A stretch of 32,000 nucleotides of DNA from Psychrobium sp. nBUS_13 (GTDB lineage: Bacteria; Pseudomonadota; Gammaproteobacteria; Enterobacterales; Psychrobiaceae), in contig NZ_CP179211.1 in NCBI RefSeq assembly GCF_051201665.1, positions 50,060 to 82,059 on the forward strand. The letters are read 5' to 3'. The notes under the pieces were generated by a model. That model was given only the letters and a program-made list of their open reading frames with translations, was not told the DNA's origin and ran no database searches. The first letter of the stretch is position 1; each line of letters starts with the position of its first letter. Shown piece after piece: positions 1-32,000 of the stretch. A program made the translations under genes and the position numbers.

Positions 1-2
1 CT

Positions 3-590
3 CTTACTCCTTTAAACGAAGAAGATGATAGTGCGTTAGCAGATGAACTAGGAGATAACCTTTGGGCTGAAATAGCTAAAGAAGCTTCTAAAATCTATTC
101 AGCATCTTGGTTTAACAACTCAAAACCCGTTACTAGAGTGTCACAAAAAATACGTCGTCCAATCAACCGTGTTGTAGATAAGATATTAGACCTTTCATTT
201 TTAGATGAGAGTTTAGTTACTGTTGCTACGTCAATCACGGATGTTATGCGTCAATTACCTGCTTCTGGATATATCGAAGGTAGAGAATTTGACAACTTAA
301 CAAAATGGATGTTTGTTATGAGTGATGAAAGTAAATTACGTTTACATGCTGAGAACTCTGCGAACGCAAATGCTTATTTAGATAGCGAAGATGGACAAAA
401 AGCTGTTTCACACGCTGAACAGTTCATTGATGCTTCTACTGAGCAATTTGGTAATGTTGATCAAGTCACCACGATTGATACTGAAGACGTTACACCTGAG
501 ATAGAAACTCAATTTGAGTCTCCTATTGAAGTCGTTCAACAGCCATCGACACTATCAACGACTAATGAATTATCATTTGGTAATTGGTAG
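3..590 (+). CDS. 3' part of a larger gene whose start lies left of the window; hypothetical protein with an acidic Thr/Glu-rich C-terminal tail
   Basis: The frame is open from base 3 to TAG 588-590; LTPLNEEDDSALADELGDNLWAEIAKE... precedes the GTG at 138 used by the ORF track, so that start is probably internal. No family recognised. Confidence 0.5.
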   Translation, partial: LTPLNEEDDSALADELGDNLWAEIAKEASKIYSASWFNNSKPVTRVSQKIRRPINRVVDKILDLSFLDESLVTVATSITDVMRQLPASGYIEGREFDNLTKWMFVMSDESKLRLHAENSANANAYLDSEDGQKAVSHAEQFIDASTEQFGNVDQVTTIDTEDVTPEIETQFESPIEVVQQPSTLSTTNELSFGNW

Positions 591-596
591 CTGCCC

Positions 597-640
597 TTAA
601 GGGATTATTCCTTAAGGGATGATCCCTTTTAATTTATTTT
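597..640 (+). terminator. Probable intrinsic terminator after the first gene
   Basis: AAGGGAT (599-605) pairs with ATCCCTT (622-628) and is followed by TTTTAATTTATTTT. TTAAGGGAT is also directly repeated (597-605, 612-620). Confidence 0.5.
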
Positions 641-654
641 AAATAGGTATCAAG

Positions 655-2277
655 ATGAAAAATGTACGTAACTCTAGAAAAGAACAAGAATTGTTAGCTA
701 AATTCTCTGTTCTAACCCGTCTTATGTCTAAACAATCTGACGTTAAGATAATTATCAGTGGGAACCAGCCTTACACGACAGGTGATTTAATTGTATTGCC
801 GTGTGGGGATTTTGAAGATGCAACATATTGTGAATTACTAGAAGGTGTAGTAGATCATGAAATAGGGCATATTGATGAATCTTGCTGGAATGTTCTAAAA
901 GACTTTGCTGGTTCCCCACTGTCTAAATCAATATTGAATATTATTGAAGATGTAAGAATGGAACGCTCACGTAGTCGTAAATATGCTGGCTCAAGAATCA
1001 ACTTTTATAAGATGATTAGTCACTTGTTTAAGCGTGGATGGTTTCAACCTGTAACGATAGAACATAGCGCTCCGCAATGCCTTACTTCTTATATTCTTTT
1101 TTCTGGTCGGTTCAAATATATGGATCAAGATCAGTTTGAAGAAAGAAGCATTGGTGCGAGAGAAGTGTTAGTTGAAAAGTTTGATGCAGATTTTGTGCAA
1201 GAACTTGATCTAATACTCACTCAAATACCCAAGTGTGAGGATACAAAAGGTGCTGGTGTAATAACGGAACAGATACTTCAATTACTTGATTTAGATGACC
1301 TTCAAGAAAGCGAATCTAAGAATAATACTCATAAACAAAGTACTAGCCCTAAAGGTGAAAATATTGAAACCAGTGTTCAAGAATGCCTTGGTGCAACTAA
1401 TGATGATGTATTAGAAGATCTGCATGAAGCTATAAAAACCGAACTTTCGCAAATCGTTAAGCAGTGTATCGCTGATGGAACTTTATCTTATAGTGAATGT
1501 GATAAGTACTCGATATCGAGACAAATCATTGAACAAGATATATCGTTCATCGACGTTGCTCAAGCAAAACGTAGAAGTGGCCAAGTTCGAAACACTTTAG
1601 CTAAACAATTACATTCACTTAATCGAAAATCTGTAACTCATTCGAGGCGTGGAAGTAACATTAATGCAGCTAAACTTGGTGGAATTAAAGCAGGGAATCT
1701 TTGTGTTTTTAAAAACGAAATGATAACTCGCTCGCCAAACACTGCTATTAGTATTCTTATAGATAGGTCTTATTCTATGGAAGAATTAATAACAGAAACC
1801 AATACAAGTTCGCTTGCATTGGCTTGTGCTTTTGAAAAACTTAAAGGGGTAAAATCAGAGGTTTTGTATTATCCATTTTATCAAAAGTATGAATGTGAGG
1901 AGCAAGGGACTATTTATACATTTAGTATCCATTGCGCTAAATCATTCGATGAAAAAACGTCGGCTGTGAAAAAGTACTTTAATGTCCAATCTGAAGGTGA
2001 CACACCAACAGGTCCAGCCATGCAAGAAGCATTACGCAATCTCGCCTTACGAAAAGAACCTAAAAAAATTCTTTTTGTTATTACAGATGGAGAAGCTAAT
2101 GATGAAGAGCACGTTAGAAAAGAAGTAGCAAATGCCCAGTTATTAGGTATCGATGTTGTCCCTATTGTTCTTAAAACTTGTGTTTCAGGTTTTGAGGAAG
2201 TAGGTACCACAAGAGTTGATGATATAAGTCAGCTCCATTCGGTTATCAAAGACGCTGTAAAATTAAAACTTCTTTAA
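655..2277 (+). CDS. HExxH metallopeptidase-like N-terminal region fused to a C-terminal von Willebrand factor A (VWA) domain; CobT-like / MoxR-partner type
   Basis: HEIGH at aa 68-72 (VVDHEIGHIDES). MIDAS-type DxSxS (LIDRSYSME), followed by GDTPTGPAM and ILFVITDGEAND, the usual VWA strand/loop pattern. Confidence 0.7.
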   Translation: MKNVRNSRKEQELLAKFSVLTRLMSKQSDVKIIISGNQPYTTGDLIVLPCGDFEDATYCELLEGVVDHEIGHIDESCWNVLKDFAGSPLSKSILNIIEDVRMERSRSRKYAGSRINFYKMISHLFKRGWFQPVTIEHSAPQCLTSYILFSGRFKYMDQDQFEERSIGAREVLVEKFDADFVQELDLILTQIPKCEDTKGAGVITEQILQLLDLDDLQESESKNNTHKQSTSPKGENIETSVQECLGATNDDVLEDLHEAIKTELSQIVKQCIADGTLSYSECDKYSISRQIIEQDISFIDVAQAKRRSGQVRNTLAKQLHSLNRKSVTHSRRGSNINAAKLGGIKAGNLCVFKNEMITRSPNTAISILIDRSYSMEELITETNTSSLALACAFEKLKGVKSEVLYYPFYQKYECEEQGTIYTFSIHCAKSFDEKTSAVKKYFNVQSEGDTPTGPAMQEALRNLALRKEPKKILFVITDGEANDEEHVRKEVANAQLLGIDVVPIVLKTCVSGFEEVGTTRVDDISQLHSVIKDAVKLKLL

Positions 2278-2296
2278 CTTAATTAATAACTACTAA

Positions 2297-2363
2297 CCCA
2301 ACCGGGAGAATATCGCTCCCATTGGGGCATATCTCTCCCAAATTTAACATCTCTGGAGGAGAT
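2297..2363 (+). promoter_or_regulatory. Structured leader IG1 (hairpin A:A', decoy B, anti-SD B', SD) upstream of ORF 2367
   Basis: A CCCAACCGGGAG 2297-2308 / A' CTCCCATTGGGG 2316-2327; B GGGAGAATAT 2304-2313; B' ATATCTCTCCC 2329-2339; SD GGAGGAGAT 2355-2363. Confidence 0.55.
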
Positions 2364-2366
2364 ACT

Positions 2367-2675
2367 ATGACAACCATAATAACTAAACCCATAACTTTCG
2401 ATAGTCCCAAGCTTAGAAAAATCACTTTGTCTGATTATTACAAAGCACTTCTAAGTGCTGATTGGTTCTATCACTATAGCGATTGTTATGAAACTCGTCG
2501 TAGGGCAGTGAAAGCGATAGCCTTACTTGAAAAAATAGGTACAAGTCATCCCATAGCAAATAAAATGTGGCGTGATTGTAAAGAATACGTAGTTAATCTA
2601 TGGTCTGATCCAGATACTAAAGTATTTGATTGTCCAAAGATTAATGCGGAATTTTCGTATCTAGCAATTCACTAA
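2367..2675 (+). CDS. Small hypothetical protein (102 aa)
   Basis: ATG at 2367 sits 4 nt after GGAGGAGATACT. The ORF-track start at 2322 is a TTG inside the leader hairpin and lacks an SD. No family recognised. Confidence 0.6.
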   Translation: MTTIITKPITFDSPKLRKITLSDYYKALLSADWFYHYSDCYETRRRAVKAIALLEKIGTSHPIANKMWRDCKEYVVNLWSDPDTKVFDCPKINAEFSYLAIH

Positions 2676-2676
2676 A

Positions 2677-2744
2677 CCCATAAGGGATACACTCCTTTAT
2701 GGGACTGTATCCCTCTGAAATTTAACATCTCTTGGAGGAGATAC
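2677..2744 (+). promoter_or_regulatory. Structured leader IG2
   Basis: A CCCATAAGG 2677-2685 / A' CCTTTATGGG 2694-2703; B AGGGATACA 2683-2691; B' TGTATCCCT 2706-2714 (9/9 complementary to B); SD GGAGGAGATAC 2734-2744. Confidence 0.6.
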
Positions 2745-2745
2745 T

Positions 2746-3078
2746 ATGTGTTCAGCCCTAACAAAACCAAAGCAATTTTCAGAACCAGTTCGTATTAAGC
2801 AACCTAGCATCTTTGATGTTCTCGATATAGTAAACCCACTTGATAAAGAATGGGATTACATGTGGAGTAAACTTGAAAGTCACCGTATTAATTTGGGATT
2901 AAGCGATAAGCTTAGCGCCTGTAATTTCGGTGAAGTTTGGCAGTATTTATATACTGAAGAACGTAGCTATTTTGTTTTTTGGAAACGTCAGTGTCATGTT
3001 TTTAGACATCGATTTCATCCAAATACGAATGGTCATGAAACATTGTACATACCGGCAAGTAAGAGCTATTTAGCTTAA
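2746..3078 (+). CDS. Small hypothetical protein (110 aa), paralogue of 3160-3477
   Basis: Strong SD. Shares NFGEVWQYLYTEE...FRHRFHP...IPASKSY with the next ORF. Confidence 0.65.
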   Translation: MCSALTKPKQFSEPVRIKQPSIFDVLDIVNPLDKEWDYMWSKLESHRINLGLSDKLSACNFGEVWQYLYTEERSYFVFWKRQCHVFRHRFHPNTNGHETLYIPASKSYLA

Positions 3079-3097
3079 ACCTGCATCTAACTACTAA

Positions 3098-3158
3098 CCC
3101 ATAAGGGGGAACACCCTTTACGGGCTGTATCCCTCTAAATTTTTCTCGGAGGAGATAC
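3098..3158 (+). promoter_or_regulatory. Structured leader IG3
   Basis: A CCCATAAGGG 3098-3107 / A' CCCTTTACGGG 3114-3124; B' TGTATCCCT 3126-3134; SD GGAGGAGATAC 3148-3158. B:B' pairing is weak here. Confidence 0.5.
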
Positions 3159-3159
3159 C

Positions 3160-3477
3160 ATGCAAACCCTAAACCCTGCAACACCTGAATATTTAAACTC
3201 TTTATTCACAATTTCTAGTGAGAGTAACGAGTGGAAATATTTGGAGAACGAACTTTCTAAAATTGAGCTAAACAAAGGTATTAACCAACCGCTTGTAGCG
3301 CGAAATTATGGAGAAGTTTGGCAGTATTTATATAGTGAAGAAGCAAGATTTACTGTCTTTGGTAAAAAATCGTTTAACCACATTTTTCGCCATAGAAACC
3401 ACCCTAAAACTCATAAGTTGGAATATATTGAAATGCCAGCAAGTGATAGTTTTTGCGTAACCAAATCTCAATCTTAA
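3160..3477 (+). CDS. Small hypothetical protein (105 aa), paralogue of 2746-3078
   Basis: NYGEVWQYLYSEE...FRHRNHP...MPASDSF; strong SD. Confidence 0.65.
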   Translation: MQTLNPATPEYLNSLFTISSESNEWKYLENELSKIELNKGINQPLVARNYGEVWQYLYSEEARFTVFGKKSFNHIFRHRNHPKTHKLEYIEMPASDSFCVTKSQS

Positions 3478-3483
3478 CTAACT

Positions 3484-3549
3484 CTAATAGGAGACTAAAT
3501 TCGCCTATTAGGGCATTTAGTCTCCCTAATTTGTACTCTTGGAGGGGAC
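3484..3549 (+). promoter_or_regulatory. Structured leader IG4
   Basis: A CTAATAGG 3484-3491 / A' CCTATTAG 3504-3511 (8/8); B GGAGACTAAAT 3490-3500; B' ATTTAGTCTCC 3515-3525 (11/11 with B); SD GGAGGGGAC 3541-3549. Confidence 0.6.
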
Positions 3550-3552
3550 AAA

Positions 3553-3759
3553 ATGAAAAACACTACTACTAACATCAACTCGCTTTTAAACGAATTATTT
3601 CATCTGTATTCAAATACCTTAACTGAGTTTCTTTCAGAGATGGAAATCGTTAATACGTTTAAAAGAATTAAAAACTTATATCAACAATTAAAAGATCAGG
3701 TCACTAATAACCCCAAGTTTGAGGAAATTGGTGAGTTTGTCTTTATTACTGATATTTAA
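3553..3759 (+). CDS. Small hypothetical protein (68 aa)
   Basis: SD GGAGGGGAC lies 3 nt before the ATG. About 30% ungapped identity to the N-terminal half of the next ORF. Confidence 0.55.
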   Translation: MKNTTTNINSLLNELFHLYSNTLTEFLSEMEIVNTFKRIKNLYQQLKDQVTNNPKFEEIGEFVFITDI

Positions 3760-3819
3760 ATCAACCTTAAAGGGAATGCACTTTTGCACCCCTTTATTAC
3801 TCTCTTGGAGGAGATAATT

Positions 3820-4140
3820 ATGTCATCAATAACCAAACAGTTTGACGAAATACAACAGCTTTATTTTGTTGGCCTAGAGCAATGCTCAACAGCTGGAGAA
3901 AAAGTTAAAGTGTTTCAGAAAATACAAAGGTTACACGTTTGCTTAAAACGCAAAATTAGCAACAACAAAGCATTTAACGAGATTACTCAATATTTGCAAG
4001 GCAAGACTAGCTGTATGAACTTGTGTGGAGGGGTATGTGAAAACATTTGTCACCTTAACGCTCAAGAGTTTAATCAATATATCAAACGTAACAATTTAAC
4101 CGGTAAGTTGATTATGACGTCCATGCAATCTTTTTCGTAG
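3820..4140 (+). CDS. Small hypothetical protein (106 aa), Cys-rich C-terminal half
   Basis: ATG at 3820 follows GGAGGAGATAATT. The ORF-track start at 3784 is a TTG inside the upstream hairpin. Confidence 0.55.
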   Translation: MSSITKQFDEIQQLYFVGLEQCSTAGEKVKVFQKIQRLHVCLKRKISNNKAFNEITQYLQGKTSCMNLCGGVCENICHLNAQEFNQYIKRNNLTGKLIMTSMQSFS

Positions 4141-4277
4141 TTCAATTGGAGCAAATTATGAAAACCGATAAAATTACTAAAGTATTAGCTCTTGTCTCAC
4201 AAAATGGTGGATGGGAGTGCGTGTTGTGGTTGAATTAGCCGGACACTTCAATAAAGGATTATAATCCCGTTATTGAG

Positions 4278-4571
4278 GTGAATATGACTAAACGAACAAA
4301 TAAACATTATCCAGTAGAGTTTAAGCAAGAAGCTGTGGCGTTAGTGATTGAACAAGGCTACACGATCGTGCAAGCCGCTGCATCACTGGGTATTACAGAT
4401 AAAATACTTTATAACTGGGTCGCTAAGCATAAGAAACAAGCGCAAGGCGATACGTTATCTAATGATGAACGGGCTGAGTTAATTCAGCTAAGAAAAGAGA
4501 ATAAACGCTTACAAATGGAGCGTGAGATCCTAAAAAAGGCTTCAGCCTTCTTCGCGAAAGAAATGAAGTAA
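4278..4571 (+). CDS. IS3-family transposase OrfA (HTH)
   Basis: MTKRTNKHYPVEFKQEAVALV...NWVAKHKK, typical IS3/IS911 OrfA. Slippery A AAA AAG at 4532-4538 near its end. Confidence 0.9.
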   Translation: MNMTKRTNKHYPVEFKQEAVALVIEQGYTIVQAAASLGITDKILYNWVAKHKKQAQGDTLSNDERAELIQLRKENKRLQMEREILKKASAFFAKEMK

Positions 4572-4627
4572 GATATTCATTTATCAGAGAACTTGATGCT
4601 AAATATCCAGTATCAGTTGCCTGTAAA

Positions 4628-5440
4628 GTGATGAAAGTTAGTTCATCTGCCTATTACGTCTGGTTAAAAAGGCCTGGTGAATTAATTAGCGCTCAAACAT
4701 TAAGGTTGTATCGACGAGCTAAGGCTTTATTCAAAGCGAGTCGCAATAGCCTAGGTAGTCGAGAGCTTGCTAAAGCGCTACGTAAAGAAGGCTTTGAAAT
4801 AACCCGTTATCGTACGATTAAACTGATGGCTCGGCTTAAACTTGTTGTCACTCAGCGTATCGCCTACAAGGTGACCACTAAGCGAAAACATAGTGATGCT
4901 GTAGCAGATAACTTATTAAATATGAACTTTAATCCAGTAGCACCAAATCAAGTGTGGGCTGGTGATGTGAGTTACTTAAAAACTGGTGAAGGTTGGCTAT
5001 ATTTAGCGATTGTCATGGACTTGTATTCGCGGCGTATCGTTGGCTGGTACATATCAAAACGTATGACTCGTGACTTAGTCGAAAAGGCTTTGATAAAAGC
5101 TCATAACTTGCGTAAGCCACCAAAAGGCGTGGTGTTCCATAGCGATCGAGGCTCTCAATATACGAGCGCTGGCTTTAGGAACTTACTGGATCGTCTTGGG
5201 TGTCGAGCTAGTATGGGGGATGTTGGAGCGTGCTGGGATAATGCCGTTGTCGAGCGGTTCTTTGGTAGTTTAAAACACGATTGGTTGTTTAAGGTGCCGC
5301 AGCCAACCCGTAAACATATGCGAGACGATGTTGCTAGGTACATGAAATATTATAATGTTGAGCGACTGCATTCAGCTAATGCTGATCAGTCGCCCAATGA
5401 ATTTGAACATTCCTTTAGGAAAGTGTCCGGTTGGACTTGA
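4628..5440 (+). CDS. IS3-family transposase OrfB (DDE), expressed as an OrfAB fusion by -1 frameshift
   Basis: The -1 frame is open from the slippery site (KKGFSLLRERNEVRYSFIRELDAKYPVSVACKVMKVSSSAYY...). DDE region WAGDVSYL...HSDRGSQYTS...NAVVERFF. Confidence 0.9.
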   Translation: MMKVSSSAYYVWLKRPGELISAQTLRLYRRAKALFKASRNSLGSRELAKALRKEGFEITRYRTIKLMARLKLVVTQRIAYKVTTKRKHSDAVADNLLNMNFNPVAPNQVWAGDVSYLKTGEGWLYLAIVMDLYSRRIVGWYISKRMTRDLVEKALIKAHNLRKPPKGVVFHSDRGSQYTSAGFRNLLDRLGCRASMGDVGACWDNAVVERFFGSLKHDWLFKVPQPTRKHMRDDVARYMKYYNVERLHSANADQSPNEFEHSFRKVSGWT

Positions 5441-6524
5441 CCAGAACAGCGTTTATTCTAAATATTCTGGATTGATGAACGCAATTAAGCATTACCCTAA
5501 GCAAGTTTCCTGTCCTTTTTCTCATCAAGGTAAGACTAAATTTCGTCTTTACCCTGATTGGAATGAGACAGGTGGCGGTTATCACGAAGATTATCTCTCT
5601 TTACCGGGTGGAATCGATGTTATAGCTTTAATGGAAAATTGCACTAAAGGTGAAGCCCTAAATATCATTATTGATATTTGTGGTGGAAAATTAGAGAGCA
5701 TTTCTAAAAAAATCATACAAAAAGTATCAACTAAAACTACTGGCATTTCTAGTAAAGAAAAACAAGATCGTCGCGCTAAACTTTGCAAGATTCAATCTAA
5801 TGCAAAGTCTGCATCTGCTTCATTACCGGTTCACGTGTATTTGAGGGGGAGAGGTCTAAAAGGTGATATGTCAAAACTACCAAAAGCTTTAGGTTATGCT
5901 AAAGAATTATGGTGGGGAGATGGTGAATCAAAGCCTAGAAAAGCTTGCGGTATGCTTGGTCTATTAACAGATGTTAATAATAAACCAGTAAGCATACATA
6001 GAACGTTTCTGAACCCTAGTCACTTTGGGAAACTAGAAGTTAGTACTCCAAAGATGCTAATGAAAGCTCCTATTGGGATTAAAGGTTGTTCGATTAAGTT
6101 AGATCAACCAAAGTCTTTTATGGGAGAGGTTGTCATTGGCTTAGCGGAAGGTTTGGAAACGTGTCTTGCTGTTAGAGAAGCTGTTAGCTTTCCAATGTGG
6201 TCAACTATTAGCGCAACGCTCATGAAAGGAGTTCAAATACCTAAACATGTAACTTGTGTGTTCATTTTTGCAGATAAAGACCGTAAAGGTGTTTATCCAT
6301 CAAAAGGTGAAGCTGGCCAGATTGCTGCAAACGAATTAGCCGAAAGGTTAAGAAGTGAGGGAAAGAAAGTCTATATACTTTTACCTGATGGAGATATTCC
6401 TGATAGAAAAAATAGTATTGATTGGGATGATGTTTATGTTCAACATGGTCCTGAAGCCTTTCCTTGTCTTAACGCAGAACTCTTAGACACTGGATTTACT
6501 AAAGATTAGCTCTATTAATCTTGA

Positions 6525-6571
6525 CCCGTATTTATTGAATGCTTTGGCATTCGATAATGCGGGTTTTTTTT
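6525..6571 (+). terminator. Rho-independent terminator after the primase-like gene
   Basis: Long imperfect stem CCCGTATTTATTGAATGC-tttg-GCATTCGATAATGCGGG followed by T8. Confidence 0.8.
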
Positions 6572-7030
6572 GCCTTAAATTTGAGTTTTTAAACTCTGAA
6601 TAAGACAAGTTTGTGTTAATTTTTATCACATTGACAGAAATAGAGTTTAATGGATACTCACTGGATACATATTTTACGAGAATTAGATAACAAATGCAGA
6701 ATAATGGAAGCGCGATTACTCATTCGGCAATAGATACTATTGAACACATACTAGAAAGTATGTTCATAGAAAGTGAACTACCCAGCGACATCGAAGTATA
6801 TAGTAAAAACCGTGTCTATTTGCGTGTGAGTGAATGAAAGCCTCGTTTTATAGGGCTTGGTAGTCACCACTATAATATACACACTATGTACAATGGTGTG
6901 TATATTTATTTTGTAATTGTCGTCCGACAAAATATTTATCAGTTTGGCCGTAGATCTAACTTGCCAGGCTAGCGCCGTCACCTTGAAGTTGACACCCGCG
7001 ACGTAGACAGGTTAATGTCAGTTAAGAGCG

Positions 7031-7048
7031 ATAAGCGGAAGTTGACAT
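7031..7048. repeat. Left copy of an 18-bp inverted repeat bracketing the acdS-acdR module
   Basis: The reverse complement of ATAAGCGGAAGTTGACAT is ATGTCAACTTCCGCTTAT, versus ATGTTAACTTCCGCTTTT at 8735-8752 (15/18). GAAGTTGACA also occurs at 6985-6994. Confidence 0.6.
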
Positions 7049-7080
7049 TTCATTAAATCTACTTCCACAGTGTGTTTTAC

Positions 7081-8124
7081 TTAGCCATTTCTATAGGTGT
7101 AGCTATAACCATTAATTGCAGGTGCACCGCCTAAATGTGCATATAGCACTTTTGAGCCTTCAGGGATCAATCCTTTCTTTACCAAGTCAATCATACCTTG
7201 CATCGATTTACCTTCATAAACAGGATCTGTGATCATCGCTTCTGTCTGTGCTGCTAGTCGAATAGCTTCGTTGGTTTCATTACTTGGAACGCCGTAAGCT
7301 GGATAAGCATAATCAGGATTGATGTTTACATCTTCCTCTGTGATTTCTTGACCTAGCTCAATTAATTCAGCGGCATTTTTTGCAATCTCTGTAACCTGAG
7401 CTCTCGTTTTCTCCACAGTACCTGAAGCATCAATACCAATGACTTTATCTGCTCTACCATCTGCTTTAAAGCCCACAATCATACCTGCTTGAGTTGAGCC
7501 AGTTACAACACATACCACGATATAATCAAACTTAAATCCTAGCTCTTTTTCTTGTTCTCGAACTTCTTCAGCAAAGGCAATGTAGCCTAATGCGCCATAT
7601 TTATGAACCGAACCGCCAGCAGGGATTCCATAAGGTTTTCCACCTTCGTCTTTAACTGCCTGTATTGCTTCTTCATAGCTGCTGCGTATCCCAATATCAA
7701 AGCCATCATCAACCATGCGACTATCGGCTCCCATTAATCTGGTCATTAAAATATTGCCAACACGATCATAAACAGCATCTTCATGAGGAACCCAGCTTTC
7801 TTGCACTAATCGACACTTCATACCTAATTTTGCTGCAGTTGCCGCTACCATTCTTGTATGATTAGATTGTACGCCACCAATAGATACAAGTGTGTCGGCA
7901 CCTGAAGCAATCGCATCAGGTACAATATATTCTAATTTCCTTAGTTTATTCCCGCCCATAGCAAGACCTGAATTACAGTCTTCACGCTTGGCATATATTT
8001 CAACTTTACCGCCAAGTGCTTCTGTTAATCTAGGTAAGTGCTCTATAGGTGTTTTACCAAAAGTTAGCGGATACCTTTCAAAGTTTTTCAATAAATTATG
8101 CTTTTTCAATTTTTTCTCCATCAC
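7081..8124 (-). CDS. acdS: 1-aminocyclopropane-1-carboxylate (ACC) deaminase, PLP-dependent
   Basis: Near full-length resemblance to Pseudomonas AcdS as I recall it: [82 protein letters not shown]. Confidence 0.85.
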
Positions 8125-8273
8125 ATAAAACGAGTAAACAATGAAGAAAATATTATCAAAACAAGAATGGAAGGTGCTTTCTATTATTTGACTTTATTTA
8201 CCTATATAATTGGAATAGATAATAAATATGACATTAAATAGTCATTACTAAGAAAATTATGAAAGGATGTTTC

Positions 8274-8735
8274 ATGTCTGAACTGGATAAAATAGACCTT
8301 AAGATCTTAAGAGAACTGCAAAATAATGGACGGCTTTCTAACGCCGAGCTAGCAGAGTTGGTTAATGTGAGTGCAGCGACTTGCCATAGGCGCACGCAAA
8401 GGTTGTTTGAGAAAAAGTTTATCGATTCAGTTCAAGCTAATATTAAGCCTAGTGCTGTGAACTTGGGGGCTGTGGTTATGGTAGGTGTTGTACTTGATCG
8501 TTCTACACCTGAAAGCTTTGAAAATTTCGAACGTGCCATCAAGAAGCTATCGATTGTATTATCTTGTTTCTTAGTGGCTGGAGAATATGACTATTTATTA
8601 AAAATAAGAGTTAAAGATATGACCGACTTTAATAAGCTCCACAGTGATAAATTATTAGCTTTACCTGAAGTTCGTCAGTTAAGAACTTACTTTGTGATGA
8701 AAGAAGTTGTCGATAACGCACCGTTACCTTTTTGA
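8274..8735 (+). CDS. acdR: Lrp/AsnC-family transcriptional regulator, divergent from acdS
   Basis: MSELDKIDLKILRELQNNGRLSNAELAELVNVSAATCHRR is a typical Lrp/AsnC HTH. The ATG at 8274 has AAAGGA 6 nt upstream; 8259 is the alternative start. A divergent Lrp-type regulator is the classic acdR-acdS layout. Confidence 0.8.
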   Translation: MSELDKIDLKILRELQNNGRLSNAELAELVNVSAATCHRRTQRLFEKKFIDSVQANIKPSAVNLGAVVMVGVVLDRSTPESFENFERAIKKLSIVLSCFLVAGEYDYLLKIRVKDMTDFNKLHSDKLLALPEVRQLRTYFVMKEVVDNAPLPF

Positions 8736-8752
8736 TGTTAACTTCCGCTTTT
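8735..8752. repeat. Right copy of the inverted repeat bracketing acdS-acdR
   Basis: ATGTTAACTTCCGCTTTT. A third, gapped relative (AACTTATTTCCGCTTATAC) lies at 8922-8940. Confidence 0.6.
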
Positions 8753-8977
8753 GGCACAAAGCAGTCCAATAGAGGAATGCATTTTCATATCTAAAACTGT
8801 CTTGAAAGTGGCAAAAATGATCAAACTTAATTGCCTACTGAAAGTAGTCGCTCAACTACAGGCACATCTTGCTGCGCAAGAACGCTGAACAAGAGGTGGA
8901 TAACGCTTCGCGTTAACACACAACTTATTTCCGCTTATACCCGTAGTCACTCCCCAAAGTAATAAATTTTATTTTTT

Positions 8978-10365
8978 TTACTTTTTTAAAAGCTTAGCGA
9001 GGTAACTATTGCGCTTGTGAGAGTTGCTACATGTTTCTGTAATGACCATTAAATCATCAGAGCTTCCCACTATATGGATTTCAGCCTCGGCTCTTGTGAT
9101 TGCCGTATATAACCACGATCTATCAACGATCTTGCCTTTCTGTAGAGCGATTATGACACTAGGAAATTGCGAACCTTGAGCTTTGTGTAGGGTTATTGCA
9201 TAACCCAACTCCATGCAATCGAGCACAGATTGCGTGACCTCAACCATATCACCAGTATCCAGCGTTACTTGACCATAGCCTTCACCCGAAGACTCAATAC
9301 TGGTTAGTGTGCCTAGAGAGCCGTTTTGAATGCCTTTGTCGTAGTGGTTTTGCGTGAATAGAATCGCATCATTCAATCTGAGGTTTTGAAAGAATCTCTC
9401 ACCGTGCATTTCAAACTCAAGCCTATCTCCATTAAGGTTGACAGCCTCTTGTGTTAGTTTATTAATTTCAGCAACAAGTGCTTTGGTTGGAGCCATAACA
9501 CGACTGTTCTCAGGCGATTGCTGATACAGTTCACGACACACTTGGGCGATATTTGTTTTTTTCGTTTCGTGGAAGTGAATAGCTCCCGTACTTAACTTCT
9601 CTGGCACGATTCCACTGTTGATAAGCTTTGAGTATTCGGGAATTCCCGTTGAGCCTTCCTGACGTTTAACGATATCTAGCATGGTATTGGTGATAGCTTT
9701 TGACTGAACGATATCAGCAAGTACCTTACCGCAACCTATGGGCGGCAACTGGTCTGGGTCGCCAGTAAATATAATGCGAACCGATGGATGAATATGGTTG
9801 ACCAAGCGATACATGGTTGGCAAGTCAATCATACTGGCTTCATCAATCACCAGAAGATGTTTTGGCTGCTCTGACGATGGCTCTATCGGCTCATCACGAA
9901 ACTGCTTGGCGATGGTTGAGGTGATAAAACCAATTGACTCATGCAAGCGCATAGCGGCTCTACCACTCAACGCTACAGCATGTATTTCAAATCCCATTTG
10001 ATGGTAGGCTCTAAGTGCGGTTCTAAGCACCGTCGTTTTACCAGTACCAGCCCCGCCCGTGATACAACTCACCGCGTTATCTAAACACGTTGTTACTGCT
10101 TCGATTTGTTTCTTGGTCAGCTCGTATGGCAATTCACCAACCGCAGAGCAATATGCAGAATTTGCATATTCGTCATAAAGGTTGTTTTGGCTAGCTAATG
10201 CTTTAAGCCGTTTAGCAACGACATTTTCCATCAATAACTGTGCGGTTGGATGGTAAGTGCCACTGTCAGGGTTTAGGATGTATTGTGCTTTTTCATGACC
10301 TGCCTTGAACGCTGCCGCAACTAGCTCTTTGTCCTTGAGTAGTTTGGTTAAATAGGGTCGCAAGG
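8978..10365 (-). pseudogene. RecD2-like SF1 helicase, C-terminal fragment (split by IS21-family element)
   Basis: Walker A GGAGTGKTT, motif II VIDEASMID, GDPDQLPPIG, AITLHKAQGSQFP, YTAITRA. The first ~20 codons of the ORF-track call (MIHRWVNFGSMLVGHFCTVGD) are read out of the IS end. Confidence 0.85.
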
Positions 10366-10453
10366 TGTCACCAACGGTGCAAAAATGACCCACTAACATC
10401 GATCCAAAATTGACCCACCGATGTATCATTTATTTATTTTTAGGTGATACGGT

Positions 10454-12249
<1,796 letters not shown>

Positions 12250-12318
12250 CTGGGTCAGTTTTCAATCGATGAATTACTGAAAAAGTGGGTCAATTTTAAA
12301 CCGTTGTTGACAGCAAGG

Positions 12319-13012
12319 CCGCTTGGTTTGTATACGTATGGCCTTTATCAATTTCTTTTCTGATAGCCGTTTCTAGTGCTGCGCTTAGCCTCTTGTGGTC
12401 ACAATCTGTGACCACAAGTTTGAAGTCGCAATTTGCGACCACAAGATCGACTTGTTCAAACGATATCCCGAAACCGATCAGCACATAGGGATTTTGCTTG
12501 ATCGCTTCAATCGACTCTTCACCGTGATGTTTCAGTAAGCGCTGCTGCACACCTGCTGGTATCTTATGTTCGGTCATCCAGTTGCAGTAGGCCAGATTTT
12601 TATATTTAGCATAGCCTTCAAACAACGCATTGATAGAATCTTCACTCAGGACGCTTCTAAGCTTTTCTCTCGATTCAGGAGTATCTTTTCTAACTATCGA
12701 GTGGAGATCTTTACCTAATAGCTCCCATAGCGCTCTAGCTTTACTTTCTCCAATACCTTTAAAGTCAGCTTCTCTTGCGATAAAGCGAATCAGTTGCTCG
12801 CCCGTTTCTGGAAGACTACATTCGATATGCTCCGGTGATTCATAGGTGTGCTGCTGCATCACGAAGTCACCCGTTTCCATTTCTTCTATTATGCGTGAGC
12901 CTTTAACCGACCAGTGTTGACCGAGTGCGGGTTGAACGGGGATTGAATCAGGGTGCGCTTTGATGGTGACGTAATACTTGCCGCTATTGGTTTTATAGGA
13001 GATTTAAATCAT
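12319..13012 (-). pseudogene. RecD2-like helicase, N-terminal fragment, with an in-frame TAA at codon 3
   Basis: Joining 12319 to 10365 restores ...HTYTNQAALRPYLTKLLKD... in frame. HhH-like FKGIGESKARALWELLG. The frame stays open upstream of the ORF-track start (12880) back to ATG ATT TAA (13012-13004), with no other canonical start between. Confidence 0.75.
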
Positions 13013-13265
13013 GACTTAAAAGCTCTCTAACAACAATGAAATTTATCGGGAATTTAGCTTTTAAGTCATCTGGAACGATAGAAATAAACAATTCAATGCA
13101 CTTTTTCCATTTAAGTTCGTCGACAGAATCAATACTAGGCATACTATTGCCCTTCTTATTTTCTAAGGTATATCTTGTTCTTAAAGCTTTTACTAGACTA
13201 TTCTCTTTTTGCCTTGTAGTTGATTCACAAATTTTCTTTAAGTCATCTAAAGTCATATTTTTCAC
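12993..13265 (-). CDS. Hypothetical protein (90 aa)
   Basis: ORF lying in the operon between recT and the helicase. Its end overlaps the putative helicase ATG. No family recognised. Confidence 0.5.
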   Translation of the reverse strand: MKNMTLDDLKKICESTTRQKENSLVKALRTRYTLENKKGNSMPSIDSVDELKWKKCIELFISIVPDDLKAKFPINFIVVRELLSHDLNLL

Positions 13266-13279
13266 TTACCAAAAGTTAT

Positions 13280-13984
13280 TTAAGAATTCATTTCAAGCAA
13301 ATTCAAGTTATTAGTAAACTCATCCTCGAATGCACCGTCAACGATAGATACAAGTGTTTTCCAATGTCGTCTAATTAACGTTTTCTTTCTTAATTCGTCT
13401 ACGAACGCTGAATGCCAAAATGAGTGTGGATTGGTTTTGCAACTTGTTTCAATCTCCATAACCTCCTCTGGAGACATAGTTGTGGTTACAACTGCACCAT
13501 CAACCAATTCAGTCGTACAGTATCCACCAGCCATTGCTCCTCTCATGTTGGTAGATAGACTTTGAGTGCTATGTGTAACTCGGTTGTTAATGCCGTTGAA
13601 CTGAAATGTATCGTTTGAATATATGATATCTGCAGTTGTAATTTGTATATAGGGATTTAAGCTACCAAGCTTTAGGTATCCCTTATAGCCAATATAGAAT
13701 AAAGCTCGAAAACCGTTAGTTGGGTCAAACTGGGGAATAACGAATGCAAGCTGCTTATCAGGACAAATAGTTAATCCAAATTTGGCTATATTCAAGAAAG
13801 CTGATGCAATCATACCAGGAAAGCAGACTTCATTTGCGCTTGTGCTATCAATTAGATTCATTAAATATTGACGCTCTTCGTCATAATCAATTAGACCTTG
13901 ATACTTCTCTGCGTTAGTTCTGAATTCTTTTTCAACATTAGATAGTTCTTTGTTTAATTGTGTATAAAAATTTAAACTACTCAT
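13280..13984 (-). CDS. recT: RecT-family single-strand annealing protein
   Basis: FYIGYKGYLKLG..., DTFQF, and W....F.DELRKKTLIRRHWKTL parallel the RecT blocks IIGYRGMIDLA, DEFSF and W...EMAKKTAIRRLFKYLP (from memory). Confidence 0.75.
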   Translation of the reverse strand: MSSLNFYTQLNKELSNVEKEFRTNAEKYQGLIDYDEERQYLMNLIDSTSANEVCFPGMIASAFLNIAKFGLTICPDKQLAFVIPQFDPTNGFRALFYIGYKGYLKLGSLNPYIQITTADIIYSNDTFQFNGINNRVTHSTQSLSTNMRGAMAGGYCTTELVDGAVVTTTMSPEEVMEIETSCKTNPHSFWHSAFVDELRKKTLIRRHWKTLVSIVDGAFEDEFTNNLNLLEMNS

Positions 13985-13996
13985 TATTGACTCCTA

Positions 13997-15112
13997 TTAA
14001 TCTATTACTATTATCTGGTCATTAACTGTATAGCCGTACCAATTGCTTGTGTCGATACAGCCTTTAAGTGTTCTTAAGCCCATTTCGGTATCTCGCCACC
14101 CCTGCTCTTGCCTTTTTTTAGATAATTCAAATATCTCGCAAATTTCTGCTTCTTCATATTCGATAGCTACAAATGCAAACACTTCTACAGGTACATCAAG
14201 TAAGTTGGCGACATATTTATAAAATTCTGCTTGTACGTCATAATTAAGGTCTTTGCACTGCTTAGAAAACTTATAGGGTTCAGCACTTCTCGCCGTTTTT
14301 ATATCAATAGCGATCGCATCTCTTCTGAGATAGTCAATTTTGATTTTTAACAGTAAGCCTGTTATTGGGTCCTTTGCGATCATCGTTATTTCTGGAAAAC
14401 CATCTTTAGTTAATAAAGGCGCCCTAGTATGCTTTAAGAACGCAGATTCGACCTGTTTTGCTTTATTCCACTGCTCTACCTCTACTGGCAGCTTTAGACA
14501 TTGCTTTTTCACCAATTGTGTTTCGTAAGCCTTATGTATGTTTATTGCTTTTTTGTTTCTAACCAGTTCTTGAGCTATCTGAAAAGCTTTCTTACCAGTG
14601 TTCTTCATATATGAACTAGCGACAATTAAATCAAATATTTCAATTGTCATATCGTGCTGAGCCAACCTTTCTATCAATTCGGGTTTATTACCGGTCTTCG
14701 CTAATCCCACTTCATCACATTTATTTGCCAGTTCTTTACTTGTTACTAGTGCTTTAGGATGTTCTGATTGATTAGGCAATCGGAAGTACTTTTTCTCGAA
14801 CTCATTAGGTTCTAAAATTAATTCATGCCCTAAAGTCCCAATTTCCATTGCCCTACTTCGAGTAAAGAGTGATTCAGAGGATTCTTTTTCATCTAGTATT
14901 TTCTTCGCATGAGCAGGAGTTTTAGAAACTAACTTTTTAATAATTGATGAATTAATTGCATCAAGTGAGTGATAAGTTTCATTATCTAAACCAGTGTAAA
15001 TACCGCAGATCAAACCACCGTTATCATCTATAAAATTCGGTATGTCGTCGCTATACGCAGGCATTACATTATCTAACCAAGTCGTTTCTTCATGCGTTGC
15101 ATTAAACGTCAT
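13997..15112 (-). CDS. RecE/YqaJ-type PD-(D/E)XK exonuclease with an inserted SAP-like motif
   Basis: GTLGHELILEP, IKIDYL...AIDIKTA (D..D.K) and YDVQAEFY (QxxxY), typical of the PD-(D/E)XK RecE-like fold. Residues ~123-152, SKELANKCDEVGLAKTGNKPELIERLAQ, match the SAP pattern. Sits directly upstream of recT. Confidence 0.7.
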   Translation of the reverse strand: MTFNATHEETTWLDNVMPAYSDDIPNFIDDNGGLICGIYTGLDNETYHSLDAINSSIIKKLVSKTPAHAKKILDEKESSESLFTRSRAMEIGTLGHELILEPNEFEKKYFRLPNQSEHPKALVTSKELANKCDEVGLAKTGNKPELIERLAQHDMTIEIFDLIVASSYMKNTGKKAFQIAQELVRNKKAINIHKAYETQLVKKQCLKLPVEVEQWNKAKQVESAFLKHTRAPLLTKDGFPEITMIAKDPITGLLLKIKIDYLRRDAIAIDIKTARSAEPYKFSKQCKDLNYDVQAEFYKYVANLLDVPVEVFAFVAIEYEEAEICEIFELSKKRQEQGWRDTEMGLRTLKGCIDTSNWYGYTVNDQIIVID

Positions 15113-15200
15113 GTTTCATTTCCATTTTGATATTTACATTCATTAAAGCATCATCTTTTAATCGCGCAACTTGTGACTTATTAACCATTACAGAAGAAAA

Positions 15201-15342
15201 GTTCACAGTGTGAATTTTTTAGCTAGATTAAACTGTTAGTTAAGTAGATGGGGGAGGGGGCAATGTTCACAGTGTGAACATTATTAGCGCCTCAATTATT
15301 AGCGGCTCTAATGGATGGAGAAAAGTTCACACTGTGAACTTT
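15201..15342. promoter_or_regulatory. Three spaced copies of a 15-21-bp palindrome (GTTCACAGTGTGAAC type); operator or centromere candidates
   Basis: AAAAGTTCACAGTGTGAATTTTT (centre 15208), AATGTTCACAGTGTGAACATT (15262-15282, centre 15272) and AAAGTTCACACTGTGAACTTT (15322-15342, centre 15332). Spacings are 64 and 60 bp. They lie 90-230 bp upstream of the recE-like start. Confidence 0.6.
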
Positions 15343-15385
15343 CATTATACTACTCAGAAATGCCATATATTTTGAGGATGAAATG

Positions 15386-15656
15386 TTTTGGAACAATAAA
15401 GTTTGTACAGAACAGTTAATGTTTGTACACAAGAGGATTTTGGAATAATAAAGATTGTACATAGTAAAGAAGGCTTGCAAGGTCACGATATATATCAAGG
15501 ACTTAACGAGTCGTAAAACTGTACATGTAAATAAACTAGACGCACCAACCTTAAGTCAGCAAGCAAAGGTTATGGGAATTAGTGTACAAACTTTATTATA
15601 CCGTCCGTTGTAAGTTACTGATTTTTGGTAGCCCTTGTGTACAAACTTTTTTATAC
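15386..15656. repeat. Family of TGTACA-containing repeats in both orientations
   Basis: TTTTGGAACAATAAAGTTTGTACAG (15386-15410), AATGTTTGTACAC (15418-15430), TTTTGGAATAATAAAGATTGTACAT (15438-15462), AACTGTACATGTAAAT (~15517-15532); inverted copies GTGTACAAACTTTATTATAC (~15582-15601) and GTGTACAAACTTTTTTATAC (~15638-15657). Confidence 0.6.
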
Positions 15657-15664
15657 ATAAACAC

Positions 15665-16030
15665 TTACTTTACGTGATCAAGTGAAGCGCAAACACCTTG
15701 AGTTTCAAATTCAAAATAATTAATAGGCATAGGTTTAGTTATTGTTACTTCGAATGACTCACTGCCTACTTCTTTTAGAGAATTGTTACTTATAGAGCTT
15801 TCAAGAGAAACGTTCGATTTATCAGCAAGCATTGATTGAACACCAATTTTAGCGTTTTTCTTGGCTGTGGCCATTGAGGTATTCGGTAGCAATTCAACGC
15901 AGTAAATTAAATTACCTTTATATTTAAGCAGCGAAAGTTCTTCAAAAGTCATTGAATTTAAATTAGTCTCAGCAGTGATTGCTCCTGCAGAAGTTAATAA
16001 TATTAATGTTAGCCTGAGTGTTTTTATCAT
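15665..16030 (-). CDS. Small secreted hypothetical protein (121 aa)
   Basis: N-terminal signal-peptide-like MIKTLRLTLILLTSAGAITAE. ATGA overlap with the upstream ORF. Confidence 0.55.
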   Translation of the reverse strand: MIKTLRLTLILLTSAGAITAETNLNSMTFEELSLLKYKGNLIYCVELLPNTSMATAKKNAKIGVQSMLADKSNVSLESSISNNSLKEVGSESFEVTITKPMPINYFEFETQGVCASLDHVK

Positions 16031-16320
16031 TTCCTTTCTAGGTATCCACAGAATTGAGCTCCAATTCGTAAAAATTTAATATCTTCTAAGACTTCTTTTT
16101 TCTTAACACCTTGTTTTAATCGGATGTAATAAATTCCCTTTGAAATACTTTTTTTAGATTCTTCTGATTGGGCGCTATCAGTACAAAAATATGCTTGCTT
16201 ATCAGCCAATCTAAGAGATGGGTCATCGAAACCCGCCATTTCGATATTTTTTTCTTGTGCAAATGATTCGTGACTAAAAGTAGCTAAAATCAACCATACA
16301 CCCACATTACATATTTTCAT
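16027..16320 (-). CDS. Small secreted hypothetical protein (97 aa)
   Basis: Signal-peptide-like MKICNVGVWLILATFSHESFAQ. Confidence 0.55.
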   Translation of the reverse strand: MKICNVGVWLILATFSHESFAQEKNIEMAGFDDPSLRLADKQAYFCTDSAQSEESKKSISKGIYYIRLKQGVKKKEVLEDIKFLRIGAQFCGYLERK

Positions 16321-16324
16321 TTTT

Positions 16325-16561
16325 CTACCTTACCTTACACAGAGTAATAAACAGCCATTTGCATTCGCCATTAGAACCTCGGTTAAATCCTAGTGTTACA
16401 AGTAACAACACCAAAGGAATACCAAATACGTTAGGTACAACCATGTTATACATTGCCCATGAATTATATGCTGTGATTAAGGATAAAATAGTAAACACTA
16501 ATGATATGATCCCAAATGCACGTATAGCATGGCCTTTTTCAAAAATGTAATAGTTCTTCAT
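16325..16561 (-). CDS. Small membrane protein (78 aa, two predicted TM helices)
   Basis: Hydrophobic stretches AFGIISLVFTILSLITAY and VFGIPLVLLLVTLGF. First gene of a tightly packed three-gene unit. Confidence 0.5.
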   Translation of the reverse strand: MKNYYIFEKGHAIRAFGIISLVFTILSLITAYNSWAMYNMVVPNVFGIPLVLLLVTLGFNRGSNGECKWLFITLCKVR

Positions 16562-16668
16562 ATAGTGTTTTAATTAATTTAAGATGCTAATCATTTTAAA
16601 GTCTTAGCAGATTTATTTGCTTAAAAAAAACCTAAATTTGTAAATAAAATATGTTTCATTTGATTAGT

Positions 16669-17646
16669 CTAGTCCTCAAATCGTGATGTGCCAGTACGTT
16701 TAGCATTAGCTTGCCTAGTATAATGTAAGGGCATAGTAGGGTTCTTCCAACCTCCAGATAAAGCTATCTCTGTCAAACTCACACCGTTTTCAGCTAGGCT
16801 TACCGCGCTACCAATTCTTAAGCTATGAGTATTAAACGCCAAACCAAGTAAACCTAACTCTCTGGCCATATTTTTTATAATTTTAGTAAAGCCAATATAT
16901 TTAAGTGGATCTCCCACTTTTCCACCTTTGTAGATACGGCGAATAAATAAACCCTCACTTATTCCTGTTTTATCCAAGTACAAACGAATGAGTGAAAGTG
17001 TTTTTGGTGAGAGGTTAGCGTATCTACCTTCTCCGTCTTGATCATTTTTGGCCCTGGCAATAAAAGCAGTTCCAATTTCAAAATCTATATCTTCGACCTG
17101 CAGCGCTAATAGTTCACTAGCTCGACATAACGTATACGTACCTAAGAACATGAGCATTGTATTTCTTATCTCAATGATAGATGATTCAGAGGTTACGGGC
17201 GGGAGCCGTTTAATATTAGAATGTCTAAGTGGTGCAAGTTGTTTAGAAGAGGGCAGTCGTATCAGTGAATTTCTAATATAATCCGTAATATTCTTACTAT
17301 CTTTCAATGGGTTCTTAATTTCAAGAAGACTGAACATTCCACTAATAGTAGATAATCTACGTTTTATTGTTGACTTACTGAAACCGTCACTAATCATTAT
17401 ATCGATGTAATCAAAGATAACTTCTTTAGCCGTTTTAAAGTCGCTACTAAATTCAATATACCCGTTAGAGCTACAAAAGCATTTATAATGTTTATAGTCT
17501 GATCGCTTTGCTTTTAAAGTATTTGGGTTTTCAGTTGGGAGAATTCTTTCTCTGTACTCATCAATGTTATCTTGCGCTTTATCTCGAACAAGATTATCAA
17601 TTTTGTTCGATTGGACACTAAGAATATCATTCAGGTTATTTTTCAC
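16669..17646 (-). CDS. Cre-like tyrosine recombinase
   Basis: CRASELLALQVEDIDF (Arg I). The C-terminus THSLRIGSAVSLAENGVSLTEIALSGGWKNPTMPLHYTR parallels Cre GHSARVGAARDMARAGVSIPEIMQAGGWTNVNIVMNYIR (from memory), including GGW in place of His II and the catalytic Tyr. GTG start with AAGGAG SD. Confidence 0.85.
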   Translation of the reverse strand: MKNNLNDILSVQSNKIDNLVRDKAQDNIDEYRERILPTENPNTLKAKRSDYKHYKCFCSSNGYIEFSSDFKTAKEVIFDYIDIMISDGFSKSTIKRRLSTISGMFSLLEIKNPLKDSKNITDYIRNSLIRLPSSKQLAPLRHSNIKRLPPVTSESSIIEIRNTMLMFLGTYTLCRASELLALQVEDIDFEIGTAFIARAKNDQDGEGRYANLSPKTLSLIRLYLDKTGISEGLFIRRIYKGGKVGDPLKYIGFTKIIKNMARELGLLGLAFNTHSLRIGSAVSLAENGVSLTEIALSGGWKNPTMPLHYTRQANAKRTGTSRFED

Positions 17647-17697
17647 TTTAGCTCCTTATCTAAACTTAATTAATATGGCCATTTGTATAATATTTAT

Positions 17698-17731
17698 TTT
17701 AGTATAGATAATTACAGTTATCTATACTAAA
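17698..17731. other. 34-bp lox-like core recombination site
   Basis: TTTAGTATAGATAATTACAGTTATCTATACTAAA has perfect 14-bp inverted arms around TTACAG, equally readable as 13-8-13 with the asymmetric spacer ATTACAGT. It lies 52 bp upstream of the recombinase start. An extra arm-like AGTTAGTATAAAC follows at 17731-17743. Confidence 0.75.
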
Positions 17732-17803
17732 GTTAGTATAAACAGCACCCCGATTTACATTAAAAACTCAAGGGTTTGATTAAGGATTAGTTTATTTATA
17801 AAA

Positions 17804-17818
17804 GTGTGACAACTAACG
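17804..17818 (+). repeat. Ter-like / operator-like motif, copy 1
   Basis: GTGTGACAACTAACG, 3 bp beyond the stop of the 226-aa ORF. Confidence 0.6.
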
Positions 17819-17821
17819 TTT

Positions 17822-18502
17822 TTATGTTCCACTTTTGAAGTCTGATACAACGTTAAAAATTTCGTCATGTTCAAGGCGTTCTTTAATTTTATCTGGCGAA
17901 TCACTTCTAGTACCTTTCTTAGAAATCCAGCCATTTATAAATGTGTGTTCAACAATTTTCTGTAGTAATTTTTGATCGCCGTAACTCATTCTAGATTGTA
18001 AAAGAGTCAATTGCCTTAAAATTGAAGAAGTAGGGCGATCGCCAAATTCAATAAATTCACATTCATTATTCGCATCAAAAAGAGCTTGTAACGTATCCTC
18101 CTCGCGTCTAACTGGAGGTGATGTTAACCACAAAATAGTGTCAGTGAAAGAGCTATCATATTCATTCAAACCCAAGTTTCTCTGAACTCTTTGTAGTTGT
18201 TCAAGTGCTGGCTTTTCAATATTTATGGTTGCTAAGCTCTTGTTTTTCTTGTACTTAAATGCTCTGAATGCACCATTCAAGCTTTTGTAACTTTCTGGTT
18301 TCATTGATGACTTAAGTTCTAAACTAGCTTCTTTATATGTTAGCTTTGTCAGATAATCAAAACGTAAGTCTTTATCTAAGAGGTGAGCAGGCGCCTTGTT
18401 ATCAACAAAATTTGAAGGGTTCATTCTCTTATCAAATGCAGGGATAGTTATATAATCCTGCCAGTGTTGCTCATTATCTTGTGTCATTTCGTTAGTTGTC
18501 AC
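17822..18502 (-). CDS. Hypothetical protein (226 aa)
   Basis: Long ORF with a plausible sigma70 promoter upstream. The GTG start lies inside motif copy 3; the alternative ATG is at 18487. No family recognised. Confidence 0.55.
   Translation of the reverse strand: MTTNEMTQDNEQHWQDYITIPAFDKRMNPSNFVDNKAPAHLLDKDLRFDYLTKLTYKEASLELKSSMKPESYKSLNGAFRAFKYKKNKSLATINIEKPALEQLQRVQRNLGLNEYDSSFTDTILWLTSPPVRREEDTLQALFDANNECEFIEFGDRPTSSILRQLTLLQSRMSYGDQKLLQKIVEHTFINGWISKKGTRSDSPDKIKERLEHDEIFNVVSDFKSGT
18490..18502 (-). repeat. Ter-like / operator-like motif, copy 3 (inverted)
   Basis: The + strand reads CGTTAGTTGTCAC, the reverse complement of GTGACAACTAACG. Confidence 0.6.
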
Positions 18503-18520
18503 GTTTGTTTAATTTGAATT

Positions 18521-18548
18521 ATTGTATAGCATAGCTTAAATATATCAA
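18521..18548 (-). promoter_or_regulatory. Candidate sigma70 promoter for the 226-aa ORF
   Basis: On the minus strand: TTGATA (18548-18543), 16 nt, TACAAT (18526-18521). Bracketed by motif copies 2 and 3. Confidence 0.4.
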
Positions 18549-18556
18549 GAACATCC

Positions 18557-18571
18557 GTGTGACAACTAACG
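18557..18571 (+). repeat. Ter-like / operator-like motif, copy 2
   Basis: GTGTGACAACTAACG, identical 15-mer to copy 1. Forms an inverted pair with copy 3 across a 56-bp spacer. Confidence 0.6.
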
Positions 18572-18600
18572 CTTTGTTGCTTTGTAGGTAAATAAAGATT

Positions 18601-18621
18601 GCCCAAGCACTTAACTTGGGC
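18601..18621 (-). terminator. Probable terminator of the par operon
   Basis: GCCCAAG-cacttaa-CTTGGGC, followed on the minus strand by AATCTTTATTT. Confidence 0.55.
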
Positions 18622-18643
18622 AAACTTTATTTTACCTGCACAA

Positions 18644-18763
18644 TTACCGGTTACTTAATGCATCCAACAATAATGAGAAGTCTGAAATACTCATTGGCCC
18701 GGGTTTTATGTAATATCCATTGGATATTTCTTCGGCTAGATGTAAGATATGGTTCTGGCTCAT
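18644..18763 (-). CDS. Possible 39-aa ORF downstream of parB
   Basis: ATG preceded by AAGGAATAACT (SD-like): MSQNHILHLAEEISNGYYIKPGPMSISDFSLLLDALSNR. The terminator follows. Too short for the ORF track. Confidence 0.3.
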   Translation of the reverse strand: MSQNHILHLAEEISNGYYIKPGPMSISDFSLLLDALSNR

Positions 18764-18835
18764 AGTTATTCCTTAATTATGTTTGTCGGAGGGCTTTCAT
18801 CTAAGTTTGCAGACCGATGTGAAAGCCCTAATTTT

Positions 18836-19876
18836 TTAGTTATTAGCTCCTAAGATCTCCTTGATTGCATTTTCTACTTCATCAAGTTTATCAGTGCTTA
18901 AATTACAAAACTGGTAACTAGTTTCGTTGTCTTTTGTGATTATTTTATAGTTGCCACCTCCCTTTGCTGAATATGAAAAAGTACTTGCTTCAACTGTTGT
19001 CTTTTGACTATTTAACTCTTTCAATAGAAGTTCTAATACCTGTGAATTAAGCTTATACGGGTTTCTACTTCCTGCAAGCTGACATAAATCTTCAAAAGTA
19101 TGCTTCTGTACAATAGTGGATGCTTTTACTAGTTCTTTCGATGGCCGTTCTTTTGCTAAAGAGCGTAGCGTAGTGATCGTTGGTCGGCCTAGTTGTGTTA
19201 GATGTGGGAACAAATCGATTAAAAACTCTGGAATTTTACTAGCGCTGATGGCCATTGATACCATAGATGGAGTAATACCTTCGGCTTCAGCAATGGCTCT
19301 AGCGTTTTTGTACACTTTAGTTTCTATTTGATGTGTGTATTTTCTACCTTGTTCAATCAAGGAAAGAGGCTTGGATAAATTAGTAATATCTGCAAGATAC
19401 TTAGCATCTTCATCTTCAACTATTAACTTAGTTACATAGATTTTGAACGGAATACCTACTGATAAACAAGAAAACCTTCTTCTGCTGCCACTTAATACTG
19501 CAATTTTACCATTTTCGTTTAAGTACCCAATACCAGGTACTATTTGGCCACGTTTAACCATCGTTGCAGATAGATCTTCAACGCTTTCTTGAGTTACAAA
19601 TTTAGGGTCACGGCCATTCTGATCTGGTACAAATGTTTTGTCTTCAATCTCGCTGCTTTGGACAGTAATCAACTCAAAAACTGCTAGTTGATCATCACTT
19701 ATTTTAAGTTCTATTGTTGAGTTGCCTGACGTTAAAAGTGACGCGTTTTCTTTGGCATCTTTCAACGCTGAAGCGTTCATACCTGCAACTTTTACATTAT
19801 CACCAAGAACTGCACCCTTTACGCGCCGGCGACTTGTTTTTTTATCTTGAGTAGTCATATATTTTATATACCCCAT
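18836..19876 (-). CDS. parB: ParB-family partition protein
   Basis: ParB N-terminal domain signature IAVLSGSRRRFSCL (GxRRxxA-type). Overlaps the parA stop. The alternative start is at 19858. Confidence 0.8.
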   Translation of the reverse strand: MGYIKYMTTQDKKTSRRRVKGAVLGDNVKVAGMNASALKDAKENASLLTSGNSTIELKISDDQLAVFELITVQSSEIEDKTFVPDQNGRDPKFVTQESVEDLSATMVKRGQIVPGIGYLNENGKIAVLSGSRRRFSCLSVGIPFKIYVTKLIVEDEDAKYLADITNLSKPLSLIEQGRKYTHQIETKVYKNARAIAEAEGITPSMVSMAISASKIPEFLIDLFPHLTQLGRPTITTLRSLAKERPSKELVKASTIVQKHTFEDLCQLAGSRNPYKLNSQVLELLLKELNSQKTTVEASTFSYSAKGGGNYKIITKDNETSYQFCNLSTDKLDEVENAIKEILGANN

Positions 19877-21066
19877 AGCTCACAACATTCGAGCTCTATT
19901 TCATTAATTATCAGCCGATATTCATTTTGAGCTAATTTTAAAGAGGCTTTACTTGCCGGATATTCACTTGCGCTATAATCGTAAACTGTACAATAGTCTT
20001 CTGCACAATTTGTTACAGCATCAGATTCAATGAATTCATGTGTGTATATATGTTGAAAATCTCTCGATTTGTTACATGCCATTCTGATATTTTGAGCTAT
20101 TCGGACCTGAGATACACTTGAACGTCGAATACCTGACAGCATCACTTTTACATTGTCGTATCCTTTATGTCCCATTCCCATTAGTAAACTATACATATCA
20201 GCTAAGAATTTAACGTACTTTTCAGATGAGTCTTGGTCGTTCTCTGAGGGGCGTATAGGCACTATTAATGATGTTGCTACATAATGACCTGCTAACGTCA
20301 TTGCTGAAAAATACGGTGACGTATCAATAAATAGGATGTCAAAATCATCTTTTACTGAGTCGATAATTTTCTCCATGGCAGTATACGCATTATATGATTC
20401 ACCAGCCTCTTCAGCTTCATTTTCACGCATTTTTACATAGAACTCATGCTGTCTATCTTCGGGTCTTGAACACATAACCCTAAAGTTCGGAATGTTAGTC
20501 TCATAGAAAGCTTCTTTACATAAATCTGAAAATGTTTCGCCTTCAGATAATTCAAAGTTTTCCATCAGTAAATCACCGATTGATAGGTCATCATCTGAAA
20601 AATTAGGCTTCAACATGGCTGTAGACGTACCTTGAGGATCTAAATCTAGCACGCCGACTCTATAACCTTTTGGTATCTCGATGGCCAAACCTGAAGCTAA
20701 AGTTACAGTAATAGTTGTTTTACCGGCTCCGCCCTTTAAATTACTGACGCAGTAAATTGGTAATTTAGATTGATTTTGAAAAAGTTCTTCTTGCGAACAT
20801 GCTTTTCTAAGCTTTAAAACATCATCTATGTCGATTTGCCAAGATTTATCAAATCTGGTGAAGTCGATATCTAACTCTTTGCAAAGAGCAGTGATTTTGC
20901 GTGCATGAGCACCAGTTGCCGCAACTGCTTCTGTTTGATTGTAAGTGCGTTTAAGTTTTCCGTTAACGTTCTCAGTAGAAAGGACACTTTGCTTATTATC
21001 GAGATTCAGTGCAGCTAGATAGCTAGAAAGGTTAGTAATACTTTCAAGTGTTGCTACGGGTGTCAT
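19864..21066 (-). CDS. parA: ParA partition ATPase, type Ia (long N-terminal extension)
   Basis: Deviant Walker A NLKGGAGKTT and DLDPQG. About 400 aa, like P1 ParA / F SopA. The ATG at 21066 has AAGGA upstream; the ORF-track TTG at 21111 is less likely. Confidence 0.85.
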   Translation of the reverse strand: MTPVATLESITNLSSYLAALNLDNKQSVLSTENVNGKLKRTYNQTEAVAATGAHARKITALCKELDIDFTRFDKSWQIDIDDVLKLRKACSQEELFQNQSKLPIYCVSNLKGGAGKTTITVTLASGLAIEIPKGYRVGVLDLDPQGTSTAMLKPNFSDDDLSIGDLLMENFELSEGETFSDLCKEAFYETNIPNFRVMCSRPEDRQHEFYVKMRENEAEEAGESYNAYTAMEKIIDSVKDDFDILFIDTSPYFSAMTLAGHYVATSLIVPIRPSENDQDSSEKYVKFLADMYSLLMGMGHKGYDNVKVMLSGIRRSSVSQVRIAQNIRMACNKSRDFQHIYTHEFIESDAVTNCAEDYCTVYDYSASEYPASKASLKLAQNEYRLIINEIELECCELWGI

Positions 21067-21173
21067 GGATATTCCTTTAATTAAAGTTATCTTATCCATC
21101 AATGGTAACAAATAGTTTCAATGAAAAAAAGAAGATTAGAGGATTTATATTGAAATGGGTATTTGTAATGAGG

Positions 21174-21206
21174 TTTATTGGCTTCTCTTTAAGAGAAGCC
21201 AATAAA
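21174..21206. promoter_or_regulatory. Perfect 33-bp palindrome upstream of parA
   Basis: TTTATTGGCTTCTCTT-T-AAGAGAAGCCAATAAA (16-bp arms). No U-tract follows on either strand. Confidence 0.5.
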
Positions 21207-21213
21207 TAATCAG

Positions 21214-21483
21214 TTATTCGCTTAGCTCTTCAAAAACTGCCTTTGTTTTATGTTCTATAGAAAACAATAGATTTAAAACAAGCATAATTAATAATAGAGG
21301 CAGGCCGATAGAGATAATTGTCGCCAAGGATAATTGATCTACCGCAGCAAAAATTAAAGCTCCGATGACGAGGAATAGCACAACTCGAATCATTAATTTT
21401 GTTATCTTTAGCTGCTGATTTACATCTCGTTTAGAGTGCTTGAGTGAAAACTTATAGATATTAAGTAAATAGTTATTTTTCAT
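21214..21483 (-). CDS. Small membrane protein (89 aa, two TM helices)
   Basis: VVLFLVIGALIFAAV and IISIGLPLLLIMLVLNLLF. Confidence 0.5.
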   Translation of the reverse strand: MKNNYLLNIYKFSLKHSKRDVNQQLKITKLMIRVVLFLVIGALIFAAVDQLSLATIISIGLPLLLIMLVLNLLFSIEHKTKAVFEELSE

Positions 21484-21487
21484 ATCT

Positions 21488-21745
21488 TTATCCTTTATTT
21501 GATGAAGTTGGTTTACTTGTTAAGTCAGCTGGTGTGATACCAGCTGCTTTAAGTTGATTCAAAAAATCAGCGACTTTTTCTCTTTTTTCTGCATCCTTGC
21601 GAGCGCTCTCAGCTCTTTGCTGCTCTCTGGACGTTAAGATTGACTGAAGATTAGCTATCACAGCGCTAATTTGCTTATCAGATAAAGTGGCTACAACTTT
21701 TTTTAGTTTAGTCTTGCTCTTAAGCAAGCTTAGATATTCAGTCAA
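21488..21745 (-). CDS. H-NS N-terminal (oligomerisation) domain-only protein, 85 aa
   Basis: Collinear with the E. coli H-NS N-terminal half (from memory): LKILNNIRTLR...LEKLEVVVNERREEE...[20 protein letters not shown] versus LSLLKSKTKLK...IANLQSILTSREQQR...KVADFLNQLKAAGITPADL. No TWTGQGRTP-type DNA-binding domain. TTG start 5 nt after AGGAG. Confidence 0.65.
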   Translation of the reverse strand: MTEYLSLLKSKTKLKKVVATLSDKQISAVIANLQSILTSREQQRAESARKDAEKREKVADFLNQLKAAGITPADLTSKPTSSNKG

Positions 21746-21757
21746 AATTTCTCCTAA

Positions 21758-22339
21758 TTATTTGGCTTGTTTAACTTTTTGTTTATTAATTTGCGAATAC
21801 ATTTTTTCAAATGCAGCATCCATGGCCGAGTTGCTTTCAATCGACTGAGCCTCTGAAAGTAGTTTGTTGTATTGGCTATACGGCATTTTAAGTAATGAAT
21901 AAGCATGAACCTTTGTACCTACGACAAATACTTCTCTTTTTACTCGTTCAACACCGGATAATGGGACGCTATCGACAACTGCATCAATTAATGAGGTTGA
22001 TTGGCTAGATAGGTCAGCATCAGTATTTAATTGCTCGTAGGTTCTATCTTGGCCAGTGAATACTTGTTTAATTTGTGTTGCTAAATCGAACTTTGCACGT
22101 TGTTCTGATAGCTTAAGCGAGTAATGAACCTTGTTCGCTTCACCAAAACCAACGCCATAAACACCTGTTGCATCAGGTTTCGGAACTTCTAAATACCAAT
22201 CAGGCACCTGCGCAAGAGAATCTTTTAGTTGCTCCAAACGTTGCTCAATAGCTTCATTTGCTATATCCGCTTGTTTGTCAGCTATTGAAGAACAACCAGA
22301 AGCAATAAGTATCGTTGATATTAAAGTTATTTTTTTCAT
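21758..22339 (-). CDS. Lipoprotein (LPP20-like, tentative)
   Basis: Lipobox LIASGC at aa 12-17. The family assignment from GVYGVGFGEA...LATQIKQ is weak. Confidence 0.6.
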   Translation of the reverse strand: MKKITLISTILIASGCSSIADKQADIANEAIEQRLEQLKDSLAQVPDWYLEVPKPDATGVYGVGFGEANKVHYSLKLSEQRAKFDLATQIKQVFTGQDRTYEQLNTDADLSSQSTSLIDAVVDSVPLSGVERVKREVFVVGTKVHAYSLLKMPYSQYNKLLSEAQSIESNSAMDAAFEKMYSQINKQKVKQAK

Positions 22340-22610
22340 GTTAAACCTTTAAAAGTAGTGAGTGTTTAATGAGATTAGCAAATAATAATAATGGCGCAAC
22401 TTGGTAATTATCAATATAAAAGTATACCATCATGCAAAATTGAGAATAATACAACACTACCCACACTCAACATTCAAACACGAAAAAATTGCCCCTCGAT
22501 TCAAAAAAGAATGCGAAATGCAAAAAAAAAGAAATTTAAGTAGATAAAATGACAATAAAGTTTGCGCCATCCAATATAATTACAGCATGATGGTATACTT
22601 AGGAGTTAAC

Positions 22611-23516
22611 ATGACAAATATTGTAAACATGGTTCAGTCATTATTTTATGAACTTAAACGTGAAACAAATGACCTCAAGCAGTACTTAAGGACTAACAAA
22701 CCACAACAAATAATATGTTTTGAATTACCGGCCATTTCAGCTGAAACCAAAGAATTGCCGAGTTTTGAAGAACGCACTATTACTGTCAAGCAAATTACTG
22801 ATCATGAGCAAGCTCTTGCTTTGGCTAATCGGTATTTATCAAATTATTTTATAGAAGATAATGCATCTAAAAAATTTGCTTCAAGATGTCCGGGCATCAT
22901 TCAGATGAAATCTGAGCATAAAGATTATGTCGTTTTACGTATTACTCGTATTAATAGAATTAAAGAAGAAATTAAAGCAGCTATAACAGCAAAAGATGAA
23001 GAAGGGATCGATTTATTTACCAGGAGTGAACGTTTCAATATTTTACGTGAAGCTATACCAGGTGTCGTCACTTTAAAGTTATATCGAAAAATACAGTGTA
23101 TCGCCCAATCATTAGCATCTATTTCTTTTACGTGGGCGAATAAACAATCAATTACCAAAATTGATCTTGAATCTTTAAAAAAGCTACTAGAGTTAAATAA
23201 AAAGAACATTCCAAGTGAATCTCAACAGAATGAATGGGATGACTTCATTAATCTTGAAATAAAAGCTGTTACTGATTCAAAAGCTAAAATGTTTAAATTT
23301 AGAAGACCTGTTCCTGCAGCTCCAATGGTTAATTTAAGGTTTACTGATAAAACCAAAGCGATGAGACATGCACATTTACCAATATTTATATTTGGTAATG
23401 AAGTGATTAAGGTTTCGCCTTTAAAAAGTTACTGGCCAGATACAGGGCATTACAGACAACGCATAGAAATCGAGAAATACCTAATAAACAGACTTAAAAT
23501 AATCCCTACTGACTAA
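22611..23516 (+). CDS. tus: Tus-like replication terminus-binding protein homologue (301 aa)
   Basis: Blocks collinear with E. coli Tus (309 aa, from memory): RLPGVLCYQV/RCPGIIQMKS; HLPGLITLNAYR...RFGWANKHIIKNL/AIPGVVTLKLYR...SFTWANKQSITKI; KIKRPVKVQPIARVWY/KFRRPVPAAPMVNLRF; HACPTPLIAL/HAHLPIFIFG; IIPRLHLYVAD/LINRLKIIPTD. The ATG at 22611 has AGGAG 6 nt upstream. Confidence 0.75.
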   Translation: MTNIVNMVQSLFYELKRETNDLKQYLRTNKPQQIICFELPAISAETKELPSFEERTITVKQITDHEQALALANRYLSNYFIEDNASKKFASRCPGIIQMKSEHKDYVVLRITRINRIKEEIKAAITAKDEEGIDLFTRSERFNILREAIPGVVTLKLYRKIQCIAQSLASISFTWANKQSITKIDLESLKKLLELNKKNIPSESQQNEWDDFINLEIKAVTDSKAKMFKFRRPVPAAPMVNLRFTDKTKAMRHAHLPIFIFGNEVIKVSPLKSYWPDTGHYRQRIEIEKYLINRLKIIPTD

Positions 23517-23626
23517 AAAACAGACGGAGTTTAAAAAAATTGAAAATTCGAGAAAAAATTGGAATATGTTCAATATAAATACTGATAGAATTTTCGTATA
23601 ACTAAAGTAAATATTAAAAGTTAAGT

Positions 23627-23954
23627 TAACTTCTAATATTTACATGGTTAATTTTAAGTCACACTTTTAAGATTAAAGTTAACTTCTAGTCAAATACTTT
23701 TTATATGTACGTGCAACATCAATTATTACTTAAAATAAACTTAACTTTTAGTATTTTCTAATTTTATATAAATTAAATTACTTAAAGTTAACTTAACTTT
23801 TAATAATCCCTCTACCAATTTACTCTTTTAGAACCAAGATTAAACTTAACTTCTAATATTTCCTTCTCTTTAAACCTAACTTCTAATATCCTTTACTTGC
23901 AATTAAAGCTAACTTCTAATATTTTAGATCAAATGATACTTAACTTTTGATCTA
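23627..23954 (+). repeat. Eight direct iterons (replication origin candidate)
   Basis: Core TAACTT(C/T)TA(A/G)TATT starts at 23627, 23680, 23742, 23794, 23847, 23877, 23910 and 23941. Extended consensus ATTAAA(C/G)(T/C)TAACTTCTAATATTT. Directly upstream of the rep gene. Confidence 0.85.
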
Positions 23955-23970
23955 AACTTACGGAACACAA

Positions 23971-25065
23971 ATGGCAGATTCTGATCCTAACGAGCTTTCA
24001 GTATATGACTTCATTTTTAATGATTTCTTAACTCAACAAAAAGGCGAGCAGCTAGTATCCAGCTCTATGTTTAATAAGATTTTTATTATGGGTAATCGTG
24101 TTCCAAAAGAGCTCATCGATCAGATAGCAGATAACCCACAAAAAATAGAAGATATGTTGACTGCTAACATCCCATTATTTCAGACATCCATATCTAAACG
24201 TTATTGGGTGACTCAAAACAGAGGTTTTGACAAAGTAAACGTTGATATCTACGGTGCAATTTGCCTAGCTGATGATAGACATTTACTTGACTGTTTAATT
24301 GCTCATGGAAATATTATTAATGGTGCAGATAAGTACACTCTAAGACAAGTTGCTGAAGGTTGTGGTTTGCAAGACGTTGCATGGGAATTTACCGATCTTA
24401 ATTATATTGATAAACCAATGCTTAACAGAGGTATATACTTTCATATTTCTGTTAAGGATTTATTTAAAGCGCTAGGACTTAAAGCAGCTAAAAAAAACCG
24501 TGAAACGATTCTTAAACGGCTAAGAAGATTGTCTATTATGAAGTTAGTTCTTAGTCCTGTTAGTGGAGAAACAGTATTAACTCAGGGAAAAACTGGTTTT
24601 TCATTTGTAGATGAGAAGTTTTTCTCACTACTGGATAAGTCGAAAATTAGAAATGGTATATTTTCTTCAGATACATATACCGATCTTATTGTTAATGTGT
24701 CTGGATATTATGTACAAAGCTTAAAAAAAGATGGCGCTATTAGTCGTAAAAGATTAAAAAATCATTATGTAAATTTAGTTGGTAAGAATTGTATTGAAGA
24801 TTTTTATAAGTCGCTTGAAGAACATAAAAGAGAGTTTTTGCATGGACGTGAGCTCAGTTTTTTCATTAATCTGTACATTGATAATAAAATGTCATTGTTT
24901 GGAATCAATAGAAATCACAAATATAAACAAATCATGCAGCAAATAGCTGAGAGTGAGCAGAAATTGATTAATCATTTTAATATGACATTAGAGCCTATCA
25001 TCGATCATAAAAATAAAATAAAAGATTACAAGCTAATTTATTTAGGAAGAATGAGTAACCAATAA
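23971..25065 (+). CDS. rep: Putative iteron-binding replication initiator
   Basis: Assigned by position (immediately downstream of the iterons) and size. No family motif recognised with confidence. Confidence 0.6.
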   Translation: MADSDPNELSVYDFIFNDFLTQQKGEQLVSSSMFNKIFIMGNRVPKELIDQIADNPQKIEDMLTANIPLFQTSISKRYWVTQNRGFDKVNVDIYGAICLADDRHLLDCLIAHGNIINGADKYTLRQVAEGCGLQDVAWEFTDLNYIDKPMLNRGIYFHISVKDLFKALGLKAAKKNRETILKRLRRLSIMKLVLSPVSGETVLTQGKTGFSFVDEKFFSLLDKSKIRNGIFSSDTYTDLIVNVSGYYVQSLKKDGAISRKRLKNHYVNLVGKNCIEDFYKSLEEHKREFLHGRELSFFINLYIDNKMSLFGINRNHKYKQIMQQIAESEQKLINHFNMTLEPIIDHKNKIKDYKLIYLGRMSNQ

Positions 25066-26042
25066 TGGGAAAGTTATTACAATTAGATCCAGTAACATTA
25101 AGTAATAGTGCTAACGAGCGTTCTTCTCTTTCTATCGTGAGGGGGCTTTCGAGAGGTGAAGTAGGATTTATTCTAGCTGCACCAGATACAGGTAAAGGCT
25201 ACTTATGCTTATCAATGTGTTATGAGTTGGCTTCTGAATTAAGTTTAGTTGGTTTAAAAACAACTAAACAGCCAATAAAGACACTCTATTGGCCAAAAGA
25301 AGATGGTTTCGCTGCAGTTGCACAACGTATCAGTGATCATTTTTTAAATTTTTCTACTAAAAATACAAATGAAATATTAAAAAATTTTAAAATTTGGCAG
25401 AGCGAACAATATATAAGTGAGGATAAAACCGACACTATCGCGTACAAAGAATTAAATGATTTAATTGCTACTGCAAAAGATTTCGATATTTTATTTATAG
25501 ATACGTTACGTGAGTGTGTTGGTCCTAAGGATGAAGTTAAAGATGATAAGCTTATTAAGTTAATTTTACAGAAAATAGCGAAAGAAGCAGATATAGCTAT
25601 TATTGCTTGTCATCATATCACCAAGGATGCAGCAAAAGGAAAAGAGCCTATATCAAGTGTTAGTGGTAGTGGTCTAAGTGAAACACTTGCTAATAGTCGT
25701 ATGCTAATTCATATAGAAAAAGTAATAAAGAATAATAAAGAATCTACTTTGATAAGTCATATAAAGCATAATTATATAGCTAAGGAAGATGTTCTTCGCT
25801 CTAAAATATGTACCTGGTCTGATAATAACCTTTTAACTTTAAAGTCATCTTCATTAGTGAATAGTAAAAAAGCCATTGAAAGACAAGTTATTGAAGAAGT
25901 AGAACCAAGTGAAATTAATATGGATTCAGTTACATTAAGCCACTCTTCAATGTTAATAATGGAAGAGCAAGCTGAACTTACTAATCCTTTATCAGATGTT
26001 GATCTTATGGAACATAAAAAGTTTATAGATTCTCAAAATTGA
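25065..26042 (+). CDS. RecA-fold ATPase of the RSF1010 RepA / AAA_25 type (putative replicative helicase)
   Basis: Walker A AAPDTGKGYL, Walker B DILFIDTL, and IIACHHITKD (HHxxK motif typical of this family). TAATG overlap with rep. Confidence 0.65.
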   Translation: MGKLLQLDPVTLSNSANERSSLSIVRGLSRGEVGFILAAPDTGKGYLCLSMCYELASELSLVGLKTTKQPIKTLYWPKEDGFAAVAQRISDHFLNFSTKNTNEILKNFKIWQSEQYISEDKTDTIAYKELNDLIATAKDFDILFIDTLRECVGPKDEVKDDKLIKLILQKIAKEADIAIIACHHITKDAAKGKEPISSVSGSGLSETLANSRMLIHIEKVIKNNKESTLISHIKHNYIAKEDVLRSKICTWSDNNLLTLKSSSLVNSKKAIERQVIEEVEPSEINMDSVTLSHSSMLIMEEQAELTNPLSDVDLMEHKKFIDSQN

Positions 26043-26232
26043 TCATAAGTTAGGTATAATCTTCAATATTAGATCTAAAGTTAAGTTTGAAATTAAATTT
26101 TAGATCTAAAGTAAGGTTTAAAAGATCTTAATTTAACTATAAAAGATCCAATTTAACCTAACTTCTAATATTTAGATCATTATTTAGCTTTAATTTGTAC
26201 CATAGAACTATAGAACTATAGAACTATAGATC
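26041..26232. repeat. Second iteron-like cluster with seven GATC sites
   Basis: Forward iteron TTTAACCTAACTTCTAATATTTAG (core 26159-26172). Inverted iteron-like AGATCTAAAGTTAAGTTT (26071-26088) and TAGATCTAAAGTAAGGTTT (26101-26119). GATC at 26041, 26072, 26103, 26124, 26145, 26175 and 26229. Confidence 0.7.
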
Positions 26233-26233
26233 C
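26202..26233 (+). repeat. 8-bp tandem repeat
   Basis: ATAGAACT three times, then ATAGATCC. Confidence 0.8.
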
Positions 26234-26347
26234 TTATGTTATCTAAGGCTGTAAGTTCCAAGAAAATAACTATCGCGCTATCGCTTGCTAGGCACGAAAT
26301 AGTGAAAAAACAAGTTTCTTCACTATTTCGCACCATCATTTATTCAA

Positions 26348-26887
26348 ATGAGTTTTTTATTTATGTTTAGAAATACACAGTTTTTAATAAGTCTTCTTGC
26401 TTTGTTATTCTCGGTGAATATTTTAGCTGATGAGGTTTCATTTAAGGTAATTGATAAAGAAGGGGGAATTCCTTCTTATAAGGATGCTATAACAGGTTTA
26501 AAGTTAAATGCCTTATCAAGTATTAAAAGTAACGTTAAAGTTACTAATATGTTGTCTGGAGACTCTGTTGTTGAGGAGTTTAATGAATATAAAGACGGAT
26601 ATATTCAATTATTTAATATTAGAAAAGTTGAAAGAGAGGGTGGGGTTTGGTTAGTTGCTGAATATAAGCATTCTACTAGTAATTATAAGCTTCTAAATAT
26701 TAGTAAAGAAATTGATGGTGAAGTAGAGCAGTTATATATTCAAGCTTCTAATATTGATCGATTACTTAATTTAAAAAACGAAACGATAGATGATATTACA
26801 TTACTTGATGAAAAAGGTATTGATACGTCTTTTTTAAAGCAAGAAGTTCAAAAAATTAACTTCCTTTTAACCAGATATTTCAATTGA
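26348..26887 (+). CDS. Secreted hypothetical protein (179 aa)
   Basis: Signal-peptide-like FLISLLALLFSVNILADE. No SD seen; the alternative ATG is at 26363. Confidence 0.5.
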   Translation: MSFLFMFRNTQFLISLLALLFSVNILADEVSFKVIDKEGGIPSYKDAITGLKLNALSSIKSNVKVTNMLSGDSVVEEFNEYKDGYIQLFNIRKVEREGGVWLVAEYKHSTSNYKLLNISKEIDGEVEQLYIQASNIDRLLNLKNETIDDITLLDEKGIDTSFLKQEVQKINFLLTRYFN

Positions 26888-26891
26888 ATAG

Positions 26892-26923
26892 TAACGGGAT
26901 AGTTATATTAGGTTATCCCGTTA
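26892..26923 (+). terminator. Hairpin after the secreted-protein gene
   Basis: TAACGGGATA-12 nt-TATCCCGTTA. The tail is not T-rich, so this is a weak call. Confidence 0.35.
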
Positions 26924-27065
26924 GTATGTCTAAAAAGAGGGCGTTCAACATTCTGTGTCAGGCTTAATTTTCTAAATATCAATGACGCTATCTAAACGTC
27001 CCTCAAAATATATCGCCAACTGAGAAACACACAAGCTCCAGTTATGGATTGGCATCGTCCATTTT

Positions 27066-27258
27066 TCAGAAGCATTCAATATGCCAGCATACAACAGCTT
27101 CAACAAGCTTGTCAGTGACTGCGCTAATCGTTCCTGTGGCCACGTTAATACCGTACATCTCCTCTACATGTGCATTGATATCACGATAACTCATTCCCAA
27201 GCTAAACATCGAGAGTATTTTGCGATCGATTTCATCTGATAGTGAGGTTTGATTTTTC
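27066..27258 (-). pseudogene. IS256-family (Mutator-type) transposase, middle fragment ending at a deletion
   Basis: QTSLSDEIDRKILSMFSLGMSYRDINAHVEEMYGINVATGTISAVTDKL is typical of IS256-family transposases. The catalytic DDE part is missing. The first 14 ORF-track residues come from the IS66 end. Confidence 0.75.
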
Positions 27259-27337
27259 GTAAGCGTCTGGCGAAATGCGCATAACATTGCGAATTCCAAA
27301 TGACTAACATTGCTTTTATTTAAAATAGAGGCGTCAA

Positions 27338-27655
27338 ATGAGAAAGCATAGAAAAAAGCACGAATGGGCAGCAGTCTTTGAAGAGCAACAACGCAGTGGC
27401 TTAAGCATCATTGAGTTTTGTAAGCTGCATGCCATATCAACAACCAACTTTTATAAGGTGCGAGCGAACATTCGAGGTAAAACATCCGGTAAGCCAGCCT
27501 TTATCAAAGCAACGATTACTAAAGATAATGACAATCCTAACGTCACATCAACAAGCCAAGTGTTCAGGCTCACAACAAAACACGCACAAATCATATTGCC
27601 AAACCACTGCTCAAGCCAGTTTATCGTTGATATTCTCAAAGGACTGCAAGCATGA
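27338..27655 (+). CDS. tnpA: IS66-family accessory protein TnpA (Orf1)
   Basis: Position, size, and the HTH-like SGLSIIEFCKLHAISTTNFYKV. ATGA overlap with tnpB. Confidence 0.8.
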   Translation: MRKHRKKHEWAAVFEEQQRSGLSIIEFCKLHAISTTNFYKVRANIRGKTSGKPAFIKATITKDNDNPNVTSTSQVFRLTTKHAQIILPNHCSSQFIVDILKGLQA

Positions 27656-27999
27656 AGATGTTTGTCGAACCAGACCAAATCTATTTACATCGCGATTTTG
27701 TTGATTTTAGAAAGTCTATTAACGGGCTAACTGAACTTGTTGAAAACTCACTTGAGCGCGATGCTTATACCGGTGAACTATTTATTTTTTGCAATAAATC
27801 CAAGGATAAAATCAAGCTGCTTTACTGGGATAAAACGGGGTTTGCCCTGTGGTATAAACGACTAGATAAGCACAAGTTTAAATGGCCCAGTAAAATCAAC
27901 GAGCAATCACTAGCGCTAGATGTGCAACAGCTTGACTGGTTACTCTCTGGTTTTGATGTGCTTGGCCATGAGACACTTAACTACCAGTCATTATTATGA
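27652..27999 (+). CDS. tnpB: IS66-family TnpB (Orf2)
   Basis: IYLHRDFVDFRKSINGLTELV...LFIFCNKSKDKIKLLYWDKTGFALWYKRL, the conserved IS66 Orf2 pattern. Confidence 0.85.
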   Translation: MKMFVEPDQIYLHRDFVDFRKSINGLTELVENSLERDAYTGELFIFCNKSKDKIKLLYWDKTGFALWYKRLDKHKFKWPSKINEQSLALDVQQLDWLLSGFDVLGHETLNYQSLL

Positions 28000-28101
28000 T
28001 CTTATTCTCGTCAAGGAACATTGACGAAACTCTCTAGATTACCTCGCATTAATTTCCCCTCAATAGCGCATAGTCGTTGGCTTTTTGTTAAGCTTCTGAG
28101 T

Positions 28102-29652
28102 ATGAAAATAGACATTAACTCACTCCCTGATGACCCCGCACAACTTAAGCAAATGCTGCTTGAGTTGCAACGGAGTGTGAGTGAAAAAGATAAAATCATC
28201 AGCGAGCAACTATCACAAATAAACCAGTTTATTGAAGATTACGAACTGGCAAAACGTAAGGCTTATGGTAAACGTTCTGAAAAGCTCGCCGGCAACGATG
28301 AAGTCTTTAACGAGGCCGAAGAAACGCTCGATGATGAAGATAAAGCGCTTATTGCTCAGAGTGATAATCAACAAGCTGCTCGCGATAAGCAATCACCCAA
28401 GCGCAAACCGTTGCCCAAGGATCTTGACAGAGAGATCGTCGTCATTGACGTACCAGATGCTGAAAAAATCTGTGACTGTTGCCAAGGTGAACTTCACCAA
28501 ATAGGTGAAGCGAGCAGTGAAAAGCTAGAGTTTATCCCCGCTCAAATCAAAGTGATTGAAACAAGGCGGCCTAAATATAGCTGCCGTCACTGCGAGAAAG
28601 AAGAAACAAGCAACACTATCAAGGTCGCTCCAGTTCCAGCGTCCCCCATCCCTAAAGGTATTGCCACCGCAAGCTTATTAAGTCAGATAATCAGTGGGAA
28701 GTATCAATATGGATTACCGCTCTATCGACAAGAATCTATGTTTAGGGAGCTGGGGATAGAGTTAAGCCGTAAAAGCATGTCGCAATGGGTGATACGTTGT
28801 AGCGAGCTTCTTGAGCCAATCACTCAAGCATTAAGGCAGCACTTACTGAAGCAGCGTGTGATTAATGCCGACGAAACGACGTTAAATGTTACCAACGAGG
28901 AAAAATCGACTTGTTACATGTGGGTCTATTGCGCGGGCAAAGATAAACTGAGCAACAGCGTTTTGCCAAACATAGTGCTCTATGATTATCAAAATAATCG
29001 GCGTGGTGAATGTGTGGTTAATTACCTTGATGGCTATACAGGATACCTCCAAGTAGATGGCTATCAGGCGTACGGTCAAACGAAAGCTACCTTGGCAGGA
29101 TGTATGGCGCACGCTCGGCGAAAATTTACAGATGCTAAAGCGGTCCAGCCCAAAAATAAGACGGGCAAGTCTGATGTGGTGCTGACATTAATCCAAACGC
29201 TTTATGGCATAGAGTCTGGCTTAGTAGGAAAATCATTTGAGGAGATAAAAGCCAGACGGCAGGAAAAATCCAAACCTATCCTAGATAAAATTCAGGCATG
29301 GGCACTAGCGCACCGAGACAAGGTGCCGGAGAAAACGAAGTTGGGGATAGCCATAAAATACTGGCTCAACCAATGGCCAAAACTCATCACTTATCTCGAT
29401 GATGGGCAAATAAGCATCGACAACAATCGTGCAGAGCGAGCTGTAAAGCCGTTTGTCATTGGTCGCAAGAACTGGTTGTTCTCAAACACGGCGCGGGGTG
29501 CAAAAGCCAGCGCGATATTGTATAGCCTCATTGAAACGGCGAAGGCCAACGGCAAGTTCGCCGATAGCTACCTGCAATACTGCCTAAACGAGTTGGCAAA
29601 GAATCCAGAAGACGTTGAATATCTGCTACCTTGGAATGTTAAGCTTGTCTAG
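28102..29652 (+). CDS. tnpC: IS66-family DDE transposase TnpC
   Basis: Cys pairs CDCC...CRHC, LPLYRQ, ADETT, VDGYQAY, DNNRAERA.KPFVIGRKNWLF. The ATG at 28102 is preferred to the ORF-track TTG at 28021. Confidence 0.9.
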   Translation: MKIDINSLPDDPAQLKQMLLELQRSVSEKDKIISEQLSQINQFIEDYELAKRKAYGKRSEKLAGNDEVFNEAEETLDDEDKALIAQSDNQQAARDKQSPKRKPLPKDLDREIVVIDVPDAEKICDCCQGELHQIGEASSEKLEFIPAQIKVIETRRPKYSCRHCEKEETSNTIKVAPVPASPIPKGIATASLLSQIISGKYQYGLPLYRQESMFRELGIELSRKSMSQWVIRCSELLEPITQALRQHLLKQRVINADETTLNVTNEEKSTCYMWVYCAGKDKLSNSVLPNIVLYDYQNNRRGECVVNYLDGYTGYLQVDGYQAYGQTKATLAGCMAHARRKFTDAKAVQPKNKTGKSDVVLTLIQTLYGIESGLVGKSFEEIKARRQEKSKPILDKIQAWALAHRDKVPEKTKLGIAIKYWLNQWPKLITYLDDGQISIDNNRAERAVKPFVIGRKNWLFSNTARGAKASAILYSLIETAKANGKFADSYLQYCLNELAKNPEDVEYLLPWNVKLV

Positions 29653-29673
29653 GTGCCTTGCCTAGACGCTTAC

Positions 29674-29947
29674 GATTTTTCTTCACTAATTGAGGTTCAA
29701 ATGTTCCATTGCGGTCTCGCGGAGTGTCGAGTTCAAAATTACCAGACGGGTGTTTGATGTTTTTACTTGTTCTGCCATTCTTTCTATTAGATTGATTATC
29801 GTTGGCTAAGTGGTGCTCTAGTTCGGCATTAAGAGCCGCTTCGGTTAATTGCTTAATCAAAGGGCCTAAGATGCCATCTTTACCAGTGAGGCTTTTACCA
29901 GCTTGTAAATCTGTTAATGCTTGCTCAAAATCAAAAGAGTTAGTCAT
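29674..29947 (-). pseudogene. IS256-family transposase, N-terminal fragment
   Basis: FDFEQALTDLQAGKSLTGKDGILGPLIKQLTEAALNAELEHHL...LDTPRDRNGTFEPQLVKKN. Excising the IS66 plus one TSD restores ...QLVKKNQTSLSDEID... in frame. Confidence 0.8.
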
Positions 29948-30015
29948 GTGTCATTCCTGTTTTATTATATTCTACTGAAATGACACAGAATTATGAACAC
30001 TCCCTCTAAAAAATC

Positions 30016-30470
30016 TTAACTCATAGAGTCAGACAACTTACTTAAATTGACCATTACTTCCAATGAATATAACCTTGATATTATTTCTTTATCATAGTCA
30101 TTTAATGCTTCAGTAATTAGTTCGTCTAAATTGTTTAGAGAGTCTAAAGTATCAACTACTGAAACTTTTTGAGCATCAGTTAATTTATTTTTTCCGGTTT
30201 TGATCGATGGAATCATTTTATCATTTATATTTTCTTTTAATGATACGAATACACCCCTTACTGCTCTATACGCTAATATATCTGCAATTGATTGAATAGA
30301 TGAGCCTTTGTACATCTCTAATGCTTTATGAGGTTCCATGCCTAGTGCATTAAAAGCTGCTGTTTCATCTGATGAAAAGCCAACAGTAGCATTATACCGG
30401 CTTTTAGTAAGAGCAGAAGCTATTAAGGTTGCATATTGTGTTTGTAAAGAGCTCCAACTATTAATTGTAG
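30016..30470 (-). pseudogene. Unknown gene truncated at its 5' end by the second IS66-family element
   Basis: The ORF-track N-terminus MSLPRRLP is translated from the IS66 terminal repeat (30471-30492). The remaining ~150 aa are unrecognised. Confidence 0.55.
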
Positions 30471-32000
30471 GTAAGCGTCTAGGCAACGACACCTAGCTAT
30501 TTAAAATTCCAAGGCATTAGTGATTCAAGAGCATCAGGATTTTCAGCAATCTGCTCTAAACAGTGGGATATATAGTCATGTACGACAAGGCCGTTAGCCT
30601 TAGCGGTTTCCACCAAACTATAGAGAATGGCGCTGGCTTTCGCACCTCTTGGGGTATGGGAAAACAACCAAGCCTTGCGTCCAATCACAAACGGTTTTAT
30701 GGCTCGTTCTGCACGATTGTTATCAATACTTAACTTACCATCATCAAGGTAGCGTTTGAATTTTTCATACTGATTCAGTGCATAGGTAATGGCTTTTGAC
30801 AGCGGCCTTTGCGGAGACAGTTTTTCTTTGTGCTCTACAAGCCAGTGATAAAACTCTTCGACAATGGGTTTGGCTTGTTGTTGGCGAGCCTTGTATTTTT
30901 CATCGTCCTTCATCTCTTTAATCGATTGCTCTATACCATAGAGTTTACCAATGAAGTTAAGCGCTACGTCGGCTTTACCGGTTGTCTTGTTGTTGCCTTT
31001 TGCTTCAATGAACTTGCGACGGATATGAGCAAGACAAGCCACTAAAGTGGCGCTGGTTTTTTCATAACCTTTGTAGCCATCAACGTGCATGTAACCTGAG
31101 TAATCATCGAGAAAATCAATGGCGCATTGTCCTGCACGACTGTTGTGATAATCAAATAAGACGATGTTTGTCTTACCTTCAGGTTTGTCATCACCGCAAC
31201 AATATAACCACATATAGCTGGTCGCTTTGTTAGCTTTGATAACCTTGAGCGGTGTTTCATCCGCATGAATCGCAGGTTGTTGGAGTAACTGTTCTTTGAG
31301 TGTGTCATACAACGGTTCAAGCAGTTCGCTACAACGAACCATCCAACTTGACATGGTTTTGCGATTAATCGTTATGCCGATATCGCCAAACCACGTTTCT
31401 TGTCGATACAACGGTAAGCCAAACTGATACTTACAGGTAATGATTTGACTGAGTAAACTTGGCGTAGCAATACTTTTAGGGATAGGAGTTGACGGCATTG
31501 GCGCTATCTGGATATCGCTTTGTATGCCCTCTTTTTCACACGCTCTGCATGCGTACTTTGGACGAACGGTTTTAATAACCTTGATATGAGCAGGTACAAA
31601 TTCGAGCGTTTCACTTTCTGCTTCACCCATTTTATGTAACGCACTTTGACAGTGACTACAGACTTTAGCGTCGTCGTGTAAATCAACCACCACCTCTTTG
31701 CGAGGTAAGGCCTCGGGTAATGGTGTGCGCTTGGGTTTTGCTTTTTCGGTGTGTGGTTCATCATTGGCGATGAGGAGCGCTTTTTCTGTGTCAGACAGCG
31801 TTTCTATGTCATCCAATTGAGCTTCTACTTCGTTAAATACTTCACCAGCCCCTGGCATTTTCTCTGACTTTTTGCCGTATTCTTTGGCAATCTTGGCGTT
31901 ATACGCATCAAGTAGTTCTTGATAGAGAGACTTTTGCTGCGCTAACTCTTTGTTTTGCTTTTGCACAACGTACTGCAACTCAAGCAGCATGCTCTTGAGT
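30471..32000 (-). mobile_element. Second IS66-family element (inverted, diverged), partial at the window edge
   Basis: The terminus GTAAGCGTCTAGGCAACGACACCTAG at 30471 nearly matches the IRR of the first copy. tnpC reads leftward. Confidence 0.85.
30497..32000 (-). CDS. tnpC: IS66-family transposase TnpC, N-terminus outside the window
   Basis: Collinear with the first TnpC at roughly 60% identity by eye (LPLYRQ, ADETP, VDGYKGY, DNNRAERAIKPFVIGRKAWLF). The frame remains open beyond the ATG at 31990. Confidence 0.9.
   Translation of the reverse strand, partial: LKSMLLELQYVVQKQNKELAQQKSLYQELLDAYNAKIAKEYGKKSEKMPGAGEVFNEVEAQLDDIETLSDTEKALLIANDEPHTEKAKPKRTPLPEALPRKEVVVDLHDDAKVCSHCQSALHKMGEAESETLEFVPAHIKVIKTVRPKYACRACEKEGIQSDIQIAPMPSTPIPKSIATPSLLSQIITCKYQFGLPLYRQETWFGDIGITINRKTMSSWMVRCSELLEPLYDTLKEQLLQQPAIHADETPLKVIKANKATSYMWLYCCGDDKPEGKTNIVLFDYHNSRAGQCAIDFLDDYSGYMHVDGYKGYEKTSATLVACLAHIRRKFIEAKGNNKTTGKADVALNFIGKLYGIEQSIKEMKDDEKYKARQQQAKPIVEEFYHWLVEHKEKLSPQRPLSKAITYALNQYEKFKRYLDDGKLSIDNNRAERAIKPFVIGRKAWLFSHTPRGAKASAILYSLVETAKANGLVVHDYISHCLEQIAENPDALESLMPWNFK

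Follow-up and report, generated by a model that had tools for sequence, protein, structure and literature searches.

A family of covarying leader RNAs in a conjugative-plasmid gene cluster and their proposed role as two-state locks on translation start sites

In the attenuation systems of ermC and cat, RNA pairings 1:2 and 3:4 hide the SD, and a 2:3 pairing frees it when segment 1 is occupied. Delayed folding is known from the MS2 maturation gene and from hok. In repZ of IncI-alpha and IncB plasmids a pseudoknot between a loop and an RBS-proximal sequence activates expression, which needs translation of the repY leader ORF as well as the antisense RNA. Motifs that are repeated before the starts of small genes are found in cluster K mycobacteriophages (SAS/ESAS) and in T4-type phages (PeSL), and modular shuffling has been suggested for them. 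We know of no three-way covariation of an anti-SD, a mimic and a TIR described for SAS/ESAS or PeSL. Control by delayed folding and metastable structures is also described for aapA3 (PMC6733600), and ribosome standby at structured start sites for tisB (PMC6690012, PMC7708055) and the MS2 coat gene (PMC5934652).

The closest precedent comes from the IncC plasmid pVCR94, for which a predicted RBS-sequestering structure upstream of vcrx089 and the intergenic repeats rptI-IV were reported (PMC7498323). This structure lies in the same cluster as the leaders described below, i.e. the hde operon and the genes downstream of it. It is a single instance given only in the supplement, and the source describes no family, B element or covariation. 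The rptI-IV repeats, which may correspond to leaders, are treated there as DNA substrates for Bet/Exo annealing.

Here we describe leaders of about 70 bases that stand before nearly every gene of a conserved plasmid cluster, including its host-defence-evasion operon. We propose that each leader would act in cis as a two-state RNA lock on the TIR that follows it, with 30S/S1 standby as the preferred opener, a reading to which we assign a probability of roughly one half. The closed state would be the thermodynamic ground state and consist of two helices, P1 and P2. P1 (~10 bp) would have a basal CCC:GGG clamp and a GGG:CCC clamp near its top. P2 would directly adjoin P1, with segment B' binding the SD together with a spacer specific to each gene and in many cases reaching the AUG. 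In the open state B' would bind segment B, which forms the upper 5' arm and the loop of P1; this pairing would dissolve P1 and free the TIR as a single strand.

Such leaders resemble ermC/cat in their exclusive pairings (P1+P2 versus B:B') and in an upstream segment that controls an anti-SD:SD helix, but they have neither leader peptide nor stalling site and serve about 20 genes instead of one. A leader peptide was rejected: A' (the 3' arm of P1) contains an AUG in no more than 18 of 92 copies, these AUGs show neither a consistent frame nor a consistent stop, and the flank has no start codon. As in the MS2 maturation gene, hok and aapA3, the ground state hides the SD and an alternative anti-SD hairpin could hold it open transiently. 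Unlike in those systems, this hairpin must displace the earlier-formed P1, such that a purely kinetic route is doubtful. With repZ the leaders share the plasmid location and a loop of an upstream hairpin that is complementary to the RBS-closing structure. However, the repZ pseudoknot coexists with its hairpin, whereas the loop pairing of the leaders excludes P1, and a leader ORF is absent. Like the standby sites of tisB and MS2 coat, the leaders combine a stably closed RBS with a single-stranded stretch further upstream, beside a structured element, to which 30S/S1 could bind in advance; here the site is deduced from the G-free flank, lies ~55 nt from the RBS and is accompanied by a B/B' exchange that is absent in tisB. 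SAS/ESAS and PeSL are similar in that a conserved motif with upstream inverted repeats immediately precedes many small-gene starts on a mobile element. They differ in hosts and sequences, and PeSL includes a promoter while none was found in the five leaders of our array.

Leaders of the small-ORF array

The window is a stretch of 32,000 nt from Psychrobium sp. nBUS_13 (NZ_CP179211.1:50060-82059), in which five leaders (IG1 to IG5) precede consecutive small ORFs. All features lie on the plus strand. The coordinates and sequences of IG1-IG5 given by a previous sequence-only reading agree with our re-inspection. The IG1 leader (2290-2369) begins with a G-free flank (2290-2296), followed by P1 (2297-2326) with B GGGAGAATAT (2304-2313), by B' ATATCTCTCCC (2329-2339), by the SD GGAGGAGAT (2355-2363) and by the ATG (2367-2369) of a 102-aa ORF (2367-2675). 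IG2 (2670-2748) has its P1 arms at 2677-2687/2693-2703, B AGGGATACA at 2683-2691 and B' TGTATCCCT at 2706-2714; P2 pairs 2707-2718 with 2732-2744, the SD covers 2734-2744, and the ATG (2746-2748) starts a 110-aa ORF. In IG3 (3091-3162), P1 (3098-3124) and B' (3126-3135) are followed by the SD (3148-3158) and the ATG (3160-3162) of a 105-aa ORF that is a paralogue of the preceding one. Its B (~3103-3114) is weaker. The B:B' pairing of IG3, previously called weak, is indeed weaker than in the other leaders but still amounts to -12.5 kcal/mol (energies are nearest-neighbour model values throughout).

IG4 (3475-3555), before a 68-aa ORF, is a covarying variant. Its P1 spans 3482-3513 (arms 3482-3491/3504-3513), B GGAGACTAAAT (3490-3500) and B' ATTTAGTCTCC (3515-3525) match at 11 of 11 positions, and P2 pairs 3514-3529 with 3538-3555, including the AUG and the SD GGAGGGGAC (3541-3549). 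IG5 (3758-3822) is a reduced leader with P1 (3768-3796) containing an inner hairpin, the SD (3807-3817) and the ATG (3820-3822) of a 106-aa ORF that ends at 4140. It had been read as retaining hairpin and SD only, which is what we find: an anti-SD segment is absent, as B' is from some other copies of the family, and opening of this start site costs only 4.5 kcal/mol. The start site after the array (4141-4161; GGAG, ATG at 4159) has no leader and no covariance-model match. It belongs to a toprim/DUF7146 gene interrupted by an IS3 insertion (4241-5431), beyond which the gene continues at 5432-6509.

For IG1-IG4 the minimum-free-energy RNA fold consists of P1 and an SD-sequestering P2 with one bulge. 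Fold z-scores were -3.15 for IG1, -4.66 for IG2 (-28.4 kcal/mol), -3.68 for IG3, -5.04 for IG4 and -1.8 for IG5. The covariance model introduced below detected the leaders with E-values of 2.3e-9, 2.8e-19, 7.7e-21, 7.8e-6 and 1.4e-5 (IG1 to IG5). A sixth, weak match (E 0.09) corresponds to a degenerate leader (587-657) upstream of a VWA (CobT-like) gene, with P1 at 594-618, B at 599-608, B' at 619-628, a weak SD AGG at 644-646 and the ATG at 655; its B' binds B with -12.0 and the start region with -7.2 kcal/mol. Besides these six the model found nothing in the 32-kb window. The B:B' hairpin of the degenerate copy (599-628) carried a terminator-like flag, the only copy of the window to do so, and neither promoters nor terminators were flagged in IG1-IG5. 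A general function as terminator or attenuator was rejected, at least 5 U following B' in only 24 of 92 copies. The five small ORFs had no match in Pfam, PHROG or NCBIfam. The array DNA matched no plasmid at near identity and no phage at distant identity, and a 101-nt query with IG2 gave one weak plasmid match in distant mode.

A leader family confined to one plasmid gene cluster

Alignment with MAFFT alone misplaced the 3' half of the element, and we therefore built the covariance model from a 7-sequence seed with hand-set structure. Run over 236 kb of related clusters from MOBH plasmids, it gave 74 matches, 73 of them on the gene strand. Clusters with leader matches came from IncC, IncHI2, pAsa4, Vibrio, Shewanella and Pseudoalteromonas plasmids, and leaders were also found in pAsa4b, pTUMSAT-OK2, pW7G, pSx1 and marine genomes, such that IncC, IncHI2 and marine conjugative plasmids are represented. 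The complete IncC plasmid pAR060302 has 19 gene-strand matches, every one of them within record positions 82,999-109,679, a single 27-kb gene cluster. Among the IncC genes with a leader are ssb, bet and exo. The element is thus confined to one plasmid gene cluster.

The sequence-only reading had recognised no described riboregulator in the element, in agreement with our searches. Rfam 15 at gathering score gave no match in the window or in six related loci. Permissive Rfam searches (E<=10 for window positions 2200-4200; E<=5 for the IncC cluster) returned scattered chance matches, none of them at the leaders. The radC and STAXI motifs were discarded as leads, their covariance models giving no match near gathering score. 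Our literature search yielded no family-level description; its sole precedent was the one structure in IncC (Roy et al. 2020), and within the reach of this search the leader family appears to be undescribed. An origin as integron attC site, REP or MITE was rejected by inspection, as the element extends over the SD and no further than the start codon. CsrA-type GGA sites were likewise dismissed upon inspection, since different sequences follow the GGG (for example GGGCGCA and GGGUAC).

IncC and IncHI2 plasmids play a major part in carrying multidrug resistance. The hde operon combines anti-restriction genes with Ssb/Bet/Exo and enables IncC to survive restriction and CRISPR in a new host (PMC7498323). 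If nearly all start sites of this cluster share a gate, plasmid establishment would be under a level of control that has gone unrecognised. The leaders would in addition form a large and richly covarying family of cis-regulatory RNAs with neither aptamer nor leader peptide.

Covariation and copy-specific pairing

Three helices exist in the leaders; their covariation is copy-specific and belongs to the sense strand, P1 and B:B' are mutually exclusive, and the pairing energies are balanced. In the alignment of 74 leaders 86% of the cells were paired, and both sides had changed in 19 of 20 pairs. The covariation score of 0.478 compares with 0.18 for shuffles (0 of 500 reached 0.478) and 0.07-0.10 for slid controls. 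The arrangement of A:A', B, B' and SD had been proposed to be a selected structure with compensatory variation, a claim that the covariation across related loci bears out.

The three-way pairing was analysed on 92 non-redundant copies less than 75% identical to each other. B' paired with its own B at -13.1 kcal/mol compared to -7.9 kcal/mol with the B of other copies (n=92), and the own B ranked among the top 5 of 92 for 57% of the B' segments (p 4e-41). For the TIR the corresponding values were -12.8 kcal/mol (own) and -8.2 kcal/mol (other copies; n=92), with the own TIR in the top 5 of 92 for 49% of the B' segments (p 4e-32). As previously suggested, B' hence has two possible partners, B and the SD region. 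The accompanying idea that B is a decoy copy of the SD holds in one respect: B' forms pairs with B as well as with the start region, some of them G:U. B is, however, no literal copy, the longest exact words common to B and the SD region measuring 4.36 nt within a copy versus 3.80 nt between unrelated copies.

The share of G:U pairs was 14% in B:B', 12% in B':TIR and 6% in P1, and the sense strand was more stable than its complement in 72 of the 92 copies (p 2e-8). Since the G:U pairs assign the structure to the sense strand, we identify it as RNA. Quasipalindrome template switching is, given 12-14% G:U pairs, an unlikely source of the covariation. The same numbers bear on a role of the hairpins as single-stranded DNA during conjugative entry, which had been raised before and could be that of a priming signal or ssDNA promoter. 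The window copies do fold as ssDNA on both strands (z -1.7 to -5.9), and the cluster holds ssb, toprim and anti-defence genes. Yet the family as a whole favours the sense strand with frequent G:U (G:T) pairs, 12-14% in the pairings of B'. Moreover, the SD is part of the element, the end of which always coincides with a start codon, -35/-10 boxes were not found in IG1-IG5, and the IncC cluster lies at least 55 kb from oriT/mobI. We regard such a role as highly improbable. An Frpo-type ssDNA promoter in particular was rejected, considering the favoured sense strand, the lack of promoter-like sites in IG1-IG5 and hairpins of only ~10 bp.

Constitutive structures without any switching could also be repeated in this manner. 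They would insulate or stabilise the mRNA by providing a standard fold, by blocking Rho in the 60-90 nt gaps and by protecting mRNA ends, and, at the DNA level, offer short homologies for Bet/Exo annealing and the shuffling of gene cassettes. Intergenic repeats of IncC serve Bet/Exo repair (PMC7498323). In pAR060302 near-identical leader pairs occur 4.8 and 8.7 kb apart (families D3, D5), orthologous genes bear differing leaders, and IG1-IG5 are devoid of promoters and terminators. What this explanation leaves unaccounted for is that B' is matched equally to two partners and that the copies have diverged to the extent that most are poor recombination substrates; the G:U-rich pairing indicates selection at the RNA level. 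We therefore consider it quite unlikely.

Energetics of the gate and its possible openers

The energy difference between B:B' and B':TIR was on average -0.26 +/- 4.5 kcal/mol, and the two energies correlated (rho 0.39). Because B' binds B and the TIR about equally, it is the stability of P1 that should keep the lock shut. B:B' comprised 9.9 bp on average, 5.6 of which used nucleotides of the P1 stem, and its linker had a median of 1 nt. B thus competes with A:A', as had been noted from the array alone, and a repZ-type pseudoknot coexisting with P1 is ruled out by this geometry. As B:B' and P1 are mutually exclusive, P1 decides between the closed (P1+P2) and the open (B:B') state. Opening of the TIR cost 9.3 kcal/mol. 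Holding the TIR open made B:B' the preferred fold in 64 of 92 copies; the other 28 retained P1. Masking the first 2 nt of P1 lowered the opening cost to ~5.8 kcal/mol, and a masked P1 base to ~5 kcal/mol, i.e. not to zero. For nested folding paths only, we estimated barriers of ~12 kcal/mol from open to closed and ~20 kcal/mol from closed to open. In these models the gate design is well supported. A thermosensor was rejected by reasoning: the closed state has ~10 bp more than the open one, which places the crossover far above physiological temperature.

The open-to-closed barrier implies lifetimes of tens of seconds to minutes and is compatible with a kinetic timer, in which nascent B:B' would leave the TIR briefly open before relaxing within minutes to P1+P2, with a self-limiting burst of translation from fresh transcripts only. 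In growing prefixes, those of IG2 among them, the best fold was P1, then B:B' and finally P1+P2, an order that fits such a timer. If the TIR is left out, folding favours B:B' in 64 of 92 copies (-22.0 versus -15.2 kcal/mol for P1), and no particular position of the upstream stop is needed. Against the timer, P1 is complete before B' exits the polymerase, the barrier from P1 to B:B' is ~17 kcal/mol on nested paths, and a loop pseudoknot offers no likely short cut on steric grounds, the linker measuring a median 1 nt across a 10-bp stem. We consider the timer rather improbable. Since P1 should fold before B' is transcribed and this ~17 kcal/mol barrier has to be overcome, the open state would need an active opener.

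A terminating ribosome might provide it, as had been proposed in the form of a relay: the ribosome would melt the base of P1, B would take B' and the next TIR would open, making translation dependent on a translated neighbour. In arrays P1 starts 0-30 nt past the stop codon, and masking its first 2-6 nt reduced the opening cost by 3-4 kcal/mol. In the window P1 begins 19, 1, 19, 4 and 8 nt past the upstream stop (IG1 to IG5), close enough in IG2 (1 nt) and IG4 (4 nt) for a terminating ribosome to reach it. Measured from annotated gene ends, however, the distance from the stop to P1 was at most 7 nt in just 13 of 60 leaders; it exceeded 12 nt in 37 and 40 nt in 12. B:B' was independent of this distance (-13.3, -12.5, -13.5 and -14.7 kcal/mol across the distance classes), and leaders also occur before the first cluster gene and in 5' UTRs ~300 nt from any ORF. 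The relay thus fails as a general mechanism and we judge it unlikely. A terminating 70S could assist in the minority of cases where the stop is 7 nt or less from P1.

The sequence around the base of P1 is nearly constant. C occupied P1 positions 1 and 2 in 87 of 92 copies each, AA preceded the CCC of P1 in ~75-80% of the copies (75/92 and 69/92), and the 7 positions 5' of P1 were nearly G-free and A-rich (n=92). A shared trans-acting factor (a protein of the plasmid or the host, a small RNA or an RNase) may set all locks at once through this AA-CCC or the CCCU anti-SD core. The near-invariant C positions with their preceding AA, next to a remainder that covaries freely, the requirement for an opener and the restriction to a single co-regulated cluster are in line with this. 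The CCC/GGG conservation can, however, be explained internally: the upper GGG has to look like the SD, and base pairing then dictates the remaining clamps. No RNA-binding domain was evident among the annotated or scanned cluster proteins, and a candidate small RNA was not found. Such a factor therefore appears improbable to us.

Our leading guess is that docking of the 30S subunit on the G-free 5' flank opens the gate, based on the flank composition and on analogy to known standby sites. The leaders offer a flank that is predicted to be accessible, G-free and A-rich together with an RBS closed by 9.3 kcal/mol, and their SD pairs with the 16S rRNA tail at a mean of -8.4 kcal/mol. The 30S with protein S1 would dock on the flank abutting P1. 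As long as the 5' base of P1 is kept unpaired, B could capture B', such that B' would not snap back onto the TIR. As a result, the ~20-25 cistrons of the cluster, those of the host-defence-evasion operon among them, would each be translated from a standardised, strongly gated start site.

More tentatively, the leaders may form a strand-exchange latch that is programmable for each cistron, with one input, 30S/S1 standby or a dedicated factor of plasmid or host at AA-CCC, unlocking all of them together. In this tentative reading, translation of the cluster that contains the host-defence-evasion genes of IncC, IncHI2, pAQU-like and related MOBH plasmids would be gated by the common input, perhaps so that expression is limited to the time when the plasmid enters a new host. 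The ~100 natural, orthogonal lock variants could serve RNA engineering. Matches of the covariance model correct the annotation of start codons and uncover unannotated small ORFs.

Plasmid setting and extent of the leader family

Positions 1-6600 of the window are the terminal part of a conserved cluster, on a large plasmid, whose genes all run in one direction. A DUF3150 gene (138-590, truncated by the window edge) and a CobT-like VWA gene (655-2277) are followed by five small ORFs without known family (2367-4140; no match in Pfam, PHROGs or NCBIfam) and a toprim/DUF7146 gene (region 4141-6509). The second and third small ORFs (2746-3078 and 3160-3477) are paralogues with the common motif GEVWQYLY(T/S)EE...F(R)HR.HP. 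The toprim gene apparently starts at ATG 4159, preceded by an ordinary GGAG but by no leader. An IS3-family insertion (inverted repeats CCGGACACTT... at 4241 and ...AAGTGTCCGG ending at 5431; orfA 4278-4571, orfB 4628-5440) breaks it up, and it continues from 5432. An ORF start listed at 5355 falls within this element. The remaining window encodes ParA, a Tus-like Ter protein, RecT with a PDDEXK nuclease, two IS66 copies and, on the minus strand, a RecD/TraI-like helicase (region 8978-12880: 8978-10429 and an HHH_RecD2 part at 12296-12880) into which an IS21 element has inserted (istA 10454-11479, istB 11476-12249).

The sequence-only reading had described, in the intergenic leaders IG1-IG5 ahead of the small ORFs, a hairpin A:A' followed by a segment B' that can pair with the Shine-Dalgarno (SD) region. 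Its leader sequences and coordinates all proved correct. RNA folding of IG1-IG4 reproduced this two-part layout as adjacent hairpins, P1 (A:A') and P2, in which B' pairs with the SD sequence and spacer with one bulge. Folding energies were -24 to -28 kcal/mol (z -3.2 to -5.0 versus dinucleotide shuffles). IG5, said to keep only hairpin and SD, indeed retains P1 and the SD, at z -1.8. Since a search of IG1-IG5 found no promoter-like or terminator-like sites, the array is most simply a single transcript.

Homologues of the VWA protein occur on 2,740 PLSDB plasmids, mostly conjugative; the eight examined are MOBH except Shewanella pSx1 (MOBP) and an untyped P. spongiae plasmid. Pseudoalteromonas plasmids, V. 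cholerae pW7G, pSx1, IncC pAR060302 and an IncHI2 plasmid share the gene order, which runs ssb, CobS-like AAA ATPase, DUF3150, VWA, variable small genes, toprim. The leader layout was first recognised by eye in the Pseudoalteromonas plasmids, whose VWA proteins are only ~35% identical. A covariance model built from seven leader copies and encoding P1 and P2 alone recovered all five window leaders (E 1e-5 to 8e-21) and a weak sixth match ahead of the VWA gene, with no further matches in the window. Across 236 kb from eleven sources it gave 74 matches at E <= 1e-3, all but one (73/74) on the gene strand. Hosts include Pseudoalteromonas, Rheinheimera, Colwellia, Ferrimonas, Photobacterium, Vibrio, Shewanella, Aeromonas (pAsa4b), Pseudomonas and E. 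coli (IncC, IncHI2). When the whole of pAR060302 (166.5 kb) was scanned, 19 of 19 gene-strand matches fell within record positions 82,999-109,679, i.e. the cluster after traN extending slightly beyond the toprim gene; the tra, rep, par and resistance regions contain no such match. Nearly all non-overlapping cluster genes carry their own leader, among them ssb, bet, exo, DUF3150, VWA and radC. What had been noted in one array is confirmed there and generalises to a widespread plasmid family.

The architecture is constant across lineages despite differing SD types (GGAGGAGAUAC in the window and Pseudoalteromonas, AGGAGAGAG in Rheinheimera, GAGGAUC in Ferrimonas, AAGGGGAAAC in Colwellia). Rheinheimera leaders (e.g. 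locus L004, 9924-10000, 1132-1217 and 12037-12123) hold within the P2 loop one more short hairpin, GCCUUCGGGC, capped by a UUCG-type loop and lying immediately 5' of the SD AGGAGAGAG.

Three-way pairing of B, B' and the start region

In the alignment of 74 leaders, standard pairs occupied 86% of cells. Changes on both sides were found in 19 of 20 pairs, in 261 cells compared to 86 ± 8.5 after shuffling. The covariation score was 0.478 versus 0.18 in shuffled alignments (0/500 reached 0.478) and dropped to 0.07-0.10 when partners were slid by 1-3 columns. Being fitted to the covariance model, the alignment is biased towards the structure; the margin is large nonetheless. The pairing of B' with B, the upper 5' arm and loop of P1, lies outside the model and partly in an unalignable loop. 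It was therefore assessed by duplex energies, for which each B' region of 92 copies (<75% identical) was paired with its own P1 5' arm and loop and with those of the other 91. B' bound its own B with -13.1 kcal/mol compared to -7.9 for other copies' B; the own pairing ranked in the top five in 57% of cases (expected 5%; p 4e-41). For the start region the values were -12.8 versus -8.2 kcal/mol, and 49% of own pairings were among the top five (p 4e-32). In the Shewanella copy L010:7045, for example, B is GGCGCAUUUAU, B' AUAAGUGCGCC and the start region GGACGCACUUAUG. Since own partners beat those of other copies, the relation of B, B' and the start region is real and copy-specific, which together with the covariation score bears out the proposed compensatory variation. 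The idea of B as a decoy copy of the SD holds for its pairing to B' but not for sequence identity: exact words common to B and the start region are barely longer than between unrelated copies, because many pairs are G:U. In some copies (e.g. L002 of Pseudoalteromonas, 4359-4436) the start-region core is GGAGAUAUACA, which we take to resemble the ribosome-binding site of phage T7 gene 10.

Balance of the two states and candidate openers

B:B' comprises 9.9 bp on average, of which 5.6 use nucleotides paired in the P1 stem, and the gap between P1 and B' has a median of 1 nt. B:B' and P1 are thus mutually exclusive, as the proposed competition of B with A:A' demands. On steric grounds, given this overlap and linker, an intact 10-bp P1 is unlikely to host a loop pseudoknot. 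B' can mask either B or the SD with equal affinity, as suggested (mean difference -0.26 ± 4.5 kcal/mol); B:B' is the stronger pairing in 50/92 copies, and both energies correlate (rho 0.39, p 1e-4). P1 (mean -14.5 kcal/mol) tips the balance towards the closed state (P1 and P2). On average it takes 9.3 kcal/mol to open the start region, and ~5.8 kcal/mol once the first 2 nt of P1 are unpaired. If the start region is kept open, B:B' becomes the best fold in 64/92 copies. The element's own pairings can account for the conserved CCC/GGG clamps: likeness to the SD is required of the upper GGG, its partner must accordingly be CCC, and in the open state the predicted structures show the 3' arm (CCC-N4-GGG) folded back on itself. 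The SD pairs strongly with the 16S rRNA tail (mean -8.4 kcal/mol).

While the observation and structural reading stand, a ribosome terminating upstream fails as general trigger. By annotated gene ends, the upstream stop lies within 7 nt of P1 in 13/60 leaders, more than 12 nt away in 37/60 and more than 40 nt in 12/60, and B:B' is equally strong in all distance classes. Some leaders are located in 5' UTRs ~300 nt past the previous gene, downstream of a terminator-like hairpin, and one stands ahead of the gene that opens the IncC cluster. As a trigger, a leader peptide is ruled out. Possibly the nascent transcript is transiently open for purely kinetic reasons: the best fold of growing prefixes runs from P1 over B:B' to P1+P2, and a barrier of ~12 kcal/mol would let the open state last tens of seconds to minutes. 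However, P1 folds first, and leaving it for B:B' meets a barrier of ~17 kcal/mol (nested paths).

An agent acting where the 5' arm of P1 begins is the remaining general candidate. Immediately 5' of P1, seven positions are nearly G-free, with AA ahead of CCC in ~75-80% of copies (75/92 and 69/92), which leaves a single-stranded platform adjoining the gate. We tentatively favour, at roughly three chances in ten, a 30S/S1 subunit docking on this flank, by analogy to the standby binding of ribosomes at tisB and MS2 coat (PMC6690012, PMC7708055, PMC5934652). Alternatively, the opener could be a protein dedicated to this task, a small RNA or an RNase. In close-stop leaders, a terminating ribosome could add to the 30S/S1 effect.

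An RNA structure, prior descriptions and neighbouring repeats

The sequence-only reading had also considered folding as ssDNA. Since copies in the window can form structures as ssDNA from both strands, the window by itself is undecided and family-wide data decide. The sense strand is more stable than the reverse complement in 72/92 copies (p 2e-8), also helix by helix; G:U pairs contribute 14% of B:B', 12% of B' with the translation initiation region and 6% of P1; and the element always ends 3' at the start codon. The leader is thus an RNA structure, not a DNA one.

No Rfam family matches the leader, and a literature search with scant coverage of subscription journals found no description of the leader family, the B element or the covariation. 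Among two-state leaders that sequester the SD they represent a new and widespread variant, unusual in being repeated ahead of ~20 cistrons of one cluster, in an anti-SD with a matched second partner, and in having neither aptamer nor leader peptide. Roy et al. 2020 (PMC7498323) named IncC vcrx089-093 the host-defence-evasion (hde) operon, predicted one RBS-sequestering structure, ahead of vcrx089, and described conserved intergenic repeats rptI-IV with palindromes as Bet/Exo substrates for single-strand-annealing repair. Since pAR060302 holds near-identical leader copies 4.8 and 8.7 kb apart within longer repeats, some rpt repeats may include leaders.

The covariance model could locate missed small genes. 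In Pseudoalteromonas locus L001 (NZ_CP032092) the leader at 8078-8150 puts the radC start at ATG 8148, the annotated start (8115) lying inside the leader. Leader ATGs open unannotated ORFs of 30 aa (MEIAIIALCIPAGW..., hydrophobic) at 4214-4373 of pAR060302 locus L011 and of 39 aa at 11981-12174 of pSx1 locus L010.

A second IncC intergenic repeat family, ...TTCTCTTCGGAGAGCGAAAAGTGCGATAGCTGGTCGCCAAAAACAAACAGCA..., is spaced 4-5 kb apart in the longer cluster gaps of NC_012692 (L011 3735, 4744-4817, 9579-9652, 13411-13484, 17825-17898 and 21642), is sometimes joined to the leader in a 121-nt exact repeat, and may be the rptI of Roy et al. 2020. A third motif, CCCAAAATGGACAGTTACAGCGTTTT, has three IncC copies and could be an activator box. 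The Pseudoalteromonas toprim genes are preceded by a different conserved leader (L001 8890-8994; L002 8385-8482), a long hairpin GAGGCGACCACCUAAAGCGCC...GGACGCUUUAGGGUCGUCUUGAGG with its 3' end at the SD.

Follow-up and report, generated by a model that had tools for sequence, protein, structure and literature searches.

A candidate Cre/loxP-type site-specific recombination module beside the partition genes of a Psychrobium plasmid

A plasmid of Psychrobium sp. nBUS_13 carries, in the 32-kb stretch of DNA that was analysed here (the window), a gene for a tyrosine recombinase with a palindrome immediately upstream, which raises the question of whether gene and palindrome form an enzyme and target-site pair of the kind known from Cre/loxP, and what such a pair would do for the plasmid. 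The identical protein in the NCBI database is annotated as 'tyrosine-type recombinase/integrase (plasmid) Psychrobium sp. nBUS_13' and is encoded on a contig of 100,125 bp. The features of the locus are listed in Table 1.

Table 1. Features of the recombinase locus and its surroundings (positions in the window)
Feature	Position	Strand	Basis or remark
Cre-type tyrosine recombinase gene, 325 aa, GTG start	16669..17646	-	ORF, Pfam, PDB, alignment, AlphaFold2
Ribosome-binding site AAGGAG, 5 nt before GTG	17652..17657	-	Read from sequence
Further arm-like element TTAAGTTTAGATA	17657..17669	-	2 mismatches; 5 bp from AAGGAG
Weak sigma-70-like promoter match TAGATA, 17 nt, TAAAAT, inside the site	17696..17724	-	9/12 consensus positions
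Lox-type core site, TTTAGTATAGATA ACTGTAAT TATCTATACTAAA in gene orientation	17698..17731	.	Perfect 14-6-14; homologous loci L002, L003, L006, L010
Gene-proximal 13-bp arm, candidate recombinase half-site TTTAGTATAGATA	17698..17710	+	Exact match
8-bp asymmetric spacer ATTACAGT (ACTGTAAT in gene orientation)	17711..17718	+	
Gene-distal 13-bp arm	17719..17731	-	Perfect inverted copy of the proximal arm
Proposed 'third arm' GTTAGTATAAACA	17732..17744	+	3/13 mismatches; probably not functional
Conserved motif ACGTTAGTTGTCAC	17806..17819	-	74 bp from the site; one of three copies bracketing ORF226
ORF226, conserved, between parB and the site	17822..18502	-	Start probably ATG at 18487
parB, plasmid partition	18836-19876	-	Pfam, NCBIfam
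parA, plasmid partition	19864-21111	-	Pfam, NCBIfam
Second perfect inverted repeat of the window	21174-21206		Upstream of parA
Tus homologue	22587-23516		

Regarding the recombinase, the generic Phage_integrase domain was the sole Pfam match (E 3e-21), and none of the curated NCBIfam models, including those for Xer proteins, came near its cut-off with this protein. The Xer models scored 22-67 bits against cut-offs of 220-371, the best being XerA (67 bits against 220), while XerD reached 53 bits against 330. The best sequence match in the PDB was Cre, aligned over its full length (residues 22-316 against 21-331, E 3e-10). Seven residues, R175, E178, K200, H274, R277, W300, and Y309, are invariant across ten sequences (the window protein, seven homologues, SCre, and Cre) and pair with the catalytic residues R173, E176, K201, H289, R292, W315, and Y324 of Cre, the C-terminal motif HS.R.G...GGW...Y being aligned with Cre H289, R292, W315, and Y324. 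Tryptophan at the position of Cre residue 315 is a hallmark of Cre-type enzymes, and the pairing of W300 with W315 bears out the preliminary description of this DNA, which had pointed to a Cre-like C-terminus with tryptophan in place of the second histidine.

An AlphaFold2 model built from 12 sequences (mean pLDDT 85) was compared with the PDB using Foldseek, and ranks 1-33 were all Cre or its evolved variant Tre (TM 0.69-0.80, rmsd 3.0-3.2 Å), followed by XerA, the Tn1549 integrase, an integron integrase, and XerH (TM 0.44-0.58); the similarity to XerH and XerA (TM 0.44-0.52) was much below that to Cre. The predicted fold is a two-domain Cre-like clamp, in which AlphaFold2 and Foldseek revealed no extra arm-binding N-terminal domain. 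The protein is thus assigned to the Cre type by its catalytic residues, its sequence, and its predicted fold.

Within this type the window protein stands apart from the characterised enzymes, with identities of 22% to Cre, 26% to Dre, and 21% to SCre (global; 26% over the C-terminal 163 aa). The closest proteins among 72,556 plasmid records were about 31-33% identical and belong to plasmids of Alteromonadales. A search of 1.84 billion cluster representatives returned approximately five clusters with an E value better than 1e-60 and 25 with one better than 1e-30, and the close clade of this recombinase is therefore small.

The 34-mer TTTAGTATAGATAATTACAGTTATCTATACTAAA occupies exactly positions 17698-17731 and, read as TTTAGTATAGATA-ATTACAGT-TATCTATACTAAA, is a perfect 13-8-13 palindrome. 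The pairing runs one base pair further inward, giving a 14-6-14 arrangement (GATAA-N6-TTATC) that can be written with arms and a free centre as TAGTATAGATAA-N6-TTATCTATACTA. Earlier work on this DNA had reported a 34-bp site with perfect arms just upstream of a 325-aa tyrosine recombinase, and the exact position and the full complementarity of the arms agree with that report; the gap between the site and the GTG start codon is 51 bp. Its further reading of the site as having loxP geometry holds as far as the 13-8-13 layout with an asymmetric spacer is concerned, while 14-6-14 is the better description. By analogy with the cleavage positions of Cre, the strand-exchange region would be the inner 6 bp of the spacer. 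Of 300 windows simulated under a first-order Markov model, only two had any perfect inverted repeat of at least 13 bp with a gap of 4-10 bp; the actual sequence has a pair of them, the second lying upstream of parA. The 34-mer is present as a single copy within the window and likewise in each of the homologous contigs (7-13 kb).

Several further elements near the site were considered. A third arm had been claimed to abut the site, and a further arm-like element lies close to the ribosome-binding site; the window has 32 arm matches of such quality where shuffled sequence would give 25 by chance, and neither element is kept in the aligned intergenic regions of homologous loci, where the upstream flank into which the third arm falls is 40% identical. 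Match quality at chance level together with the lack of conservation speaks against both as functional arms, and the claim of a third arm was accordingly dropped. The promoter-like matches in the region, including the one inside the site, are not more numerous than in shuffled sequence. The conserved motif ACGTTAGTTGTCAC recurs 73-75 bp from the site in loci L002 and L006 and may be an operator or a parS-like element.

Comparison of the window with four homologous loci (Table 2; the L003 row is shared by loci L003 to L005) showed that the site is the sole conserved island in the alignment of the intergenic regions of the window, L002, L003, L006, and L010. Pairwise identity was 91% for each arm, 62% for the central 6 bp, and 40-43% for the flanks. 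The centre is asymmetric in every one of the five loci, with the first A and the last AT of the spacer invariant, and one arm in L003 carries an uncompensated change. The arms of a tyrosine recombinase site are read by the protein, while the crossover region must match the partner site alone. Conserved arms around a varying, asymmetric centre, with unconserved flanks, are the pattern expected of a tyrosine-recombinase core site, and the comparison supports this interpretation of the putative site.

Table 2. The candidate site in the window and in homologous loci
Locus	Protein identity	Site	Distance upstream of start codon
Window	100%	TTTAGTATAGATA ACTGTAAT TATCTATACTAAA	51 bp
L002	69%	ATTAGTATAGATA ACTGTTAT TATCTATACTAAT	46 bp
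L006	62%	TTTAGTATAGATA ACACTAAT TATCTATACTAAA	39 bp
L010	61%	TTAGGTATAGATA ACCCTTAT TATCTATACTTAA	about 106 bp
L003-L005	58%	TTTAGTATAGATA AGTGTTAT TATCAATACTAAA	31 bp

More distant homologues have related sites in varying positions. In L011, which encodes a 49% identical protein, a palindrome is found at the same place with different, loxP-like arms (ATTACTTCATATA ACTGCAAT TATATGAAGTAAC), which indicates that site and protein change together. A 31% identical homologue on a Paraglaciecola plasmid (L072) is preceded by ACTAGTATAGATA ATTAGGAT TATCTTTATTAAT, ending 6 bp before the start codon. Sites of the form GATA-A.....AT-TATC lie 0.7 kb upstream of the gene in L007 (46% identity) and 4.7 kb upstream in L009 (37%), and no palindrome was detected directly upstream of the gene in the metagenome homologues L074 and L075 (42-44%); adjacency of site and gene is therefore not universal.

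Among published sites, the experimentally validated SloxM1, CTCGTGTCCGATA ACTGTAAT TATCGGACACGAG (PMC3082901), shares with the window site the central 16 bp, GATA-ACTGTAAT-TATC, exactly and in gene orientation, so that the resemblance to the SloxM1 core, which the preliminary description had suggested, proved to be an identity over these 16 bp (PMC3082901). The SCre/SloxP system of Shewanella sp. ANA-3 plasmid 1 has further points in common with the window pair, including the same orientation of this core relative to the gene and a location on a large plasmid of marine Alteromonadales; the ANA-3 plasmid is typed as MOBH and the window shares a backbone gene of the IncA/C type. The two systems differ in that only 5 of the 13 arm positions match, these being the inner GATA and one other, and in that the window protein is not closely related to SCre (ABK50591), the distance between the two being similar to that of either from Cre. 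They differ also in that SloxP lies 3.5 kb from SCre and has arms with two mismatches. The SCre gene has another palindrome directly upstream. Given the few matching arm positions and the distance between the proteins, the window pair is not the SCre system. All spacers of the clade read A-N5-AT and several begin with ACTG, from which we infer that the spacer is shared with SloxM1 probably through common descent of the sites and not by coincidence.

Cre/loxP of phage P1 resembles the window pair in the same catalytic set including tryptophan, a similar C-terminal tail (..TG....F.ED), the predicted two-domain fold (TM 0.80), and a 34-bp site of 13-8-13 layout with an asymmetric spacer upstream of the gene, on a replicon that also has parAB. 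The two nevertheless differ considerably: protein identity is 22%, the arms are unrelated (TTTAGTATAGATA against ATAACTTCGTATA), the Cre specificity residues T258, R259, and E262 align with Y250, I251, and T254 of the window protein, and the distance from site to start codon is 51 bp here but about 430 bp in P1. The host here is a plasmid without phage similarity: a DNA search of the window against phages gave no similarity, and a profile search of viral contigs gave no relatives of the recombinase. Dre/rox of phage D6 likewise consists of a Cre-type enzyme and a palindromic site, and Dre showed the highest identity among the characterised recombinases found (26% over 88% of the length), but Dre is phage-borne and rox is a 14-4-14 site with arms unrelated to those of the window site. 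In the dimer-resolution systems XerS/difSL and XerH/difH, the recombinase gene is directly preceded by its one target site; the window locus is alike in having the gene with its site immediately upstream, but those systems are chromosomal whereas the window module is on a plasmid.

The genomic setting bears on what the pair may do. On the minus strand the order is parA, parB, ORF226, site, and recombinase, followed by three small ORFs, a DUF3799 nuclease, and RecT; on the far side of parA are a gene for an LPP20 lipoprotein, the Tus homologue, and probable replication genes. The order parA, parB, ORF, recombinase, DUF3799, RecT recurs in L002 and partly in L006. ORF226 is 65% and 54% identical to the syntenic ORFs of L002 and L006, respectively, and has no match in Pfam, NCBIfam, or PHROGs. 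The parA/parB neighbourhood places the module in a plasmid maintenance region made up of tus, parA, parB, ORF226, the site, and the recombinase gene. Regarding the wider plasmid, a DNA-level search of the module region against plasmids in distant mode returned nothing for the module; the sole DNA match was the IncA/C-type RecD-like helicase gene in another part of the window, which is approximately 84% identical in many conjugative plasmids.

Cre/loxP resolves multimers of the P1 plasmid prophage. The reading preferred here, to which we give a probability of roughly 0.7, is that the locus encodes a self-contained site-specific recombination module of the Cre/loxP type on the Psychrobium plasmid, with multimer resolution as its native role. 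By analogy with Cre, each half-site of the 34-bp site, both reading TTTAGTATAGATAA, would be bound by one recombinase monomer, two sites so occupied would synapse as a tetramer, and Y309 would cleave at the edges of the central 6 bp, with the strands exchanged via a Holliday junction. The asymmetric spacer would make the site directional. The copies of the site on a plasmid dimer would be direct repeats whose recombination returns monomers, and this makes multimer resolution the most likely native role; it would help the neighbouring ParAB partition system. A single directional site beside the partition genes of a large plasmid fits such a role, again by analogy with known systems.

The position of the site suggests in addition a form of self-regulation. 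Since the gap between site and start codon is just 51 bp, and 6-46 bp in several relatives, a recombinase bound there would sit on or just downstream of the promoter and would thus probably repress its own gene. The promoter match inside the site is only suggestive in this respect, and because this overlap is weak, self-repression is something that we infer.

Other explanations of the locus have to be weighed against multimer resolution. The pair could be an integration and excision system, in which the plasmid site recombines with a like site on the chromosome or another replicon and so docks the plasmid. Cre-type enzymes do carry out integration besides excision, and the same half-site core is found beside tyrosine recombinases in chromosomes of other genera; against this, sites with the full arms TTTAGTATAGATA were absent from the 185,579 species genomes scanned, the nearest matches having other outer bases and other spacers, and the predicted fold is without an arm-binding N-terminal domain, which together make docking an unlikely function. 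Quite unlikely, too, is that the palindrome is an operator only, bound by the recombinase or another regulator, with the true crossover site elsewhere. It is true that the palindrome overlaps promoter-like sequence, that the published SloxP is 3.5 kb from SCre although another palindrome stands directly upstream of that gene, and that the 46% and 37% identical homologues have similar sites at 0.7-4.7 kb from the gene. An exact 13-8-13 layout with an asymmetric centre that varies by lineage is, however, what is expected of a crossover region but not of an operator, the central 16 bp are those of the proven recombination site SloxM1, and the 32-kb window contains no other candidate site. About 68 kb of the 100,125-bp plasmid contig lie outside the window, and a second copy of the site there would make the present one an end of an invertible or excisable segment; its single occurrence in the window and in every homologous contig of 7-13 kb argues against such a segment, as does its place beside parAB, which is typical of resolution systems, and we regard this possibility as very unlikely.

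The remaining explanations separate the palindrome from the adjacent gene. If the site were a substrate of the host XerC/XerD recombinases, like cer or dif, the neighbouring recombinase would be unrelated to it. The core ATAA-N6-TTAT is common to dif-type sites such as E. coli dif, but the two arms of the window site mirror each other perfectly, unlike the XerC and XerD arms, which are dissimilar. Moreover, the arms of the site switch with the lineage of the neighbouring recombinase (L011), and the site stays beside this gene family across loci; a Xer substrate is accordingly a highly improbable identity for it. That the palindrome arose by chance in AT-rich sequence, or acts in RNA as a hairpin or terminator of the upstream gene, has hardly any probability. 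A transcript of the site would fold at -15.1 kcal/mol (z = -4.7), but the site is not followed by a T-run, the terminator scan came back empty, and no Rfam family matched, so that the RNA-element reading was dropped; moreover, conservation extends to the arm sequence and not to pairing alone, as the uncompensated change in L003 illustrates, and palindromes of such quality were rare in the simulated windows.

Regarding the occurrence of the half-site in other lineages, one genome per species and a viral collection were scanned with AGTATNGATAA-N6-TTATCNATACT, giving 54 loci in species genomes and four in the viral collection. Of these 58, 36 have the site upstream of a tyrosine-recombinase ORF whose start is no more than 400 bp away, and in eight more the site is too close to the end of the locus to tell. 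About 30 loci are Aeromonas chromosomes with AAGTATCGATAA-TGAATA-TTATCGATACTT, in which the spacer is invariant and the site precedes the gene for a conserved recombinase of 342 aa, close to tatD, holB, and tmk; other loci belong to Verrucomicrobia and to Psychrobacillus or Ornithinibacillus. The enzymes of these loci have histidine, not tryptophan, at the position of Cre W315 and are 23-27% identical to the window protein. Distant lineages share the half-site and its placement upstream of a recombinase gene: AGTAT-N-GATAA occurs with the tryptophan-type enzyme of the window and its 31% identical Alteromonadales relatives. Its other partners are histidine-type recombinases, found in Verrucomicrobia and Bacillales and, at one unchanging position in the chromosome, in almost all Aeromonas species. 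It is conceivable, though rather doubtful, that the AGTAT-N-GATAA half-site, arranged as a palindrome around a 6-bp centre directly before the gene, is an ancient recognition code that has been widely reused by self-contained, self-repressing tyrosine-recombinase modules. If this were true, the Psychrobium pair would offer a view of an unrecognised cross-phylum class of single-site recombination modules.

Regarding the novelty of the pair, Jelicic et al. 2023 describe YR1-YR12 and about 500 computationally predicted Cre-type pairs, and 8 of the 17 that they tested were active, a rate that weighs against the preferred reading (PMC10250229). The discovery criteria given there are arms of 13-15 bp, an 8-bp spacer, a distance of at most 1 kb from a Cre-like gene of 300-400 aa, and conserved catalytic residues, and the active pairs are described as having a G-A-T-A motif beside the spacer and a conserved T at arm position 7 (PMC10250229). 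The window pair follows the same discovery logic and its site has the G-A-T-A motif by the spacer, but the middle arm position is A where the active sites have the conserved T; the comparison with the approximately 500 mined pairs concerns discovery logic and site motif alone (PMC10250229). With so many pairs already predicted, the window pair is less exceptional than the preliminary description held (PMC10250229).

A literature search for the site sequences found no paper, and a search for Psychrobium and plasmid found only microbiome papers unrelated to this plasmid. The proposal of a candidate new Cre/lox-like pair is supported, with the corrections given above. Identities of 21-26% in the alignment with Cre, Dre, and SCre mean that the protein is not a characterised enzyme, nor is it essentially identical to any of the three, and the pair is accordingly not a characterised one; systems of this kind are, on the other hand, already well known, and the pair is conceptually not new. 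For a candidate pair derived from sequence comparison, the comparative evidence is stronger than for most predictions of this sort. The module is a plausible, if unsurprising, candidate for a genome-engineering tool. Its arms are unlike those of every published lox-type site checked, which would make it a candidate orthogonal tool, if active, and the 8-bp spacer in common with SloxM1 would allow a clean test of whether specificity resides in the arms alone.

If active, the pair would enlarge the family by a Cre-type recombinase sharing 22-26% identity with Cre, Dre, and SCre. Together with its relatives it forms a natural series, comprising five spacer variants on identical arms and a sister lineage whose arms resemble loxP and whose helix J resembles that of Cre; the series could inform the co-evolution of recombinase and site specificity. 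For plasmid biology, the analysis points to a probable function in multimer resolution for a conserved block of a little-studied group of marine plasmids.

Resemblance to Cre/loxP was seen for P0006, the recombinase encoded on contig L011 (49% identity to the window protein), whose site has an arm (ATTACTTCATATA) matching that of loxP (ATAACTTCGTATA) at 11 of 13 positions. The helix-J segment of P0006, TYRALLDIF, is likewise similar to STRALEGIF of Cre, a similarity that extends to the position equivalent to Cre R259, yet despite these loxP-like arms and the Cre-like helix J its identity to Cre is just 26%. Regarding SCre, encoded on the Shewanella sp. ANA-3 plasmid (L001), a lox-like palindrome with arms matching at 10 of 13 positions (GTAACCTTCGATA ATGAATGT TATCGTGGGTTAT) was detected approximately 80 bp upstream of the start codon; it is separate from the published SloxP, which lies 3.5 kb away.

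Scanning one genome per species revealed the palindrome AAGTATCGATAA-TGAATA-TTATCGATACTT in nearly every Aeromonas species (e.g., L014; further loci include L017, L019, L021, L026, L030, L036, L041, L045, L052, L054, and L064, among others), with no variation in the TGAATA spacer across loci. The site is located about 25–90 bp upstream of a conserved 342-aa tyrosine recombinase of the His type, not the Trp type; the genomic position is constant, in the vicinity of tatD/ycfH, holB, and tmk. A literature search found no paper containing the Aeromonas site sequence. In two more phyla, palindromes of the form AGTAT(T/C)GATAA-N6-TTATC(A/G)ATACT also immediately preceded genes for tyrosine recombinases, at Verrucomicrobia loci L016, L027, L039, L044, L048, and L061 and at Psychrobacillus and Ornithinibacillus loci L024, L029, and L062, the last with its palindrome 19 bp from the recombinase start; the recombinases of these loci have approximately 27% identity to the window protein.

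Regarding the plasmid backbone, the window contains a RecD-like helicase gene with about 84% identity to a backbone gene of IncA/C-type plasmids, which is split by an IS21-family element. Tus, the replication-terminus protein, has a homologue encoded on the plasmid (Pfam Ter, E 4e-45); its gene adjoins a pair of ORFs that are probably replication genes, one uncharacterised (364 aa) and the other AAA_25 helicase-like. Insertion sequences cluster at the right end of the window, where a fragment of a Mutator-family transposase accompanies two IS66-family transposases and an IS66 Orf2.

Coordinates of features in the window and at related loci
Feature	Location	Position	Strand
Motif copy	window	17806-17819	-
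Motif copy	window	18489-18502	+
Motif copy	window	18559-18572	-
RecD-like helicase gene (split)	window	8978-12880	
istA	window	10454-11479	
istB	window	11476-12249	
Perfect palindrome	window	21174-21206	
Tus homologue	window	22587-23516	
Insertion-sequence cluster	window	27338-31990	
Site	L011	909-942	
P0006 gene	L011	978-2018	
Lox-like palindrome	L001	7454-7487	
Aeromonas site	L014	3226-3253	
Aeromonas recombinase gene	L014	2137-3165	

The only other perfect palindrome in the window of the quality of the lox-type site, TTTATTGGCTTCTC-TTTAA-GAGAAGCCAATAAA (14-5-14), precedes the start of parA by 63 bp and is possibly a par operator or the terminator of the preceding gene. ORF226, the conserved ORF between parB and the lox-type site, is bracketed by three copies of the motif (A/T/G)CGTTAGTTGTCAC, two of which have a promoter-like TTGATA...TACAAT sequence between them. 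A like arrangement of three copies was found in L002 (encoding a 69% homologue), while L006 (62%) has in common with the window the copy downstream of its ORF; in both contigs this downstream copy is 73–75 bp from the lox-type site. The motif may represent an operator or a parS-like element.

What the first reader, a model, noticed from the sequence alone, without database searches (positions are those of the whole stretch)
22611..23516. Tus homologue encoded immediately beside an iteron origin
The 301-aa product is collinear with E. coli Tus over several blocks (see the feature evidence) and has almost the same length. To my knowledge Tus has a narrow distribution (Enterobacterales, some Aeromonadales and Pseudoalteromonas, a few plasmids), and plasmids that use Ter sites normally borrow the host protein. 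Here the gene lies about 100 bp upstream of eight iterons, rep and a dedicated helicase gene. This suggests a replicon that carries its own initiation, unwinding and termination functions. A weak relative of the repeated motif (ATGACAATAAAG, about 22550-22561) lies roughly 50 bp upstream of the start codon. That recalls TerB-mediated autoregulation of E. coli tus, but the match is only 8/13.
Basis: partly seen in the sequence, partly recalled or inferred. Interest (0 to 1): 0.7.

Follow-up and report, generated by a model that had tools for sequence, protein, structure and literature searches.

The report
Plasmid Tus with paired Ter-like sites
The gene really is a divergent replication-terminator (Tus) gene beside a plasmid origin, which is a known arrangement, but just upstream lie two conserved inverted 16-bp sites that look like the long-sought binding sites of plasmid-type Tus proteins.

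Summary
Confirmed: ORF 22611-23516 is a full-length Tus-family protein (Pfam Ter E=3e-45; the predicted fold matches only E. coli Tus). It is already annotated as Tus on a ~100-kb Psychrobium plasmid. It lies 103 bp from eight iterons, a candidate rep gene and an AAA_25 ATPase gene.

Plasmid tus genes are common (1257 PLSDB records). Tus beside a plasmid-type origin is already described for Pseudoalteromonas chromids. The proposed operator (ATGACAATAAAG) is not conserved.

New here: two perfect inverted 16-bp sites, GCATGATGGTATACTT, at 22420-22435 and 22585-22600, flank the tus promoter. The same inverted pair heads tus in 13 of 16 non-E. coli loci examined (relatives, Pseudoalteromonas plasmids, IncC, Aeromonas, pMEGA, a Xenorhabdus plasmid, a chromid). 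Its sequence changes with the Tus clade. All variants keep the left half of E. coli Ter, (A)G(T/C)ATG(T/A)TG, in TerB's position and orientation.

Best reading: these are the cognate Ter sites. They would form a compact two-way fork trap and autoregulatory operator. About 1 kb from the origin, the trap would force one-way replication, as in R1. Binding and fork arrest are inferred, not shown.

The parts
22611..23516 (+). tus: 301-aa Tus-family replication terminus site-binding protein (stop codon included)
   Evidence: Pfam Ter E=3.4e-45, full length. PDB Tus E=7e-16. AF2 model with Foldseek hits only Tus. Identical NCBI protein is named Tus.
22602..22606 (+). AGGAG ribosome-binding site, 4 nt before ATG 22611
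   Evidence: Read from the sequence. N-termini of homologues align to the 22611 start.
22585..22600 (+). Proximal Ter-like site GCATGATGGTATACTT, read toward tus. Candidate Tus-binding site and operator. Same position and orientation as E. coli TerB.
   Evidence: Perfect 16-nt inverted-repeat arm. Invariant in relatives with 55-64% Tus identity while the flanks diverge. Lineage-specific variants lie upstream of tus in other plasmids.
22420..22435 (-). Distal Ter-like site, the same 16-mer on the minus strand. Its GCATG end faces the proximal site.
22436..22584 (.). 149-bp interval between the sites. It holds a consensus TATAAT at 22575-22580 (probable tus -10, so the transcription start would fall inside the proximal site), a C-rich block and an A-rich tract. 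Proposed fork-fusion zone.
   Evidence: Sequence. Purine tract. The 50-aa ORF 22391-22543 that overlaps it is not conserved.
23517..23618 (.). A+T-rich spacer between the tus stop and the first iteron, partly conserved in L004 (possible unwinding element)
   Evidence: alignment. GC 0.30-0.31 in this region.
23619..23951 (+). Eight iterons (core ACTTAACTTCTAAT), spaced 52-53 and 30-33 bp apart
   Evidence: the repeat finder families D1 and D4. The iteron core is conserved in L004.
23971..25065 (+). Candidate Rep initiator, 364 aa, no family assignment
   Evidence: No Pfam, NCBIfam or PDB hit. 36-37% identical to 'hypothetical' proteins next to the AAA_25 gene of pAQU-type Vibrio/Photobacterium plasmids. 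The role is inferred from its position after the iterons.
25065..26042 (+). AAA_25 P-loop ATPase (RSF1010 RepA-like family); possible replicative helicase
   Evidence: Pfam AAA_25 E=3.5e-17. 35.6-39% identical to the pAQU-type protein that the pAQU1 authors called RepA, which is 24% identical to RSF1010 RepA. Walker A reads GKG.
18836..21111 (-). parB (18836-19876) and parA (19864-21111) partition genes of the same backbone
   Evidence: Pfam and NCBIfam. Synteny is conserved in L003, L004 and L007.
21214..22339 (-). Three small genes transcribed away from tus: an 89-aa product that reads as hydrophobic and may be a membrane protein, an H-NS N-terminal-domain protein and an LPP20-type lipoprotein
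   Evidence: Synteny in relatives.

Best explanation
Shown: ORF 22611-23516 encodes a genuine but divergent Tus-family protein (25% identical to E. coli Tus). It belongs to the conserved replication and maintenance backbone of a ~100-kb Psychrobium plasmid, in the order parB-parA-small gene-hns-lpp20 (leftward), then tus, iterons, rep and AAA_25 (rightward). Two identical 16-bp asymmetric sites in inverted orientation (22420-22435 on the minus strand, 22585-22600 on the plus strand) bracket the tus promoter. They are conserved wherever related tus genes occur.

Inferred: these sites are the cognate Ter sites of this Tus. One Tus monomer binds each site. The proximal complex covers the transcription start and autoregulates tus, as TerB does in E. 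coli. If polarity is as in E. coli, the G(6)/C(6) end is the blocking face. Both blocking faces then point into the 149-bp interval, so a fork from either side passes the first site and stops at the second. That makes a minimal two-way fork trap like the R6K terminus.

The trap sits 1.0-1.2 kb left of the iterons. Any leftward fork would stop almost at once at the distal site. The rightward fork would copy nearly the whole plasmid and stop at the proximal site. Replication would therefore be effectively unidirectional, and re-entry into the origin (over-replication, rolling circles, multimers) would be prevented, as for Tus/Ter in plasmid R1. According to the published distribution (Galli 2019), resident tus genes are restricted to Enterobacterales, Pseudoalteromonas and Aeromonadales. 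Psychrobium belongs to the Shewanellaceae, so the host probably lacks tus, which would explain why the plasmid carries its own.
For: Protein identity.

Sites in the window:
- A 16-nt perfect inverted repeat with 149 nt between the arms. The longest inverted repeat in 500 shuffles of the same 400 nt was 12 nt.
- It is the only pair in the 32-kb window at up to 2-3 mismatches.

Conservation:
- The 14-nt core GCATGATGGTATAC is invariant in L003-L008 (Tus 55-64% identical). The surrounding intergenic DNA diverges, with 73% mean column identity and indels.

Association with tus rather than with its neighbours:
- In 11 of the first 12 non-E. coli loci, the longest exact inverted repeat in the 400 nt upstream of tus is this motif family. 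The proximal arm starts 11-75 nt before the ATG and the gap is 89-253 nt, although the flanking genes differ.
- With five further loci the count is 13 of 16. A Xenorhabdus plasmid and A. salmonicida pAsa4b have the pair; Citrobacter, Proteus and L137 show a single site.

Co-variation with the protein:
- GGTATA sites go with the Psychrobium and Pseudoalteromonas-plasmid Tus clade. GGTCTA sites go with the IncC/Aeromonas/pMEGA clade. TGTGTTCTT goes with the Pseudoalteromonas chromid. The protein tree matches these classes.

Link to E. coli Ter:
- All variants keep (A)G(T/C)ATG(T/A)TG, which corresponds to Ter positions 5-13, in the same orientation relative to the tus ATG as TerB.
- Stepwise intermediates connect them: E. 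coli GGATGTTGTAAC, Xenorhabdus/L137 GTATGTTGGCATA, Pseudoalteromonas plasmids GTATGATGGTATA, window GCATGATGGTATA.

Lock pocket:
- E. coli I79/F140/H144/G149 correspond to I/F/R/G here. R232, K175 and K89 are conserved.

One pair per replicon:
- The complete pMEGA (64.7 kb) has only the tus-proximal pair. The 50 kb on the oriV side of IncC pYR1 has none.

Precedents:
- TerB lies in the tus promoter (PMC8347550).
- R1 has ter sites next to its origin that enforce one-way replication (PMC10331603).
- Pseudoalteromonas chromids with origin-adjacent tus replicate unidirectionally (PMC7858055).
Against: - No binding or fork-arrest data exist for any Tus of this clade.
- The right half of the site (GGTATACTT) does not match E. 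coli Ter (TAACTAAAG). The E. coli core ATGTTGTAACTA occurs in the window only at chance level (4 hits against 5.4 expected).
- Pocket residue H144 is Arg. R198 and E49, which are important in E. coli, are Pro and Lys.
- NCBIfam Tus equivalog models score below their cut-offs (134.7 against 323).
- The motif contains an extended -10-like TGGTATACT, so part of its conservation could be promoter function.
- Only 32 of about 100 kb of this plasmid could be searched for further sites.
- GC skew changes sign at 22-24 kb. That is what bidirectional replication would give, although the change coincides with the switch of gene strand.
- In other plasmids the same cassette lies 16-20 kb from rep. Closeness to the origin is therefore not intrinsic to the cassette.
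Confidence: 0.55

Rival explanations
1. Operator only. Tus binds the two sites purely as a transcriptional autoregulator, possibly also regulating the divergent lpp20-hns-par genes. Fork arrest at these sites plays no part in plasmid replication.
For: The proximal site lies between a consensus TATAAT (22575-22580) and the RBS, as TerB does in E. coli. In the window the sites flank a divergent intergenic region.
Against: One site is enough for autoregulation in E. coli. The second, inverted copy is kept even where the upstream gene runs in the same direction as tus, so there is no divergent promoter to control there (IncC, Aeromonas, P. donghaensis). The lock-pocket residues F140, I79 and G149 are retained. 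A Tus-Ter complex is expected to block forks by its mechanism, whatever else it does.
Confidence: 0.2
2. The inverted 16-mers are not Tus sites. They are promoter elements or the target of another host or plasmid factor. The real Ter sites, if any, lie in the roughly 68 kb of the plasmid outside the window.
For: The motif includes TGGTATACT, close to an extended -10. Most of the plasmid was not available. The right half does not resemble E. coli Ter.
Against: In the IncC/pMEGA variants the -10-like part is TCTAAA, which lacks the key A at position 2, yet the upstream CATGATGG is invariant. The pair follows tus across unrelated backbones and changes with the Tus clade. The complete pMEGA has no other copy and no alternative repeated site was seen. 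The shared left half equals Ter positions 5-13.
Confidence: 0.13
3. The protein is a Tus-fold DNA-binding protein with a different job, for example a regulator or roadblock unrelated to termination of vegetative replication, such as control of conjugative or rolling-circle DNA synthesis.
For: Most tus-bearing plasmids are conjugative MOBH types. Equivalog HMM thresholds are not reached. R198 and E49 are not conserved.
Against: The fold and most pocket residues are conserved over the full length. In this clade tus is embedded in the rep/par backbone, not in tra genes. No tra genes lie next to it in the window.
Confidence: 0.07
4. One reading: autoregulation through the iteron-like ATGACAATAAAG at 22550-22561.
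For: It lies about 50 bp upstream of the start and contains a -35-like ATGACA.
Against: It is not conserved in L004 or L007.
Confidence: 0.02

Closest known systems
E. coli Tus with TerB in the tus promoter
   Same: Homologous protein and fold. An asymmetric site lies just upstream of tus in the same orientation, and its left half (A)G(T/C)ATG(T/A)TG is shared. Autoregulation is the likely consequence.
   Different: Only 25% protein identity. The right half of the site differs (GGTATACTT against TAACTAAAG). H144 is Arg, R198 is Pro, E49 is Lys. Here a second inverted copy sits 149 bp away, whereas the E. coli sites are spread over a large terminus region. Plasmid context next to an origin.
Pseudoalteromonas chromid ori2 cluster (tus-repA-parA2B2-helicase; Galli 2019, Xie 2021)
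   Same: Tus is encoded beside a plasmid-type origin together with rep, par and a putative helicase. Unidirectional replication has been shown experimentally there. The same inverted-site geometry lies upstream of tus (L133).
   Different: That is a domesticated 0.8-Mb chromid with a different Tus clade (23% identity) and a different site (AGTAnGATGTGTTCTT). Its Ter sites were reported as not found (PMC7858055). Here the replicon is a ~100-kb plasmid in a different family (Shewanellaceae) with an unrelated Rep.
R1/R100 (IncFII) and R6K plasmid termini
   Same: Pairs of oppositely oriented Ter sites on a plasmid. In R1 they lie next to the origin and force one-way replication and prevent rolling-circle forms and multimers (PMC10331603, PMC8347550). 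In R6K they are two close inverted polar sites (from my own knowledge: Horiuchi & Hidaka 1988).
   Different: Those plasmids use E. coli-type Ter sequences and the host's Tus. This plasmid encodes its own Tus and has a divergent site embedded in the tus promoter.
Mobile tus genes of IncC, pAQU, IncT, Aeromonas and Pseudoalteromonas plasmids
   Same: Same protein family. The same tus-proximal inverted pair is present in the IncC, Aeromonas and Pseudoalteromonas plasmids examined (GCATGATGGTCTAA or GTATGATGGTATAG). The Rep and AAA_25 pair of this plasmid is 35.6-39% identical to that of pAQU-type plasmids.
   Different: In those plasmids tus lies 16-20 kb or more from rep (IncC pYR1, pMEGA) or is not near rep (pTUMSAT-OK2). 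Only the Psychrobium clade (window, L004) has the cassette docked on the iteron origin. Tus identity is at most 31%.

Membership tests
Tus / Ter protein family (Pfam PF05472) | Full-length match to the family profile above the curated threshold | tested here: met
   154.8 bits against a cut-off of 22, residues 9-297 of 301.
Tus / Ter protein family (Pfam PF05472) | Tus fold | tested here: met
   AF2 model with pLDDT 75. Foldseek against the PDB returns only Tus chains with E<=2e-16 and TM 0.62-0.67. The C-terminal ~30 residues are modelled poorly.
E. coli-type Tus (NCBIfam equivalogs NF002810, TIGR02648) | Score above the equivalog cut-off | tested here: not met
   134.7 against 323 and 80.8 against 178.3 bits. 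It is a family member but not an equivalog of the enterobacterial protein.
Tus-Ter lock mechanism | Cytosine-binding pocket residues I79, F140, H144, G149 (E. coli numbering, recalled from Mulcair et al. 2006) | tested here: inconclusive
   In a 160-sequence alignment the window has I, F, R, G. The H-to-R change is shared with 31 of the 160 family members in that alignment. R198 is Pro and E49 is Lys. Three of four residues are identical. Whether Arg can hold the flipped base is unknown.
Tus-Ter system | Cognate Ter sites matching the E. coli core ATGTTGTAACTA | tested here: not met
   4 hits at up to 2 mismatches against 5.4 expected by chance.
Tus-Ter system | Asymmetric conserved site in the tus promoter (TerB-like) that shares sequence with Ter | tested here: met
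   GCATGATGGTATACTT at 22585-22600 has the same orientation as TerB and shares Ter positions 5-13. It is conserved and co-varies with the Tus clade.
Tus-Ter system | Specific binding and polar arrest of replication forks | not testable with these tools
   Needs EMSA or SPR, ChIP, 2D gels or marker-frequency analysis.
Iteron-type theta replicon | Array of direct repeats next to a rep gene | tested here: met
   Eight ~19-nt repeats at 23619-23951, immediately upstream of ORF 23971-25065. The repeat core is conserved in L004.
Iteron-type theta replicon | Rep protein belonging to a known initiator family | tested here: not met
   No Pfam, NCBIfam or PDB match. Homologues in pAQU-type plasmids are annotated as hypothetical.
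Iteron-type theta replicon | DnaA box at the origin | tested here: not met
   No TTATCCACA with up to 1 mismatch between 22.3 and 24.0 kb. Not all iteron origins have one.
RSF1010 RepA-like replicative helicase (AAA_25) | AAA_25 domain with intact Walker A GK[ST] | tested here: inconclusive
   AAA_25 E=3.5e-17, but Walker A reads GKG in the window and L004, against GKS in the Vibrio homologue. No PDB sequence match.
Plasmid fork trap of the R6K/R1 type | Two polar sites in opposite orientation, with blocking faces pointing inward | tested here: inconclusive
   The geometry is met: the pair is inverted and the GCATG (Ter position 6) ends face each other. Polarity is inferred only by alignment to TerB.

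The most novel reading that the evidence does not exclude
tus plus its two inverted promoter-embedded Ter sites is a self-contained, portable two-way fork-trap cassette that travels among gammaproteobacterial plasmids. Its sites diversify together with the protein but keep the C(6)-lock half. E. coli tus-TerB and the Pseudoalteromonas chromid arrangement would be domesticated remnants of it. In the Psychrobium plasmid clade the cassette is docked on the iteron origin, giving the 'plasmid ancestor' state postulated by Galli et al. 2019. If so, reading tus promoters reveals the unknown Ter sequences of all non-enterobacterial Tus lineages.
Probability: 0.45. Interest if true: 0.78.

Novelty: new variant of a known kind. 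Interest (0 to 1): 0.6.

Why it matters
The gene alone is ordinary. It is already annotated as Tus, and plasmid tus genes are common.

What matters is the pair of sites. Reviews mark the Ter sites of Pseudoalteromonas chromids and mobile Tus proteins with a question mark, and a search with the E. coli consensus failed (PMC7858055, PMC10331603). A conserved inverted pair that changes with the Tus clade and sits in every tus promoter gives concrete candidate Ter sequences for IncC, pAQU-like, Aeromonas and Pseudoalteromonas plasmids and for chromids.

If confirmed, this would support a plasmid origin of the E. coli fork trap. It would also offer orthogonal Tus/Ter barrier pairs as tools. The idea can be tested directly with oligonucleotides and purified protein. 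IncC plasmids are major carriers of antibiotic resistance, so a termination module that may contribute to their stability is also of practical interest.

Tried and rejected
A longer or two-part pattern should have been used.
- Attempts to extend the plasmid beyond the window failed. They gave one 4.8-kb contig and one protein not on record.
- The E. coli Ter core search in the window was at chance level.
- The 50-aa ORF 22391-22543 between the sites was rejected as a gene, because its ATG is lost in L004 and the region has indels.
- A promoter-only reading of the motif was rejected as insufficient, because the -10-like part varies at its key base while CATGATGG stays invariant.
- Rfam found nothing in the window.
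- No DnaA box lies at the origin.
- GC skew was examined but is confounded by gene strand.
- Full-text searches for the motif sequences and for plasmid-encoded Tus sites found no prior description in the library searched.
- Only the first 50 kb and the tus region of IncC pYR1 were scanned, not the whole plasmid.
Full report

Yes. An ORF runs 22587-23516 on the plus strand.
- AGGAG lies at 22602-22606.
- The upstream ATG at 22587 is part of a conserved DNA motif. In the close relative L004 that ATG is followed by an in-frame stop.
- Homologues align from this start.

The 301-aa product is a Tus-family protein by every test:
- It matches Pfam Ter (PF05472) end to end: E=3.4e-45, 154.8 bits against a cut-off of 22.
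- It matches E. coli Tus chains in the PDB at E=7e-16.
- An AlphaFold2 model built on five sequences (pLDDT 75, pTM 0.66) recovers only Tus structures in the PDB (1ecr E=8e-18, TM 0.67). The next hit has E=0.39.

[quoted passage not shown] Psychrobium is a genus of the Shewanellaceae, order Alteromonadales.

**2. The neighbourhood**

Downstream of tus lie, in order:
- a 103-bp A+T-rich spacer;
- eight ~19-nt iterons at 23619-23951, spaced 52-53 and 30-33 bp apart;
- a 364-aa ORF with no Pfam, NCBIfam or PDB match;
- a translationally coupled 325-aa AAA_25 ATPase.

The Rep and AAA_25 pair is 35.6-39% identical to a pair found in pAQU-type conjugative plasmids of Vibrio and Photobacterium. The authors of pAQU1 called the AAA_25 protein RepA and noted 24% identity to the RSF1010 RepA helicase (PMC4036041).

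Upstream and divergent from tus lie an LPP20 lipoprotein gene, an H-NS N-terminal-domain gene, a small gene whose 89-aa product reads as hydrophobic, parA, parB and a tyrosine recombinase gene.

This whole order is conserved in metagenomic relatives whose Tus is 64% (L003-L006) and 55% (L007) identical. L004 also shows tus, iterons, rep and AAA_25 in the same arrangement. Tus is therefore part of the replication and maintenance backbone of this plasmid clade, not cargo.

**3.

- Plasmid tus is not rare. tblastn finds homologues in 1257 of 72,556 PLSDB records, mostly conjugative plasmids: IncC in Klebsiella, Salmonella and Escherichia, plus Providencia, Vibrio, Aeromonas, Shewanella and Pseudoalteromonas. 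Galli et al. 2019 already separated 'resident' from plasmid-borne 'mobile' tus and proposed that tus was domesticated from plasmids (PMC6549158).
- A tus gene next to a plasmid-type origin, with repA, parAB and a putative helicase, is the described state of Pseudoalteromonas chromids. These replicate unidirectionally (PMC7858055; PMC10331603).
- The suggested operator ATGACAATAAAG (22550-22561) is not conserved in the relatives.
- The window Tus is nevertheless divergent. Its best PLSDB match is 31% identical. Only four closer relatives (45-64%) exist among 5.8 billion clustered proteins. It forms its own 50%-identity cluster among about 270 Tus clusters.

**4. The new element: an inverted pair of Ter-like sites**

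I aligned the tus upstream regions of the window, L004 and L007. The DNA is diverged, except for two blocks that are invariant and are reverse complements of each other.

In the window they are 22420-22435 (minus strand) and 22585-22600 (plus strand): 16 nt, 100% complementary, 149 nt apart. Statistics for this pair:
- 500 shuffles of the same 400 nt never gave an inverted repeat longer than 12 nt.
- No other copy exists in the 32-kb window at up to 2-3 mismatches.
- The site itself is asymmetric, which is what a monomeric Tus would be expected to recognise.
- The proximal copy ends 10 nt before the ATG. It lies just downstream of a consensus TATAAT (22575-22580), so transcription would start inside it.

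I then looked upstream of tus in unrelated plasmids:
- In 11 of the first 12 non-E. coli loci, the longest exact inverted repeat in the 400 nt upstream of tus is the same kind of pair.
- Five more loci were added, giving 13 of 16 overall. A Xenorhabdus plasmid and A. salmonicida pAsa4b also have the pair. Citrobacter and Proteus plasmids and metagenomic locus L137 show only a single upstream site.
- The flanking genes differ from locus to locus, so the pair travels with tus.

The site sequences, all read toward the tus ATG:

| Lineage | Site |
|---|---|
| Window, L004, L007 | GCATGATGGTATAC |
| P. spongiae, P. donghaensis, P. carrageenovora plasmids | GTATGATGGTATA(G/A) |
| IncC pYR1, Shewanella IncC, Aeromonas pHX3, pAsa4b, pMEGA | GCATGATGGTCTAA |
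| Xenorhabdus plasmid | (G/T)TATGTTGGCATATT |
| Pseudoalteromonas chromid (one proximal, two distal copies) | AGTAnGATGTGTTCTT |

The site class follows the protein clade in a neighbour-joining tree. The window clade is sister to the Pseudoalteromonas-plasmid Tus proteins.

All these sites share (A)G(T/C)ATG(T/A)TG when read toward tus. E. coli TerB upstream of tus reads AAGGATGTTGTAACTAAAGT in the same orientation, 10 nt before the ATG. The shared block corresponds to Ter positions 5-13, which include the G·C(6) pair.

Intermediates link the extremes stepwise:
- E. coli: GGATGTTGTAAC
- L137 and Xenorhabdus: GTATGTTGGCATA
- Pseudoalteromonas plasmids: GTATGATGGTATA
- Window: GCATGATGGTATA
- IncC: GCATGATGGTCTA

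The complete 64.7-kb pMEGA carries only the tus-proximal pair. The oriV-side 50 kb of IncC pYR1 has none.

**5. Lock residues**

In a 160-sequence alignment, the E. coli pocket residues I79/F140/H144/G149 (recalled from Mulcair et al. 2006) correspond to I/F/R/G in the window protein.
- Arg at position 144 is shared with IncC and pMEGA and with 31 of the 160 family members in the alignment.
- R232, K175 and K89 are conserved.
- R198 is Pro and E49 is Lys.

The part of the protein that deals with the conserved half of the site is thus largely kept. This fits the pattern seen in the DNA, but it is not proof.

**6. How it most likely works**

Inferred: one Tus monomer binds each site.
- The proximal complex occludes the tus transcription start and gives autoregulation as at TerB (PMC8347550).
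- In E. coli the blocking face is the position-1-to-6 end, from my own knowledge of the Tus-Ter lock. TerB blocks forks moving in the direction of tus transcription.
- Transferred here by the alignment, both blocking faces point into the 149-bp interval.
- A fork from either side would pass the first site and stop at the second. This is a working two-way trap, as in the R6K terminus (my own knowledge).
- The opposite polarity would leave the interval unreplicated, so the geometry is at least self-consistent.

The trap lies 1.0-1.2 kb left of the iterons, which gives the following picture:
- A leftward fork would be stopped almost at once at 22420-22435.
- The rightward fork would copy about 99% of the plasmid and stop at 22585-22600, before re-entering tus and the origin.
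- That is the R1 logic of one-way replication without over-replication, rolling circles or multimers (PMC10331603; PMC8347550). It matches the one-way replication shown for chromids with origin-adjacent tus.

In IncC and pMEGA the same cassette lies 16-20 kb from rep. The cassette is therefore portable, and its docking on the origin is specific to the Psychrobium clade.

**7. Caveats**

- There is no biochemical evidence for binding or fork arrest.
- The right half of the site is unlike E. coli Ter.
- The protein scores below the NCBIfam equivalog cut-offs.
- The motif includes an extended -10-like TGGTATACT. However, the IncC variant TCTAAA is a poor -10, while CATGATGG stays invariant.
- Only a third of the plasmid could be searched.
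- GC skew flips sign at 22-24 kb. This would fit bidirectional replication, but it coincides exactly with the switch of gene strand.
- 'Rep' is assigned by position only. 'Helicase' is assigned by family only, and the Walker A motif is unusual (GKG).

**8. Novelty and verdict**

The finding as written is a new member of known kinds: mobile plasmid tus, and tus beside a plasmid-type origin.

The added result is the tus-proximal inverted pair. It co-varies with the Tus clade and retains the lock half of Ter. I did not find it described in the library searched. It addresses a gap stated in the literature: the Pseudoalteromonas Ter sites were 'highly divergent or unrelated' and are 'marked with a question mark'.

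I rate this a new variant of a known kind, with interest 0.6.

Noticed in passing
window 22436-22584; L131 3735-3920; L007 8454-8592: Between the two Ter-like sites every lineage has a C-rich block followed by a homopurine/homopyrimidine tract. It is purine-rich on the tus sense strand in the Psychrobium and Pseudoalteromonas-plasmid clade (15 nt in the window, 36 nt in L007). It is pyrimidine-rich, 28-37 nt, in IncC, Aeromonas and pMEGA. Function unknown.
   Followed up: partly
L133 3666-3676 (-), 3778-3788 (-), 3885-3895 (+): A Pseudoalteromonas sp. CF6-2 chromid has three copies of AGTAnGATGTGTTCTT upstream of tus, one proximal and two inverted distal. These are candidate Ter sites for chromids, for which a published search with the E. 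coli consensus failed.
   Followed up: partly
window 15198-15342 and 15381-15666: The intergenic region contains three copies of a ~20-bp palindrome (AAAGTTCACAGTGTGAACTTT) and several inverted copies of AAAGTTTGTACA. They could be a centromere or operator array. The binding protein is not identified.
   Followed up: no
window 21174-21206: A perfect 16+16-nt palindrome, TTTATTGGCTTCTCTT/AAGAGAAGCCAATAAA, lies just upstream of the parA start. It is a likely par operator or a terminator of the preceding small gene.
   Followed up: no
window 25065-26042; L004 6604-7593: The AAA_25 protein has Walker A APDTGKGY (GKG) in the window and L004. The Vibrio homologue has the canonical GKS. ATPase or helicase activity may be altered.
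   Followed up: partly
L003 and L005, about 260 nt after the tus stop (L003 ~11163): Two contigs carrying the identical 64%-relative Tus diverge from L004 in the middle of the iteron array and continue into unrelated redox and sigma-factor genes. This is either an assembly chimera at the repeats or a real rearrangement or integration at the origin.
   Followed up: partly
window 26159-26169 (+): An isolated iteron-like copy (TAACTTCTAAT with at most 1 mismatch) lies downstream of the AAA_25 gene. L004 has similar outlying copies at 7703 and 8480. They may be regulatory or handcuffing sites.
   Followed up: no
window 10454-12249, 27338-29652, 30497-31990: Insertion sequences flank the backbone. 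An IS21-type pair (rve and IstB) sits at 10454-12249, with the rve ORF beginning 24 bp beyond the 5' end of a RecD-like helicase gene (8978-10429, minus strand). Two ORFs have IS66-type transposase features: 30497-31990 by Pfam, and 28021-29652 by reading, with what look like accessory ORFs at 27338-27999.
   Followed up: no
window 5355-6509, 8978-10429, 13997-15112: Further DNA-metabolism genes are present: a Toprim/DUF7146 primase-like protein, a RecD/TraI-like SF1 helicase and a PDDEXK (DUF3799) nuclease with a SAP domain. The plasmid carries more replication and recombination functions than the origin module alone.
   Followed up: no
L141 ~1425-1445; L142 ~1430-1450: In Citrobacter and Proteus plasmids the site upstream of tus is a single near-palindromic element (GAGTATGTATGTACATACAG and AAGTATGGATATATATACAG), followed by a GC-rich hairpin. 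This is a different solution from the separated pair.
   Followed up: no
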